In this document: piece by piece, positions 1 to 32,000 of the stretch | Position numbering within the stretch: the first letter of the stretch is position 1 | How the letters are laid out: every line of letters begins with the position of its first letter | Source: Desulfosarcina ovata subsp. ovata | GTDB lineage: Bacteria > Desulfobacterota > Desulfobacteria > Desulfobacterales > Desulfosarcinaceae | Assembly (NCBI RefSeq): GCF_009689005.1 | Contig: NZ_AP021879.1 | Coordinates: forward strand, 5,209,724-5,241,723 | DNA: 32,000 nt | Direction of reading: 5' to 3' | The notes under the pieces: model-generated | Told to the model about the DNA's origin: nothing | The model's database searches: none | The model's input: the letters and a program-made list of their open reading frames with translations, nothing else | Position numbers and translations under genes: made by a program

Positions 1-867
1 ACCGTAACCTATTCGCATTCAGTCGTGACCCCGGTGATTGTGGCACCGGAAAACAATAAGGTGATTGCTTTGCAACCGGAATTTATTACCCCCCAGGATG
101 GCCATGATAAACAAGATTGCGAAAACGCGGCAGCAAAACGCTGGATCGATCAATATGCGGCGGAGTATCAACCTTTTGGCATCACTGTATTGGGCGATGA
201 TCTATACTGTAAACAACCGATTTGCAAAAAACTATTAGATCAAGAACTTGATTTCATTTTGGTCTGTAAACCCGATTCTCATAAAACCCTTTACCAGTGG
301 CTGGATGAATTGGACGCCATGCAGACCATCGAAACCGTGGTGGAGAAGCGCTGGACCGGCAAAACCCATGAAATCGATACGTATCGCTTTGCCAACAAAC
401 TGCCGCTACGTGATAGTGAAAACGCCATTGATGTTAATTGGTGCGAACTGACAACAACCCTGCCCGATGGAAAAATCGTGTACAAAAACGCATTTGCAAC
501 CAATTTTGAAGTTTCAAAGAGCAACGTCAAGCAAATTGTCAAAGATGGCCGAGCACGCTGGAAAGTCGAGAACGAAAATAATAATGTTTTGAAAAACAGA
601 GGCTATAATATTGAACACAACTTCGGTCACGGGAACAAGCACCTTTCATCATTATTGCTGACCTTCAACTTGTTAGCCTTTCTGTTCCATACCGTTCTTG
701 AACTGATGGATGAGAAGTACAGCTTGGTTCGTGCTGAGTTACCAACGCGCAAAACCTTTTTTGACGATGTGCGCGCTTTGACGCGATATATGTATTTTCC
801 CAGTTGGGAGGCGATGTTAACTTTTATGATGCGAGGCCTGGAGATCGAATACGTAGACACCAGTTAA
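1..867 (+). CDS. DDE-type IS transposase, C-terminal portion (gene runs off the 5' edge of the window)
   Basis: Frame 1 is open from base 1 into the listed ORF 25..867. The signature GRARWKVENENNNVLKNRGYNIEHNFGHG resembles the conserved R-W-x-V/I-E-N...K block of IS4/IS5-like DDE transposases. The region is AT-richer than the GC-rich neighbours. Confidence 0.65.
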   Translation, partial: TVTYSHSVVTPVIVAPENNKVIALQPEFITPQDGHDKQDCENAAAKRWIDQYAAEYQPFGITVLGDDLYCKQPICKKLLDQELDFILVCKPDSHKTLYQWLDELDAMQTIETVVEKRWTGKTHEIDTYRFANKLPLRDSENAIDVNWCELTTTLPDGKIVYKNAFATNFEVSKSNVKQIVKDGRARWKVENENNNVLKNRGYNIEHNFGHGNKHLSSLLLTFNLLAFLFHTVLELMDEKYSLVRAELPTRKTFFDDVRALTRYMYFPSWEAMLTFMMRGLEIEYVDTS

Positions 868-1091
868 AATCCTTGGCAGATTTTCACATCAAACCGTACG
901 AGTTCCTTTATTAACCAATGGATAGGTTTGATCAAAATTTCTGATACAGAGAGCCAAAAATGAAAAAATTCATCGGCTGGCTAATTGCGTACAGTTTTGT
1001 TTCACTTTTTGATCATAACCTGAACTAAATTTTTCGAAGAACTGATCGAATTGCCATGCTGGTACAAACCTGAACCGCATAATTACAATTG
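1..1091 (+). mobile_element. Partial insertion sequence, right end approximate
   Basis: Transposase ORF followed by about 225 nt of AT-rich tail. Composition switches sharply to GC-rich coding DNA near 1090 (cataattacaattgct|ggggggaaaagggcc). The left end lies outside the window, so terminal repeats cannot be compared. Confidence 0.3.
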
Positions 1092-2691
1092 CTGGGGGGA
1101 AAAGGGCCGGGTTGACTTTTGAAAAGACTTCCCAGGCGGATTTCAGCAGCTTTTCCGCAACCGGGATCTTATTCTCACCGATCCGGATGCGGGCCATCAG
1201 TGTCTGGGCGTGGGCCAATTCGACCCTTGCCCCTGCCCGGGTCAAAAGCGCAATGCTTTCCTTCAAATCGGCCTCTATCGCTTCCGTCGCCCCCTTTTCC
1301 TTCAGGGTCTTGAGTGCCCGGAACCGGAAGGCCACTCCCTTCATATAAATGTCCGGCCAGCCCAGCAACCGCTTGACATCCGATTTAAAGTTCCATTCGG
1401 GATGAACCATGCCCCGTTCCTCTAAAGCGAGCATGACTTCAAGATTGTCCGGCCCGCGGTGATGGGGCGTTCCCAGGGCCTTGGAGTTTTCATAGGCCTG
1501 TTTCTGATATTCGAAGGCTTTTTCGTATTCGCCCCGGCAATAGGCAAAATACGCCCGCTTCCCATTTCCCGGCCATAGGGTGTAGGGGTCCAGAAATTTG
1601 GTCGGGGTGCTGAAAATTTCATCGAGAAAGGCCTCGCCCTCATCGATTCTGGCCGCCTCCGCCAGTACGACGACAAGGATCAGGGTCGCATACCGTTCCA
1701 GATCCGGGGCGCAAAGTTCCCTGGCTTTCCTGCGGACCGCCCGGATCAGGCCCACCCCCCTGGCCGTCTCCCCGGCGATGCCGTATATCCAGCCCAGCCG
1801 GATGCAGCTTTTCAGGGTCTCCACGTCGGCGGGCAGTTCCTCGTGATTGCCGATCGCCGACTCGTAGCGTTCGATGGCCTTGGTAATGTATCCCTGCCAG
1901 AAAAGCACTTCGGAGTTGGCCAGGGCCACCTGGACGCGGACGTCAGCGGGGAAATCGTGGTCAGCCAGCATCTGCCAGGCCTGCTCCAGATATTCGTTGG
2001 CTTCGTCGGCCCTGGCGGTTTTGATGTAGGTCTTGGCGATCAGTACCATCAGCCTGACCTTGCGCACGGGGTCACCGACCGTGGCGCAGAATTCAAGCGA
2101 CCGTCCCAGGAATTTTCTCTGGATATCTTTGGACAGCGCTGTGTCCCGGCAGGTACAAAGACCGACGGTGGCATCGATGAAGGTTTCCTGCGCTACCGGA
2201 TCGAGCGTTTCCGTCTCCATGGCGTCCAGGACCATTCGATAATAAGCGGCGGCATCGATCGGCAGGTTCAGGCCAAGGCAGTAGTGCCCCGCCTGGACCA
2301 GTTCCTTGAAATGGCGCACAGGCAAACCGGAAACCTGGTAAACATAAGCGAGACTCAGCCATCTTTTGGTGTCATCGGGCAGGTGGTCGCATACACCGGC
2401 GATGGCCCGCCGGGCGGCGTTGTGCAGCGCCTTCGCCGGAACCCGGCTGATAAAGTCACCCGCCGCCTTGGGATCGGACAGATAGTAGTACCCGGCCCCC
2501 TTTTCCAAATACCGGTGCAAATAACCGGCTTTAACCAACGCCTCGACAAGCTGAAGAACCCGGACCGGGGCCAGGTCGGTAATGGCGCACAGCACATCCA
2601 GGGAAATCGGCGGGGGCAGCAGTGACAGAAGCAGATAAATTTCCTGATTCTTTTCATCCATGCCTGGGAACTGTTCCGCAACCCGGTTCAT
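970..2691 (-). CDS. Helical-repeat (TPR/MalT-C-terminal-like) protein of unknown function; native 3' end probably displaced by the IS
   Basis: Long minus-strand ORF with AAGGAG about 12 nt upstream of ATG 2691. It has an N-terminal winged-helix-like stretch, then alpha-helical repeat-like sequence, and no catalytic motif was recognised. The last ~40 codons (AIVIMRFRFVPAWQ...) are encoded by AT-rich DNA continuous with the IS tail. Confidence 0.55.
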   Translation of the reverse strand: MNRVAEQFPGMDEKNQEIYLLLSLLPPPISLDVLCAITDLAPVRVLQLVEALVKAGYLHRYLEKGAGYYYLSDPKAAGDFISRVPAKALHNAARRAIAGVCDHLPDDTKRWLSLAYVYQVSGLPVRHFKELVQAGHYCLGLNLPIDAAAYYRMVLDAMETETLDPVAQETFIDATVGLCTCRDTALSKDIQRKFLGRSLEFCATVGDPVRKVRLMVLIAKTYIKTARADEANEYLEQAWQMLADHDFPADVRVQVALANSEVLFWQGYITKAIERYESAIGNHEELPADVETLKSCIRLGWIYGIAGETARGVGLIRAVRRKARELCAPDLERYATLILVVVLAEAARIDEGEAFLDEIFSTPTKFLDPYTLWPGNGKRAYFAYCRGEYEKAFEYQKQAYENSKALGTPHHRGPDNLEVMLALEERGMVHPEWNFKSDVKRLLGWPDIYMKGVAFRFRALKTLKEKGATEAIEADLKESIALLTRAGARVELAHAQTLMARIRIGENKIPVAEKLLKSAWEVFSKVNPALFPPAIVIMRFRFVPAWQFDQFFEKFSSGYDQKVKQNCTQLASR

Positions 2692-2750
2692 AATCGGTCA
2701 AAACTCCTTGTCGTCAGCCATCGGTTTGAATCGCTGCCGCGTATCCCAGT

Positions 2751-2777
2751 GGCATAATGGGGACGTCTCTCATTATC
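2751..2777. repeat. REP-like palindromic unit at the 3' flank of the RAYT gene
   Basis: GGCATAATGGGGACGTCTCTCATTATC: ATAATG/CATTAT stem around a GACGTC-centred imperfect palindrome. It is the inverted partner of 3838..3858 and overlaps the transposase stop codon. Confidence 0.7.
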
Positions 2778-3805
2778 TAAATAATCGAATCAATCAGCAT
2801 GTATCCTTCGCATGCGGCTATGGTTTCGCCTCTTCTAACGCCATAGCCGATGCCCGACACCGTCATATCAAGTGCCCGGGCAAGTTCGGTCTGGGAAAGG
2901 CACAGCTCGTTTGTACACCAGTAGCAAAATAGACCCCGGGCATCCGCGCGTTTTTTGGGGCGGCCCTTTTGGAATATTTCTTCCTTATCGATCCCAAATA
3001 GCTCGGCGACCCTTTCGGCAACCCGGTTTATATCGTAGCCATGCCGTTTGAGTTCATAGCGCCGTTCAAACTGTTCTTTGGCTTGGGACAAAACCGACAA
3101 TACAAAATCCGAATCACCAAGAATGCGTTCATCGCCTTTTATACGGTCCATTCCTTTCAATCGCATCTTTTTAACTTCCGACCATCCGCCCAGGCTGCGA
3201 ACCAATCCTCCCCCGACCAATTCAGGACGACGTCCCATGGCAACTCCGGCTTGGACATAGTCAAGGTAAGCCTTGCGCGCCTTCGCCACTTTTTTTCCAA
3301 AACAGCCGAGCACATAAGCGCCGTCCTGCCAGCTGCAATCATCGGCTCCCACCAATAATCGGTGGCCGCTGAATGGATAATCCGTCAACGCCCTGAAGTC
3401 CTCGACCATGCCAGCACGCAATGGATTGAGATGAATATAGCGCACCAGTTCCAAAAGATAGGCGTCTTCCTGACAAATAATGGATTTGTACCGGTTCTGA
3501 AACAACTGGCCGTGGCGTTTATGTCGGCGGTTGAAACTTACCGCATATCCGGTGAGCAGCCGCTGCATCAAGCTTACGAGCCCGTCAGGGCCTGAGCGAA
3601 ATAAAAAATGGGCGTGGTTACTTAGCAAAACCCAAGCATAACATCTGGTTTGCGTCTGCGGAACCAACTGATCAAGCCGATCGACAAGATTCTGCTTATC
3701 GGTTGTATCCTGGAAAATGTTTTTTCTTTCGATCCCCCGGATGATCACGTGATGCAAAATCCCGGGAGCGTCTAATCGGGCTAACCGTGGCATGGCACCT
3801 TTCAT
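2777..3805 (-). CDS. REP-associated tyrosine (HUH/Y1, IS200-like) transposase with C-terminal DnaA-domain-IV-like HTH, copy 1
   Basis: ORF 2777..3940 trimmed to ATG 3805 (MKGAMPRLARL; a second ATG is at 3793). HUH motif SNHAHFLF and Tyr motif VRYIHLNPLRAG are present. The C-terminal segment LSQTELARALDMTVSGIGYGVRRGE is HTH-like. The gene is flanked by inverted REP-like units. Confidence 0.8.
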   Translation of the reverse strand: MKGAMPRLARLDAPGILHHVIIRGIERKNIFQDTTDKQNLVDRLDQLVPQTQTRCYAWVLLSNHAHFLFRSGPDGLVSLMQRLLTGYAVSFNRRHKRHGQLFQNRYKSIICQEDAYLLELVRYIHLNPLRAGMVEDFRALTDYPFSGHRLLVGADDCSWQDGAYVLGCFGKKVAKARKAYLDYVQAGVAMGRRPELVGGGLVRSLGGWSEVKKMRLKGMDRIKGDERILGDSDFVLSVLSQAKEQFERRYELKRHGYDINRVAERVAELFGIDKEEIFQKGRPKKRADARGLFCYWCTNELCLSQTELARALDMTVSGIGYGVRRGETIAACEGYMLIDSII

Positions 3806-3837
3806 ATCAAATATTGAGAGGCAAATCAAGTTGATTA

Positions 3838-3858
3838 GATAATTAGAGACGTCCCCAT
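3838..3858. repeat. REP-like unit at the 5' flank of the RAYT gene (inverted relative to 2751..2777)
   Basis: AGATAATTAGAGACGTCCCCAT has the reverse complement ATGGGGACGTCTCTAATTATCT. This matches ATGGGGACGTCTCTCATTATCT of the other flank at all but one position. Confidence 0.7.
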
Positions 3859-3938
3859 CCTCCCCTTCCCCCATCCTCCCCAAACGTTTGGTTGATGAAC
3901 GATTCGAAAGATTGCTGAAAGGATCGTCCCTCCTCGCC

Positions 3939-4010
3939 AAGTAACCGCGTATTGCCGATGACGGTGAGGCTGGAGAGCAGCATGGCCGTGGCGGCGATCC
4001 GTGAGGTGAG
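3939..4010 (-). pseudogene. Orphan copy of the last ~22 codons of the P-type ATPase gene (direct repeat of 13481..13552)
   Basis: 3947..4010 matches 13489..13552 at 61 of 64 positions, on the same strand. It encodes ...TAMLLSSLTVIGNT, like the ATPase C-terminus, and has no upstream coding continuation. Confidence 0.8.
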
Positions 4011-4032
4011 GAAGAGAAGATCTTTCGATGTT

Positions 4033-4093
4033 CAACAACGTTACTAATTCAGCCGACGAAAAAAGCCGCGCGGCTGAATTAGTCTTGTTGGGC
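4033..4093 (-). other. attC-like recombination site at the end of the higBA cassette
   Basis: The minus strand reads GCCCAAC (fits RYYYAAC) AAGACTAATTCAGCCG cgcggcttttttcgt CGGCTGAATTAGTAAC GTTGTTG (GTT core). It is a 61-nt imperfect palindrome. The R''-like end overlaps the last codons and stop of higA. Confidence 0.55.
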
Positions 4094-4387
4094 CAAGTGC
4101 TCTGACCAAGGTTTAATCTTATTAAGCAATGGTGCAAGAGTGATTTCTGCAACTTCCGTATCATATGCAGCCTGAGCACGTAGCCAATACCCGTTAGACA
4201 AACCAAAGAAACGGCACAAACGTAAATCCGTATCAGCTGTAATTGAACGTTTATTGGAAACGATCTCACTGATACGCTGGGCGGGAACACCAATCTCCTT
4301 GGCCAAACGATATTGGCTCAGTCCCATAGGCTTTAAGAACTCTTCTAACAAAATTTCACCTGGAGTGACGGGATCAAGTTTTTTCAT
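4079..4387 (-). CDS. higA: HigA-family antitoxin (XRE-type HTH)
   Basis: PGEILLEEFLKPMGLSQYRLAKEIGVPAQRISEIVSNKRSITADTDLRLCRFFG is the typical HigA/VapI HTH pattern. The gene lies 12 nt downstream of the toxin gene. Confidence 0.85.
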   Translation of the reverse strand: MKKLDPVTPGEILLEEFLKPMGLSQYRLAKEIGVPAQRISEIVSNKRSITADTDLRLCRFFGLSNGYWLRAQAAYDTEVAEITLAPLLNKIKPWSEHLAQQD

Positions 4388-4399
4388 ATTAACCTCTCC

Positions 4400-4678
4400 T
4401 CAGTGGTAATCCACGATTTCAACATTTTCTGCACCTGCATCTGTCCAATTGAAACAGACTCGCCACTGATCGTTGATGCGGATGCTGTATTGACCAGCAC
4501 GATCCCCTTTGAGCGCTTCAAGATGATTGCCGGGTGGTACTCTTAAATCATCAAGCAAATTAGCAATTTCGAGCTGCCTGAGCTTGCGCCGAGCGACCTT
4601 TGCAATGTTATTGAATTTCTTGACATTAGTGCCTCTTGATAGCGATTCAGTATATTTGCATTTGAATGATTTAATCAT
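4400..4678 (-). CDS. higB: HigB-family toxin (RelE/ParE superfamily, plasmid maintenance system killer)
   Basis: 92 aa, with the motifs LRVPPGNHLEALKGDRAGQYSIRINDQWRVCF...VEIVDYH characteristic of HigB. The toxin-first gene order is typical of higBA. Confidence 0.85.
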   Translation of the reverse strand: MIKSFKCKYTESLSRGTNVKKFNNIAKVARRKLRQLEIANLLDDLRVPPGNHLEALKGDRAGQYSIRINDQWRVCFNWTDAGAENVEIVDYH

Positions 4679-4685
4679 ATATCAC

Positions 4686-4714
4686 ATAATAACGCATGGC
4701 ATGATTAACGTCAA
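4686..4714 (-). promoter_or_regulatory. Candidate sigma70-type promoter for higBA
   Basis: The minus strand reads TTGACG-17 nt-TATTAT, with the -10 ending 7 nt before the higB ATG (a near-leaderless layout). This is a sequence match only. Confidence 0.3.
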
Positions 4715-4860
4715 ACGTGATTATGATTGCCAACGCCACGCTCATTAACTGCAAGGGCAATGCTGAATTTTAATTTGCCAAGGCCGCCCCGCCCTGGCGG
4801 TCTAATTCCGGGTAAAGGCACCGGTTACCCAATTATCAATTCCTTTGGGCATCATTTTCT

Positions 4861-4907
4861 TTGACAACGATTGAATGTGTATGTATTGTTAGATTGATAC
4901 ATATTCA
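4861..4907 (+). promoter_or_regulatory. Candidate vapBC promoter with overlapping operator-like inverted repeat
   Basis: TTGACA (4861-4866)-17 nt-TATTGT (4884-4889). The inverted repeat TGAATGTGTAT (4872-4882) / ATACATATTCA (4897-4907) brackets the -10. An AAGGAAGG SD precedes ATG 4925. Confidence 0.35.
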
Positions 4908-4924
4908 AGGAAGGCAAAAGAATT

Positions 4925-5119
4925 ATGCGAACCAACATTGTTATCGACGACGAACTTATCAATGAGGCCATGGCACTCAGTCAAATAAAAACGAAAAGGG
5001 CTGTGGTTGAAACAGGGCTCAGGCTTCTGGTTCAAATTAAAAAACAAGAACGGATAAAAAATTTCCGTGGAAAACTGAAATGGGAGGGGCATCTTGATAC
5101 ATTGAGGTCGGATCAATGA
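4925..5119 (+). CDS. vapB: VapB-type antitoxin (type II TA)
   Basis: 64 aa; MRTNIVIDDELINEAMAL... is typical of the small VapB family. The stop overlaps the vapC start (ATGA). Confidence 0.8.
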   Translation: MRTNIVIDDELINEAMALSQIKTKRAVVETGLRLLVQIKKQERIKNFRGKLKWEGHLDTLRSDQ

Positions 5120-5514
5120 TTTTGGTCGACTCATCCGTATGGATCAATTATTTCAATGGACTTTCAACCTGGCAGACAAACCTGCTTGACGACTACCTCT
5201 CCAGCATTCCCATTATTATTGGCGATTTGATTCTGACGGAAGTCCTCCAGGGGTTCAAATCAAACAAAGATTACGAAACCGCCAGGGATTTACTCAGTGC
5301 GCTTCAATTTCGCCAAATTGGGGGATATGCCGTCGCCATCCAAAGTGCTCAAAATTACAGGACCCTCAGAAAATCAGGGGTTACCATTCGAAAAACAATC
5401 GATGTAATCATCGGGACATTTTGTATCATGGAGGGATTATCGCTGCTCCATGATGATCGCGATTTTGACCCGATGGTATCATACCTCAACCTGAAAACAC
5501 CATCTCCGCAGTAA
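5116..5514 (+). CDS. vapC: VapC PIN-domain toxin
   Basis: MILVDSSVWINYF (first acidic PIN residue). Downstream residues (...GDLILTEVLQG..., ...LLHDDRDF...) fit the PIN ribonuclease pattern. There is a 4-nt overlap with vapB. Confidence 0.9.
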   Translation: MILVDSSVWINYFNGLSTWQTNLLDDYLSSIPIIIGDLILTEVLQGFKSNKDYETARDLLSALQFRQIGGYAVAIQSAQNYRTLRKSGVTIRKTIDVIIGTFCIMEGLSLLHDDRDFDPMVSYLNLKTPSPQ

Positions 5515-5516
5515 AA

Positions 5517-5578
5517 GCACCATCACCTGTAAAATCAGTCTCGTCTGAGAAGTAAGTAAGGCTATTGGCGGAAAAGAA
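5517..5578. repeat. Second, shorter copy of the vapC-downstream / ATPase-3'-end junction
   Basis: agcaccatcacctgtaaaatcagtctcgtctgagaagtaa parallels 13447..13486 (tccaccatcacccgtaaaatcagtcccgtctgacaagtaa). About 25 nt of weaker similarity to the ATPase 3' end follows. Confidence 0.5.
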
Positions 5579-5643
5579 TGTCCCCATTAGCCCCAGATCT
5601 AAAATTGTAAACCGGAAATCCGACGAACGTCCCCAATGCCCCC
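5576..5643. repeat. Two REP half-site remnants at the left junction of duplication copy 2
   Basis: gaatGTCCCCAttagCCCC (5576-5594) and gaacGTCCCCAatgCCCCC (5625-5643). Compare gagacGTCCCCAtcctCCCC (3846-3865) and gagacGTCCCCAactgCCCCCC (7706-7727). Confidence 0.4.
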
Positions 5644-6492
5644 GTGATTGCCGATCGCCGACTCGTAGCGTTCGATGGCCTTGGTAATGTATCCCTGCCA
5701 GAAAAGCACTTCGGAGTTGGCCAGGGCCACCTGGACGCGGACGTCAGCGGGGAAATCGTGGTCAGCCAGCATCTGCCAGGCCTGCTCCAGATATTCGTTG
5801 GCTTCGTCGGCCCTGGCGGTTTTGATGTAGGTCTTGGCGATCAGTACCATCAGCCTGACCTTGCGCACGGGGTCACCGACCGTGGCGCAGAATTCAAGCG
5901 ACCGTCCCAGGAATTTTCTCTGGATATCTTTGGACAGCGCTGTGTCCCGGCAGGTACAAAGACCGACGGTGGCATCGATGAAGGTTTCCTGCGCTACCGG
6001 ATCGAGCGTTTCCGTCTCCATGGCGTCCAGGACCATTCGATAATAAGCGGCGGCATCGATCGGCAGGTTCAGGCCAAGGCAGTAGTGCCCCGCCTGGACC
6101 AGTTCCTTGAAATGGCGCACAGGCAAACCGGAAACCTGGTAAACATAAGCGAGACTCAGCCATCTTTTGGTGTCATCGGGCAGGTGGTCGCATACACCGG
6201 CGATGGCCCGCCGGGCGGCGTTGTGCAGCGCCTTCGCCGGAACCCGGCTGATAAAGTCACCCGCCGCCTTGGGATCGGACAGATAGTAGTACCCGGCCCC
6301 CTTTTCCAAATACCGGTGCAAATAACCGGCTTTAACCAACGCCTCGACAAGCTGAAGAACCCGGACCGGGGCCAGGTCGGTAATGGCGCACAGCACATCC
6401 AGGGAAATCGGCGGGGGCAGCAGTGACAGAAGCAGATAAATTTCCTGATTCTTTTCATCCATGCCTGGGAACTGTTCCGCAACCCGGTTCAT
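5599..6492 (-). pseudogene. Truncated duplicate (first 283 codons) of the 970..2691 helical-repeat gene
   Basis: The translation is identical to the N-terminus of the 573-aa protein up to ...ESAIGNH. It then diverges into 14 unrelated residues where the duplication ends (5644). Confidence 0.8.
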
Positions 6493-6551
6493 AATCGGTC
6501 AAAACTCCTTGTCGTCAGCCATCGGTTTGAATCGCTGCCGCGTATCCCAGT

Positions 6552-6637
6552 GGCATAATGGGGACGTCTCTCATTATCGGCATAATGGGGACGTCTCTCA
6601 TTATCTAAATGGCATAATGGGGACGTCTCTCATTATC
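6552..6637. repeat. Tandem array of three REP-like units
   Basis: GGCATAATGGGGACGTCTCTCATTATC occurs at 6552, 6579 and 6611, with unit lengths of 27, 32 and 27 nt. Copy 1 has a single unit at the equivalent place. Confidence 0.9.
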
Positions 6638-7665
6638 TAAATAATTGAATCAATCAGCACGTATCCTTCGCATGCGGCTATGGCTTCGCCTCTTCTAACG
6701 GCATAGCCGATGCCCGACACCGTCATATCAAGTGCCCGGGCAAGCTCGGTTTGGGAAAGGCACAGCTCGCTTGCACACCAGTAGCAAAATAGACCCCGGG
6801 CATCCGCGCGTTTTTTGGGGCGGCCCTTTTGGAATATCTCTTCCTTATCGATCCCAAATAGCTCGGCGACCCTTTCGGCAACACGGTTTATATCGTAGCC
6901 ATGCCGTTTGAGTTCATAGCGCCGTTCAAACCGTTCTTTGGCTTGGGACAAAACCGACAATACAAAATCCGAATCACCAAGAATGCGTTCATCGCCTTTT
7001 ATACGGTCCATTCCTTTCAGTCGCATCTTTTTAACTTCCGACCATCCGCCCAGGCTGCGAACCAATCCTCCCCCGACCAATTCAGGACGACGTCCCATAG
7101 CAACTCCGGCTTGGATATAGTCAAGGTAAGCCTTGCGCGCCTTCGCCACTTTTTTTCCAAAACAGCCAAGAACATAAGCGCCGTCCTGCCAGCTACAATC
7201 ATCGACTCCCACCAATAATCGGTGGCCGCTGAATGGATAATCTGTCAACGCCCTGAAGTCCTCAACCATGCCAGCACGCAATGGATTGAGATGAATATAG
7301 CGCACCAGTTCCAAAAGATAGGCGTCTTCCTGACAAATAATGGATTTGTACCGGTTCTGAAACAACTGGCCGTGGCGTTTATGTCGGCGGTTGAAACTTA
7401 CCGCATATCCGGTGAGCAGCCGCTGCATCAAGCTTACGAGCCCGTCAGGGCCTGAGCGAAATAAAAAATGGGCGTGGTTACTTAGCAAAACCCAAGCATA
7501 ACATCTGGTTTGCGTCTGCGGAACCAACTGATCAAGCCGATCGACAAGATTCTGCTTGTCGGTTGTATCCCGGAAAATGTTTTTTCTTTCGATCCCCCGG
7601 ATGATCACGTGATGCAAAATCCCGGGAGCGTCTAATCGGGCTAACCGTGGCATGGCACCTTTCAT
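6637..7665 (-). CDS. REP-associated tyrosine (HUH/Y1) transposase with C-terminal HTH, copy 2
   Basis: ORF 6637..7875 trimmed to the ATG equivalent to copy 1 (MKGAMPRLARL). It differs from copy 1 at 9 amino acids, with the same HUH and Tyr motifs. The upstream in-frame extension crosses the REP unit and was discarded. Confidence 0.8.
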   Translation of the reverse strand: MKGAMPRLARLDAPGILHHVIIRGIERKNIFRDTTDKQNLVDRLDQLVPQTQTRCYAWVLLSNHAHFLFRSGPDGLVSLMQRLLTGYAVSFNRRHKRHGQLFQNRYKSIICQEDAYLLELVRYIHLNPLRAGMVEDFRALTDYPFSGHRLLVGVDDCSWQDGAYVLGCFGKKVAKARKAYLDYIQAGVAMGRRPELVGGGLVRSLGGWSEVKKMRLKGMDRIKGDERILGDSDFVLSVLSQAKERFERRYELKRHGYDINRVAERVAELFGIDKEEIFQKGRPKKRADARGLFCYWCASELCLSQTELARALDMTVSGIGYAVRRGEAIAACEGYVLIDSII

Positions 7666-7697
7666 AGCAAATGTTGAGAGGCAAATCAAGTTGATTA

Positions 7698-7718
7698 GAT
7701 AATTAGAGACGTCCCCAA
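7698..7718. repeat. REP-like unit at the 5' flank of RAYT copy 2
   Basis: AGATAATTAGAGACGTCCCCA is identical to 3838..3858 as far as the duplication boundary. Confidence 0.7.
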
Positions 7719-7726
7719 CTGCCCCC

Positions 7727-7818
7727 CGACAACCTGCTTTTTGTGAGGCTGCCGGATTTACGAAAGCGTAATTAAACGCTTGCAAATAATACAAAGTTGG
7801 CAAACGCACCGTTGTTTG
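7727..7818 (-). other. Weak attC-like candidate abutting the REP unit
   Basis: The minus strand reads AAACAAC ggtgcgtttgcc ... AAGCGT ttaatt ACGCTT ... cagGTTGTCG. The termini fit the AAC...GTT pattern of the better sites, but stem complementarity is poor. Confidence 0.2.
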
Positions 7819-7919
7819 GTGGTACTTGCGACACAGCCACTTAAAACAAAGCAACGCCTTGAAAAACAGTAACATAAAGCGAAACGGGAGGCAGCCTATG
7901 GCGAAAAATAATTAAAATG

Positions 7920-7981
7920 AAACAACGACTGCCAAAGCGTAAAGCGCTGTTTGCTGCATTCTGCAACAATGTTTGTTGATG
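7920..7981 (-). other. attC-like candidate
   Basis: The minus strand reads CATCAAC AAAcattgttgcagaatGCAGCAAACAGCGctttaCGCTTTGGCAGTC GTTGTTT. It is 62 nt, with the same AACAA...CGTTGT termini as the 4033 and 8191 sites. The stem is imperfect. Confidence 0.3.
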
Positions 7982-8190
7982 CAATGCTGATTTTACCAAA
8001 AAAACCACAAAAAACAAGGCGAGATGTTGCCGAATGCTGAAACAGTGAAACTTTTAAAATGCTTGCCGAAGCTGACGCTCAAAAAAGCAGCAGAAAACGC
8101 CGGCAAAAGCGATAACAGGCAAATATTTGCAACGCTGTTAGAAAAATAAGCGGTGGAAAACACACCCCAAAATTAAGCATGCGAGAAGGT

Positions 8191-8255
8191 TTACAACGCC
8201 CGGCTCTGGGGCTGCATGGAGCGCAGCGTAATGCAGTCCCTAGCAGCCGCTTGTT
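8191..8255 (-). other. attC-like site of the Thoeris-like cassette, larger part (interrupted by the group II intron)
   Basis: The minus strand reads AACAAGCGGCTGCTAGGGACTGCAT tacgctgcgctcc ATGCAGCCCCAGAGCCGGGC GTTGTAA. It is an imperfect palindrome with unpaired bases, as in attC. TTGTT on the plus strand directly precedes the intron 5' end. Confidence 0.5.
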
Positions 8256-10327
8256 GTGTGCCGGGCACGGCACACATCTTAAAAGTGAGCCAAGCATATC
8301 AGTCTGTTGGATCGCTTGGCAAGTCTTAGACCCAGCCCGATGGAGGCGAAGGGTGTAGCGACATGGCAACTGGGTATCCGGCAACGGTGCCTGGGGAGGA
8401 AGCCGCCCTGCTGCGGCAGGGCCGTCGCGAAGGTACGGGGTGACGAACAGAAATCGAGTCAGGCGCGCATCTGTGGGACCAGCCTGCAACACAAGGTTAA
8501 GTCCTCTATCCATCTCAGGCAGTGCTCGTATACTCGGCGCTTACGTACCGAAAGATGTGTGTTTACCCCGGGAGGCCCGCTGCATCTCGGGACTTGTCGT
8601 GTGAAATTGCCGGTAGGGGGGATTCCGGCCACCAAAACCCCCGGCATCGTCGGAAGACCGGCTCCTGACCGGCGATGAGCCAAACTCCGCTATGGAGAGG
8701 GACACGAAACCAAAGGATCCGGCGGCGGCAGATGATCCGAGTGAGCAAACCGCAAGGTGCGCCCACCGTGCAGCGGGAGTCAGCAGAGGGCATAATGTAA
8801 CCGGAGGAAACGAGATGCGCGAGCTACCCGCGGGTCAAGCGTAACAGGAGGCTCACCCCGGTGAAAGGCCCGAACGGTGCCCGGCCCGAATGGTACGGGT
8901 AAATGAAAATGACCATTAGGAGACGTGTACTTATGAACATAAAGCCACAGCAGATGGAAATGTTTGTAGCGTCGCGGCTTGCCGAAAGTCTGGGAGGCAG
9001 AGAGCAGTTGTTGGAGTTGATTCTCGAACGACGTAATGTGCTCAGAGCAATGAACCAGGTCGTTGCCAATAAAGGCGCCCCGGGTGTGGACGGCATGAAA
9101 ACCAACCACTTGAAAGGGTACCTGAAAAGGCACTGGCCGAAGATCAAGCAGGACCTGCTAAATGGGGATTATCGTCCCTTACCGGTCAGAAGGAAGGAGA
9201 TCGACAAACCGGATGGCGGTGTCCGCCTGCTTGGTATCCCCACGGTATTGGACCGCCTTATCCAACAGACGATAGCTCAGGTATTGGAGCAGATCTGGGA
9301 CCCGACCTTTTCTGAGTACAGCTACGGATTCAGACCAGGACGATCAGCCCATGACGCTGTCCTACAAGCCAAAGGCTATCTGCTGGACGGGTACACCCAC
9401 GTGGTTGACATGGATTTGTCCAAGTTTTTTGACCGAGTTAACCACGACCGGCTTTTAAGCCGGCTGGCCACCAGGGTCCGGGACAAACGGGTCTTGAAAT
9501 TGATCCGCCGGTACCTTACGGCCGGAACGATGATCGGGGGGCTTGTCAGTCCCAGCATAGAAGGAACGCCCCAGGGTGGTCCTCTGTCGCCGTTGCTCTC
9601 CAACATCGTACTCGATGAACTGGATAAGGAATTGGAGAAGCGGGGTCACCAATTCGTCAGGTATGCTGACGACTTCAGGATCTACTGCAAAAGCCGGAAA
9701 GCCGCCGAGCGTGTGAACAAGAGCATCACGAAGTTCATCACCGCGAAGCTCAAGCTCAAGGTGAACGAGGAGAAAAGCGCAGTGAGCCGACCATGGCTCC
9801 GCAAATTCCTGGGATTTACCTTTATCAGTATGTGTGGACAGACCAAGATCCGGATCCACCGGAAAACAATTTCACGTTTCAAGGAGCGAGTCCGGGAACT
9901 GACGAACCGTAATCAAGGGAGAAGTCTGAGCCAGATTATCAAAGATCTGAATCAGTACCTGATTGGCTGGTGGAACTATTATCGCCTGACAGAAGCCAGG
10001 CACCTGTTCAAGTCACTCAATGGCTGGATCATCCGCCGGCTGCGGTGCGTTGTCTGGAAACAATGGAAAAACCCCAGGACCAAGGTCCGAAACCTCAAAA
10101 AGCTTGGCATTGCGCATAAGGACGCCATGCTTTGCGGTAACGCCCGCAAAAAGTACTGGCGCATGAGCAAGGTCAAGTGGGTGATATTTGCTCTACCAAA
10201 CCGTTACTTCTTCGAACGAGGACTATTCCTGCCTGCTCAATAACCTTCCTGATCAGCCGAACCGCCTTGGTACGCGATCCGTATGCCGGGTGGTGTGGGA
10301 GGGGGTGGCCGCGAGGCTACTCCCTAT
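8256..10327 (+). mobile_element. Group II intron, bacterial class C (IIC, attC-targeting type); 3' end approximate
   Basis: The 5' end is GTGTGCCGGGCACGG. Domain V (10259-10297) reads GAACCGCCTTGGTACGCGATCCGTATGCCGGGTGGTGTG. From memory, both resemble the Oceanobacillus iheyensis IIC intron (GUGUGCCCGGCAUGG...; DV GAACCGCC...GGUGGUGUG with a CGC triad). Domain VI reads GGGAGG...GCUACUCCCUAU with a candidate bulged A. The RT ORF sits where domain IV is expected. Confidence 0.8.
8903..10243 (+). CDS. Group II intron reverse transcriptase/maturase (no endonuclease domain)
   Basis: RT blocks are present, including GVDGM, LGIPTVLDRLIQQ, SYGFRPGRSAHDA and the catalytic RYADDFRIY, followed by a maturase X-like tail (LIGWWNYY). 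Its short length fits En-less class C proteins. An alternative start is ATG 8933, preceded by AGGAG. Confidence 0.9.
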   Translation: MKMTIRRRVLMNIKPQQMEMFVASRLAESLGGREQLLELILERRNVLRAMNQVVANKGAPGVDGMKTNHLKGYLKRHWPKIKQDLLNGDYRPLPVRRKEIDKPDGGVRLLGIPTVLDRLIQQTIAQVLEQIWDPTFSEYSYGFRPGRSAHDAVLQAKGYLLDGYTHVVDMDLSKFFDRVNHDRLLSRLATRVRDKRVLKLIRRYLTAGTMIGGLVSPSIEGTPQGGPLSPLLSNIVLDELDKELEKRGHQFVRYADDFRIYCKSRKAAERVNKSITKFITAKLKLKVNEEKSAVSRPWLRKFLGFTFISMCGQTKIRIHRKTISRFKERVRELTNRNQGRSLSQIIKDLNQYLIGWWNYYRLTEARHLFKSLNGWIIRRLRCVVWKQWKNPRTKVRNLKKLGIAHKDAMLCGNARKKYWRMSKVKWVIFALPNRYFFERGLFLPAQ

Positions 10328-10362
10328 CCCGATAGGTGCAATCAGGCTATTAGTGAAAGGAA
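10328..10362 (-). other. Residual R''-side stub of the split attC, between the thsB-like stop and the intron 3' end
   Basis: 35 nt lie between the inferred intron end (…CTCCCTAT) and the TAA of the TIR-like gene. Joining it to 8255 restores ...GGG|AACAAGC, comparable to GCCC AACAAGA of the higA attC. Confidence 0.35.
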
Positions 10363-10932
10363 TTAACAAGGATAAAAGTACTCATCAGCCTCTTTCTTTG
10401 TATTTACCATAAAACCTTCATTTTCAAGCGCTTTTTTGATTAACGCTTTTTTGTTGGGAATATGGAGCGTTGGAACTGAATCCATTGAATCTCGGAATTT
10501 GGGCAATTTATCCCAAAGGTCTTTTATCTGCTTCTTGATCGTTTTCGATTGACAGTTAATGATGTCTGATTTTTCTTTATACTCTGGGTATACAACTATA
10601 ACCGGCAAGCCCAATGTATTAATGCCGTAGTCAATCTCTTCACGAATTGCCTTAGAGCTCTTCGTTACTGAACTTAAGAACAGTACTATGTTTTTGGATT
10701 TGCTTAGCCGCTCTCTAATTCTTGGCTTTAACGTTTTTTCCCAATCACTGCCATCTCTAACATTATAGTTTTTGTTGTGAGAATCATTAAATGGGAACGC
10801 AGAGTCGCCACCTTTCCAAGCTCTTAACATGCTATAGCTTACGAAGTCTTTCGTTGCATGAGCACCCAAACCTCCTTCAGTAAAAGGTTCGCTGACGTAA
10901 AACGCTGAATAGTTTCCGTTGCGATATGCCAT
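10363..10932 (-). CDS. thsB: TIR-like (DUF1863 / ThsB-type) protein
   Basis: The pattern YSAFYVSEP...YSMLRAWK...FPFNDSH...LKPRIRERLSKSKNIVLFLSSVTKSSKAIREEIDYGI..LGLPVIVVYPEY fits the ThsB / MTH538 TIR-like family layout. A strong AGGAGG SD precedes ATG 10932. The gene is AT-rich. Confidence 0.7.
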   Translation of the reverse strand: MAYRNGNYSAFYVSEPFTEGGLGAHATKDFVSYSMLRAWKGGDSAFPFNDSHNKNYNVRDGSDWEKTLKPRIRERLSKSKNIVLFLSSVTKSSKAIREEIDYGINTLGLPVIVVYPEYKEKSDIINCQSKTIKKQIKDLWDKLPKFRDSMDSVPTLHIPNKKALIKKALENEGFMVNTKKEADEYFYPC

Positions 10933-10974
10933 TTCTCCTCCTAATTCTATAAGTCTTGTTTTTAGCGCTAATAT

Positions 10975-11811
10975 TTAAAGCCCATTGTTGGACGATTTAA
11001 TATCGAGTAAATTAATAGTATCCATTTTATCTGGATGAATAATAATAGTTAGCTTTGCTGGATACTTGAATCGCATCTCACTAATCCTGAATGTCCAAAG
11101 CATGATCTTAAGCAAGTCTTCATCACTGATATTTTTGTGTTCTTTAATCCGCGTTATTCCTGATCCAAAAATCGGTACCGAAACGCTTTTTTGTGCGTAG
11201 ACTCTATTTACCCTGTCCCAGAAGTTAATAAGAAAGCTGAGATATTCCGGCATCGTTAACCGAGCTCGGTTTTTATCATCAAATTTCGAAAAAGCTGTTA
11301 AAAGATACTCACCATATACACAAATGGAGCCAATTTCGAAACGAGTCTTTTTCCCGCTCTTTCTCTCCGGATTTTCGCCAACAACATCTTCATCTTCGAA
11401 AGGATAGTTTTCGATATGACGATCAAGATCAACAACCGAGGTGTCAAGATGGCTATTAATGAATATGCCGTTCAGTGAGTTGCTAGATATAATTTTGTCA
11501 TCCACTTGCGTATCTAAATATTCATTAAATGCTATGACTTTAAAATCAGGTTGCTCAAATATATCCCCTTTTTTTATCGTGACATCACTTCCCTCGATTT
11601 TAGTGTGAATCTGCTGCAAGTTGTTAGATCTGACCCACAGAGCCACATAAACGAATAAAAGTAATATTAGAAATATGCCGCCCACCGCGAGCTTGCACTC
11701 TTTGGGTATCTCAACAAATATAAATGTAAGCGATGCCACTACACTTATTACAGAGACAACTTCAAGAAATTGCCTGAAAATTCTCTTATCCAGAAAATTT
11801 ACCTTTGCCAA
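10975..11811 (-). CDS. thsA: Membrane-anchored Macro-like domain protein (type II ThsA-like effector)
   Basis: Two N-terminal hydrophobic helices (VVSVISVVASLTFIFV; LAVGGIFLILLLFVYVALWV), then macro-like landmarks: KKGDIF, KVIAFNEYLDTQVD, PIFGSGITR. The start is TTG, with AGGGAG upstream. A 42-nt gap separates it from the TIR-like gene. Confidence 0.6.
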   Translation of the reverse strand: MAKVNFLDKRIFRQFLEVVSVISVVASLTFIFVEIPKECKLAVGGIFLILLLFVYVALWVRSNNLQQIHTKIEGSDVTIKKGDIFEQPDFKVIAFNEYLDTQVDDKIISSNSLNGIFINSHLDTSVVDLDRHIENYPFEDEDVVGENPERKSGKKTRFEIGSICVYGEYLLTAFSKFDDKNRARLTMPEYLSFLINFWDRVNRVYAQKSVSVPIFGSGITRIKEHKNISDEDLLKIMLWTFRISEMRFKYPAKLTIIIHPDKMDTINLLDIKSSNNGL

Positions 11812-11867
11812 AGGCTTTCTCCCTTAATCTTGCCAGCCTGATCTTGGCTGATACCATTTATACGCAC

Positions 11868-11874
11868 ACCTAAC
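11868..11874 (-). other. Candidate attI core / cassette junction (GTTAGGT)
   Basis: The minus strand reads GTTAGGT, a perfect fit to the integron core GTTRRRY. It sits between the first cassette ORF and the intI promoter. GTATAAC/GTTATAC repeats at 11894, 11958 and 11978 could be accessory binding sites. Confidence 0.35.
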
Positions 11875-11918
11875 AAGTTATTGTATTGTTTCGGTATAAC
11901 TACGAAAGTTAAAAAAGC

Positions 11919-11946
11919 TTGACATGGATTTCAGTTCAAATATAAT
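11919..11946 (+). promoter_or_regulatory. Consensus sigma70-type promoter upstream of intI
   Basis: TTGACA (11919-11924)-16 nt-TATAAT (11941-11946), about 57 nt upstream of ATG 12003. Confidence 0.45.
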
Positions 11947-12002
11947 CAGTTCTAACTGTATAACTCCAAATATGAATGTTATACGGAAAACTGGGATAAC
12001 CC

Positions 12003-13310
12003 ATGAAAGCTATTCCAAACCACCTACAAGCATCCTATGATGCGTATTTGACCGCAAAAGGCATTCCTAAGCAGCACCATTTCAATTATAGAAAGTGGTT
12101 GCGTTATTATCTGGACTTTTGCTCAAAATATGGACACATTCATTCCAACCCGCAAAGCCTGATTCAATTTGGCAATAAGCTGAAGGAAAAGAAACAGACA
12201 GCCTGGCAAATCAGGCAGGCGTCAGATGCAATTGCAATTTATTACGAAATTCAGGAACAAAAACAGGGGCCTCAATATAAATTTCACCAAGTAAACGAAA
12301 AAACAACCCAATTTACAATAAAAAAAGAAACCCCCAAAGCTCAAAACGCCGATTGGACGAACGTCTTCAAAGGTTTGACATCGGAAATAAAGCTAAGGCA
12401 CTACTCACCAAAAACGTTGGCCTCTTATAGCGGTTGGGCGCGAAAACTGCAAAGCTTTGTGAAGAGCAAAGATCCTAAACTGCTGTCATCCCAGGATGTT
12501 AAAAAATTTTTAACCCATCTGGCAGTGGAACGAAATGTATCCGCGTCCAGCCAAAACCAAGCTTTCAATGCACTTCTGTTTCTTTATCGGCACGTTCTTA
12601 AAACCGAATTCGGTGAATTAAAAAATATTCCCAGGGCCAAACGGAAACCCTATATACCTGCCGTATTATCTCGCGAAGAGGTTGACGCGGTTATTGGAAT
12701 GCTCCATGAACCGTTCGATTTAGTTGCCAAGCTGCTCTATGGATGCGGGCTTCGTTTATCTGAATGCCTGCGGCTACGTGTCCAGGACATCAACTTTGAA
12801 AGTGGCGTTCTGACCATCCACGACGGAAAGGGGAAAAAGGATCGTTCTGTTCCTCTTCCGAAGACGATCATTTCGGAACTAAAAATCCAGCTGGAAAAAA
12901 TCGTCGAGTTACACCAAAAGGACCTGGATATCGGATATGGCGGAACATTTCTTGTGGGAAGACTGGATAAGAAATACAAAAATGCAGCTAAAGAATTGGT
13001 GTGGCAGTGGTTTTTCCCAGCGAAAAACTTGACGCTTGTTCCCGATGAAGGCCAATACAGACGATACCACCTGCACCCTACCCACGTTCAAAAAGCCATA
13101 AGAACCGCCGTAAGAACGGCGAAAATTCCCAAGCGCGCATCGGCACACACGTTTCGTCACAGCTATGCAAGCCATTTGCTATTGGCCAACTATGACATCC
13201 GTACCATTCAGAAACTCCTTGGCCACAGCGATGTGCGCACAACCATGATTTACACCCACACAATAGAAAGCCGTACCATTAAAGACGCCGCCAGTCCGCT
13301 TGATTTTTAA
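12003..13310 (+). CDS. intI: Integron integrase (IntI-type tyrosine recombinase) with ~115-aa N-terminal extension
   Basis: It aligns along its length with IntI1 as remembered. Shared blocks include LYGCGLRLSECLRLRVQDI, HTFRHSYASHLL and LGHSDVRTTMIYTH. The IntI-specific insertion is present: LDKKYKNAAKELVWQWFFPAKNLTLVPDEGQYRRYHLHPTHVQ (IntI1: [41 protein letters not shown]). Confidence 0.9.
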   Translation: MKAIPNHLQASYDAYLTAKGIPKQHHFNYRKWLRYYLDFCSKYGHIHSNPQSLIQFGNKLKEKKQTAWQIRQASDAIAIYYEIQEQKQGPQYKFHQVNEKTTQFTIKKETPKAQNADWTNVFKGLTSEIKLRHYSPKTLASYSGWARKLQSFVKSKDPKLLSSQDVKKFLTHLAVERNVSASSQNQAFNALLFLYRHVLKTEFGELKNIPRAKRKPYIPAVLSREEVDAVIGMLHEPFDLVAKLLYGCGLRLSECLRLRVQDINFESGVLTIHDGKGKKDRSVPLPKTIISELKIQLEKIVELHQKDLDIGYGGTFLVGRLDKKYKNAAKELVWQWFFPAKNLTLVPDEGQYRRYHLHPTHVQKAIRTAVRTAKIPKRASAHTFRHSYASHLLLANYDIRTIQKLLGHSDVRTTMIYTHTIESRTIKDAASPLDF

Positions 13311-13329
13311 CAGCCACACATTGATCAAA

Positions 13330-13445
13330 ATACACGACCGGTTCAAAGTCAAATGGGAGGGTGACCTTGATACATTGAGGCCGGACCAATGAATTTGATC
13401 GACTTATTCGTATGGATCAATTTTTTCAATGGTTTTTCAACTTGA
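13330..13445 (+). pseudogene. vapBC remnant (3' end of vapB, first ~18 codons of vapC, then internal deletion)
   Basis: aaatgggagggtgaccttgatacattgaggccggaccaatga and atgaatttgatcgacttattcgtatggatcaattttttcaatgg parallel 5089..5170 of the intact vapBC. The sequence then jumps to the vapC-downstream sequence. Confidence 0.6.
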
Positions 13446-13465
13446 ATCCACCATCACCCGTAAAA

Positions 13466-15928
13466 TCAGTCCCGTCTGACAAGTAAAAGCGTATTACCGA
13501 TGACGGTGAGGCTGGAGAGCAGCATGGCCGTGGCGGCGATCAGTGGGGTGAGAAGGCCGCTCATGGCCACGGGGATGCCGATGAGGTTGTAGATCCAGGC
13601 ACACCATAGATTCTGGGTGACCTTCCGGTTGACCCGTCGGGAGAGTAAGAAAACATCCATCAACTGGGCCGGATCGCCGCGCATGAGGGTCAGATGGGCG
13701 GCCTCGGCGGCCAGGGCCTGGCCGTTGTAAAGGGCCACGGCCAGTTGGGCGCGGGCCATGGCGGCTGCGTCATTGATGCCGTCGCCCACCATGGCCGGCC
13801 GGTGTCCCTGTTGGATCAGTTTGTCGATGAAAGCGGCCTTGTCCGCCGGCAGCAGGCGCCCTTGGGCGACATCCGCACCAAGGGCCTCGGCCACTTCACG
13901 GGTAACCCGCTCGCCGTCCCCCGAGATGACGGCAATCGGACGGTATTCGGCCTTCAGGCTGTCGATCAAGTCCGGCACCGTTGGCCTGAGGCTGTCACCG
14001 AAATACAGGCTGGCCGCCGGCTGGCCGTCTACGCTTATGAACACTTGTGAGAGGGCCGTTTCCGTTTGCCCAACCGGTTTGCCCGTCGCCATTTCTGCAG
14101 TTCCCCAGGCAAACTGCCGGCTGCCGATGCGCAGGTTTTTTTTCTCCAAACGTCCCGCGATGCCATCGGAAGATACAACGATATCGTCGACGCGGGCCGG
14201 TGAGATGCCCTTTTCCCTGGCATGGGCGTTGATGGCGCGGGCGATTTCATGCTCCACGGATTGTTCCAGGCCGGCGGCCCAGGCGATCACCTGATCCGGA
14301 TCAAGGCTTGGACGGCATTCTACCTGACTCAGTTGCCAGCGGCCGCGGGTGAGCGTCCCGGTTTTGTCGAACACGATGCTGCTTGTCGTGCCGGCCCGTT
14401 CGAAGGCTTCAATGTCACGAACCAGGATGCCCCGGCGGCCGGCCAGGGAAATCCCGGCCAGGCGGGCCATGGGAATGGCCACGCCCAGGGCGCAGGGGCA
14501 GGAGATGACCATGACGGTCACGGCCCGAACCAGCGACTGGTGCAGGGAGTAACCGATCATGGCGCAGGCGATCCCCGTACCGGTGGCGAGCAGGACGATC
14601 AGGGGCACGAATCCGCGCAACATTCGGTCCGTGCGACCCTCGAAATCACTTTTCTGTTCCAGGCTGCGGGTCATAATGGCGATCATCTGGCCAAGCACGC
14701 TGGCCTCGCCAATGGTCTCCGCCATGGCGATCACACGGCCGTCGATGACCCGCGTACCGCTCTTGATGATGTCACCGGCCTTTACTGCCACCGGCCGCGG
14801 CTCACCGGTGAGGGCGGATTCGTCCACGCGGGCGCTGCCCGACACCACCCGCCCGTCCGCCGGCACGATTTCGTCGGCCTCGACGGCAAAACGGTCGCCC
14901 GCGGCCAACTGCCCGATGGACGCATACCGTCCCGCCGGCCACCCATCGGTGACGATGCGTACCTTGTTCGGCTGCAGGGCGAAAAAATTGTCCAGATCCC
15001 GGCGAACCCGGCCACGGGCCTGCAGTTCGAGCAGTTTGCCCAGCAGCACAAGGGTGATCAGCATGCTGGCCGTATCGAAGTACAGGTGGATGCTGCCCGT
15101 CAGCCAGTTGAAGAGGCTGTAAACGTAGGCGCAACCGGCCGCCATGCCCACCAGGGTCTCCATGCCCGGCGCCAGATGCACCACACCGAACCAGGCTTTG
15201 CGCAGCATGGGGCCGCCGCCGTAAACAAAGGCCACCGTGGCCATGAGAACAATGGGCAGGGAAATCTTGAACACAGCATCATCGGTGAGATCGGTGAAGA
15301 ACCCGGCGTACAGCGCCCAGGAGAGCATCATCACGTTGGCCGAGAAAAGGCCGGTGATGATCAGTCGGATCAGTTCCCGGCGAAAGGCCGATTGCCCGTC
15401 ACTGCCGGCCTCGGTGTCATGGACCGGGTACCCCAGGCGGGCGACGGTTTGGCGGATCGCTTCCGGATCGGTGCGGTCGGGCCGGTAATGGCAACGCAGG
15501 CGGTCGGTGGAGAAATGGCAGGTGGCCTGTTCCACGCCCTCCATCCGTGAAAGAGCCGTTTCGATCACCCAGGCACAGGCCGGGCACCACATGCCGTCCA
15601 CCTTCAGGTCAACACTCAGGGTGTCCGGTGGATCGGATGCGTGGCCTGCTGTCTCCGCTTGGGAGGGCGAGGCGTGCTTCGTCGGCGTGGTTTCCTGCAT
15701 GCGGCGCAGATCCGCCTCGCTGGCCGGAATCACCCCGGCGGCCACGCATTGGCGGAACAGGTCGCTTTCCCGGAAACGGGCCGGGTCGTCCACCTCGGCC
15801 GACTCCAGCAGCATGGTGTAGACCATCCGGCAGCCCTGGCAGCAGAAGGAGAGCGTGTGACCATCGATGGTGTGGGTGATCGTTCCGTAGCGTAACGGCA
15901 GACCACATAAATCACAGTGGGAGGGCAT
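13466..15928 (-). CDS. ccoI: Copper-translocating P1B-type ATPase of the CcoI/FixI type
   Basis: The N-terminus has the Cys-rich CDLCGLP...FCCQGCRMVY motif typical of FixI/CcoI. Also present: an MxCxxC-like GMWCPAC, the CPC motif SCPCALG, DKTGTLT and GDGINDA. ATG 15928 is preferred over the listed TTG 15940. Confidence 0.85.
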   Translation of the reverse strand: MPSHCDLCGLPLRYGTITHTIDGHTLSFCCQGCRMVYTMLLESAEVDDPARFRESDLFRQCVAAGVIPASEADLRRMQETTPTKHASPSQAETAGHASDPPDTLSVDLKVDGMWCPACAWVIETALSRMEGVEQATCHFSTDRLRCHYRPDRTDPEAIRQTVARLGYPVHDTEAGSDGQSAFRRELIRLIITGLFSANVMMLSWALYAGFFTDLTDDAVFKISLPIVLMATVAFVYGGGPMLRKAWFGVVHLAPGMETLVGMAAGCAYVYSLFNWLTGSIHLYFDTASMLITLVLLGKLLELQARGRVRRDLDNFFALQPNKVRIVTDGWPAGRYASIGQLAAGDRFAVEADEIVPADGRVVSGSARVDESALTGEPRPVAVKAGDIIKSGTRVIDGRVIAMAETIGEASVLGQMIAIMTRSLEQKSDFEGRTDRMLRGFVPLIVLLATGTGIACAMIGYSLHQSLVRAVTVMVISCPCALGVAIPMARLAGISLAGRRGILVRDIEAFERAGTTSSIVFDKTGTLTRGRWQLSQVECRPSLDPDQVIAWAAGLEQSVEHEIARAINAHAREKGISPARVDDIVVSSDGIAGRLEKKNLRIGSRQFAWGTAEMATGKPVGQTETALSQVFISVDGQPAASLYFGDSLRPTVPDLIDSLKAEYRPIAVISGDGERVTREVAEALGADVAQGRLLPADKAAFIDKLIQQGHRPAMVGDGINDAAAMARAQLAVALYNGQALAAEAAHLTLMRGDPAQLMDVFLLSRRVNRKVTQNLWCAWIYNLIGIPVAMSGLLTPLIAATAMLLSSLTVIGNTLLLVRRD

Positions 15929-15990
15929 GGAAGGAATCAATCGGGAATGCGAGAATTGGGGTTTGAAAAATCATCTCAGATGGATTGGGA

Positions 15991-16096
15991 AAATGCCAAA
16001 TGGCAAAATCCAAATGTCAAATGGTGGAATGCTGTCGATTTGAGGTTAAAATCGGCCCGATCCTTCAATTGACATTTGAGCTTTGTCATTTGTCAT
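15991..16096. repeat. Heptad-armed inverted-repeat element E1 (no ORF)
   Basis: Left arm: aaatgcc aaatggc aaaatcc aaatgtc aaatggt. Right arm: ttgacat ttgagct ttgtcat ttgtcat. The inner 12 nt are complementary at 11 of 12 positions. Junction motifs are GGTGG (16023) and CCTTCA (16062). A central hairpin reads CGATTT..AAATCG. Confidence 0.8.
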
Positions 16097-16104
16097 TGCC
16101 GGCG

Positions 16105-16623
16105 TCAATTACGCCGGCCCAGGCTTTTGACATACGCAATCACCCGCCACCGGTCATCCGGGGCGATGGTGGTGGCCAGGGGTGGCTGGCGGCCGCCGGG
16201 CAGGCCGAAACTGATCTCCTTGAACAGTGTTCCCCCGGCCATGGTCTGGACCTTGGCGTCCCGCAGGTCCCTGGGTTTCGGGGCGAAACTCTGGCCGACG
16301 GTGCCATAGCCGTCAACGTTTTTTCCGTGGCAGTGGACGCAGTAGTACCCATAAGCGGTTTTTCCGGTGGCGATCACCGCCGGATCGGTCAGGTCAAAGG
16401 GTGGCTTGAGATCCTCGGCCGCCGCGGCATGGAAAAAGGCTTCCCCGCCGGATACCGGAACGCTGCCCGCCGCCATGACCGGGATGGGATGCTCGTGGGG
16501 CTTGATGGCCGGCGTTTTCCACATGCGGCCGGCGGGCATCAGTTCATCATAGGCGGTGATCACGCCCCAGGCGGCCAGGGCCACCGTACAGACAATCAGC
16601 ATGACTGCGAGTATGCGACCCAT
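16105..16623 (-). CDS. actE: Membrane-anchored monoheme cytochrome c (ActE-like)
   Basis: N-terminal hydrophobic anchor and a single CVHCH heme motif. The size and the context beside ACIII/cbb3 genes fit ActE. Confidence 0.65.
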   Translation of the reverse strand: MGRILAVMLIVCTVALAAWGVITAYDELMPAGRMWKTPAIKPHEHPIPVMAAGSVPVSGGEAFFHAAAAEDLKPPFDLTDPAVIATGKTAYGYYCVHCHGKNVDGYGTVGQSFAPKPRDLRDAKVQTMAGGTLFKEISFGLPGGRQPPLATTIAPDDRWRVIAYVKSLGRRN

Positions 16624-16854
16624 TTATTCTCCTCCGGCCCCTCTGACATGCTGGGGATTGGGCATTCGCTGGTAAACGGCATAGGGTGAGGATGCCGGCA
16701 CATCCTTGACCGGGCGGTAGGCCCAGGTGGGCTGGCCCATGTCCGAGACCACATAGAAGGACAGGAACCCCTTGAACAGGATAATGCCCAGCATGACACC
16801 AATCCAGATCCAGGTCCTGAAAATCGATTCGTGTTGGTGCGGGTTGTTGTTCAT
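16624..16854 (-). CDS. Small single-TM membrane protein, function unknown
   Basis: One hydrophobic helix (WIWIGVMLGIILFKGFLSFYVV). It is packed tightly between neighbouring genes, with 0-1 nt gaps on both sides. Confidence 0.5.
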   Translation of the reverse strand: MNNNPHQHESIFRTWIWIGVMLGIILFKGFLSFYVVSDMGQPTWAYRPVKDVPASSPYAVYQRMPNPQHVRGAGGE

Positions 16855-16855
16855 T

Positions 16856-17131
16856 TCAGATTTTCACTCCCAGTACACCGTGCATGACGATGTAGAAAAA
16901 GCCCCAGATGAAGGTGCCGGCGATGATCAGTATCATCACCAGGGGATAGGGGGCATTGCGCTCTTCGATACCGTCGGCGTAGCGGCCGGTGATGCGTTTC
17001 TTGCTGGCCTCGCTGTCCCTGCCATGCAAATGGGCAAAGGCCAGCGCCACACCGAAAATGACCATGAAAATCAGGGTGGGAAAGAGCCAGGCCATGGTAT
17101 GCTGAAAACTGAGCAGTTGGAAAAATCGCAT
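16856..17131 (-). CDS. cbb3 oxidase FixP/CcoP N-terminal-domain-like membrane protein
   Basis: DGIEERNAPYPLVMILIIAGTFIWGFFYIV resembles the DGI.E..NPLP-W...Y motif of the CcoP N-terminal anchor. It has two TM segments and no heme motif. Confidence 0.5.
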   Translation of the reverse strand: MRFFQLLSFQHTMAWLFPTLIFMVIFGVALAFAHLHGRDSEASKKRITGRYADGIEERNAPYPLVMILIIAGTFIWGFFYIVMHGVLGVKI

Positions 17132-17140
17132 GCTGGATCC

Positions 17141-17425
17141 TCACTGTTTGCTGAAATAGAGGGCGAATGCCAGAACCGCCCCCGTTGCCCCCAATCCGGC
17201 GATTGCCAGGACAAAAAGACCGTAGATTTCGATCCGACTGAACCGGGTCGCCTTGACCGGCGGTGCATCGCCATCGTCCTTTAAGGGCAGATAGCGGGCC
17301 CGCTGCTGATCGCCAAACTGGCCGGTCTTGAACGCCCAGTAAAAGACCGCCAGGCTGATGACCAGGCCGATGGTGATGTAGGCGATGAAGTAGGGGTAGT
17401 ACATAATGGTAATGTCAAATTTCAA
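17141..17425 (-). CDS. ccoS: CcoS/FixS-family cbb3 oxidase maturation protein
   Basis: LAVFYWAFKTGQFGDQQRARYLPLKDD matches the CcoS signature (F.WA.KSGQFDD). The listed TTG start (17425) lies inside repeat E2, so ATG 17404 is the more likely start. Confidence 0.7.
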   Translation of the reverse strand: MKFDITIMYYPYFIAYITIGLVISLAVFYWAFKTGQFGDQQRARYLPLKDDGDAPPVKATRFSRIEIYGLFVLAIAGLGATGAVLAFALYFSKQ

Positions 17426-17512
17426 ATGACAAATGTCAAATGGTGGTTGACTCCCTTTTTAAATGTCAAATTTCAAATGACAAGTGTCAAATGGCGGTTG
17501 ACTCCTTTTTTT
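17411..17512. repeat. Element E2, left arm: two tandem 51-nt units of heptad repeats
   Basis: Unit 1: aatgtca aatttca aatgaca aatgtca aatggtg gttgactccc ttttta. Unit 2: aatgtca aatttca aatgaca agtgtca aatggcg gttgactcc tttttt. Segment 17423-17441 is complementary to 17906-17924 at 18 of 19 positions. Confidence 0.85.
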
Positions 17513-17871
17513 TATTTTTTCCGGCACGACATGGCGATCGATGAAAAGATCAGCGTCAGTTCGTGGGCTTCCTGCCAAAGCGGGCGAATCGTTTCCTTCT
17601 CGTTCGGGTTCGCCTTGGCAATCATTCTCAACCAGTGTTTGGTCTCCTTGGCCTCTTTACGGCATAGGTCGATTTTGTATTTAAAGTCTTTTTTCGACCC
17701 GGCACTGTCTGCTTCCATATAGTTGGCTCCGACACTGGTCCCGGATCTGACGATTTGCCTGATAAGTACATCATTTACGCTATTGTCGGGAAGGGATTGG
17801 GCGAGTTCAATGATCCGCTCGCCAAAAATCGCCGTCCGTTCCTCCAAATTAAATTCAACCGTATCCACCAA
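17512..17871 (-). CDS. Four-helix-bundle protein (23S rRNA intervening-sequence protein / Avd family)
   Basis: 119 aa; the pattern LPDNSVNDVLIRQIVRSGTSVGANYMEADSAGSKKDFKYKIDLCRKEAKETKHWLRM is typical of this family. It has a TTG/GTG start and lies between the inverted arms of E2. Confidence 0.85.
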   Translation of the reverse strand: MVDTVEFNLEERTAIFGERIIELAQSLPDNSVNDVLIRQIVRSGTSVGANYMEADSAGSKKDFKYKIDLCRKEAKETKHWLRMIAKANPNEKETIRPLWQEAHELTLIFSSIAMSCRKK

Positions 17872-17900
17872 AATAAATCATTCTTAAAAAGGATAGAATA

Positions 17901-17936
17901 CCTTCAATTGACATTTGTCATTTGGCCTTTGACATT
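17901..17936. repeat. Element E2, right arm
   Basis: CCTTCA a ttgacat ttgtcat ttggcct ttgacat t. The first 17 nt (ccttcaattgacatttg) are identical to the E1 right arm. Confidence 0.85.
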
Positions 17937-17940
17937 TCGC

Positions 17941-18876
17941 TTACGGCTCATACGCCGCGTCAATCCCCTTAGGTTCCATATTCGCATCGCTCTCATTAAT
18001 AAAATTTACCGCCACATAGTTGCCCACGTCCCAGATTTTCTCCGACTCCAGCTCGCGCTTGAAGTAGGGCATGGCCGTGCCGGTAATGCCGTTCATGATT
18101 TGGTAGTAGAGGATTCCTCCGCTGATTTCACGGTTCTTCAGAATCGTGAAGTTGAGCGGCGGCGGGTAGATGTGCGGCTGGGCCGGTCCCATACCGTCAC
18201 CCACCGGGCCGTGGCAGCCCAAGCAGAAATCCTGGTAGATCTTGTGGCCGCGGGCCAGCCCCGCTTCGCTGGTGGGGTAGGGGTTGGGTACGTCCCGCCA
18301 CCCCTGGGGAATGTTCTCGCTGAGCCACTGTACATTGGCGTCCGGCCCTGCCTCGTAGGCCTTGATGGATTCGGCCTTCCAGAAGGCCTGGCGTTTCATG
18401 CGGTGGTCGGCGTTTTTCATGCCCAGGCTCTGCACGTAGCGGATCAGCTGGTTCATGCCGGTATCGCCCAAGAATTCAAAGGGCGGCATGATCGAGAGCG
18501 GCCGGGTATAGCGGGGATTGACAAAGTGGGCCACGTGCCAGTCGTCGGGGTGCTCGCCACCGTCCTGGGAAAGGTCCGGGCCGGTGCGCTGGGAACCCAG
18601 CAGGATCGGGTAGTCCTCCACGTAGTCGCCGGCCTGGGCGATGCGTTCGGCGCCCAGCCCCCAGTCGATGGTGCGGATGGACTGGCTGTGGCAGTAGACG
18701 CAGCCGTTGGCGATGTAAAGCTTCCGGCCGGCGGCCTCATCCACGGAGCGCTGGCGGAAGATCTCCGATGGCGCGGTCTGGCTGGTGTGCACATAAGGCA
18801 GCAGGATGACCACGAAGACGATGGTGGCCAGGATCAGGAGCGATCCGGCGACTACGGCAAGGGGAGTCATTTTCAT
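17941..18876 (-). CDS. ccoO: cbb3-type cytochrome c oxidase subunit II (CcoO) fused to a second c-type heme domain (CcoP-like)
   Basis: N-terminal TM segment, then the CcoO pattern GCVYCHSQ...GSQRTGPDL...WHVAHFVNPR...MPPF. A second heme motif CLGCHG lies in the C-terminal half. There is a 4-nt overlap with ccoN. Confidence 0.85.
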   Translation of the reverse strand: MKMTPLAVVAGSLLILATIVFVVILLPYVHTSQTAPSEIFRQRSVDEAAGRKLYIANGCVYCHSQSIRTIDWGLGAERIAQAGDYVEDYPILLGSQRTGPDLSQDGGEHPDDWHVAHFVNPRYTRPLSIMPPFEFLGDTGMNQLIRYVQSLGMKNADHRMKRQAFWKAESIKAYEAGPDANVQWLSENIPQGWRDVPNPYPTSEAGLARGHKIYQDFCLGCHGPVGDGMGPAQPHIYPPPLNFTILKNREISGGILYYQIMNGITGTAMPYFKRELESEKIWDVGNYVAVNFINESDANMEPKGIDAAYEP

Positions 18877-20240
18877 GATGGCGCTCCGGATTTTCCGAAC
18901 AGTGAGCGGACGATATTATAAAACCCCAGCACCGCACTGGAGAAGATCATCAATCCCAGGCCGGCGCGCACCACGTAATACACGTGGATTTCCGGCAGGA
19001 CGCGGTAGACGGTTTCGCCGTTGAGCCAGGCGTTGCCCTGGATCAGTCCGGCGATGGTCAGCACCACGGTGAAGCCGACCATGCCGATCAGCACCATCCA
19101 GTACTGGAAGTCGGCCAGGAAACGGCTGAAGAGCGGTTTGCCCGACATCTTGGGCACGGTGTAGTACAGCCCGCCCAGGGCGATCATACCGGCGAAACCA
19201 AGCACGCCGATGTGGGCATGGGCCACCACCCAGTTGTTGAAGTGGGTCACGCGCTGGACATCGGGCAGGGCCATGAGGGAACCCTGGATGCTGACGAAAA
19301 AGTACATGATCGTTCCGGTGAAGATGAACTTGGCACCGATGTCGGCGTGGATTTCGCCCAGCCGGCCCCGGGCCGTGTACCAGATGTTGATCAGAAAGGC
19401 CATGACCGGGATGACCATGGCGATGCTGTCCACGATGGCCACCACCTTGAGCCAGGTCGGCACCGGCACCTGGAGCAGGTGATGGGTGCCGATATGGGTG
19501 TAGACCACGATCAGGGCCCAGAATCCCAGAAGGGAGAGGGTGTGGCTGTAAAGTGGTGCCCGGCAGGCGCGCGGGATCACGTAATAGGCGACCGCAATGG
19601 AAAACGGCGTCAGCAGCAGACCGAAAACGTTGTGGCCGTAGAACCAGAGCAGGATGGCATCGGGAATGCCCACCAGGGCGCCGCTGTCCGGCCTCCAGAC
19701 CACGTTTCCCAGGGCGAAGGTGCTGAAGGTGAGCACCACGCCGGCGAGCATATACCATACCGACACGTATAGAATCGGCTCCGTGCGGTTCTTGACGGTC
19801 ATGATGAAATTGATGAACACCAGGCCGAAGGCGGCGAGGACCATGACGTCCAGGTGCCAGATCAATTCGGCGTACTCGCGCCCCTGGGTCATGCCGGCGG
19901 CCAGGCTGGCCACGGCGCCGATCAGGGCGAGGTTCCACAAAATGACCGTCACCACGCCCAACCGCTCGCTGTAGAGCCGGGTGCGCAGCAACCTGGGAAT
20001 GAAGTAGAAGGCGGCCGAGAGCAGGCCCGGGGTGACGAACCCGAACAGCACCAGGTTGACATGGGTGGGCCGCACGCGCCCGAAGACAATGCCGCCCATG
20101 TTGGCGGTCAGGTCCGGGGCGACCAGTTCGGTGGCTCCCAACAGCCCGTAAAAGGTGGCCACCATCATCCAGAAGGCGGATGTCAGGGCAAACCCCTTGG
20201 CGGTGGTGTTGGATTCTATGATTTTGGTGTCGGTGGACAA
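18873..20240 (-). CDS. ccoN: cbb3-type cytochrome c oxidase subunit I
   Basis: Polytopic heme-copper oxidase sequence with WFYGHNVFGL, IGTHHL and VAHAHIGVLGF histidine ligand blocks. TTG start with AAGGAG 6 nt upstream. Confidence 0.9.
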   Translation of the reverse strand: MSTDTKIIESNTTAKGFALTSAFWMMVATFYGLLGATELVAPDLTANMGGIVFGRVRPTHVNLVLFGFVTPGLLSAAFYFIPRLLRTRLYSERLGVVTVILWNLALIGAVASLAAGMTQGREYAELIWHLDVMVLAAFGLVFINFIMTVKNRTEPILYVSVWYMLAGVVLTFSTFALGNVVWRPDSGALVGIPDAILLWFYGHNVFGLLLTPFSIAVAYYVIPRACRAPLYSHTLSLLGFWALIVVYTHIGTHHLLQVPVPTWLKVVAIVDSIAMVIPVMAFLINIWYTARGRLGEIHADIGAKFIFTGTIMYFFVSIQGSLMALPDVQRVTHFNNWVVAHAHIGVLGFAGMIALGGLYYTVPKMSGKPLFSRFLADFQYWMVLIGMVGFTVVLTIAGLIQGNAWLNGETVYRVLPEIHVYYVVRAGLGLMIFSSAVLGFYNIVRSLFGKSGAPS

Positions 20241-20260
20241 GAGCGACTCCTTGCAAGTTA

Positions 20261-20405
20261 AATTCTCAATTATGAATTTTAAATTTTGAATGATTGGATG
20301 GTGCCGATTTTATAATTGATCGAATTCCTCAATTCAAAATTCATAATTCAACATTTTCGCGTTCCCAATCGGAAGAATTCCTTCATTCAAAATTTAAAAT
20401 TAAAA
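20261..20405. repeat. Heptad-armed inverted-repeat element E3
   Basis: Left arm: aattctc aattatg aatttta aattttg aatgatt. Segment 20276-20293 is perfectly complementary to 20383-20400 (18 nt). Segment 20268-20280 is also complementary to 20336-20348. Junction motifs are GGTGCC (20300) and CCTTCA (20380). Confidence 0.8.
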
Positions 20406-20413
20406 ATTCCTAA

Positions 20414-21043
20414 TTAATTGTGACACGCCAACCAGCACCCAATATTGACATCCAAGGACCGGTGGCACTCGATACAAAATCCCATTTTGAACCGTTCTCC
20501 CTTCAACCGGTCCATGTCGCGGACCTCGCCGTGGCACGATTCACAGGCGATATCCCGTTTGATGTGCCGTTCGTGGTTGAAAACCACATGCTCGGCCAAT
20601 GTAAACACCTTGACCCATGGCGTGGGCGTGTCCGTGTTGAAATAGTCGTGCTCCTTCTGGATTTCCGGGTGGTTGGCGATGATGTAATTATGGCAGAAGA
20701 GGCATTTCTCCACGGGCGGCATTCCCGGATGAATCGATTTGTCCACATACGAGTGGCAGAAGCGGCAGTCGATGGCCTTGTGGCCGGCGTGCAGCCGGTG
20801 ACTGAAGGGAATCGGCTGGGCCGCCCCGATGCGCGTGGCCGGCGACGCATAGAAAAAGAAGAGAAATCCCAGTACCAGCATGACGCATGCGCCCACCCAG
20901 AACATGGGGCCGCGGTTTTCCCAGACGTGGACCAGGGTTTCGCCGAAAGCAGTGAAAAAGCGCATGGGCCGTCCCCGGGTGCCGATGAGAATAACAACCC
21001 CCACTAGGGTGAGCAGGATAAAGGTGGTAATCAGAATTTCCAT
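20414..21043 (-). CDS. actA: Membrane-anchored multiheme cytochrome c (ActA-like)
   Basis: Heme motifs CRFCH, CLFCH, CESCH and CIECH, plus a terminal CWLACH (CX3CH spacing as read). It has an N-terminal TM region and sits directly after the actF-like gene (6-nt gap). Confidence 0.7.
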   Translation of the reverse strand: MEILITTFILLTLVGVVILIGTRGRPMRFFTAFGETLVHVWENRGPMFWVGACVMLVLGFLFFFYASPATRIGAAQPIPFSHRLHAGHKAIDCRFCHSYVDKSIHPGMPPVEKCLFCHNYIIANHPEIQKEHDYFNTDTPTPWVKVFTLAEHVVFNHERHIKRDIACESCHGEVRDMDRLKGERFKMGFCIECHRSLDVNIGCWLACHN

Positions 21044-21049
21044 TTTTTC

Positions 21050-22267
21050 CTAACCGGCCTCGACCGTCAGTCGGTCAGGCTCTCCGTTTTCCAGCAGTTC
21101 CGGTAGTTTTTTAAAGTACGCGGTGACGGCAGCGGCCAGCAACCCGAAAAAGCCGATTGCCACGGCCGCTTCCACCCATCCCAGGGGCAGATGCTCGGCA
21201 TGGTGATGGAAGGCCGGGCCGAGCAGCAGGTAGTGCTCCAGCCAGATGCCGCTCATCACCAGGAGGCAGATCACTGTCATGGCCCTGGGACGGGTTTTGA
21301 TGCGGCGATTGATCAGGATAATGAACGGTGCAATGAAACAGCCGATGAAGATCGTCCAGGCCAGGGTGTTCCATGGCGTGGCCATGGTGCGTTCGATGAT
21401 ATAACTGGTCTCTTCGGGAATGTTGCCGTACCAGATGACCACGAACTGGGCGTAGAAGAAATCGGCCCACACCAGGCAGAAGGCGAAGAAGAGCTTGCCG
21501 ATGTCGTGGAACTGGTTTTCCTGGACCTGGTAGCTGTTTCTTTCACTCATGTGCAGGCTCGCGCTGAGGACGATCAGGGCCCCGAAACCGATGTACACGG
21601 CCTTGACAAAGCTGTACGCGCCGAAGAGGGTCGAGTACCAGTGCGGGTCGGCGGCCATGACCAGATCGTAGCCGATCAGGGAGAGGACAATGGCGAAGGC
21701 CAGCAGGTAGAGAATGGCGAAAACGGTGGTGCGTCCGGCCATCCGTTGTTCATCCACTGTTTTCCTGGCCCAGCGGTCCAGCAGCCGCCGGCCCAGGGGG
21801 CCGCGCGCCCCGCGCGCAGTCAAGGTGAAGTAGAGCCGGTGGTAGAGAAAAACCAGCCCTAAGCCGTAGAGCAGGCACAGGCCGATAAAATCGCGGCCGA
21901 AGAGAAACGGCAGGTTGAGCCACACCTCCTTGCCGTGCAGATCCTCGTGCAGCCAGGGGAAAACATACTGGCGGCCCAGGAACAGAATCAGAAACAATGC
22001 CAGGGAAACCGGGAAAAAGGCGGCAAAGGATTCGGCCACATCGGCCAGGGGACCGCTCCAGCGCGCCTTGACCGTGTGCATCAGGGCCGAGAAGAGGACC
22101 GCCCCCTGGGCAATGGCCGAGAAGAAGAGAAAGTTGAGCAGGTAGGCCTGCCAGGCCCGGGCCGTGTCGCCAACAATGGCCACGGCGATGAAGATCAGCG
22201 CCCCGGCGGCTGCGAGGCCATAGAAGATCCTCATGAGCGAAGGGGGGTGGTTGTGGTTGTCTATCAT
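21050..22267 (-). CDS. actF: NrfD-like polytopic membrane subunit (ActF-like)
   Basis: Hydrophobic multi-TM protein, paralogous in character to the ActC-like gene. The start was moved to ATG 22267 (GGGAAGGGAA SD), because the listed upstream 24 codons run into repeat E4. Confidence 0.65.
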   Translation of the reverse strand: MIDNHNHPPSLMRIFYGLAAAGALIFIAVAIVGDTARAWQAYLLNFLFFSAIAQGAVLFSALMHTVKARWSGPLADVAESFAAFFPVSLALFLILFLGRQYVFPWLHEDLHGKEVWLNLPFLFGRDFIGLCLLYGLGLVFLYHRLYFTLTARGARGPLGRRLLDRWARKTVDEQRMAGRTTVFAILYLLAFAIVLSLIGYDLVMAADPHWYSTLFGAYSFVKAVYIGFGALIVLSASLHMSERNSYQVQENQFHDIGKLFFAFCLVWADFFYAQFVVIWYGNIPEETSYIIERTMATPWNTLAWTIFIGCFIAPFIILINRRIKTRPRAMTVICLLVMSGIWLEHYLLLGPAFHHHAEHLPLGWVEAAVAIGFFGLLAAAVTAYFKKLPELLENGEPDRLTVEAG

Positions 22268-22290
22268 GGTTCCCTTCCCGTTGTTCTTGA

Positions 22291-22431
22291 CGGATTCGTA
22301 AAAAACCCGATATCGGCGCCTGCGCGTATCCTTCGTCACTGCGGAGTACGCTCAGTACGCTGCCTACGGCACCCGCGATAGCGGTATTCTCAGGATTCGC
22401 AAGCCTTGATCTTGGGCTTTTTACGAATCCG
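22291..22431. repeat. Inverted-repeat element E4 (non-heptad arms)
   Basis: cggattcgtaaaaaacccgatat (22291-22313) pairs with atcttgggctttttacgaatccg (22409-22431) at about 19 of 23 positions. The right arm includes the last codons and stop of actD. Junction motifs are GGCGCC (22315) and CCTTGA (22404). Internal direct repeat: AGTACGCT x2. Confidence 0.7.
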
Positions 22432-22957
22432 TCTGAACGACGACTTTTGTCTCGGCGCCCTTTTCTTCGAAAAACCGGGTCAAGCGTTCTTTCTCGTCAC
22501 TGGTGCAGCGGGCCAGCACCCCGAAGCGGTCGCCGGAGAAGCGTTCGTCGTAACCGGCGACGGCCTTGAAGCGTGGCAGCCGGGCCTGGGAGATCAATCC
22601 CAGGATATTTCCGAAAACGGCGAAGAGGATCGTGAATTCGAACCCCACGATGAAAAACGGCACCAGGGCCACCACCGGCTTGCCGCTGACGATCAGGGAC
22701 CAGCGTGTGGCCGTGAAGGCGGCCAGAAGAAAGCCGGCAAAAAAACCAATGATGCCGCCGGCCAGGGTGAACCAGCCCACGCGACTTTTGGGCAGCTCCA
22801 GGGCCTGTTCGATGGCATGGCTGGGAATCGGGCTGTGCACCCGTTCGATGGTCCAGGGGGTTTCGTGCAGCCCGTCAATGGCGACGGCCGCCCCGTTCTC
22901 ACTGGCGAAAATGCCCATGATGGAAACCGTGTCAGCCGGCATGGGAATCTCCTTCAT
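22421..22957 (-). CDS. actD: ACIII subunit ActD-like (DUF3341-type membrane protein)
   Basis: A soluble N-terminal part, two TM helices (GWFTLAGGIIGFFAGFLLAAF; VPFFIVGFEFTILFAVFGNILG), then a C-terminal soluble part. It overlaps the actC-like stop by 26 nt. Confidence 0.7.
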   Translation of the reverse strand: MKEIPMPADTVSIMGIFASENGAAVAIDGLHETPWTIERVHSPIPSHAIEQALELPKSRVGWFTLAGGIIGFFAGFLLAAFTATRWSLIVSGKPVVALVPFFIVGFEFTILFAVFGNILGLISQARLPRFKAVAGYDERFSGDRFGVLARCTSDEKERLTRFFEEKGAETKVVVQTDS

Positions 22958-24251
22958 GCAGGGTTTCTTTCATCTCGGTCATGGAGACCGACGGCATGTG
23001 CTTGACGAAAAGCACGAAGAGGAAAAAGAAAAGGCAGAAGCTGCCGATCATGATGCCGAATTCGACCCAGCTGGGAGAGTAGAGCCCCCAGGCGTGGGGC
23101 AGGAAATCGTGGGCCACCGACCCGATGATGATCACGAAACGCTCGTACCACATCCCCACGTTGACCAGGAGCGAGATGATGAAGAGCACGCGGATGTTGG
23201 TGCGGATTTTTTTGAAGAACAGCAGCAGCGGGATGAGCACGTTGCAGCTGACCATGATCCAGTACTCCAGGGAATAATCGCCGAAGGCCCGCCAGCGGAA
23301 GGACTCCATCTCAATCGGGTTGTGGCTGTACCAGGCGATGAAGATCTCGGTGCCGTAGGCGAAGCCGACGATCAGGCCGGTGAAGATGATGGTTTTGGCC
23401 ACGCTCTCCAGTACCCGGTCGGTGATGATGTTTTCGTAGCGGAAGATGACGCGCAGGGGGATCATCAGGGTGACCACCATGGCCAGACCCGAGTGGATCG
23501 CACCGGCCACGAAGTAAGGCGCGAAGATGGTGGTGTGCCAGCCCGGCACCACGCTCAGGGCAAAGTCCCAGGAGACCACGCTGTGCACCGAGATGACCAG
23601 GGGCGTGGCCAGGGCGGCGAAGAAAAGGTAACCGCGGGTGTAGTGGCGCCAGATCTCGAATTCACCGGTCCAGCCCAGGGAGAGGACGGAGAAGATTTTG
23701 CGCCGCACCCCCGTTGCATGGTCGCGGATGATGGCCAGATCCGGCAACATGCCGGTGTACCAGAAGAGGCTGCTCACCGTCAGGTAGGTGGAGATGGCCA
23801 CCACGTCGAACATCAGGGGGGACTGGAAGTTGGGCCACAGGGTGCGCTGGTTGGGCACCGGCAGCATGTAGTAGACCATCCAGACCCGGCCCAGGTGGAT
23901 GAACGGGTAGAGACCGGCGGTGCAGACGGCGAAAACGGTCATGGTTTCGGCGGCCCGGGCGATGGGGTTGCGCCAGCCGGCCCGGAACAGATGCAGGATG
24001 GCCGAGATCAGGGTTCCCGAGTGGGCGATTCCTACCCAGAAGACGAAGTTGATCAGGTAGGTTCCCCAGTGCACGGGATTGTTCTGGCCGCCCACGCCGA
24101 TGCCCACCAGAATCTGAACCATCCAGCAGGCGCCGCCCATGAGCACGCCGGCGAAGAGCAGGGACACGACCACCCAGTAGCTGCGCCGGGGCGGCAGCAG
24201 GGTGTCGAGGACCGTGTCGTCGATGGATTGGTAAGTCAGTGTCTGTTCCAT
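22932..24251 (-). CDS. actC: NrfD/PsrC-family quinol-interacting membrane subunit (ActC-like)
   Basis: Polytopic; WGTYLINFVFWVGIAHSGTLISAILHL and further TM blocks are typical of NrfD-family subunits. It lies directly downstream of actB. Confidence 0.8.
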   Translation of the reverse strand: MEQTLTYQSIDDTVLDTLLPPRRSYWVVVSLLFAGVLMGGACWMVQILVGIGVGGQNNPVHWGTYLINFVFWVGIAHSGTLISAILHLFRAGWRNPIARAAETMTVFAVCTAGLYPFIHLGRVWMVYYMLPVPNQRTLWPNFQSPLMFDVVAISTYLTVSSLFWYTGMLPDLAIIRDHATGVRRKIFSVLSLGWTGEFEIWRHYTRGYLFFAALATPLVISVHSVVSWDFALSVVPGWHTTIFAPYFVAGAIHSGLAMVVTLMIPLRVIFRYENIITDRVLESVAKTIIFTGLIVGFAYGTEIFIAWYSHNPIEMESFRWRAFGDYSLEYWIMVSCNVLIPLLLFFKKIRTNIRVLFIISLLVNVGMWYERFVIIIGSVAHDFLPHAWGLYSPSWVEFGIMIGSFCLFFFLFVLFVKHMPSVSMTEMKETLHEGDSHAG

Positions 24252-24322
24252 ATTTATCTTTCCACTACCGATGGTATTGCCAGAAGTTCTCCTGTCCGTA
24301 CATGCTGTCTTTTAAATAATCG

Positions 24323-24491
24323 AGAATACAGAATACAGAATACAGAATACAGAATACAGAATACAGAAGTCAGAAGTCAGAAGTCAGAAGTCAGAAGGCG
24401 CGGAACCGCCTTTGGCGGGTCTTTTATGTAACCTGAATGCAATATACGGTTGTTTCTTCTGGATTCTGTCTCCTGACTTCTGAATTCTTTT
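24323..24491. repeat. Heptad-armed inverted-repeat element E5
   Basis: Left arm: (AGAATAC)x6 (AGAAGTC)x4 AGAAGGC (24323-24399). Right arm: ttctgga ttctgtc tcctgac ttctgaa ttctttt (24457-24491), imperfectly complementary. The centre carries a CCGCC ttt GGCGG hairpin. Junction motifs are GGCGCGG (24397) and TTCTTC (24454). Confidence 0.85.
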
Positions 24492-24546
24492 TTTATTTTT
24501 TTCGCCCTTGTCGGGCACGGTCGATTGGGCGAAAGATTTTTCGCCC

Positions 24547-27492
24547 CTACACCTCCTGTACCACCTTCTTCAGATAAATCACCGCCGGCTTGGTGTTCAG
24601 GTAACCCATCACCTGATAGGCCCGCGGATCCTTGATCATTCGGCTGACCCGGCTGTCCGGATCCATGAGGCTGCCGAAGGTCAGGGCGCCGGTGGGGCAG
24701 GTCTGGGCGCAGGCCGGCACCACCTCACCGTCACGGATGGCCCGTTTCTCGTTCTTGGCCGCGTTGTGGGCCCGTTTGATGCGCTGGACGCAGAAGGAGC
24801 ATTTCTCCATCACGCCCTTGCTGCGCACGGTTACCCAGGGGTTGAGCTGCATGTTCAGCGGTTCGGGCCATTTCCAGTCGAACCAGTTGAAGCGCCGGAC
24901 CTTGTAGGGGCAGTTCTGGGCGCAGAAGCGCGTGCCGATGCAGCGGTTGTAGATCTGGTTGTTGAGCCCCTCCTTGGAGTGATGGGGCGCGTAGACCGGG
25001 CAGACCGCCTCGCAGGGCGCGTTGTCGCAATGCTGGCACATCATGGGCAGGAAGGTCATGCGTGCCATGTCCGCCGGGTCATGGTAGCGCTGGATCTGCA
25101 GCCAGGCCATCTCGCGGCCTTCGATGATGCGCTGTTCACCGACGATGCCGATGTTGTTCTCCGCGTAGCACGCCGCCACGCAGGCGCTGCAGCCGATGCA
25201 GCGGTCCACATCCACGATCATGGCCCAGCGATAGCCGGCATGATCGTGGGGCGGATAGATATCCCGTTTGGGATCGTATCCCTCCGGCGTGGGCGGGGTC
25301 AGCGGAAAGGTGTCCATGGTCAGGGCGGGCTCGCCGTGCGCGTCCCGGTGGCCGATTTCATCCATGGCCACGGTGGGCGCGATTTTGCGGTGCAGGGCCG
25401 TTCGGCTGCCCGAGGTGATGGCCAGTTGGTCATGCTGCCGGCGCTTTTCCAGGCTGGACAGAACGGTGGCAAAAGCCGGTGCCCCGGCGTCGGGGTCGGT
25501 CGCCGCAGCGAGAAGCGCCAGGGGGTTGACACCCTGGCCGCTGGCCCAACGGCCGAAGCCGGTATGTCCCTGGCCGGTGGGGACCACGATGGCCTGTGGA
25601 AACAGACCGGCATACCCGTAGGCCGGCGCCTCGATCGTACCGGCCTCGGTTTTTAGGGTTACCCGGTCACCGTCCTTGATGCCGCCCGCCGCCATGGTTT
25701 CCGGGTGGATCAGTACTGGGGTTTGCCAGGGAATCTGGGTCAGGGGATCCGGGGTCTCGATCAACCAGGGACGATTGGCCCCGCGACCGTCGAAGAAGCG
25801 GATCGACGGCGGCGCCAGAAGGGTCAGTGTGTTGTACGGGGCCGGCAGATCCGCCAGGCAGCGTTTCAGGGTGGCGGCGGCTTTCAGGTTGGGTTGGGGT
25901 GTGTTTGCCGCGGATGCGGTGTCGGCAAACCGACCGCCCTGCTGAACGGTTTTCAGCCAGGCCGCGGTCGTGGACTTGGCCTCGTCGGCCAGGACCGTTC
26001 GGGTCACCAGGGCCTGGTAATTCTCCGCCGGCCGCTTTTCAGCAGGCAAAAGGTCCAGGAAGAGGTCGCCGATGGCCGGCGCCCGGTTGATGCGCCCCAT
26101 GGCCGGCTGCAGGGTGGCCAGACTGGCCGTGTTGCTCTCATAGGCGTCCCAGGTCTCCAGGGCCATCTGCACGGGGATGATCAGGTCGGCCTGAGCTGTG
26201 GTCTCGTTGAGAAAATTATCAAAGGCGACCACAAACCGTTTTCTCTCACCCAGGATTTTGGCAATGCGTCCGCCGTCGGGAAGGGTGAACACCGGATTGA
26301 TGTTGTTAAGCAAAACCAGTTTCACATCGTTTTTCTGCAGGTTGTCGAAAAAATCATTTACCGCAGCGCGCCGGTCGGCGATCTCCACACGGTGGCGGCT
26401 GGCGAAATCGAACAGCGGGAGGGCGGGGTCCAGCGCCAAATTGAGAAAAAGGGCGGCCAGCTCCGTGGCTACGGCCGCCTTGCCGCTGCTTGCGGCGCCA
26501 GCACCCAGGACCAGCGGCCGCCTGGCCGCGATCAGCTGCCGGGCGATGGCGGTAAGGTCCTTCGGACTGACCCCGGAAATTTTCGCCACCGCCTCGGGCG
26601 TGTGGTCGCCGGTCAGGTCCGCCAGGGCGCTGAGCAGCTTGCCGTCGATCCGCCGTCCGTTGGCGTCGCCCATCACAATCTGGATCAACCCCATGATCAC
26701 GGCGGGTTCACTGCCCGGTCGGCAGGCGATCCAGCGATCGGCATTGGCACCGGTGAGGGACTGGAAGGGACTCACCTGGAGAAAGCGCCCCTTGTCATCT
26801 TTTTTGTAGCCGTGCATGGCCTTGAATTTGCGCGCGTATTCCACCGGCGAGAGCCAGGTTTCCAGAAAATCGGCGCCAAAGCCGACCAGCACATCGGCCT
26901 GGTCGAGGTGCAGTGACGGCAGGATGGGGGCGCCGCAGAGTTCGGTGTGGGCGAACTTGAGGGCTTCATAGGCCAGGGGCTCGAAAACCACCGGGGCGGC
27001 GGCGCCGGCATGCTGCATCACCGTGGCAAACAGATCCAACTGGGTCCGGCCCACGGTTTCGGTGAGCATGGCGACCCGGCCGTCGCCCTTGTCGATCGCC
27101 GCTCGAAACTGTTTAGCGACTAACTCGGCGGCTTTGTAGTAAGGCAGCGATTCCCAGCCGTCCTTGGTTTTCAGTTGGGGCAGGGTCAGCCGGTCAGGAT
27201 GGTAGACCCCCTGCAGGGCCGCCTGGCCGCGGATGCATAGGGTTCCCCGGTTGACCGGGTGCAGGGGATTGCCCTCCAGCTTGATCACCCGTCCTTCGCG
27301 GTTCTTGGCCAGTACGCCGCAGCCGGCCGGGCATTCGCGGCAGGTGGAGGCATACCAGTTGGCCCGTCCGGTGACCATGTCCTCGGTGGCCTGGACCATG
27401 GTGAACAGGTTGTCTTCCGTTTTCGCGGAGCAGCCGGCGGCAAAAGCGACGCTGCCCATGGAGGTAATCTTGAGAAATGTTCGACGATTCAT
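24547..27492 (-). CDS. actB: ACIII subunit ActB-like: Tat-exported molybdopterin-oxidoreductase-like domain fused to a 4Fe-4S ferredoxin domain
   Basis: Twin-arginine signal MNRRTFLKITSMG. N-terminal Cys cluster CRECPAGCGVL...C. C-terminal ferredoxin motifs CIGCSACVAAC, CQHCDNAPCEAVCP, CIGTRFCAQNCP and PACAQTCP. Confidence 0.9.
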   Translation of the reverse strand: MNRRTFLKITSMGSVAFAAGCSAKTEDNLFTMVQATEDMVTGRANWYASTCRECPAGCGVLAKNREGRVIKLEGNPLHPVNRGTLCIRGQAALQGVYHPDRLTLPQLKTKDGWESLPYYKAAELVAKQFRAAIDKGDGRVAMLTETVGRTQLDLFATVMQHAGAAAPVVFEPLAYEALKFAHTELCGAPILPSLHLDQADVLVGFGADFLETWLSPVEYARKFKAMHGYKKDDKGRFLQVSPFQSLTGANADRWIACRPGSEPAVIMGLIQIVMGDANGRRIDGKLLSALADLTGDHTPEAVAKISGVSPKDLTAIARQLIAARRPLVLGAGAASSGKAAVATELAALFLNLALDPALPLFDFASRHRVEIADRRAAVNDFFDNLQKNDVKLVLLNNINPVFTLPDGGRIAKILGERKRFVVAFDNFLNETTAQADLIIPVQMALETWDAYESNTASLATLQPAMGRINRAPAIGDLFLDLLPAEKRPAENYQALVTRTVLADEAKSTTAAWLKTVQQGGRFADTASAANTPQPNLKAAATLKRCLADLPAPYNTLTLLAPPSIRFFDGRGANRPWLIETPDPLTQIPWQTPVLIHPETMAAGGIKDGDRVTLKTEAGTIEAPAYGYAGLFPQAIVVPTGQGHTGFGRWASGQGVNPLALLAAATDPDAGAPAFATVLSSLEKRRQHDQLAITSGSRTALHRKIAPTVAMDEIGHRDAHGEPALTMDTFPLTPPTPEGYDPKRDIYPPHDHAGYRWAMIVDVDRCIGCSACVAACYAENNIGIVGEQRIIEGREMAWLQIQRYHDPADMARMTFLPMMCQHCDNAPCEAVCPVYAPHHSKEGLNNQIYNRCIGTRFCAQNCPYKVRRFNWFDWKWPEPLNMQLNPWVTVRSKGVMEKCSFCVQRIKRAHNAAKNEKRAIRDGEVVPACAQTCPTGALTFGSLMDPDSRVSRMIKDPRAYQVMGYLNTKPAVIYLKKVVQEV

Positions 27493-27744
27493 GCGTGATG
27501 CCCGTTTGTGCCAGGTTGACTATGCTGCTGGCATGGATGGATGCCTGTTTTGTTACCGATGGACTGCTCGGTTGTCGAGAGAAAATCAGGCCGCCGTAAT
27601 GGTTGCGGCGTTGTCATTGGTGATGTCGGGATTTGGATCGATCTGAAGCAAGATTACCGTTAAAATAGCAAAATGCCGGAATAGTTGTCAATCTCCATAA
27701 TTTTGATGCATGGACCATAACTGTGTGAGGACGGGCCCGGGGCG

Positions 27745-28773
27745 TTATGTCCCGTCCATCCACACACCGGTACGCAGGCGCCAGAGAATTGCCGGGCCGG
27801 CAGTGAGCAGGGTGAAACCGACCAGGGCAACAACGATCCGCCATACCGCCTGGCGCATGCGCTGGTCGGCCGGGTCGACCAGCGGGGCGTGGCTGCGGAT
27901 CCGGCCGGCGGTCCAGAGGGCGATGCTTTCGAGCAAGATGATTGCCAGGCAGCCGAAGATGAGAAATCCGGCCCCGTTGTAATCGGGGAGAAACAGGCAC
28001 CAGGGGCACGGATGGGAAAGCACCTGGTAGTAATAGGCTGACCAGGTATGCTTGACGGCCACCGTGGATGTCCCGGTCCAGGCGATGGCAAGCAGTGCTG
28101 CGATGCCGCCGGTGGGGCCGTGGGGATACCTGACCGCCATCATCACTACCAGCGGCAGGATGGCGATGCCGCTCAGGCTGCTCCACAGGGCGATGGAAAT
28201 GGCTCGTGACTGGGTGGCGAGACCCGAATCGTTGTTCAGGATGCGGTCGTAAACCGCCGCGCAACAGCTGACCGGCGGCGCACCGTCGATCTGCATAACG
28301 GCCTGCCAGGTGTGGAAGAGGGCCAGGACGAGAATGGGACAGACCGCGATCAACAGGCGGGCGCCGGTTTCGGCCAGGCAACTTTGCGGGCGGGACTGAT
28401 CCAGCCGGTCGCCGACCGACCATCCCCAAAAAAGCGCCAGGAGAAGGCCCCAGAAAATCAACGCCTGGCTGCCATATATGCCCATGGCCTGCAGGACGCC
28501 GGTCCCGCACATGGCGCCGGGGATGATCCGGTGCCAGACCCGGCTGATGCCGACGAGCCCGATCAGGGCCGCTGCCGCCAGGATCCCCAGGGCCCAGCGG
28601 CCAAGCAGGGATGCCATCTGGGCATGCCGTTCACAGCGTAGTTGCCCGTGATCCGCATGATCCGGACGCCAGTTCAGGGCCACGTCCACGGCGCAGCCGG
28701 TAGCGATAGCGTAAAGTGCCGTGCCGGTCGCCGCAGCGACCCAGAAGGCCCAGGTCAAGGGATGCCAGATCAC
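27745..28773 (-). CDS. Cys-rich polytopic membrane protein, function unknown
   Basis: About 8 hydrophobic segments, with conserved-looking Cys motifs (GAMCGTG, VSCCAAV, HPCPWC). Its start overlaps the ABC ATPase stop by 4 nt. The competing ORF 27614..28510 is Arg/Pro-rich and was rejected. Confidence 0.6.
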   Translation of the reverse strand: MIWHPLTWAFWVAAATGTALYAIATGCAVDVALNWRPDHADHGQLRCERHAQMASLLGRWALGILAAAALIGLVGISRVWHRIIPGAMCGTGVLQAMGIYGSQALIFWGLLLALFWGWSVGDRLDQSRPQSCLAETGARLLIAVCPILVLALFHTWQAVMQIDGAPPVSCCAAVYDRILNNDSGLATQSRAISIALWSSLSGIAILPLVVMMAVRYPHGPTGGIAALLAIAWTGTSTVAVKHTWSAYYYQVLSHPCPWCLFLPDYNGAGFLIFGCLAIILLESIALWTAGRIRSHAPLVDPADQRMRQAVWRIVVALVGFTLLTAGPAILWRLRTGVWMDGT

Positions 28774-29456
28774 GGTGCGGCCAGTTTTCCGGCCGCCAGG
28801 TGAAAACGGTGCCCCACGACCGCCGACTGCCTCAGGCGGGGGTCGTGGGAACAGACCACCACTACGGCACCCCGGCGGGCGGCCCGGTCCAGCTGCATGG
28901 CGATCCGGTGGGTCTGCCGGTCGTCCTGAAAGGCGGTGGGTTCATCGGCCAGGATGAATCGCGGGGCCGCCACCAGGGCCCGCGCAATGGCCACGCGCTG
29001 GCGCTGGCCGCCGGAGAGGGTGCCTGCCGGTGCGTCGGCCAGATCCGCCAGTTGGGCTGCCTCCAGGGCCTGCTGGATGGCGGTTTGCATCCGCGGCCAG
29101 GCGAGGTTGCGCGGAACCAGGGGCAGCAGCAGATTCTCCGCCACGCTGAGATCGGGAATCAGTGCCAGATGTTGAAACACGATGCCTGCTTTCTGCCGCC
29201 AGCGATCCCGATGATGGGCTGGCCAGTGCGACACCGGCTGGCCGTCGGCCCAGACGGTCCCGGCCGTGGGGCTGAGCAGGCCGGCCAGAAGGTGCAGCAG
29301 GGTGCTTTTGCCGGCACCGGTTTCACCGGTGATCAGGTTGATTGTCCCCGGTGCAAAGATCGCCTGAACCGATTGCAGGACAGCCGTTTGCGTGTCCGCC
29401 TTTCCGGGCCAGCGGAAATCCAGCCCGCGGCATGCCAGTCCGGCGCTCAGTTCCAT
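28770..29456 (-). CDS. ABC transporter ATP-binding protein (LolD/FtsE-like)
   Basis: Walker A GETGAGKST, signature LSGGQRQRVAIARAL and Walker B FILADEPT. Confidence 0.9.
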   Translation of the reverse strand: MELSAGLACRGLDFRWPGKADTQTAVLQSVQAIFAPGTINLITGETGAGKSTLLHLLAGLLSPTAGTVWADGQPVSHWPAHHRDRWRQKAGIVFQHLALIPDLSVAENLLLPLVPRNLAWPRMQTAIQQALEAAQLADLADAPAGTLSGGQRQRVAIARALVAAPRFILADEPTAFQDDRQTHRIAMQLDRAARRGAVVVVCSHDPRLRQSAVVGHRFHLAAGKLAAP

Positions 29457-30601
29457 GGCCCGGCCTGAAGCGCGCTTCCGGGATCATTGGCCGCACCCCG
29501 CAGCGTGGTGAGAAAAACAGCGGCCAGATAGGGCAGCCCCACCATGGCGGTCATCTCCAGCAGGATCAGACCGGCGCCGTGGCCGTCCAGGGCCAGGGCG
29601 GGCAGGTGCGTTCCGCCCGTGATCCACATGGCCGTGACGCCGGCCAGGGGTGGCCAGAAAACCATCCCATAGGCCGTCGCCAGCCCGACCAGCAGTGCCG
29701 GCAGGGCAACGATGAGCGCCTTGAACAGTTGCATGCGGACGATATCGGCCGTTGTCCAGCCCATGGCTTTGAGCAGACCCTGGCGGGCCAGTTGACCCCG
29801 GTTTTCCGCGATCACGGCGGTGACGATCAACAGCAGGGCGAGCAGGCACGGAATCACGGCCAACATGGTGCTGGCGCCGGTTTGAACGGCGCGGGTGTGG
29901 TAGCGCAGGGCGCTGGTGCTGCGGTCGGTGATCCGGACGGGCCAGGGCATGGCGGCGGCCAGGTCGGCCTGGATGGCCTGTTCCTCTTCACGGCGGAACA
30001 GACGGACGGCCAGATCACTGGCCTGGCCGCTGGGGATGCCCAGCAGCCGCCGGGCGTCCTTTTCCGTCAGCCACACCAGATCAACGGTGGCCAGGCTGGT
30101 ATCGGGCGGGAACCGGCCGGTGATCTCAACTGCGATGGCGGCTCGGGCGGTCAGGGTCAGGCGGTTGCCGGGCAGCGTCGGCGATACGCCCTGGCCCACC
30201 ACCGCCTGACCGGCCGCCGGCGGCGCGATACCGTCCAACAGGGATGAGTCGGGGAGGCTGCCGGCGGTGACCACTGTTACCGGCCCCTCGGGGCCGCTGA
30301 CCACCCCCCACAGGCGCGGGGTCAGGCCGATTACGCCGGGAACGCCCCGGGCCGCGGATAAGCCGGTGTCGATCGGCAGCGAGGCCCAGCCACCGCTGTC
30401 GACCCGTCGCACCACCAGATCCGGTGCGTTTTGCATCAGACGGGCCCAGGTGGTATCCAGGGCCTGGCTGAACAGCAGGTGCGTGGCCGTGAGAAAAACC
30501 AGACTGGCCAGTGCGGCAAACAGCAGGAGGGCGCGGCCGGGATGACGCTGGATTTCCCGTGCGGCCCAGATGGCCATGGGCAGATGGCGGTTTGCCAGCA
30601 T
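29447..30601 (-). CDS. FtsX-like ABC transporter permease
   Basis: The start was moved to ATG 30601 (MLANRHLPMAIWAAREIQRHP...). The layout is a TM helix, a large periplasmic loop, then three C-terminal TM helices, typical of FtsX/MacB-type permeases. The upstream 109 codons of the listed ORF are Arg/Pro/Gly-rich. Confidence 0.8.
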   Translation of the reverse strand: MLANRHLPMAIWAAREIQRHPGRALLLFAALASLVFLTATHLLFSQALDTTWARLMQNAPDLVVRRVDSGGWASLPIDTGLSAARGVPGVIGLTPRLWGVVSGPEGPVTVVTAGSLPDSSLLDGIAPPAAGQAVVGQGVSPTLPGNRLTLTARAAIAVEITGRFPPDTSLATVDLVWLTEKDARRLLGIPSGQASDLAVRLFRREEEQAIQADLAAAMPWPVRITDRSTSALRYHTRAVQTGASTMLAVIPCLLALLLIVTAVIAENRGQLARQGLLKAMGWTTADIVRMQLFKALIVALPALLVGLATAYGMVFWPPLAGVTAMWITGGTHLPALALDGHGAGLILLEMTAMVGLPYLAAVFLTTLRGAANDPGSALQAGPWN

Positions 30602-30879
30602 CAGGGGGCCCCTTCCAGGCCGGCCATCGAACGCAGGGGAACCCCCGGATGGACGGTTTCCGGGTGCCTTGCCGGGCTGCCGGCATTCCACAGGGCGGGG
30701 CGGGAGAGGGCAAAGACGTGCATCCATCCTGCCGAGGGATCGTTTTCCGCCCGGAACCGGCCGGCTGCCAGATGAACCCCGATGATCAGAACGATCAGCA
30801 GGCTCGTCGCAGCGGCCATGATCAGCAGACGCCAGGCCAACCGGCATGGCGCGGGAGACGGGAAGGATGGGCCGGGCAC
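30601..30879 (-). CDS. Possible small membrane protein
   Basis: It begins with GTG immediately after the nosL stop. Its TGA overlaps the permease ATG (TGATG). It has one hydrophobic helix (WRLLIMAAATSLLIVLIIGV). The only evidence is this tight spacing with both neighbouring genes and the predicted TM helix. Confidence 0.35.
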   Translation of the reverse strand: MPGPSFPSPAPCRLAWRLLIMAAATSLLIVLIIGVHLAAGRFRAENDPSAGWMHVFALSRPALWNAGSPARHPETVHPGVPLRSMAGLEGAP

Positions 30880-31443
30880 TTACTCGGACCCTGCCGGCGG
30901 AAGGTCGCGGGTGCTGATCCGTCGCCACAGATCGTCGTTCAATTGATCAAATCTGAACACGGTTTTGCCATGGTGGCGTCGGTTGAAGGTGTCCAGCTGG
31001 CCGCTGTCCTCAAGGGCAACGATGGCCGGTCCCATGGGGCCGATCACATCGGAACCGGCCACCCAGACGGCGTTGCGCGCGTCAATGGGACGGCCGGAAA
31101 AATAGTCCCAGACCACCAGCCGGTCAATTTCGGAGCGGTCGCGGCCGAGGTACGCGCCCGGTCGCAGCCAGGTGCGCAGCAGGCAGCCGTTGCTGCAGAA
31201 GTAAAAGGTCTCCCCGCTGGTCAGGGTCATGGCCGCTGCCGAATCGGGTCGCCTGGCCGGAAACATGGCGCACACCGGACAACGGTCGGACGGGCTCATG
31301 ACCATCTGACCATCGGCGGAAAGGGCTTTTAACGCCGGTTTGGGGCCACCGGCCTCCGCTTCGGCGTTGCCGGCGGTCAGGACCCAGCAAAGGGCCAGCA
31401 GCAATGCGGCGATCCGACTGCTGTTTCCGGGTGAGTACTTCAA
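30880..31443 (-). CDS. nosL: NosL-family copper-chaperone-like lipoprotein
   Basis: Signal/lipobox-like N-terminus, then the NosL-type pattern CPVCAM...ETFYFCSNGC...GPMGPAIVA. TTG start with GAGGAGGTG SD. Confidence 0.75.
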   Translation of the reverse strand: MKYSPGNSSRIAALLLALCWVLTAGNAEAEAGGPKPALKALSADGQMVMSPSDRCPVCAMFPARRPDSAAAMTLTSGETFYFCSNGCLLRTWLRPGAYLGRDRSEIDRLVVWDYFSGRPIDARNAVWVAGSDVIGPMGPAIVALEDSGQLDTFNRRHHGKTVFRFDQLNDDLWRRISTRDLPPAGSE

Positions 31444-31562
31444 TCCGCACCTCCTCTTATTACGGACCCGTCAAAAGAGAATACCAATGTAAAAAGTTTT
31501 ATGCCAAACTGCAAGCGCCCAAGGGATGGGGGGCATTGTAACAAAAATAGGGCATGGGGGAG

Positions 31563-32000
31563 ATGATGACAACTTCTCTGGATCTGGTGGCGCTGTTCAT
31601 GCTGGGGCTTTTCGGCACCGGGCATTGCATCGGTATGTGCGGTCCCCTGGTGGTGGCCCTGCCCGGGCAGACGGGACGCTTCTCGGCCCATCTGGCCTAC
31701 CATGCCGGCCGCTTGATGACCTACACGATCATCGGTGGCCTGATGGGGGCGGCCGGCGGCGGGTTGCTCCGTCTGGCCGCCAGCGTTGGCGCCAGTCCCA
31801 TGGCGTGGGTGGGCCGGGGGCAGGTGGCCGTCAGCCTGCTGGCGGGCGTGTTACTGCTTTTTTTCGGTCTCTCTCGCCTGGGGCTGATCGCCGAGCCCGA
31901 CTGGCTGCGGATTGCCACACCCACCCGCATGCCCGGATGGCGGCGTCTGATCGCCAAGGCCGCCCACCGGCGCAGCAACCTGGACCTTCTGCTCATGGGG
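31563..32000 (+). CDS. DsbD_2 / TauE-like membrane protein (3' end beyond the window)
   Basis: This ORF is not in the supplied track because it has no stop codon in the window. ATG 31563 is preceded by GGGGGAG, and the frame stays open to base 32000. It has the motif GTGHCIGMCGP and several hydrophobic segments. It is divergent from nosL. Confidence 0.65.
   Translation, partial: MMTTSLDLVALFMLGLFGTGHCIGMCGPLVVALPGQTGRFSAHLAYHAGRLMTYTIIGGLMGAAGGGLLRLAASVGASPMAWVGRGQVAVSLLAGVLLLFFGLSRLGLIAEPDWLRIATPTRMPGWRRLIAKAAHRRSNLDLLLMG

Follow-up and report, generated by a model that had tools for sequence, protein, structure and literature searches.

Genomic islands and other integrative elements insert in the 3' end of a tRNA gene or a protein-coding gene and leave attL/attR direct repeats; SGI1 at trmE and the dusA-specific integrases are examples of such gene-end systems. 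Given that an integron on the chromosome of Desulfosarcina ovata subsp. ovata is bracketed by direct repeats of the 3' end of ccoI, the question is whether these repeats are the att sites of an element that moved as a unit or the traces of some other recombination process. We addressed this question in a window of 32,000 nucleotides, to which all coordinates refer.

The ccoI gene end and its two pseudo-copies

The ccoI gene lies downstream of ccoN and ccoO, and the ATPase gene is syntenic across 160 related loci. Three copies of its end, and an inverted repeat around one of them, are the features on which the question turns.

13466–15940, minus strand: intact gene for a ccoI/FixI-type heavy-metal P-type ATPase (Pfam E1-E2_ATPase, HMA and ATPase-cat_bd; passes NCBIfam TIGR01525)
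13462–13555, minus strand: copy A, the native ccoI 3' end, comprising the final ~90 nt of the gene, its stop codon and the next 4 nt (repeat search, self-BLAST, gapped alignment)
3918–4020, minus strand: copy B, at the far end of the cassette array, a ccoI 3'-end pseudo-copy that has decayed (68/73 match to copy A, then a diverged tail with two indels)
5518–5555, minus strand: copy C, the final 21 nt of ccoI and the 17 nt downstream of its stop, contiguous with an intact vapBC (35/38 match to 13449–13486)
3890–3912, no strand assigned: left arm of an inverted repeat of 20–22 nt that encloses copy B; its right arm, 4018–4039, overlaps the R' box of attC1 (19/22 match, two 1-nt gaps)

Positions 3938–4010 and 13480–13552 are identical at 68 of 73 positions in direct orientation (repeat search and self-BLAST, E = 1e-24). 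The original prediction had described an integron bracketed by direct ccoI-end repeats matching at 61 of 64 positions; the bracketing is real, and the 61/64 match lies inside the longer one. A gapped alignment carries the homology between copies A and B past the stop codon (13462–13555 against 3918–4014, two indels), and it may reach 4020 by way of a common CTTCTC and a 6-nt slip. The last ~18 nt of the copy B tail are far more diverged from copy A than are the first 73 nt.

The two copies differ in condition. Copy B is frameshifted and has lost its stop codon, and a five-way alignment shows that it carries P to S, L to R and L to R changes at sites that are conserved in copy A, in AP021876.1 and in D. 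cetonica. The sole difference between copy A and the outgroups is one synonymous GGC to GGT change. Its product ends in ...GNTLLLVRRD followed by the stop, and 80 relatives end in ...GNTL[L/R]LVRRD. Because D. cetonica has identical tail codons, GTC AGA CGG GAC TGA, we regard copy A as the working, native end of ccoI, with no visible supply by an element. The last 10 ccoI codons have a GC3 of 4/10, and AGA is used for none of the 60 Arg codons elsewhere; the idea that such rare codons mark the intact tail as element-borne was rejected, since the GTC AGA CGG tail is also that of D. cetonica and AP021876.1. The intI-proximal copy is the functional gene end, as had been predicted, closing the ATPase reading frame at 13466–15940 on the minus strand, and the distal copy is a redundant end: it is a decaying pseudo-fragment, with ccoI intact beside copy A. 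The predicted distance of 155 nt from the intI stop (13310) to copy A falls within the approximately 150–170 nt that we measure, whereas the distance from the last attC to copy B is 16–19 nt rather than 22 nt.

A third copy had been placed at 5517–5578. Its 5518–5555 part is copy C; 5556–5578 is at best weakly homologous, with 10 of 14 positions matching across a 2-nt indel between the 3' arm of a probable attC remnant and ccoI positions -36 to -22, so that copy C may extend weakly to about 5571. The three copies share their arms unequally: A and C have a common right arm (the 17 nt and vapBC), and A and B have a common left arm (the body of ccoI). TTACTT(G/C) is common to all three, and the segment of ~25 nt that all three share is the most diverged part of copy B.

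The score of the inverted repeat around copy B was reached by none of 5000 shuffles and by 10 of 4529 window controls. This inverted repeat is unexplained.

Self-BLAST finds three copies of the ccoI-end segment within the window, all of them tied to ccoI. In the flanks of 158 related ATPase loci, no further copy of the respective gene end occurs, and an exact 45-mer of the repeat core has no match in metagenome contigs. The dispersed repeat that would have undone the original prediction is thus not what is seen here. In our estimate, the probability that chance, a dispersed repeat or faulty assembly accounts for the match is vanishingly small: nothing beyond the repeat-rich character of the locus speaks for such an origin, and it is at odds with the self-BLAST E value, with the recognizable ccoI reading frame of the repeat, with the absence of extra copies from the 158 loci, and with an independent genome (AP021876.1) in which copy C recurs together with its flanks at 99% identity.

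Contents of the inserted block

Approximately 9.5 kb separate the ccoI stop codon from copy B. This block contains intI and attI, a Thoeris cassette with a group II intron in its attC, another cassette into which a RAYT element has been inserted, vapBC and higBA. The features of the block and of its edges are as follows.

13324–13444, plus strand: vapBC remnant, made up of the 3' end of vapB and the 5' end of vapC, that has lost 346 nt internally and lies between ccoI and the intI stop (13345–13444 against 5072–5171, 85%)
12003–13310, plus strand: intI, an integron integrase of 435 aa with an N-terminal extension of ~120 aa (TIGR02249; Pfam Phage_integrase, Phage_int_SAM_4)
11867–11874, minus strand: putative attI core G|TTAGGTG, joined to the first cassette (from complementarity to R'' CACCTAAC of the cassette-1 attC with the intron removed)
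10347–11873, minus strand: cassette 1, a Thoeris pair of ThsA (Macro, 10975–11811) and ThsB (TIR, 10363–10932) (Pfam ThsA_Macro, ThsB_TIR)
8256–10333, plus strand: group II intron with RT/maturase gene at 8903–10243, in the R'' box of attC3 and antisense to the cassettes (Rfam RF02001 at 8375–8562; passes TIGR04416)
8191–8255, minus strand: attC3, continuing at 10334–10340 beyond the intron; R' GTTGTAA (constrained folds give an imperfect hairpin flanked by AAC/GTT)
5640–7725, minus strand: inserted duplicate of 1839–3865, with the 5' 900 nt of a regulator gene and RAYT copy 2, interrupting cassette 2 (repeat search, self-BLAST)
5556–5613, minus strand: probable remnant of an attC that adjoins copy C and lacks the R' box, with R'' GTTTACAAT and a hairpin of L'' and L' (R'' complementary to the cassette-2 start G|TTGTAAAC)
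4925–5514, plus strand: vapBC toxin-antitoxin module under its own promoter, in the opposite orientation to the array (Pfam VapB_antitoxin, PIN)
4079–4678, minus strand: higBA toxin-antitoxin cassette (passes TIGR02607 HigA; HigB-like_toxin annotated on the AP021876.1 orthologue)
4030–4093, minus strand: attC1, the last complete attC; R'' GCCCAAC, R' G|TTGAAC (fold z = -3.5; centroid pairs R'' with R')
2742–3865, minus strand: RAYT copy 1, a RAYT-like Y1 transposase whose inverted ends are REP-like, flanked by copy B on one side and the host regulator gene on the other (Pfam Y1_Tnp, Bac_DnaA_C)

The integrase belongs to the IntI subfamily (TIGR02249, 370.9 bits against a cutoff of 265), and its length is common to thousands of homologues. 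Both attC1 and attC3 form hairpins, the cassettes are co-oriented, and each R'' matches its own cassette start; the third site is a remnant, and reading 5556–5613 in this way is tentative, given the resemblance of its 3' arm to ccoI -36 to -22 as well. No attC was found between vapB and higB by folding (z = 0.19) or by alignment. PADLOC identifies the Thoeris pair as ThsA1 (1.8e-127) and ThsB1 (3.9e-76). The ends assigned to the group II intron follow from its GTGTG 5' end and the rebuilt attC. Its insertion point after TTGTT in the attC inverse core, antisense to the cassettes, resembles that of the group IIC-attC introns reportedly described by Leon and Roy in 2009 and by Quiroga et al. in 2008. 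The likeness is limited to the array intron, and nothing ties the intron to the ccoI repeats.

Homologues of vapBC with 92–95% identity are placed inverted in long cassette arrays. The vapBC remnant beside copy A extends more weakly to 13324. We considered whether the 17 nt and the ccoI tail are simply part of a vapBC cassette and rejected this, as two other vapBC cassettes (L164 and L165) diverge ~4 nt past the vapC stop. Therefore, copy C is a copy of the ccoI-vapBC junction, and the suggestion that a third copy signals repeated events is borne out in the form of a further nested event that duplicated the ccoI tail, the 17 nt and vapBC.

RAYT copy 1 scores 72.4 bits against NF047646, just below the 80-bit cutoff. 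The duplicate of regulator gene and RAYT is free of mismatches for 944 nt, after which 1076 nt contain 27. Beyond copy B lies this multicopy RAYT element and then host DNA; AP021876.1 has a full sigma54 regulator gene here, followed by methyltransferase genes. The candidacy of RAYT as a conserved neighbour of ccoI was too weak, with occurrences at 3 of 160 distant loci and in D. cetonica and in varying orientation. No significant residual homology was found between 4679–5075 and the 3' end of intI, between 7726–8196 and 4679–5075, between 3860–3940 and either 5556–5640 or 7726–8196, or between attI and the flanks of copy B.

The locus in related genomes

An integron stands beside the ATPase gene at none of 158 related loci, and intI, vapBC, higBA or a Thoeris gene adjoins it at none of 160. 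The insertion is absent from these 160 loci, at 47–85% ATPase identity, and their downstream DNA is not conserved with the window. In a scan of metagenome ATPase proteins, the nearest match is 73% identical. The position of the block, bracketed by the intact gene end and a decayed direct repeat of its last ~100 bases, shows that it was inserted at the ccoI gene end. Every genus-level relative lacks the block; its movement as a unit is unsupported.

No empty site was found in a close relative, as the only close relative, AP021876.1, has a degraded form of the same insertion. In this sister genome, the locus is present at 99% identity, a 71-nt scrap of intI is fused to the 17 nt, and copy C is kept. 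Copy B is deleted together with part of attC1, which is truncated where copy B would be, and tandem REP-like units stand in its place. The duplicate insert of regulator gene and RAYT is lacking. Given the 99% identity, the intI scrap and the truncated attC1, the arrangement predates the split of the two genomes, and the window holds the less degraded form. In D. cetonica, a separate pseudo-fragment in direct orientation, from a different part of ccoI, lies 1.35 kb downstream of the gene. Duplication-prone rearrangement at the ccoI end recurs in the clade. The closest IntI homologues (81–84% identity) lie in unrelated contexts with no flanking repeats.

Proposed recombination at the ccoI end

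The reading of the repeats as an attL/attR-like signature is not supported, as the copies differ in their boundaries, have no attC or attI features, and include an intact tail that is native. Copy B runs from about -100 to +4, and copy C from about -21 or -36 to +17 and onward into vapBC; the copies have no common core of fixed position. The ccoI repeat lacks attC-like R''/R' boxes, a stable bottom-strand hairpin and an AAC...GTT frame (fold z = -0.23 for 13440–13560 and -1.2 for 3900–4020). The GWT/GTT motif of IntI genomic sites is absent from the junctions when the sequence is read directly, and IntI secondary-site junctions were rejected on this ground. We conclude that the ccoI-end repeats are not supported as att sites of a site-specific system, nor is the integron supported as moving as a unit.

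A true integrative island would require an att core around TTACTTG in the ccoI 3' end and a tyrosine recombinase, possibly IntI with its extra N-terminal domain. Two related elements, each with core, tail, 17 nt and vapBC as an attP arm, would lie in tandem, with copy A as attL, copy C as a hybrid junction and copy B as attR, and the platform could excise and reintegrate. Such tandem accretion fits the sharing of arms and the TTACTT(G/C) found in all three copies. The position of intI about 150 nt from copy A, the occurrence of the closest IntI homologues at other loci, implying that the platform has moved over evolutionary time, and the resemblance of attI ACTTG|TTAGG to ccoI ACTTG|TCAGA point the same way, and a copy B tail more diverged than the body is expected if the ends differed before exchange. 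Nevertheless, we consider an island unlikely. The copy A tail is native to the clade rather than supplied by an element, copies B and C have unlike boundaries, and only one junction underlies the proposed core. In addition, the ccoI end lacks an attC-like fold and the junctions lack GWT/GTT, the closest intI loci have no flanking repeats, vapBC is beside the ATPase gene at none of the 160 loci, the second "element" has no integrase, and the D. cetonica fragment comes from a different part of ccoI.

Comparison with gene-end islands divides along similar lines. As in those systems, foreign low-GC DNA follows directly on a conserved gene that stays intact, relatives lack the block, the gene end is partly repeated at the far boundary, and a tyrosine recombinase gene adjoins the intact end. 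Unlike in those systems, the sole recombinase is a canonical integron integrase with attI and attC as its known substrates, the copies have unequal boundaries, and the intact tail is native.

Both pseudo-copies lie immediately 3' of attC-type sites, which favours a purely local rearrangement in an old integron that was always beside ccoI. Exchange by IntI between attC and a secondary site, imprecise excision, or RAYT/REP-linked events between sister chromosomes would have copied pieces of the ccoI end after attC sites, and nothing would have arrived as a unit. IntI is known to insert attC sites into attG sites of bacterial genomes, recognized by a GWT/GTT motif, to excise cassettes imprecisely and to alter genomes in this way (bioRxiv 10.1101/2022.09.11.507474). 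Such events give integron recombination a path into ordinary genomic DNA, which they rearrange, and in our window host-gene fragments are found right after attC; the RAYT-linked 2-kb duplication in the same window, the REP-like units that replace copy B in the sister genome, and the enclosure of copy B by an inverted repeat that includes the R' box are also consistent with local events. Unlike in the published attC x attG events, however, the junctions lack GWT (their bases, read directly, are not G|WT, and the copy C junction lacks the G), copy B is offset by 16–19 nt from the R' crossover, and copy C has no R' box. Versions with tandem duplication require extra deletions to give the present order, and local rearrangement gives no account of why copy B is followed by host-side DNA instead of the 17 nt and vapBC. 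On balance, we hold a purely local origin to be possible and rather doubtful.

Our preferred reading, to which we give about an even chance, is that the block is a lineage-specific mosaic insertion around a chromosomal integron and that stepwise insertion by single crossover (Campbell-type), or unequal exchange, at the end of ccoI left the repeats as scars. Incoming DNA with a copy of the last ~100 nt of ccoI would have recombined inside that homology, leaving ccoI intact (copy A) and a redundant copy (copy B) to decay at the outer edge. A second, nested event of the same kind would have duplicated the ccoI tail, the 17 nt and vapBC, producing copy C and the intact vapBC in the array and a decaying vapBC remnant beside copy A; the copy C junction could have been guided by the 10/14 homeology between the 3' arm of the attC remnant and ccoI. 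The arrival of a RAYT copy together with 900 nt of the regulator gene, the intron insertion and the sister-genome deletions of intI and copy B would have followed. Identity is uneven among the repeat pairs (100% for the regulator piece, 97% for RAYT, 92–93% for the ccoI pieces and 85% for vapBC), and the pairs therefore arose in separate events whose order is not recoverable from it. As the mechanism, we prefer homologous or short-homology recombination between the copies to a recombinase dedicated to att sites; the enzyme and the order of events given here are what we infer. Plain homologous recombination does not explain why the pseudo-copies come right after attC-type sites, or the overlap of the inverted repeat around copy B with the R' box. 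Nor is the strong divergence of the copy B tail what a simple local duplication would predict; it would fit the recombination of two ccoI ends that already differed.

A mosaic insertion of this kind can be compared with the sedentary chromosomal integron of Xanthomonas downstream of ilvD, as presented in a preprint (bioRxiv 10.1101/2025.06.18.660453). There too, intI lies immediately downstream of a conserved gene, identity shifts abruptly at the gene boundary, and the array decays or turns over between close relatives, with intI truncated or lost and attC clusters left behind. In our case, the gene end is triplicated and brackets the platform; the strings "direct repeat" and "duplicat" are absent from the Xanthomonas preprint.

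These observations touch on two open questions, namely the routes by which integron platforms arrive at new sites on chromosomes and the ways in which DNA of the host is turned into cassettes. It is improbable, in our view, either that the ccoI end is a recombination site for the IntI subfamily with the long N-terminus, so that intI, attI and cassettes excise and reintegrate as a circle, or that the host-gene fragments after attC, one of them inside an inverted repeat with the R' box, are snapshots of chromosomal DNA being drawn into cassette-like units. If the ccoI end were a true IntI site, this would be a self-mobile chromosomal integron. Should the repeats turn out to be no more than traces of ordinary recombination, the locus would still illustrate clearly how a housekeeping operon can have its end reshaped, yet remain unbroken, by a sedentary integron together with an intron, a RAYT element and toxin-antitoxin modules. 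Either way, cultured Desulfosarcina offers a concrete, testable case: a platform bracketed by copies of the end of a host gene, a decaying sister site, and a third species with another ccoI pseudo-fragment.

Copies of the ccoI end and the block between them

The original prediction held that the integron is bracketed by direct, attL/attR-like repeats of the 3' end of ccoI, which encodes a heavy-metal P-type ATPase. The repeat itself was confirmed by a repeat search and self-BLAST of the window, in which 3938-4010, within the far copy (copy B), matches 13480-13552, within the ccoI 3' end beside intI (copy A), at 68 of 73 positions and in direct orientation (E = 1e-24). Gapped alignment extends the homology to 13462-13555 versus 3918-4014, with two indels and including the stop codon, and copy B possibly reaches 4020; in this alignment, the divergence of copy B from copy A is far higher over its last ~18 nt than over the first 73. 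The same searches return a third piece, copy C (5518-5555 versus 13449-13486, 35/38 match), and a vapBC-side repeat (5072-5171 versus 13345-13444, 85% identity). Within the window, the gene-side arm is common to copies A and B and the vapBC-side arm to copies A and C, while the DNA beyond copy B is host-side and that preceding copy C is array. The features of the region are as follows.

Features of the integron block and its flanks
25-867, + strand: IS transposase
970-2691, - strand: TPR/sigma54 regulator gene, truncated
2777-3790, - strand: RAYT-like Y1 transposase with REP-like ends
~3918-4020, - strand: copy B, decayed ccoI-end copy
4030-4093, - strand: attC1
4079-4678, - strand: higBA
4925-5514, + strand: vapBC, with its own promoter
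5518-5555, - strand: copy C, ccoI tail plus 17 nt
5556-5613, - strand: probable attC remnant
5640-7725, - strand: inserted duplicate of 1839-3865 (regulator 5' part and RAYT copy 2)
7726-8190, no feature or strand assigned: 464 nt between the RAYT copy 2 insert and attC3
8191-8255 and 10334-10340, - strand: attC3, split by the intron
8256-10333, + strand: group II intron (Rfam RF02001; reverse transcriptase TIGR04416)
10363-11811, - strand: Thoeris cassette, ThsA-Macro and ThsB-TIR (PADLOC, 1.8e-127 and 3.9e-76)
11867-11874, - strand: attI core
12003-13310, + strand: intI (TIGR02249, 370.9 bits versus a cutoff of 265)
13324-13444, + strand: vapB'C' remnant
13449-13465, strand not assigned: 17-nt flank after the ccoI stop
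13466-15940, - strand: ccoI, followed by ccoP, ccoO and ccoN

The cassettes appear to follow integron logic. With the intron taken out, the attC of cassette 1 has the R'' box CACCTAAC, which is complementary to G|TTAGGTG at the attI junction; the R'' box at 5604-5612 matches the cassette 2 start, G|TTGTAAAC. The GC content of the block is 37-50%, versus 60-65% for ccoI. The first cassette carries a complete two-gene anti-phage system, a Thoeris-type pair of ThsA (Macro) and ThsB (TIR). The group II intron lies after TTGTT in the attC inverse core, antisense to the cassettes, an insertion manner like that of group IIC-attC introns. At its N-terminus, IntI is extended by ~120 aa (12003-12370), a part that includes a second weak SAM-like stretch, and its length of 432-435 aa is common to thousands of homologues.

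The 2-kb duplication (1839-3865 versus 5640-7725) has 0 mismatches in its first 944 nt, the regulator 5' part, and 27 over the 1076 nt of the RAYT gene part, with the switch exactly at a REP-like unit. This two-part pattern points to recent copying, or to gene conversion, that was anchored on a pair of older alleles of RAYT. RAYT copy 2 has two extra REP units of 27-32 nt. AT-rich AATGTCAAAT/GACAAATG repeats, direct and inverted and partly conserved in D. cetonica, occupy intergenic regions of the cco operon (15992-16097, 17404-17511, 17884-17943 and 20261-20415), and ~10 tandem copies of the heptamer TACAGAA lie at 24313-24382.

Native and derived copies

The ATPase C-terminus ...GNTL[L/R]LVRRD* of 80 genome relatives matches copy A exactly. 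The D. cetonica ccoI (85% amino-acid identity) has the same tail codons as copy A, GTC AGA CGG GAC TGA, and its homology to the window ends one base past the stop codon. The last 10 codons of copy A are AT-rich by the standard of ccoI; since this trait is common to the clade, it is no mark of foreign DNA, and it was rejected as proof that an element brought in the tail. Relative to copy A, D. cetonica and AP021876.1 (an 8.26-Mb chromosome of a close Desulfosarcina relative, reached via an exact VapC match), copy B carries P->S, L->R and L->R substitutions, a frameshift and loss of the stop codon, and copy A itself shows a single change, the synonymous GGC->GGT. Copy B is therefore a redundant copy in decay.

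The vapBC genes are an ordinary integron toxin-antitoxin cassette, since VapC homologues of 92-95% identity lie inverted within long one-directional small-gene arrays. Homologous vapBC cassettes part from the window ~4 nt past the vapC stop, which rules out the 17 nt and ccoI tail as part of the cassette; these bases, joined to vapBC in copy C, are thus a copied ccoI-vapBC junction. The same junction is found on the copy A side, minus 346 nt lost in vapC and the vapB 5' part.

Related loci

AP021876.1 is 95.9% identical to the window in ccoI and 99.3% in the regulator and RAYT; over the stretch that starts at attC1, takes in higBA, vapBC and copy C and runs to 5643, identity is 99.2%. Absent from AP021876.1 are the RAYT copy 2 insert, the intron and the attC3 that carries it, the Thoeris cassette and attI; the missing array is replaced by ~2.95 kb of other DNA. 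Of intI, 71 nt are left, and a CAC microhomology marks their fusion to the 17 nt and ccoI. Five tandem 18-nt REP-like units, GAGACGTCCCCATCCCCC (8837-8927 of this locus, L163), take the place of copy B, the DNA flanking it and half of attC1 (the R' half); this is a REP-like expansion at a deletion site next to the RAYT gene. The regulator in AP021876.1 is complete at 1047 aa, a TPR-GAF-sigma54 activator with methyltransferase genes after it. From this comparison, the DNA past RAYT is host DNA, the insertion is older than the split of the two genomes, and the window represents the less degraded state. AP021876.1, the one close relative, thus carries a degraded form of the insertion and not an empty site.

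The 573-aa TPR ORF of the window (970-2691) corresponds to the N-terminal half of this activator. Homology ends at 1095, beside a DDE transposase gene, so the regulator was probably broken by an IS. Housekeeping ccoI (13449-15925, 95.9%) is less similar to L163 than the accessory DNA (1095-5643, 99.2-99.3%), a hint that the accessory block was recently exchanged or that a recombination boundary lies within ccoI.

The comparison set comprised 80 genome and 80 metagenome loci with 47-73% ATPase identity. Synteny of the cco side extends across them, and intI, vapBC, higBA or Thoeris genes adjoin the ATPase in 0 of 80 and 0 of 80, respectively. In several Desulfosarcina species, the gene found downstream is instead CoA-disulfide-reductase-like. 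In none of 158 related loci does the ATPase gene end occur twice. The D. cetonica ccoI site lacks the integron; 1.35 kb past the stop, it has a direct 70-nt pseudo-copy of ccoI -240 to -170. This repeat pair lies at 12121-12190 and 13707-13777 of the D. cetonica locus (L166), and a 17/19 hairpin ending in TTGAAC precedes the pseudo-copy. Duplicative rearrangement at the ccoI end thus recurs in the clade, elsewhere in the gene.

Proposed stepwise insertion and the att-site reading

On the att-site reading, the ccoI-end copies would belong to a dedicated system and the integron would be mobile as an att-flanked unit. The bracketing expected of such a unit is present, but the boundaries of copies A, B and C are unequal, the tail of copy A is native, the ccoI end has neither attC/attI features nor a significant fold, and the junctions lack GWT/GTT. 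Moreover, the nearest IntI homologues (81-84% identity) lie in unrelated contexts, and no repeats were found flanking their loci. A dedicated att system is thus not supported. The alternative form of the original prediction, insertion in tandem steps, agrees with the arm pattern observed, in which the gene-side arm is shared by A and B, the vapBC-side arm by A and C, host DNA lies beyond B, and C follows the array. Such a pattern is expected if single-crossover insertions, or unequal exchanges, took place stepwise at the end of ccoI. The original prediction is partly supported: the block is an insertion that lies between copies of the gene end and was probably assembled in steps, while mobility of the integron as an att-flanked unit stays a hypothesis.

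Both pseudo-copies, B and C, directly follow attC-type sites, and the attC remnant resembles ccoI -36 to -22 in its 3' arm. Copy B lies between the arms (3890-3912 and 4018-4039) of an inverted repeat of 20-22 nt, GTTGWTGAAC..TCGAAAGAT, which overlaps the R' box of attC1, the last attC, and whose score was reached by 0 of 5000 shuffles. Together with the diverged tail of copy B, these features fall outside the stepwise account and lean towards some involvement of integron recombination. The block is a variant of two known kinds of locus: the chromosomal integron that adjoins a housekeeping gene, and the duplication of a gene end where an insertion meets its host.

Follow-up and report, generated by a model that had tools for sequence, protein, structure and literature searches.

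What kind of element has split the attC site of the first gene cassette in a chromosomal integron of Desulfosarcina ovata subsp. ovata, and how did it come to be there? The window analyzed (the whole 32,000-nt stretch of this genome, to which all positions refer) contains an integron integrase gene, intI, at 12003–13310 on the forward strand (TIGR02249, 370.9 bits, where the cut-off is 265), which is divergent from the cassettes. The intI-proximal cassette, on the reverse strand, carries a Thoeris anti-phage pair, with thsA of the Macro-domain type as first gene (10975–11811; PF20016, 4.2e-64; PADLOC ThsA, 422.7 bits) and the TIR-like thsB as second (10363–10932; PF08937, 7.3e-26; PADLOC ThsB, 252.8 bits). 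It is the attC of this cassette that is interrupted. From sequence comparison we take the interrupting segment, 8256–10333, to be an apparently functional, mobile group II intron of class C that homes to attC sites, a reading to which we assign a probability of about 90%. Only a small number of elements are known to reshape integron arrays; IIC-attC introns are one of them, and a role in cassette genesis has been suggested. The element in the window is of this known kind, an IIC-attC-type intron, with a one-base shift in its insertion register.

The extent of the intron was determined from its copies in the same genome. A search of the 7.63-Mb sequence returned ten full-length copies, 96–100% identical, and because all ten align exactly over intron positions 1–2078 and diverge outside them, the ends are fixed at window positions 8256 and 10333 (forward strand, 2078 nt, GTGTG…CCCGAT). 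One pair of copies lies head to tail, with the junction CCCGAT|GTGTG. The start, GTGTGCC directly after a TTGTT that is itself 3' of an imperfect hairpin at 8195–8255, is where the original prediction had placed it. The 3' end had been put at 10327, which the ten-copy comparison and the head-to-tail pair show to be 6 nt short; the mistake probably traces to the bulged branch-site A at 10326. The distance from the intron to the thsB stop, given as about 35 nt, measures 29 nt. With the 3' boundary annotation corrected in this manner, the attC of the Thoeris cassette without its intron is ordinary and complete.

The RNA has the compact domain I, the CGC-bearing domain V and the domain VI with a bulged A that characterize class C ribozymes. 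The domain I core was matched by the Rfam group-II-D1D4-3 model (RF02001) at 8375–8562 of the forward strand, with 82.6 bits (gathering score 32), confirming a group II intron on this strand. The same model also matches S.ma.I2, the type IIC-attC intron, and a GsI-IIC-like intron at 117–143 bits, while the D1D4-1 model remained below threshold in the window. Scanning the window with the domain V/VI model RF00029 gave no match even at E<=1; this silence is uninformative because RF00029 also misses S.ma.I2, the GsI-IIC-like intron and other class C introns. Alignment and covariation were used in its place to delimit domains V and VI. Domain V (10261–10294) carries the predicted CGC triad at 10263–10265, a central G.U pair and a 2-nt bulge on its 3' strand; the triad pairs (C-G/G.U/C-G) are invariant in 18 sequences, and helix pairs show compensatory changes. 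The branch-site A of domain VI (10297–10330) precedes the 3' splice site by 7 nt, and 9 of the 14 pairs of this domain have changed on both sides. Over the two domains together 93% of cells are paired, as opposed to 43–50% with the partners slid, and 12 pairs show double changes; none of 500 shuffles reached either the paired percentage or the covariation score.

The intron-encoded protein (IEP) extends from 8933 to 10243 on the forward strand (436 aa, or 446 aa from an in-frame ATG at 8903), and an AGGAGG upstream of 8933 is conserved in the alignment of relatives. It comprises a reverse transcriptase with a YADD motif and a maturase (X) domain, matching RVT_1 at 2.3e-44 (residues 100–307) and GIIM at 5.1e-22 (residues 324–401 of 446 aa), and scores 428 bits with TIGR04416. 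As predicted, a DNA endonuclease (En) domain is lacking, with no HNH match at E<=0.01. Searches of the PDB gave 489 bits with the GsI-IIC RT and 289–374 bits with the IIC RTs of E. rectale and R. intestinalis, compared with 142 bits for LtrA and 141 bits for T.el4h among the IIA/IIB enzymes. In a tree that had no non-C outgroup the IEP is placed among class C introns, S.ma.I2 included. The similarity of the IEP, the RF02001 match shared with class C introns, the CGC triad and the absent En domain uphold the predicted class C assignment. Both checks that the original prediction had named as able to overturn it were carried out: the covariance models did not shift the ends so that the attC was lost, and the IEP did not fall outside class C in the phylogeny.

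The main part of the cassette 1 attC, recognized by its fold and motif positions, forms the 5' exon at 8191–8255. Its cassette (reverse) strand reads AAC-AAG-L''-loop-L'-GGC-GTTGTAA, with R' at 8191–8197. The bottom (forward) strand forms a hairpin with two bulged bases, both on the 3' arm (DNA fold −17.9 kcal/mol; constrained fold of the cassette 1 attC −14.5 kcal/mol). The 3' exon, from the copy comparison, begins with AGGT (10334–10337, forward strand), the remainder of R'' (ACCT on the cassette strand). The intron splits the bottom strand of this 69-nt attC inside the R'' core, at GTT|AGGT, that is, within the bottom-strand GTTRRRY expected for IIC-attC insertion. Excising 8256–10333 restores R'' as ACCT|AAC, the exact complement of the core GTTAGGT read at the attI/cassette 1 junction (11868–11874, reverse strand). 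The prediction that excision would restore an attC is borne out with these ends and fails with 8256–10327, where six intron bases remain; the AACAAG…CGTTGT termini were also said to be reconstituted, yet both already lie in the 5' exon. The second recognizable attC of the array, found by a motif and fold scan at 4030–4093 on the reverse strand, has the same termini. With the two window attCs as blastn query only four partial matches were obtained elsewhere in the genome, because attCs are heterogeneous. The intron itself lies on the forward strand, antisense to thsB and thsA as had been predicted; a bottom-strand attC insertion that runs against cassette transcription, in an array that intI adjoins, is the arrangement of an IIC-attC intron.

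The closest known parallel in architecture is S.ma.I2, located in the aadB attC of a class 1 integron on plasmid pSCH909 of Serratia marcescens SCH909. The order there is intI1, aadB, antisense S.ma.I2 and the next cassette, which is the order seen in the window. The two introns share a class C RNA matched by RF02001, an En-less IEP and a CGC domain V, and both lie antisense in the bottom strand, in the R'' core of a first-cassette attC beside a divergent intI. However, their IEPs are only 48.9% identical and their domains I barely alignable. S.ma.I2 begins GTACG and the window intron GTGTG; the insertion sites are TTGT|TAGGC and TTGTT|AGGT, respectively, with matching changes in EBS1 and EBS3. 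S.ma.I2 is a single copy on a resistance plasmid, whereas the window intron is present in ten copies in a sulfate-reducer-type genome with five chromosomal integrons. A class C intron in the blaIMP-4 attC of Klebsiella pneumoniae pIMP-1495, which we take to be Kl.pn.I3, is likewise antisense in its attC, but it has 51.9% IEP identity, uses the TTGT|T register and belongs to a clinical mobile integron. Terminator-homing introns of class C (the B.h.I1/GsI-IIC type) were represented by L011 and L012 (E. coli and Providencia plasmids), L066 (an Anoxybacillus plasmid), placed by RF02001 score and IEP similarity, and MAG loci L032–L045. They resemble the window intron in RNA class, protein architecture, IEP (52–59% identical), the 5' end GTGTGCCGGGCA and the use of a hairpin plus a 3–4-nt IBS1. 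In contrast, they lie after perfect GC-rich hairpins and T-runs, usually sense to the upstream gene, with a T-rich IBS1 and T as IBS3. IS1111-attC elements (ISPa21, ISPst6) are likewise directed to attC, near its 5' end and in the orientation opposite to the array, and outward promoters may be present in them (PMC3001079). Unlike the window intron they are DNA transposons with a transposase, with no ribozyme and no target recognition by base pairing.

Target recognition by the window intron can be traced to short pairings. IBS1 consists of the final four 5'-exon bases, TGTT (8252–8255), and corresponds to EBS1, AACA at 8488–8491 in the loop GCAACACAA; the pairing with UGUU is supported by covariation among relatives. 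EBS3 is U8531 in CGUAUAC; its partner is the purine (A or G) that opens the 3' exon, here A10334 as IBS3. All own-genome copies have a 5' exon ending KGTT and a 3' exon beginning with a purine, and upstream of KGTT nothing is conserved except a hairpin in many of them. A hairpin, a 3–4-nt IBS1 and an IBS3 with no IBS2 constitute a class C target. TTGT|T (IBS1/IBS3) has been given as the target of ‘the majority’ of IIC-attC introns (PMC7923331), so it is no strict criterion. The window intron does not use this register and is inserted one base 3', at TTGTT|A, while TTGT|T is used by the sister sub-lineages L024, L025, L034, L048 and L051 as well as by S.ma.I2 and the blaIMP-4 intron. EBS1 and EBS3 covary with the site: AACA/U occurs with KGTT|R, ACAA/A with TTGT|T and ACCA/A with TGGT|T. 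EBS3 is A, the base found in the Rfam consensus GUAAA, where T opens the 3' exon. One sub-lineage, L048, has the ACAA/A combination (and a TTGT|T site) on a backbone of the AACA/U type. The best explanation for this pattern of sequences would be that part of the Desulfobacterales clade, including the window copy, shifted its insertion one base 3' through matched changes in EBS1 and EBS3. Close relatives that differ by one base in register amount to a natural experiment on how a class C intron sets its target relative to the hairpin.

In the phylogeny the Desulfobacterales attC-homing clade that includes the window intron has support of 100/100. The S.ma.I2 clade has 100/99, with the blaIMP-4 intron joining S.ma.I2 at 97/93. 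In the best tree S.ma.I2, the blaIMP-4 intron and L022_5932 join the window clade at 76/57, so the union of this clade with the S.ma.I2 lineage is only weakly supported. The published-type IIC-attC references in this tree were S.ma.I2 and the blaIMP-4 intron only; three plasmid candidates for such references (H10, E. coli pAA-type; H7, Providencia; H37, Serratia IncC) were rejected as not located in integrons. The IEPs of attC-associated class C introns have been described as a monophyletic subset (PMC3001079). A second, independent origin of attC homing, in which the Desulfobacterales clade arose from terminator-homing class C introns and is an analogue of the S.ma.I2 lineage, not a member of it, is possible but in our view doubtful. 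Domain I of the window intron is nearer to that of terminator-type introns (nhmmer E 1e-19 to 6e-11) than to that of S.ma.I2 and the blaIMP-4 intron (E 0.006–0.013), the IEP identities given above run in the same direction, the branch joining the two attC clades has the low support just stated, and both lineages are found side by side in one array (L022). Against this, the best trees from both the careful and the quick analyses place both antisense attC-homing clades together, on the same side of a branch, the R'' core and the strand used are the same in both lineages, and long branches (0.83 for S.ma.I2) could account for the lower identities. Our own fuller proposal, which we put forward only tentatively, is that the window intron belongs to an undescribed, Desulfobacterales-centred, attC-homing class C lineage, sister to or independent of S.ma.I2. 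This lineage would have colonized every integron of this genome and, through coupled changes in EBS1 and EBS3, switched between the registers GT|TRRRY and GTT|RRRY; its disruption of R'' may hold a defence cassette in the position where expression is best.

The copies bear indirectly on whether the intron may still function. Nine of the ten are at least 99.95% identical (four at 100%, five at 99.95%) although they occupy different sites, and the reading frame is open in all ten (446–447 aa). Near-identical copies with open frames suggest that the intron has been recently active. An inert relic that has lost splicing and mobility might be expected from two features. An extra segment of about 160 nt, at 8578–8738 between domain I and the D2/D3 region, is missing from 15 relatives in the alignment; its fold is no better than that of shuffled sequence (z +0.57), and no separate copies of it occur in the genome. 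The Rfam score of 82.6 bits is also low next to the 115–143 bits of relatives. However, the identity of the dispersed copies, the intact frames and the intact YADD motif, domain V triad and branch A all stand against a relic, which we consider improbable.

The distribution of the copies bears on whether attC sites are a target as such. Class C introns target hairpins in general, and a generic intron of this class, inserting behind any hairpin, could have reached this attC by chance; the copies at 245464, 1407880, 4713263 and 5981277 indeed have no attC-like 5' exon. Yet the genome has five intI genes, and eight of the ten full copies lie 2–35 kb from them toward the cassettes, all antisense, in a zone that makes up about 2.3% of the genome. 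EBS1 and EBS3 moreover fit the conserved R'' core, and clade-wide, in other Desulfobacterales genomes, the relatives are located in attC-like hairpins, while the outgroups, at 52–59% IEP identity, lie after GC hairpins followed by T-runs. We therefore find a chance hit very hard to sustain. Among the own-genome 5' exons about six have the form AAC…bulged hairpin…GTT; with four or five insertion sites unlike attC, the specificity of insertion is relaxed. Our own census of AAC…hairpin…GTT sequences around the other four integrons was dropped as unspecific, with about 12 matches per 45 kb everywhere. Homing to attC bottom strands in antisense orientation, as originally predicted, is supported by the anatomy of the site, the eight genomic copies and the attC-like hairpin sites in other Desulfobacterales. 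That the locus is instead a cassette in the making, as in the Leon and Roy model (described in PMC7923331), in which recombination between one copy after the thsB terminator and another in an orphan attC would just have given the Thoeris genes their attC, is highly improbable and was rejected for this cassette: the genome does have copies both in attC and elsewhere, as the model requires, but R'' and R' are perfectly complementary, and the AGGT on the thsB side completes an R'' that perfectly complements the first bases of the cassette at attI, pointing to a mature IntI-integrated cassette that was later invaded, not to a chance gene-terminator junction.

For the attC-homing intron that we favor, a route of insertion can be inferred from the established biology of class C and En-less introns. 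The intron RNA, together with its RT/maturase, would recognize the folded bottom strand of the attC hairpin. EBS1 would pair with TGTT, the last bases of which are the GTT of R'', and EBS3 with the A that follows; the RNA would then reverse-splice into the attC DNA, and the intron, having no endonuclease, would be copied from a host replication primer. Being antisense, it could presumably not be removed from the Pc transcript by splicing, and some 2 kb of antisense DNA would now part cassette 1 from the remaining array. Recognition of the split attC by IntI is probably crippled, which would leave the Thoeris cassette frozen in first position.

The intron may also provide an outward promoter for the DNA downstream. 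A consensus scan, which found two sites with 0.6 expected, identified a candidate P1out-like promoter at 8293–8322 on the reverse strand (TTGCCA-18-TATGCT with a TG extension), in domain I and reading out of the 5' end of the intron toward the next cassette. Its -10 element is not conserved in the alignment of relatives. The P1out of IIC-attC introns is located in domain I (PMC3001079), and S.ma.I2 has a described outward promoter in domain I/II, whereas that of the window intron is a candidate only. As a whole, the locus extends the behavior of IIC-attC introns from proteobacterial integrons, mostly those carrying resistance genes, to sedentary Desulfosarcina-like integrons with anti-phage cassettes.

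The 7.63-Mb genome to which the window belongs contains 10 full copies of the intron, all of which align exactly over window positions 8256–10333 (+ strand), and the DNA flanking them is different at each site. Four of these copies are 100% identical, five are 99.95% identical and one is 96% identical, with around a dozen fragments found beside the full copies. Because the alignment is exact over this stretch and the flanks diverge, the 5' end given at 8256 in the original prediction is confirmed and the 3' end is 10333, the previously proposed 10327 being 6 nt too early. The boundary thus comes from the genome's own copies and not from a model. One pair of copies is joined head to tail, with the junction CCCGAT|GTGTG.

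As a member of the group II introns the element is recognized by the Rfam domain I model RF02001, which scores 82.6 bits at 8375–8562 (gathering score 32). All other class C introns tried match this model with 115–143 bits. The lower score is due in part to insertions, such as an extra segment of about 160 nt (8578–8738) missing from all 15 aligned relatives; this segment has no significant fold, and separate copies of it are absent from the genome. RF00029 gave no match in the window, nor in S.ma.I2 (the type IIC-attC intron of Serratia marcescens plasmid pSCH909) or a GsI-IIC-like intron. Domains V (10261–10294, + strand) and VI (10297–10330, + strand) were defined on a 3'-end alignment of 18 members of the family. 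In these sequences 93% of cells are paired, versus 43–50% when the partners are slid, and 12 pairs show changes on both sides; none of 500 shuffles matched the observed pairing percentage or covariation score, which supports both predicted domains. Domain V has an invariant C-G / G.U / C-G triad, with the expected CGC at 10263–10265, and a 2 nt bulge in the 3' strand. The bulged A of domain VI is at 10326, 7 nt before the splice site.

The sole long ORF (8903 or 8933 to 10243, + strand) encodes the intron-encoded protein (IEP), in which the domain search found RVT_1 and GIIM and nothing else, so that no En domain is present. With 428 bits, the protein is above the threshold of the NCBIfam model for group II RT/maturases. 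In a comparison with solved structures, class C enzymes come first: the GsI-IIC RT (489 bits) and the E. rectale IIC RNP protein (374 bits), followed by the RT domains of R. intestinalis and E. rectale (289–293 bits), with IIA LtrA and IIB T.el4h at about 140 bits. This ranking, the lack of an En domain and the CGC triad establish that the intron is of class C, as had been proposed from the sequence.

The integron integrase gene intI (12003–13310, + strand; 371 bits with the integron-integrase model, whose cut-off is 265) is adjoined by the first cassette, which lies on the opposite strand and carries thsA (Macro type) and thsB (TIR-like). The cassette strand reads, in order, start core GTTAGGT (11868–11874, - strand), thsA, thsB, 29 nt with ACCT at their end (the gap from the thsB stop had been put at about 35 nt), the antisense intron, and then AAC-AAG, an imperfect palindrome and GGC-GTTGTAA (from 8255 to 8191). 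Once the intron is taken out, the attC measures 69 nt, and two bases bulge from the 3' arm of its folded bottom (+) strand; the intron is therefore placed in the attC bottom strand, at GTT|AGGT of the R'' core site. The predicted attC location and antisense orientation hold, while excision as 8256–10327 does not. The restored R'', ACCTAAC, exactly complements the start G|TTAGGT of the same cassette, as should be the case for a cassette integrated by IntI. A second attC (4030–4093, - strand) has the same termini, AACAAG…CGTTGT, as previously noted. Between the two recognizable attCs lie 4.1 kb (4094–8196) holding a RAYT (Y1 transposase and DnaA-C HTH; NF047646 71.6 bits, slightly below the 80-bit cut-off of the model), a TPR gene fragment and toxin-antitoxin-like ORFs. 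This stretch is not one simple cassette, since its first bases, TTGTAA, have no complementarity to the R'' GCCCAAC of the 4030–4093 attC.

Copies within the genome have 5' exons ending in KGTT and 3' exons that in most cases begin with a purine (six of the 10 with A, the others with C or G). No bases are conserved upstream of KGTT, and IBS2 is therefore absent. Relatives from other Desulfobacterales (IEP identity 69–92%) fall into two sets. The first, which includes the window, has KGTT followed mostly by a purine, the EBS1 loop GCAACACAA and the EBS3 context CGUAUAC. The second has TTGT or TGGT followed by T, the EBS1 loop GCACAACAA or GCACCACAA and the EBS3 context CGUAAAC. Since the loop bases track the exon ends across both sets, EBS1 is AACA (8488–8491) and EBS3 is U8531. 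In one relative (L048) the second combination is carried by a backbone of the first type, which argues for a functional covariation and against one that is only inherited. The published majority IIC-attC site is TTGT|T (PMC7923331), where S.ma.I2 and the intron in the blaIMP-4 attC of Klebsiella pneumoniae pIMP-1495 are both inserted, as in the second set; the insertion point in the window is one base 3' of it. The original account of a known kind of element is correct; its 3' boundary needed correction, and the element is a variant shifted by one base in insertion register.

Five integron integrases pass the curated cut-off in the genome (208198, 3592804, 5222095 in the window, 5891329 and 7252668), two with identical scores, and all have at least one intron copy on the cassette side. 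Eight of the 10 full copies lie 2–35 kb from an integrase on that side, a zone making up about 2.3% of the genome, and are in every case antisense to the cassettes. The AAC-spacer-bulged hairpin-spacer-GTT type accounts for about six 5' exons. Four or five do not belong to it, so target specificity is relaxed, as also reported for IIC-attC introns (PMC7923331). In more distant relatives (52–59% identity), as in class C introns on plasmids, the insertion follows an intrinsic terminator, consisting of a perfect GC hairpin and a T-run.

Several other observations concern these regions. The head-to-tail tandem (3598484–3602639) consists of two 100%-identical copies 4.7 kb from an intI. Tandems also occur in Desulfoluna-type relatives (L017, L028), in whose introns the terminal CCCGTT, following the domain VI hairpin, looks like an IBS1; the GAT end in the window's genome is a poor IBS1. 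An internally deleted remnant of 212 nt (5296873–5297084) lies 76 kb away from the window and occupies an attC-like hairpin; a second class C family of about 70% nucleotide identity lies near the first integron (224964–239436). A 308 aa tyrosine-recombinase-like ORF occurs six times (213227, 3602928, 4698707, 5888303, 7138372 and 7265094), four of them inside integron regions and one separated from the tandem introns by about 290 nt, and may be another cassette-array-targeting element.

On pSCH909 the layout (intI1, aadB, antisense intron, next cassette) equals that of the window. A careful IQ-TREE run on 35 IEPs gave strong support to the Desulfobacterales attC clade (100/100) and the S.ma.I2 clade (100/99), but only 76/57 to the branch joining them, and the domain I and IEP identities of the window intron are, if anything, nearer to terminator-type introns. 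The data are therefore compatible with a possible membership in the published monophyletic IIC-attC lineage. One Desulfobacterales MAG (L022:2467–7305) has two successive attCs occupied in the same orientation by different class C lineages, the window type at GGTT|AGGC and the S.ma.I2 type at GATTGT|GTGCG, with one antisense gene between them. The class 1 integron of the Vibrio parahaemolyticus IncC plasmid pVb0499 (L070, 1–3582) has a class C intron oriented in sense, with aadA1 on one side and qacEdelta1 on the other. Since the 3' exon begins with TAGATGCACTAAGC, the insertion is at GT|TAGAT of the top-strand R' core, the strand opposite to that of IIC-attC introns.

A candidate outward promoter matching the consensus (TTGCCA-18-TATGCT) points out of the intron 5' end, at the place of the published P1out (PMC3001079); its -10 element is not conserved among aligned relatives. 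The intron would not be removable from Pc-driven RNA, and it would keep the Thoeris cassette 2 kb apart from the remaining array. Because the R'' beside the hairpin is reduced to GTT, the action of IntI on the split attC should be impaired.

Follow-up and report, generated by a model that had tools for sequence, protein, structure and literature searches.

Can a complete two-gene signalling defence system be carried as one integron cassette, and can the copy in Desulfosarcina ovata subsp. ovata still leave its place? The locus that raises this question lies in a stretch of 32,000 nucleotides of contig NZ_AP021879.1, here called the window, to which all positions below refer. A preliminary description of the window, made from its letters, had proposed that a type II Thoeris-like pair of genes forms the integron cassette next to intI.

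The gene pair and its products

The two genes lie on the same strand in the order thsA, thsB, and the gap between them is 42 nt:

10975-11811, minus strand: thsA, 278 aa, TTG start with the Shine-Dalgarno sequence AAGGGAG ahead of it
10363-10932, minus strand: thsB, 189 aa, ATG start, TIR-like protein

These are exactly the two AT-rich minus-strand genes of the preliminary description. In the GC profile of the window, the GC content is 0.365-0.38 across 10401-12000, compared with 0.50-0.57 leftward and 0.60-0.70 past 13600, and for the cassette as a whole, delimited below, it is 0.377 compared with 0.614 in the right flank. The toxin-antitoxin pairs higBA and vapBC neighbour the cassette region.

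Residues 77-259 of ThsA match ThsA_Macro (Pfam PF20016) over the entire profile (positions 1-183 of 183), with an E value of 4.2e-64 and a score of 216 bits at a cut-off of 25, and the PADLOC profile PDLC00413 (ThsA) matches the protein end to end, N-terminus included (residues 1-278 of 278, 1.8e-127). Two N-terminal transmembrane helices at about residues 15-34 and 40-60 are called by Kyte-Doolittle hydropathy, where 19-residue windows exceed 1.6 at about 14-37 and 35-65. With the crystallized E. coli CFT073 ThsA (PDB 8V6Q; 2.5e-100) the macro domain shares 71% identity, with 8V6S 67% and with 8R66 45%. By its sequence, the nucleotide-binding pocket of the Macro domain is conserved: N96, D100, I108, S109, N114, R150, K154 and I219 are all present, with the same numbering as the residues that contact ADPR or IAD in the ThsA Macro pocket according to PMC11204291.

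ThsB matches the Pfam family PF08937 (ThsB_TIR) at 7.3e-26 (90.9 bits) and the PADLOC profile PDLC00421 at 3.9e-76. Among solved structures, it is 69% identical to PDB 9UV0 (2.4e-88) and 67% identical to 3HYN (6.7e-84). The first of these is presumably a Bacillus ThsB, as it was deposited beside 9UUZ, which has the same aligned sequence as 8R66. EcThsB2 is matched at E = 1e-5 only, and E99 of the window protein is aligned with the catalytic E89 of EcThsB2. Tyrosines Y3, Y8 and Y12 are all kept in 9UV0 and 3HYN and may include the active-site tyrosine that, in a ThsB of the His-ADPR type, is hydrogen-bonded to the catalytic Glu.

[quoted passage not shown] Here, 'type II' follows the literature definition, i.e., a system with a TM-Macro effector, and not the PADLOC numbering, in which the best profiles are named 'ThsA1' and 'ThsB1'. 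The domain assignments of the preliminary description, two transmembrane helices plus Macro for the 278-aa protein and a TIR-like ThsB for the 189-aa protein, are thus borne out by the Pfam and PADLOC profiles and by hydropathy. Its view that both proteins are divergent, so that their chemistry is open, must be given up, since both have 67-71% identity to solved structures, the pocket and the catalytic glutamate are conserved, and a signal for type II Thoeris, His-ADPR, is already published.

The pair is under purifying selection. Both open reading frames are intact and of equal length across the cassette copies described below, and dN/dS is 0.06-0.12 for thsA, when the window is compared with five other copies, and 0.01-0.05 for thsB in the comparison with other copies.

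The integron and the ends of the cassette

On its right side the pair adjoins an integrase gene, and the elements from this gene to the far end of the cassette are the following:

12003-13310, plus strand: intI, integron integrase, 435-aa open reading frame (the NCBI product has 420 aa and starts 15 codons later)
11875-12002, no strand: attI region, 128 nt separating intI (plus) from the first cassette (minus), which diverge
11874-11868, minus strand: crossover core GTTAGGT, with T 11873 as the first base of the cassette
10334-10362, minus strand: spacer from thsB to attC and start of R'', i.e., 25 nt past the thsB stop followed by ACCT (10337-10334)
8191-8255, minus strand: rest of attC, i.e., AAC of R'', L'', loop, L' and R' (GTTGTAA, 8197-8191)

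IntI scores 370.9 bits with the integron integrase model TIGR02249 (cut-off 265) over residues 124-434 and is extended by about 120 aa at its N-terminus. Pfam finds the domains Phage_integrase and Phage_int_SAM_4, the sequence itself shows KKYKNAAKELVWQWFFP, an integron-specific stretch, along with the catalytic motifs GLRLSE, HTFRHS, LGHSDV and MIYTH, and a homology search returns 'integron integrase [Desulfosarcina ovata subsp. ovata]' with 100% identity. A consensus scan of the attI region finds a perfect sigma-70-type promoter, TTGACA-16-TATAAT (12/12), at 11919-11946 on the plus strand, facing intI. On the cassette strand, the same kind of scan, which uses the E. coli consensus and is not tuned to a host from the Desulfobacterota, finds no sigma-70-like promoter in 11812-12300; expression of thsAB, as from a Pc promoter in the integron platform, is therefore only presumptive.

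The core GTTAGGT is present on the minus strand where the preliminary description placed it, and its complement, ACCTAAC, is the R'' box of the same cassette. As a motif, GTTRRRY is uninformative, because it is seen 34 times in the window when 52 +/- 7 occurrences are expected by chance. This particular occurrence gains its meaning from the fact that similarity to four other genomes starts exactly there, while the upstream sequences are unrelated: in a five-way alignment of the window with these genomes (L002, L003, L004 and L005), the left boundary G|TTAGGTG is identical, and the attI region 11875-12002 is unrelated to what precedes the same cassette in all four. A simple site, ATAAC-TT-GTTAG, spans the crossover. 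The right boundary of similarity falls on the GTT in R' of a 69-nt attC in L002 and L004, the two genomes compared, so that G 8197 is the last base of the cassette.

Over 67 nt, the attC of the window and that of L002 are 95.5% identical, and the similarity stops at GTT. The window attC is split, with ACCT of R'' lying 2.1 kb away from the remainder (AAC...GTTGTAA, 8255-8191). That R'' is to be read as ACCT|AAC follows from L004 and from L002, where the uninterrupted cassette reads ...TAA-24 nt-ACCTAACAAACGGCTGC.... When the plus (bottom) strand is folded as DNA, positions 8185-8262 give an imperfect hairpin of -17.9 kcal/mol (z = -2.4) with two extrahelical bases, an unpaired T and an unpaired C, on its 3' arm. 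A simple scan for attC sites by AAC...GTT ends and fold energy was dropped as non-specific, since its hits, on either strand, are mostly in coding DNA of high GC content.

Copies of the cassette in other genomes

The same cassette turns up in unrelated contexts, namely in four genomes and in four contigs from metagenomes. Identity to the window is 77-95% for ThsA and 89-92% for ThsB in L002, L004, L047, L057, L058 and L064; for ThsA it is 94% in L003 and 90% in L005, whose contigs stop inside or before thsB. In every copy, whichever the host, the GC content of the cassette is 0.34-0.40. The integrases that adjoin L002, L005 and L047 are homologues of IntI with only 44-47% identity. All four metagenome copies have the same attC directly past thsB, and the attC family is found in 24 of 25 metagenome loci, mostly behind unrelated genes; in about 20 of these loci it is preceded by unrelated cargo.

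Taken together, these arrangements clearly point to a mobile cassette family, in which the thsAB pair would move by IntI-mediated recombination between attC and attI at G|TT. Members of the family to which this AT-rich cassette and its attC belong are seen mostly in Gammaproteobacteria, with one copy in a Rhodocyclaceae MAG, and D. ovata has probably acquired the cassette horizontally. Enterobacterial plasmids carry relatives of the pair with only 67-69% nucleotide identity, and the two plasmids examined have the order thsB, thsA and no integron. A search of phage genomes for the pair returned nothing relevant.

Could it be, then, that a defence pair merely happens to lie beside a tyrosine recombinase, with no integron cassette at all? 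The missing enrichment of GTTRRRY in the window (34 against 52 expected) is what one would see in such a case. But IntI passes an integron-specific model, both ends of the cassette are recombination points in independent loci, and one attC family is joined to about 20 different cargos. The shared ends and the attC family on different cargo refute a coincidental juxtaposition, to which we give practically no probability. Comparison with other loci clearly resolves the pair as a predicted integron cassette, and it is very probable that a type II Thoeris abortive-infection system, which looks functional, makes up a single 1.6-kb cassette at the first position of the D. ovata chromosomal integron. 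On this main point the preliminary description was right, now with profile matches for both proteins, an integrase recognized by TIGR02249 and boundaries set by locus comparison.

A group II intron in attC

The DNA that separates the two parts of attC is a group II intron, which the preliminary description had overlooked:

8256-10333, plus strand: group II intron, 2078 nt, antisense to the cassette, in R'' of attC, starting with GTGTG and ending with CCCGAT
8375-8562, plus strand: intron RNA domains I-IV (RF02001, 82.6 bits)
8903-10243, plus strand: intron reverse transcriptase/maturase (TIGR04416, 428 bits at a cut-off of 300)
10260-10333, plus strand: intron domains V-VI, with bulged A 10326
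8293-8322, minus strand: candidate outward promoter, TTGCCA-18-TATGCT with TG, in intron domain I, from a consensus scan

The encoded protein has the Pfam domains RVT_1 and GIIM and no endonuclease domain. The match to RF00029 has 20.9 bits, below the gathering score of 40, and is full-length, ending exactly at 10333. Comparison with the empty site puts the insertion in R'' of the bottom strand, after GTT and before AGGT, with a junction that can be moved by 1 nt, because T8255 and T10333 are both T. The site is empty in L002, in L004 and in all four metagenome loci that carry Thoeris. The best plasmid match to the intron, in S. marcescens p11663, was rejected as a guide to the intron ends because it lies in an IncC backbone outside any integron, and the ends were taken from the empty site of L002. 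Immediately 3' of thsB on the plus strand are two hairpins, 10262-10293 (domain V) and 10297-10330 (domain VI); that the latter, of 34 nt, could be domain V is excluded by the empty-site boundary and by the RF00029 alignment. The attC-like palindrome of the preliminary description is thereby corrected in part: an attC does exist, in split form, and the palindrome that was meant, which came without coordinates, is probably that of the hairpins beside thsB, domains V and VI of the intron.

The intron would have retrohomed into the bottom strand of R'' after the cassette was captured, antisense to thsAB, and the thsAB coding sequences are untouched by it. The candidate promoter at 8293-8322 is directed at the DNA beyond the cassette, in the same position as Pout of the group IIC-attC introns (PMC3001079).

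Since the intron splits R'', the present-day mobility of the window copy is doubtful, and the intron probably hampers both its excision and read-through to the downstream DNA. In the preliminary description the cassette was said to be shufflable, and this applies to the cassette family, while for the window copy excision is uncertain. In the extreme case, the intron has destroyed the function of attC, and the cassette is a fixed relic in which thsAB, whose genes may work, are locked in first position without shuffling. Consistent with this, 2078 nt of intron stand between ACCT of R'' and the remaining attC, none of the six other visible thsB-attC junctions (those of L002, L004 and the four metagenome loci) contains the intron, and introns of the S.ma.I2 type impede read-through transcription (PMC3001079). 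Yet the AAC and GTT triplets and both L arms stay contiguous, the first two bases of the intron lengthen the pairing of the R boxes, and cassette::intron units count as cassettes in the literature (PMC3001079). A fixed relic is a serious possibility to which we assign clearly less than even probability, and it refines, rather than excludes, the explanation by a Thoeris cassette.

Proposed signalling and its variants

We infer the signal chemistry and the defence phenotype, like the expression, from close homologues. The published signal for type II Thoeris is His-ADPR, which is bound by the Macro domain (10.1101/2024.01.03.573942), and ThsA binding of the related imidazole-ADPR, with ligand-induced oligomerization, is also described (PMC11204291). 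In the mechanism proposed for the window, phage infection would lead ThsB, with Glu99, to make histidine-ADPR, or an imidazole-ADPR close to it, from NAD+. This molecule would dock in the Macro pocket of membrane-anchored ThsA dimers and make ThsA oligomerize, so that its two-helix transmembrane domains cluster and disturb the membrane, or stop growth, before the phage cycle is completed. E. coli relatives of the window ThsA pair with different ThsB subfamilies, and one such system gives growth arrest with cell death undetected (10.64898/2026.01.22.701046); therefore the system of the window may differ in its exact ligand and in whether cells die or stop growing.

To exemplify, consider a signal other than His-ADPR, such as another imidazole-ADPR conjugate. 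The cassette clade joins an E. coli-like ThsA to a ThsB that resembles 9UV0 and 3HYN: ThsA is 71% identical to EcThsA and only 45% to the His-ADPR-bound BaThsA, while ThsB is 69% identical to 9UV0 and yet matches EcThsB2 only at E = 1e-5. EcThsA binds ADPR as well as IAD, and the in vitro substrates of EcThsB1 are imidazole or histamine, not histidine (PMC11204291). Moreover, thsA and thsB differ in history inside the cassette, with 95% and 82% nucleotide identity to L002. Against this stand the conserved residues of the Macro pocket and the conclusion in PMC11204291 that His-ADPR is the probable product of ThsBs similar to the single ThsB of B. amyloliquefaciens; moreover, any alternative molecule would be a minor variation on known chemistry. 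A different signal is unlikely, if by no means negligible.

It is also conceivable, but very improbable, that thsAB is mainly an addiction or stabilization module for the integron or island, like higBA and vapBC, and not a phage defence. Toxin-antitoxin pairs do occur in the same region, and ThsA is a potentially toxic membrane effector. Homologous Thoeris, however, protects from phage only once signalled (10.1101/2024.01.03.573942; 10.64898/2026.01.22.701046), antitoxin-like features are absent from ThsA and ThsB, and this analysis found no evidence in support of addiction.

Finally, the type II Thoeris reading may hold in a combined form, in which the intron insertion has a function and is no mere accident, giving an 'intron-locked' defence cassette, and the cassette clade uses a ligand slightly unlike His-ADPR. 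The split R'' would then keep the cassette, whose abortive infection is costly, fixed in the first position, where expression is best, and the outward promoter of the intron would re-drive the downstream DNA. The clade would be recognized by a gene order with thsA ahead of thsB, by a mosaic thsB allele and by a ThsA like that of E. coli next to a ThsB like 9UV0. The combination is improbable; if one of its two parts were true, it would be a small novelty for integron or Thoeris biology.

Comparison with known systems

The locus adds one clearly resolved and unsurprising example to kinds already known, and it opens no new chemistry, because both proteins are near characterized homologues. Its value is that of a fully delimited natural case in which a complete two-gene signalling defence system would move as one integron cassette, with hosts among Gammaproteobacteria, a Rhodocyclaceae MAG and Desulfosarcina and with integrases that differ. 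It backs the recent view of integrons as libraries of defence genes, and the interrupted and uninterrupted versions of the cassette are natural material for the question whether an attC intron blocks excision.

The type II Thoeris system of B. amyloliquefaciens Y2 (2TM-Macro ThsA, single ThsB, His-ADPR, PDB 8R66) has the same two-gene domain architecture, and its pocket motifs GSGITR and FNEY(F/L)DTQVDD are conserved in the window ThsA. The macro domains, however, are only 45% identical, and the window has the order thsA, thsB on an integron cassette with attC. In the TM-macro systems of E. coli CFT073 and Pseudomonas corrugata (8V6Q/R/S; PMC11204291), ThsA also has 278 aa, with macro domains 71% and 67% identical, respectively, to that of the window and ligand contacts in the same numbering. 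The E. coli system differs by its two ThsBs of other subfamilies, where the window has a single ThsB, and it is not called an integron cassette in PMC11204291.

The window intron resembles group IIC-attC introns such as S.ma.I2 (PMC3001079) in that its RT/maturase lacks an endonuclease domain, in its antisense insertion into an attC bottom strand, for which the first cassette of an array can also serve as target, and in its candidate outward promoter, which like Pout is in domain I. This likeness is one of features. The Rfam match to domains V/VI is below threshold, and, unlike IIC-attC introns, the closest plasmid-borne relative of the window intron (52% amino acid identity) lies outside an integron.

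Integron defence cassettes (BRiCs, 10.1101/2024.07.02.601719; libraries, 10.64898/2026.03.17.712381) are likewise small, promoter-poor, bounded by attC and made up of one or two genes. Cassettes with ThsB homologues, brc22 and brc23, are already described, but there the partner is not ThsA, whereas the window has the complete canonical ThsA/ThsB pair. The BRiCs come from clinical mobile integrons, and the cassette of the window from the chromosomal integron of a sulfate reducer.

Identity of the gene pair

The preliminary description named two AT-rich genes 42 nt apart on the minus strand, and both are ORFs, which together fill exactly the span that it gave:

10363–10932, minus strand: thsB, ORF of 189 aa
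10975–11811, minus strand: thsA, ORF of 278 aa, with a TTG start six bases past AAGGGAG

The GC content is 0.365–0.38 over 10401–12000 and 0.614 for all sequence right of 13466. The 278-aa ThsA matches Pfam ThsA_Macro over the full profile (4.2e-64) and, along its whole length, a PADLOC ThsA profile (1.8e-127, positions 1–278 of 278), and contains two hydrophobic stretches (approximately residues 15–34 and 40–60); the 189-aa ThsB matches Pfam ThsB_TIR (7.3e-26) and PADLOC ThsB (3.9e-76). The earlier assignments, two transmembrane helices plus Macro for one protein and a TIR-like fold for the other, are thereby confirmed.

The ThsA macro domain is 71% identical to that of E. coli CFT073 ThsA (PDB 8V6Q), 67% to Pseudomonas corrugata ThsA (8V6S) and 45% to His-ADPR-bound B. 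amyloliquefaciens ThsA (8R66). ThsB is 69% identical to PDB 9UV0, deposited as 'ThsB', and 67% to 3HYN, deposited as 'putative signal transduction protein'. ThsA is collinear in numbering with E. coli EcThsA and keeps N96, D100, I108, S109, N114, R150, K154 and I219, which are all the contacts named for ADPR and imidazole-ADPR (PMC11204291), and Glu99 of ThsB is aligned with the catalytic Glu89 of E. coli EcThsB2. From the 67–71% identity to solved structures and the conservation of the ligand contacts and of Glu99 follows that both proteins are typical and not, as had been claimed, divergent. The locus represents type II Thoeris in its canonical form.

The chemistry, put forward as open and therefore of high interest, is no valid ground for such interest, since the mechanism has already been published for the architecture with a TM-Macro ThsA and a ThsB. 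Upon infection ThsB makes His-ADPR, the ligand of the ThsA Macro domain (10.1101/2024.01.03.573942); the membrane-anchored ThsA oligomerises, driven by ligand binding (PMC11204291); and for one E. coli relative the outcome is growth arrest, not overt cell death (10.64898/2026.01.22.701046). The thsAB coding regions look functional, and we infer the defence activity of the pair, its exact ligand and its expression.

Integrase and attI

12003–13310, plus strand: intI, TIGR02249 'integron integrase', 370.9 bits (cut-off 265)

The intI product matches the integron integrase annotated in Desulfosarcina ovata subsp. ovata at 100% identity; on the IntI1-type model the ORF scores 248.8 bits, under that model's own cut-off of 435. 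At its N-terminus the protein is extended by about 120 aa (12003–12370), which include a second SAM-like stretch. Homologues of about 432 aa with this layout number in the thousands, and the few named by source are from Desulfobacterales, Thermodesulfobacteriota, Deltaproteobacteria, Planctomycetota or Chitinivibrionales.

The integrase gene is divergent from thsAB, from which it is separated by an attI of 128 nt. A promoter scan found a perfect TTGACA-16-TATAAT promoter in this spacer (11919–11946), facing intI, and on the cassette strand no match over 11812–12300 to the E. coli sigma-70 consensus, which may not be that of the host.

Cassette boundaries

A GTTAGGT core lies on the minus strand at 11874–11868. 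The GTTRRRY motif is by itself uninformative, with 34 occurrences in the window against 52 ± 7 by chance. A search for ThsA relatives, with one genome per species, gave 44 loci, four of them close:

L002, Gammaproteobacteria MAG: ThsA 95%, ThsB 92% amino acid identity
L003, Idiomarina aquatica: ThsA 94%
L005, second Gammaproteobacteria MAG: ThsA 90%
L004, Rhodocyclaceae MAG: ThsA 81%, ThsB 89%

In all four, nucleotide similarity to the window starts exactly at G/TTAGGTG (the slash marks the start), and the sequences upstream of this point are mutually unrelated. The other end in L002 reads TAA-24 nt-ACCTAAC-AAACGGCTGCTAGGGACTGCAT-TACGCTGCGCTCC-ATGCAGCCCCAGAGCCGGGC-GTTATGC, where similarity ends at the GTT of GTTATGC. 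This attC has 69 nt; its R'' ACCTAAC is complementary to the opening GTTAGGT of the cassette, as it should be in a cassette that can circularise, and its bottom strand forms an imperfect hairpin whose '' arm has two extrahelical bases. Close to the cassette, L002, L005 and the metagenome contig L047 have IntI homologues of only 44–47% identity, and therefore the same Thoeris cassette sits in different integrons. All copies of thsA and thsB are intact, of equal length and of GC 0.34–0.40, with dN/dS values of 0.01–0.12, i.e., under strong purifying selection. More distant ThsA relatives (at most 71% identical), among them those on 70 enterobacterial plasmids, with gene order checked in two, have thsB before thsA and no integron integrase. 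The shared ends across loci, the attC and the adjoining integrase are strong evidence that the identification of thsAB as an intI-proximal type II Thoeris integron cassette is correct.

At the nucleotide level thsA is 95% identical to L002 (dS 0.17; window 10363–11811 against L002 6001–7448). For the window thsB the value is only 82%; its synonymous sites are almost saturated, and it stands apart from all other copies. The window attC, unlike its thsB, is 95.5% identical. The cassette is therefore mosaic, and this pattern of identities suggests that cassette alleles have recombined. In L002 one strand carries both the IntI homologue (2390–3418) and the cassette array after it (3423–10003), which means either that the integrase is inverted or that these are separate elements.

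The attC family and its interruption by a group II intron

When metagenomes were searched with 19 nt of the attC, 25 loci were found (L046–L070). The attC family is the same in 24 of these; only four follow thsAB, while the rest follow unrelated genes. One attC family on many cargos is the pattern of homogeneous attC families of sedentary chromosomal integrons. The conserved sequence (YTAACAAGYGGCTGCTAGGGACTGCATTACGCTRCGCTCCATGCAGCCCCAGAGCC..GTTA) thus recurs after many unrelated cargo genes like the Vibrio VCR repeats, and its genome matches are Idiomarina aquatica and Gammaproteobacteria MAGs.

The window's own attC is in two pieces. On the top strand thsB is followed by ...gattgcACCT, which gives way to foreign sequence, and the remainder, AACAAGCGGCTGC...GTTGTAA, lies at 8255–8191. 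Between the pieces are:

8256–10333, plus strand: complete group II intron, 2078 nt, antisense to thsAB
8375–8562, plus strand: intron domain I–IV RNA (RF02001, 82.6 bits)
8903–10243, plus strand: intron RT/maturase ORF (TIGR04416, 428 bits; RVT_1 and GIIM)
8322–8293, minus strand: candidate outward promoter within the intron

The intron starts with GTGTG. A sub-threshold but full-length match to domains V–VI ends exactly at 10333 and includes a bulged A, which lies seven bases ahead of the 3' terminus. The insertion interrupts the bottom strand of the attC immediately past the R'' triplet GTT. A Pfam search of the RT/maturase gave RVT_1 and GIIM and no endonuclease domain. Without the intron, the Thoeris cassette measures 1599 bp (11873–10334 plus 8255–8197; GC 0.377). 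The intron is absent from all other cassette copies with the thsB-attC junction in view. The preliminary description, which does not mention the intron, had placed an attC-like palindrome beside thsB. An attC does exist, but because it is split by the intron, the palindrome adjoining thsB is most probably intron domain VI or V. The interrupted attC may or may not still recombine.

The surrounding putative island

The region 1–13400 looks like an island, of heterogeneous GC (0.40–0.62), beside GC-rich respiratory genes (P-type ATPase, cytochrome oxidase, molybdopterin oxidoreductase complex). At its left edge is a DDE transposase ORF (25–867, plus strand) with a weak Pfam DDE_Tnp_1 match. A direct duplication of about 3.8 kb (1839–3940 and 5640–7875; start-to-start spacing 3801–3860 nt) involves a TPR-protein gene, full at 970–2691 and truncated at 5599–6492, and a gene with an IS200-like Y1 transposase domain and a DnaA-C HTH domain (2777–3940, 6637–7875). 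The latter is bounded by 23–24-nt inverted repeats ATGGGGACGTCTCTCATTATCTAA (2757–2780/3835–3858 and 6586–6608/7695–7717), with extra tandem copies at 6543–6645.

Between the two copies of the duplication are two toxin-antitoxin pairs (4079–5514): higBA (4079–4678, minus strand) and vapBC (4925–5514, plus strand). An internally deleted vapBC paralogue at 13345–13486, immediately 3' of intI on the non-cassette side, is 85% identical to 5072–5171 (vapB end, vapC start) and 92% identical to 5518–5555, downstream of vapC. A second attC-like hairpin (4030–4093; z = −4.25) with perfect cores GTTCAAC ... GTTGGGC on the plus strand overlaps the higA stop; since the plus-strand 5' arm carries its unpaired bases, it is seemingly opposite in orientation to the Thoeris attC, and it may be a fragment of cassette array that was rearranged or is foreign. 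The stretch of about 480 nt between the Thoeris cassette end and the first Y1-transposase element (7718–8196) has short ORFs only, of 56 and 58 aa without Pfam matches, and no convincing attC; the cassette array seems to end or be disrupted here.

Relation to known systems

The Thoeris system was probably acquired horizontally: a GC-rich sulfate reducer would have taken it up in the form of an integron cassette, which the attC-targeting intron entered afterwards. In the openly accessible literature we found no explicit report of an integron cassette that carries a complete ThsA/ThsB pair, and we claim no priority. Defence cassettes in integrons are already known (10.1101/2024.07.02.601719; 10.64898/2026.03.17.712381), and the same is true of type II Thoeris systems and attC-targeting introns, so that all three kinds of element have precedents. 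Group IIC-attC introns can reside in first cassettes, hinder read-through and bring outward promoters with them (PMC3001079), and the window intron resembles them in its bottom-strand attC site and in its orientation antisense to the cassette.

Follow-up and report, generated by a model that had tools for sequence, protein, structure and literature searches.

The 32,000-nt stretch of Desulfosarcina ovata subsp. ovata DNA analysed here (the window) carries on its minus strand a string of act and cco genes, in which the larger gaps between ccoI and actB are occupied by five hairpin-forming elements, E1 to E5 (Table 1). A repeat search of the window recovered inverted repeats at all five places where the initial annotation had put them, and the remaining junctions of the gene string, as it had also stated, overlap or span 0-9 nt. 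Folding of the minus-strand RNA, the check proposed there, gave a long hairpin for every gap (5/5), with z-scores against shuffled sequences of -2.9 (E1), -4.0 (E2), -2.35 (E3), -6.6 (E4), and -3.9 (E5). Canonical terminators, which had been discounted at the outset, do not occur in the gaps, and the best promoter-like site lies upstream of actB (10/12 consensus matches, with a TG extension), which suggests, as far as a consensus match can, that all five elements fall within one transcription unit.

Table 1. Elements of the gene string and their parts, in window coordinates.
Feature	Position	Strand	Description
E1	15991..16098	-	ORF-less heptad hairpin, AAATGNC type
E1 parts (operon strand)	5' arm 16061-16098; loop 16029-16060; 3' arm 15991-16028	-	
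E1 inverted repeat	15992-16028 / 16061-16097		
E2 3' arm	17408..17511	-	two tandem 51-nt copies
E2 cargo gene	17512..17868	-	four-helix-bundle protein, PF05635 23S_rRNA_IVP / TIGR02436, 118 aa
E2 5' arm	17900..17940	-	AAATGTC AAAGGCC AAATGAC AAATGTC AATTGAAGG (operon strand)
E2 inverted repeat	17404-17463 / 17884-17943		
E3	20259..20418	-	ORF-less heptad hairpin, AATTNNN type, three arrays
E3 inverted repeat	20261-20309 / 20367-20415		
E4	22289..22433	-	hairpin, 20-nt terminal inverted repeats GACGGATTCGTAAAAAACCC
E4 inverted repeat	22289-22324 / 22398-22433		
E5	24313..24501	-	heptad hairpin; + strand AGAATAC x6.6 and CAGAAGT x4.9
E5 inverted repeat	24353-24397 / 24456-24493		
Palindrome remnant	24502..24550	-	older GTAGGGGCGAAAAATCTTTCGCCC-type, adjoins E5, outside the heptad family
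Best promoter-like site	27662..27691	-	upstream of actB; TTGACA, 18 nt, TATTTT; consensus match only

The arms of E1, E2, E3, and E5 are 7-nt-periodic according to Tandem Repeats Finder, in keeping with the initial annotation; E4 has no heptads. In the entire 32 kb our own detector of period-7 arrays (at least 15/21 period-7 matches) returned nine arrays, against 0.17 in shuffled sequence; all nine lie within the E1, E2, E3, and E5 gaps, each matched by an array in inverted orientation. The 17-nt inner ends common to E1 and E2 match the letters originally quoted. The junction motifs once ascribed to all five elements are present in E1, E2, and E3 and loosely in E5, and they are not common to all because E4 stands outside the family; the proposed single family accordingly shrinks from five members to four. 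E4, rejected as a heptad element on the grounds that it has no heptads and belongs to another dispersed hairpin repeat, is an unrelated, MITE-like hairpin repeat that has come to lie in this operon too, with the actD stop codon (22421-22423) inside one of its arms. Copies of it occur at D. cetonica loci L061, L039, L017, and L088, and it is absent from this junction in the orthologous operons L001 and L171.

Between its arms, E2 encloses a gene that starts with GTG at 17868 (the longest ORF begins one codon before, with TTG at 17871) and whose product exceeds the curated cut-offs of both PF05635 and TIGR02436 (E 7.5e-16 and E 1.4e-21), shares 99% identity with a D. ovata protein, and is related to PDB 2RLD (five chains). 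The same family is encoded by 23S rRNA intervening sequences (IVS). The single 5' arm is complementary to each of the two copies that make up the 3' arm (period 51, 2.0 copies, 94% matches by Tandem Repeats Finder), of which the orthologs have only one, and it is almost invariant across five orthologous operons. In five lineages the gene sits between ccoO and a FixS-like gene (ccoS in the initial annotation), and across orthologous operons its dN/dS is 0.06-0.11 at dS 0.8-1.7. Between the window and L001, the E2 arms and likewise the E1 hairpin retain ~90-94% identity, compared with ~70% at four-fold sites. The gene-carrying copy in this operon is old and under purifying selection, and the ORF-less copies are labile; given how strong that selection is, E2 suits the description of a host-useful module no less than that of a selfish passenger.

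In the orthologous operons examined, E1, E2, and E3 stand at the junctions where the window has them, with differing fates for the ORF-less elements: E1 is present in L001 and L173 but has decayed in L172 and is cut short in L171, where the E3 ortholog retains heptads around a very short loop, such that the 5' arm and leader (GAAGGTATTCTATC, E2's leader too) nearly abut the 3' arm. In the window, the E3 array at 20259-20295 is complementary to those at both 20323-20358 and 20379-20418, and the E3 arms match those of gene-carrying AATTTTN-type cassettes. The partner array of E5 (24456-24488) is shorter and degenerate; the ortholog comparison suggested earlier revealed that the corresponding gap in L001 and L171 is devoid of heptads, and the GTAGGGGCGAAAAATCTTTCGCCC-type palindrome, of which a remnant adjoins E5, is complete in L001 at 3579-3643. 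The 17-mer CAAATGTCAATTGAAGG recurs at 20 or more D. cetonica sites and also in other Desulfosarcina, almost all of these sites being hairpins of about 105 nt, and the MAG DeMMO3_36 (L085, L053, L023) contains copies with and without the ORF that have the same arms.

The arrangement extends well beyond this operon, as judged from a wider sample of about 80 metagenomic and 9 plasmid loci of the PF05635 family from several phyla, with flank statistics drawn from the 71-72 metagenomic relatives that have adequate flanks. At a typical locus, a heptad array runs up to the start codon and its inverted counterpart begins past the stop codon; among periods of 4-12 nt, 7 was the best in 48/71 upstream and 51/71 downstream flanks. 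Arm complementarity scored at least 15 at 31/71 loci (1/385 control positions), and the duplex between the 5' and 3' flanks fell below -20 kcal/mol in 57/72, usually spanning both the ATG and the stop codon. Flanking repeat arms also accompany all nine plasmid copies, from Nostoc, Aulosira, Dolichospermum, Planktothrix, Pseudanabaena, Bernardetia, Monoglobus, and Chlorohelix, with period-7-type arrays in eight. The gene lies about 10-120 nt from its neighbours, which share its strand in 57/61 cases upstream and 52/54 downstream. Heptad class tracks the protein tree (62/74 nearest neighbours are of the same class), and arms and gene appear, from these sequences, to travel together.

These observations favour, with a probability of roughly 0.6, the interpretation that E2 is a complete gene-carrying, IVS-type cassette within an mRNA operon and that E1, E3, and E5 are ORF-less derivatives of such cassettes. 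The form of E2 is a heptad array, a PF05635 four-helix-bundle gene, and an inverted heptad array, which is the layout of an S23p-type 23S rRNA IVS (a family ORF closed by a terminal stem), found here between protein-coding cistrons. Having no evident promoter and being co-oriented with its neighbours, the cassette would be read through from the host operon; its transcribed arms would then form a paired stem 30-50 bp long, which in the wider family is computed usually to enclose the start and stop codons. By analogy with rRNA, the stems of E1, E2, E3, and E5 are probably RNase III substrates, and a cut there would sever the polycistronic RNA and free the cassette RNA. The cassette protein, if pentameric like Avd, may (speculatively) bind the heptad stem. 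Comparison among copies indicates that ORF-less forms arise by internal deletion and build up as a dispersed intergenic repeat, and slippage could expand and contract the heptad arrays. The initial annotation had raised the possibility of footprints of a hairpin-type mobile element with E2 as the ORF-bearing member, and this suggestion is supported by the PF05635 gene within the E2 arms, by the recurrence of those arms, minus the ORF, at more than 20 further D. cetonica sites, by the lack of E4 and E5 in orthologs, and by such arms flanking members of this gene family in unrelated lineages. As the cassettes neither contain nor adjoin a mobility enzyme and no target-site duplication can be defined for them, we infer mobility only from copy number, presence/absence differences, and cross-phylum spread.

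It is rather unlikely that the hairpins are instead host-selected stem-loops between cistrons that adjust how much there is of the ACIII, cbb3, and maturation-gene segments relative to one another by blocking 3' exonucleases, directing endonucleolytic cuts, or uncoupling translation, their likeness to a repeat family being secondary. The constancy of the E1, E2, and E3 junctions, the conservation of the E2 arms and E1 hairpin relative to four-fold sites, the low dN/dS of the E2 gene (~0.1), the terminator-free gaps, and the placement of E2 at the boundary of the structural (ccoNO) and maturation genes would all suit such a role, which has been proposed for the hupS-hupL STRR hairpins (PMC2670836). 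The same hairpin is nevertheless found elsewhere in every kind of intergenic setting (12 ORF-less copies sense, 8 antisense, 5 convergent, 4 divergent), E1 is truncated or decayed in two orthologs, the E3 heptads vary by species, and E4 and E5 are confined to the window lineage. Strand asymmetry (G-U versus C-A) is also absent, the sense strand being more stable in 10/25 ORF-less copies and in 42/72 cassettes (p = 0.29), so constraint at the RNA level is not demonstrated; orthologs offer only 1-2 compensatory pairs, and an alignment of 23 paralogous copies offers none. These last results, and the mixed intergenic settings, count against the cassette reading as well, although the RNase III processing and segmental stabilisation put forward in the initial annotation are still plausible.

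What that alignment does conserve is the heptad core itself (AATGNCA / TGNCATT), the variable position often being mismatched, as would be expected if the arrays were mainly binding sites for the four-helix-bundle protein, one per heptad, rather than pairing partners; the cassette would then be autoregulated, and the protein would act in trans on the ORF-less hairpins, which would make up a small regulon at the post-transcriptional or DNA level. This proposal, which we consider doubtful, draws on the fit between heptad type and protein phylogeny, the arrays adjoining the start and stop codons, the strong purifying selection on the protein, and its relatives being basic pentameric barrels that touch RNA stem-loops (bioRxiv 10.1101/2023.10.23.563531). 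That fit may, however, simply stem from co-inheritance or from host composition, no gene cognate to the E3 or E5 heptad type occurs in the window, and the arms hold about 3 to 15 heptads each and so offer no simple match to a pentamer. Finally, it is highly improbable that the hairpins act at the DNA level, as extruded hairpins or cruciforms that a tyrosine (Y1/RAYT-like) transposase moves in trans in REP-like fashion, with the enclosed gene as incidental cargo: folding is equally good on both strands, dispersed copies differ in presence/absence, and the window contains two Y1_Tnp + DnaA_C genes (2777-3940 and 6637-7875), with one more near the D. cetonica operon, but the window pair adjoins a different repeat (32-nt unit, 6551-6642), no such transposase was noticed near the cassettes of many lineages, and a DNA-only mechanism does not predict the near-constant co-orientation of gene-carrying cassettes with their neighbours.

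The initial annotation knew of no described class with this architecture, a view that must be withdrawn given that STRR hairpins, Xanthomonas heptamer pairs, and 23S rRNA IVS have been described; in the literature, we found no paper tying heptamer-repeat hairpins to the PF05635 gene family. MITEs and REP/BIME elements, which best describe E4, are, as are all the window elements, short, dispersed, intergenic hairpins whose presence varies among relatives, but the heptad hairpins have tandem-repeat arms, a full-length relative that encodes no transposase, no target-site duplication, and no GTAG/CTAC signature of REPs. Avd of diversity-generating retroelements belongs to the same superfamily as the E2 protein, forms an S23-like pentameric basic four-helix-bundle barrel that contacts RNA stem-loops, and acts on structured RNA in which sequences upstream and downstream of an insert pair (bioRxiv 10.1101/2023.10.23.563531); E2 has no adjoining reverse transcriptase or template/variable repeat pair, the only reverse transcriptase in the window, about 7.6 kb from it, being that of a group II intron. 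The TAACTGA repeats of Beggiatoaceae, cyanobacteria, and Bacteroidetes resemble the cassette arms as intergenic heptamers of patchy cross-phylum distribution that end a few nt from a start codon, but nearly all are direct repeats without an inverted partner (1 inverted per 170 sets), with no enclosed gene reported (MacGregor 2015, PMC4679880). Xanthomonas GGGAATC and Nostoc GGGGA(C/T)T repeats are likewise intergenic heptamer arrays, of which Xanthomonas genomes carry 70-75 convergent, stem-loop-capable pairs each, and they share with the cassettes a position kept between the same genes across species and variable array lengths; they differ in being G-rich and discussed as G-quadruplex formers, and no enclosed gene is reported (Rehm et al. 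2015, PMC4692102).

The cyanobacterial STRRs also resemble the cassette arms, being 7-bp, hairpin-capable units found between genes and also within an operon (hupS-hupL); the available portion of PMC2670836 associates no gene with these repeats. The window comes from a member of the Desulfobacterota, with other heptads and a gene within the E2-type cassette. STRR-like arrays (AATCCCC, AATTCAA, AATTCGT) do bracket four-helix-bundle genes in Planktothrix and Nostoc plasmids. S23p-type IVS of Leptospira, Coxiella, Brucella, and Xanthomonas, for their part, share with the cassettes a PF05635-family ORF within terminal inverted repeats whose pairing gives a long stem, transcription with the host gene (by presumed read-through for the cassettes), the lack of an own promoter or mobility gene, and a sporadic distribution that suggests horizontal spread. 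They reside in an rRNA helix rather than a protein-coding operon, heptads are not mentioned for them in PMC4990558, and their stems are cut by RNase III in rRNA (PMC4990558), a fate that would extend to the cassettes by analogy; unlike them, the cassettes have ORF-less copies dispersed through the genome. The cassette is best regarded as a widespread, little-studied passenger related to these rRNA intervening sequences.

In each of the five gaps of the minus-strand respiratory operon in which the initial annotation had placed inverted-repeat elements (E1 to E5), inverted repeats were found and the operon-strand RNA was predicted to fold into a long hairpin, with z-scores of -2.9 (E1), -4.0 (E2), -2.35 (E3), -6.6 (E4), and -3.9 (E5). 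The heptad arms proposed for four of the five were recovered with Tandem Repeats Finder as arrays of period 7 in E1, E2, E3, and E5, and the lack of heptads in E4 was likewise upheld. A custom detector, which called an array when 15 or more of 21 positions matched the base 7 nt away and period 7 outscored periods 1-6, returned nine arrays over the 32 kb, all inside the E1, E2, E3, and E5 gaps and each with an inverted partner scoring at least 16, versus 0.17 arrays in shuffled sequence; the pattern is real and far from chance. The 17-nt inner ends common to E1 and E2 had been quoted correctly. The arms of E2 are complementary, ~35 nt of them being paired in its minimum-free-energy fold, while E3 holds three heptad arrays, two of which are complementary to the same third array, so that its hairpins are mutually exclusive.

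The grouping of all five elements into one family did not stand: E4 is no relative of the other four and is a separate, MITE-like family, with copies of 125-150 nt bounded by 20-nt terminal inverted repeats and matches in Desulfosarcina cetonica loci L061, L039, L017, and L088 (weaker in L050 and L032). Because the actD stop codon and last codons lie within one arm of E4, its insertion rewrote the ActD C-terminus; ActD is 178 aa long in the window versus 173 in the D. cetonica operon (L001) and 172 in a metagenomic one (L171). Elsewhere in the window, two paralogous genes look RAYT-like because they combine Y1_Tnp (IS200-like) and DnaA_C HTH domains; each adjoins a 27-32-nt tandem repeat, and D. 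cetonica has a similar Y1_Tnp gene downstream of its operon.

The genes around the elements form one minus-strand string. It opens with genes for a fused molybdopterin/FeS subunit (ActB-like), the NrfD-like ActC, and ActD, continues with those for a membrane subunit, a multihaem cytochrome, CcoN (COX1), and CcoO (FixO), and then runs through the E2 ORF, FixS-like and FixP_N-like genes, and a small ORF to genes for a cytochrome c and a CcoI-like P-type ATPase. Of the promoter-like sites in the region, the best is found immediately upstream of actB, no terminator-like site was found on the minus strand in any of the five gaps, in agreement with the earlier view that the elements are not canonical terminators, and the remaining junctions overlap or span 0-9 nt, as had been noted. 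One of these, actF|actA, is 6 nt long in the window; in D. cetonica and L171 it spans 79-98 nt and contains CCTAAAC-like repeats, another labile insert of the same operon. The region downstream of ccoI, between a mobile-element cluster and the operon, looks like an island because it carries a Thoeris-like ThsA Macro-domain gene and a phage-type integrase. A group II intron is also present in the window.

Coordinates of the elements and accompanying features in the window and in comparison loci
Feature	Sequence	Position	Strand	Remark
Y1_Tnp gene, first	window	2777-3940	minus	tandem repeat at 2740-2790
Y1_Tnp gene, second	window	6637-7875	minus	tandem repeat at 6551-6642
Group II intron	window	8375-10243	plus	Rfam RF02001 domain match 8375-8562; RT/maturase ORF 8903-10243
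ThsA gene and integrase	window	10975-13310
Operon gene string	window	~27.5 kb to 13.5 kb	minus
E1	window	15991-16098
E2	window	17408-17940
E2 duplicated 3' arm	window	17411-17511		51-nt unit in tandem, 94% identical
E2 ORF	window	17512-17868	minus	118 aa, GTG start
E3	window	20259-20418		20323-20358 and 20379-20418 each complementary to 20259-20295
E4	window	22289-22433
actD stop and last codons	window	22421-22433		within E4 terminal inverted repeat
E5	window	24313-24501
REP-like palindrome	window	24502-24550		truncated; carries GTAGGGG
Promoter-like site	window	27691-27662	minus	upstream of actB
REP-like palindrome	L001	3579-3643		complete; in E5 gap
actF|actA insert	L001	6742-6820
actF|actA insert	L171	6794-6891
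Y1_Tnp gene	L001	16543-17595		downstream of operon
Plasmid cassette	L175	1330-2030		Planktothrix agardhii

Among the heptad elements, only E2 encloses an ORF of the PF05635/S23p type, E1, E3, and E5 having none. Its product scores 58.7 bits against Pfam PF05635, "23S rRNA-intervening sequence protein" (cut-off 33.8), and 76.8 bits against NCBIfam TIGR02436, "four helix bundle protein" (cut-off 24); a profile of the protein and its relatives matches PDB 2RLD, a five-chain entry, and the closest database protein, from Desulfosarcina ovata, is 99% identical. PADLOC, which holds no model for this protein, gave no match, and a search of a phage collection gave two weak matches only. The 3' arm of E2 is duplicated in tandem together with ~15 nt of trailer, which leaves the single 5' arm with two alternative partners.

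The layout of E2, in which a heptad array, the four-helix-bundle gene, and an inverted heptad array form a cassette, is general within the sampled clade of the gene family. A protein-alignment scan of metagenomic contigs returned 80 loci (540 of 600 pattern-matched stretches being confirmed), and nearly every gene in the printed flanks is preceded by a heptad array reaching up to the start codon and followed, straight after the stop, by an inverted one. For genes with 100 nt on both sides, 7 was the best period between 4 and 12 in 48 of 71 upstream and 51 of 71 downstream flanks; an arm complementarity score of at least 15 was reached in 31 of 71 loci and, of 385 control positions within these loci, in one. 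Predicted RNA duplexes between the flanks fell below -20 kcal/mol in 57 of 72 loci and comprised 23-63 paired bases (mostly 30-55), usually taking in the ATG and the stop codon. A motif classifier assigned 45 loci to AAATGNC-like heptads, 25 to AATTTTN, two to AATGACG, and three to TTCTAAT, and the type follows the protein tree, in which nearest neighbours share a heptad class in 62 of 74 cases. The arms of E3 have BLAST matches to those of AATTTTN-type cassettes. Cassettes are co-oriented with their neighbours, the adjoining gene lying on the same strand in 57 of 61 cases upstream and 52 of 54 downstream, across gaps of ~10-120 nt.

Two further features of the arms concern their junction with the gene and their length. 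In many AAATGNC-type cassettes (L092, L097, L104, L109, and L114 among them), the start codon is the ATG of the last heptad (...CAAAGCTCAAATG), such that successive heptads offer ATGs in all three frames. In L109, L114, L122, L138, L133, and L116, the cassette stands after one conserved gene end (...YRQQYCGC.YSEKERF...) and before one common gene. Heptad numbers differ among them, some lack the upstream array altogether, and the pattern resembles length variation at a single orthologous site. A correspondence of five heptads per arm to a pentameric protein was considered and rejected: the count is about five in E1, E2, and E3 but ranges from 3 to 15 in other arms.

Plasmid copies of the gene occur mostly in cyanobacteria (annotated plasmids), and repeat arms were seen in all nine plasmid copies inspected. 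Upstream and downstream units are, respectively, AATTCAA (x4) and TTTTGAA (x4-5) in Nostoc flagelliforme and Aulosira, AATTCGT (x4) and TTACGAA (x4) in Nostoc C052 and Dolichospermum, AATCCCC/AATCGTA and CGATTTA-type units in Planktothrix, TTAGTGA (x15) and TCACTAA-type units in Bernardetia, and AATTAGG-type and CCTAATT-type units in Monoglobus. The Chlorohelix plasmid copy has more complex repeats, that of Pseudanabaena has repeats of longer period, and a Bacteroidota chromosome copy (L059) carries ACGATTT units. On the Planktothrix agardhii plasmid (L175), further arrays of the same units lie downstream of the cassette; AATCCCC is a rotation of CCCCAAT, which we take to be the classical STRR1 unit. 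Plasmid cassettes (L175, L177, L178, L181, L182, and L174) often sit inside defence or restriction operons, in settings such as drmD|pglX, csx2|cas1, DUF1156|HEPN, hsdS|hsdR, helicase|methyltransferase, and upstream of a cytosine methyltransferase.

ORF-less copies that share the cassette arms are dispersed. The 17-mer CAAATGTCAATTGAAGG, common to E1 and E2 in both species, was scanned over one genome per species and gave ~85 matching stretches, where ~69 would be expected by chance (596 Gb, both strands, by our own arithmetic). Roughly 35 of the matches fall in Desulfosarcina (at least 20 in D. cetonica, the others in D. variabilis and uncultured Desulfosarcina), and nearly all of these are ~105-nt hairpins of one layout: a 5' arm of three to four AATGNCA units followed by ATTGAAGG, a loop of 25-35 nt, and a 3' arm of CCACC or CCTTC followed by inverted heptads. 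A few copies are solo arms. Gene calls from codon usage, with training on L001 and the window, place 12 copies between sense/sense neighbours, 8 between antisense/antisense ones, 5 between convergent genes, and 4 between divergent genes. One subfamily (D. cetonica L006, L007, L012, L019, L027, L079, and L088) has an additional conserved ~80 nt upstream and ~50 nt downstream, for a unit of ~220 nt in all. In an Uhrbacteria MAG (L038) and in MAG DeMMO3_36, the CAAATGTCAATTGAAGG motif stands ahead of four-helix-bundle genes as well; in the latter MAG, the cassette (L085) has AAATGTC heptads and ORF-less copies are present too (L053 and L023). As a ribosome-binding site of the enclosed gene, the shared TGAAGG junction was rejected for E2, whose GTG start is ~45 nt away; in L085 and L038 it stands ~8 nt before the ATG, a compatible spacing, and such a site is the likely origin of the motif.

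The operon was compared with four orthologous versions: one from D. cetonica (L001-L005), one on a metagenomic contig of 696 kb (L171), and one on each of two short contigs (L172 and L173). The comparison proposed earlier for presence or absence of the inserts gave a divided answer: E4 and the E5 heptads are both absent from L001 and L171 (the E4 gap there is 13 and 16 nt), and the E2 gene is present in all five operons, each time between ccoO and the FixS-like gene (ccoS of the initial annotation). The E2 arms are almost invariant across the five, each of the four orthologs having a single 3' arm. With a dS of 0.8-1.7 among the five operons and a dN/dS of 0.06-0.11, similar to that of ccoO, the E2 gene is under strong constraint, and its retention in all five marks the gene-carrying cassette as old. 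The ORF-less cassettes turn over, as their presence or form differs among orthologous gaps. E1 is well kept in L173 and in L001 (hairpin ~92% identical), has diverged strongly in L172, and has lost its loop in L171; the E3 site holds a hairpin of other heptads (GTGTTAA / ACTTAAC) in D. cetonica, and in L171 the AATTNNN heptads of the window enclose a loop of only a few bases, the 5' arm being followed by GAAGGTATTCTATC, a leader identical to that of E2. This ortholog and the shared leader point to an origin of the ORF-less copies from cassettes by internal deletion. In the E5 gap, D. cetonica has a complete REP-like GTAGGGGCGAAAAATCTTTCGCCC ... GGGCGAAAGATTTTTCGCCCCTAC palindrome with GTAG at its end; the window copy breaks off precisely at the start of E5. 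Between the window and L001, identity at the four-fold degenerate sites of ten genes is ~70%, and filled and empty element sites have diverged too strongly between operons for a target-site duplication to be read.

Of the two readings offered earlier, an RNA-level role for the hairpins and footprints of a mobile element, the latter is the better, given the dispersed ORF-less copies and the differences in presence and absence. Folding showed no strand asymmetry, the sense strand being better in 10 of 25 ORF-less copies and in 42 of 72 cassettes (Wilcoxon p = 0.29); as the fold energies of both strands are alike, RNA-level selection is not claimed. RNAalifold analysis of 23 paralogous hairpins yielded 19 pairs, none with a compensatory change, and the invariant parts were the heptad cores; in the orthologs, two pairs of E1 and one of E2 changed on both sides, numbers that carry no weight, and several pairs were broken. 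Across the wider family, the heptads change and the arms are still complementary, a family-level covariation to which either a copying mechanism or selection could give rise. The arms would be expected to pair in the transcript, and, by analogy with rRNA intervening sequences (IVSs), the stem may be cut by RNase III; that the four-helix-bundle protein binds the heptads is speculative.

A more far-reaching reading, offered tentatively and with a probability that we put at roughly 0.3, is that the heptads and the gene that they bracket make up a single self-contained module. The 7-nt repeats of the cassette, as stem or single strands, would be recognised by its own pentameric protein, which would control the processing, translation, or propagation of the cassette and its ORF-less copies. 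Such modules would constitute a new intercistronic class across phyla, of which rRNA IVSs would be a special case that landed in rRNA, and would explain the heptanucleotide repeats known from cyanobacteria (STRR), Xanthomonas, and Bacteroidota. "Four helix bundle protein" genes within operons, including plasmid restriction-modification, CRISPR, and BREX/DISARM operons, are probably passengers and not components of those systems, and the interpretation of transcript boundaries should allow for long perfect stems within operons.

Among known systems, CRISPR and REP were rightly set aside at the outset: the repeats are head-to-tail heptads and inverted pairs, and REP/BIME elements are imperfect palindromes of 20-40 nt with a conserved GTAG/CTAC end and a link to Y1 transposases, whereas the heptad hairpins have no such end and the Y1_Tnp genes in the window lie beside another repeat, of 32 nt. 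Diversity-generating retroelements (DGRs) place an Avd-like gene beside a reverse transcriptase and a template/variable repeat pair. Their Avd protein is a pentameric basic barrel that resembles S23 proteins and contacts RNA stem-loops (bioRxiv 10.1101/2023.10.23.563531). The neighbours of E2, by contrast, are ccoO and the FixS-like gene, and the only reverse transcriptase in the window is the group II intron maturase. MITEs share terminal inverted repeats and many dispersed copies with the AAATGNC and E4 families; the only full-length relative here encodes a four-helix-bundle protein rather than a transposase.

Closer precedents exist for what had been thought an undescribed architecture. IVSs of the S23p type occupy helices 9, 25, or 45 of the 23S rRNA gene. 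They are regarded as selfish elements whose complementary ends form a stem (28 bp in Coxiella), some carry the S23p ORF, and RNase III excises them, the protein having no known function (PMC4990558); PF05635 has been called uncharacterised (bioRxiv 10.1101/2024.02.27.582315). E2 resembles them in its terminal inverted repeats, which close a long stem, and in its PF05635/S23p ORF, and differs in being flanked by protein-coding cistrons, no rRNA being found by Rfam in the window. Rfam detected no family at gathering score in the elements (chance-level miRNA matches only), and no cassette inside an rRNA gene was found among the fetched loci, as judged by protein-coding flanks. The second precedent is the heptanucleotide repeat, whose STRR consensus, CCCCA(A/G)T, is said to go back to Mazel et al. 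in 1990. Cyanobacterial STRRs are 7-bp repeats able to form hairpins, for example between hupS and hupL, with suggested roles in transcript stability or translational coupling (PMC2670836); Xanthomonas genomes each hold 70-75 convergent pairs of GGGAATC arrays, the role of which is not known (PMC4692102), and in Beggiatoaceae TAACTGA arrays lie just upstream of start codons (PMC4679880). The window elements other than E4 likewise consist of intergenic 7-nt tandem units with a convergent partner able to form a stem-loop, although their units (AAATGNC, AATTNNN, AGAATAC, and AGAAGTC) differ from CCCCA(A/G)T and its relatives, GGGAATC, and TAACTGA. No published link of heptamer arrays to a four-helix-bundle gene was found, which is absence of evidence only because the search was incomplete and covered few subscription journals; the union of the two classes, and its presence within a sulfate reducer's respiratory operon, seem to be novel. 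The element class joins two known and unexplained classes, rRNA IVSs and heptanucleotide-repeat hairpins. The data suggest that one cassette lies behind two decades-old puzzles, namely the purpose of ORF-bearing rRNA IVSs and S23p and the nature of the heptanucleotide repeats that abound in cyanobacteria, Xanthomonas, and elsewhere.
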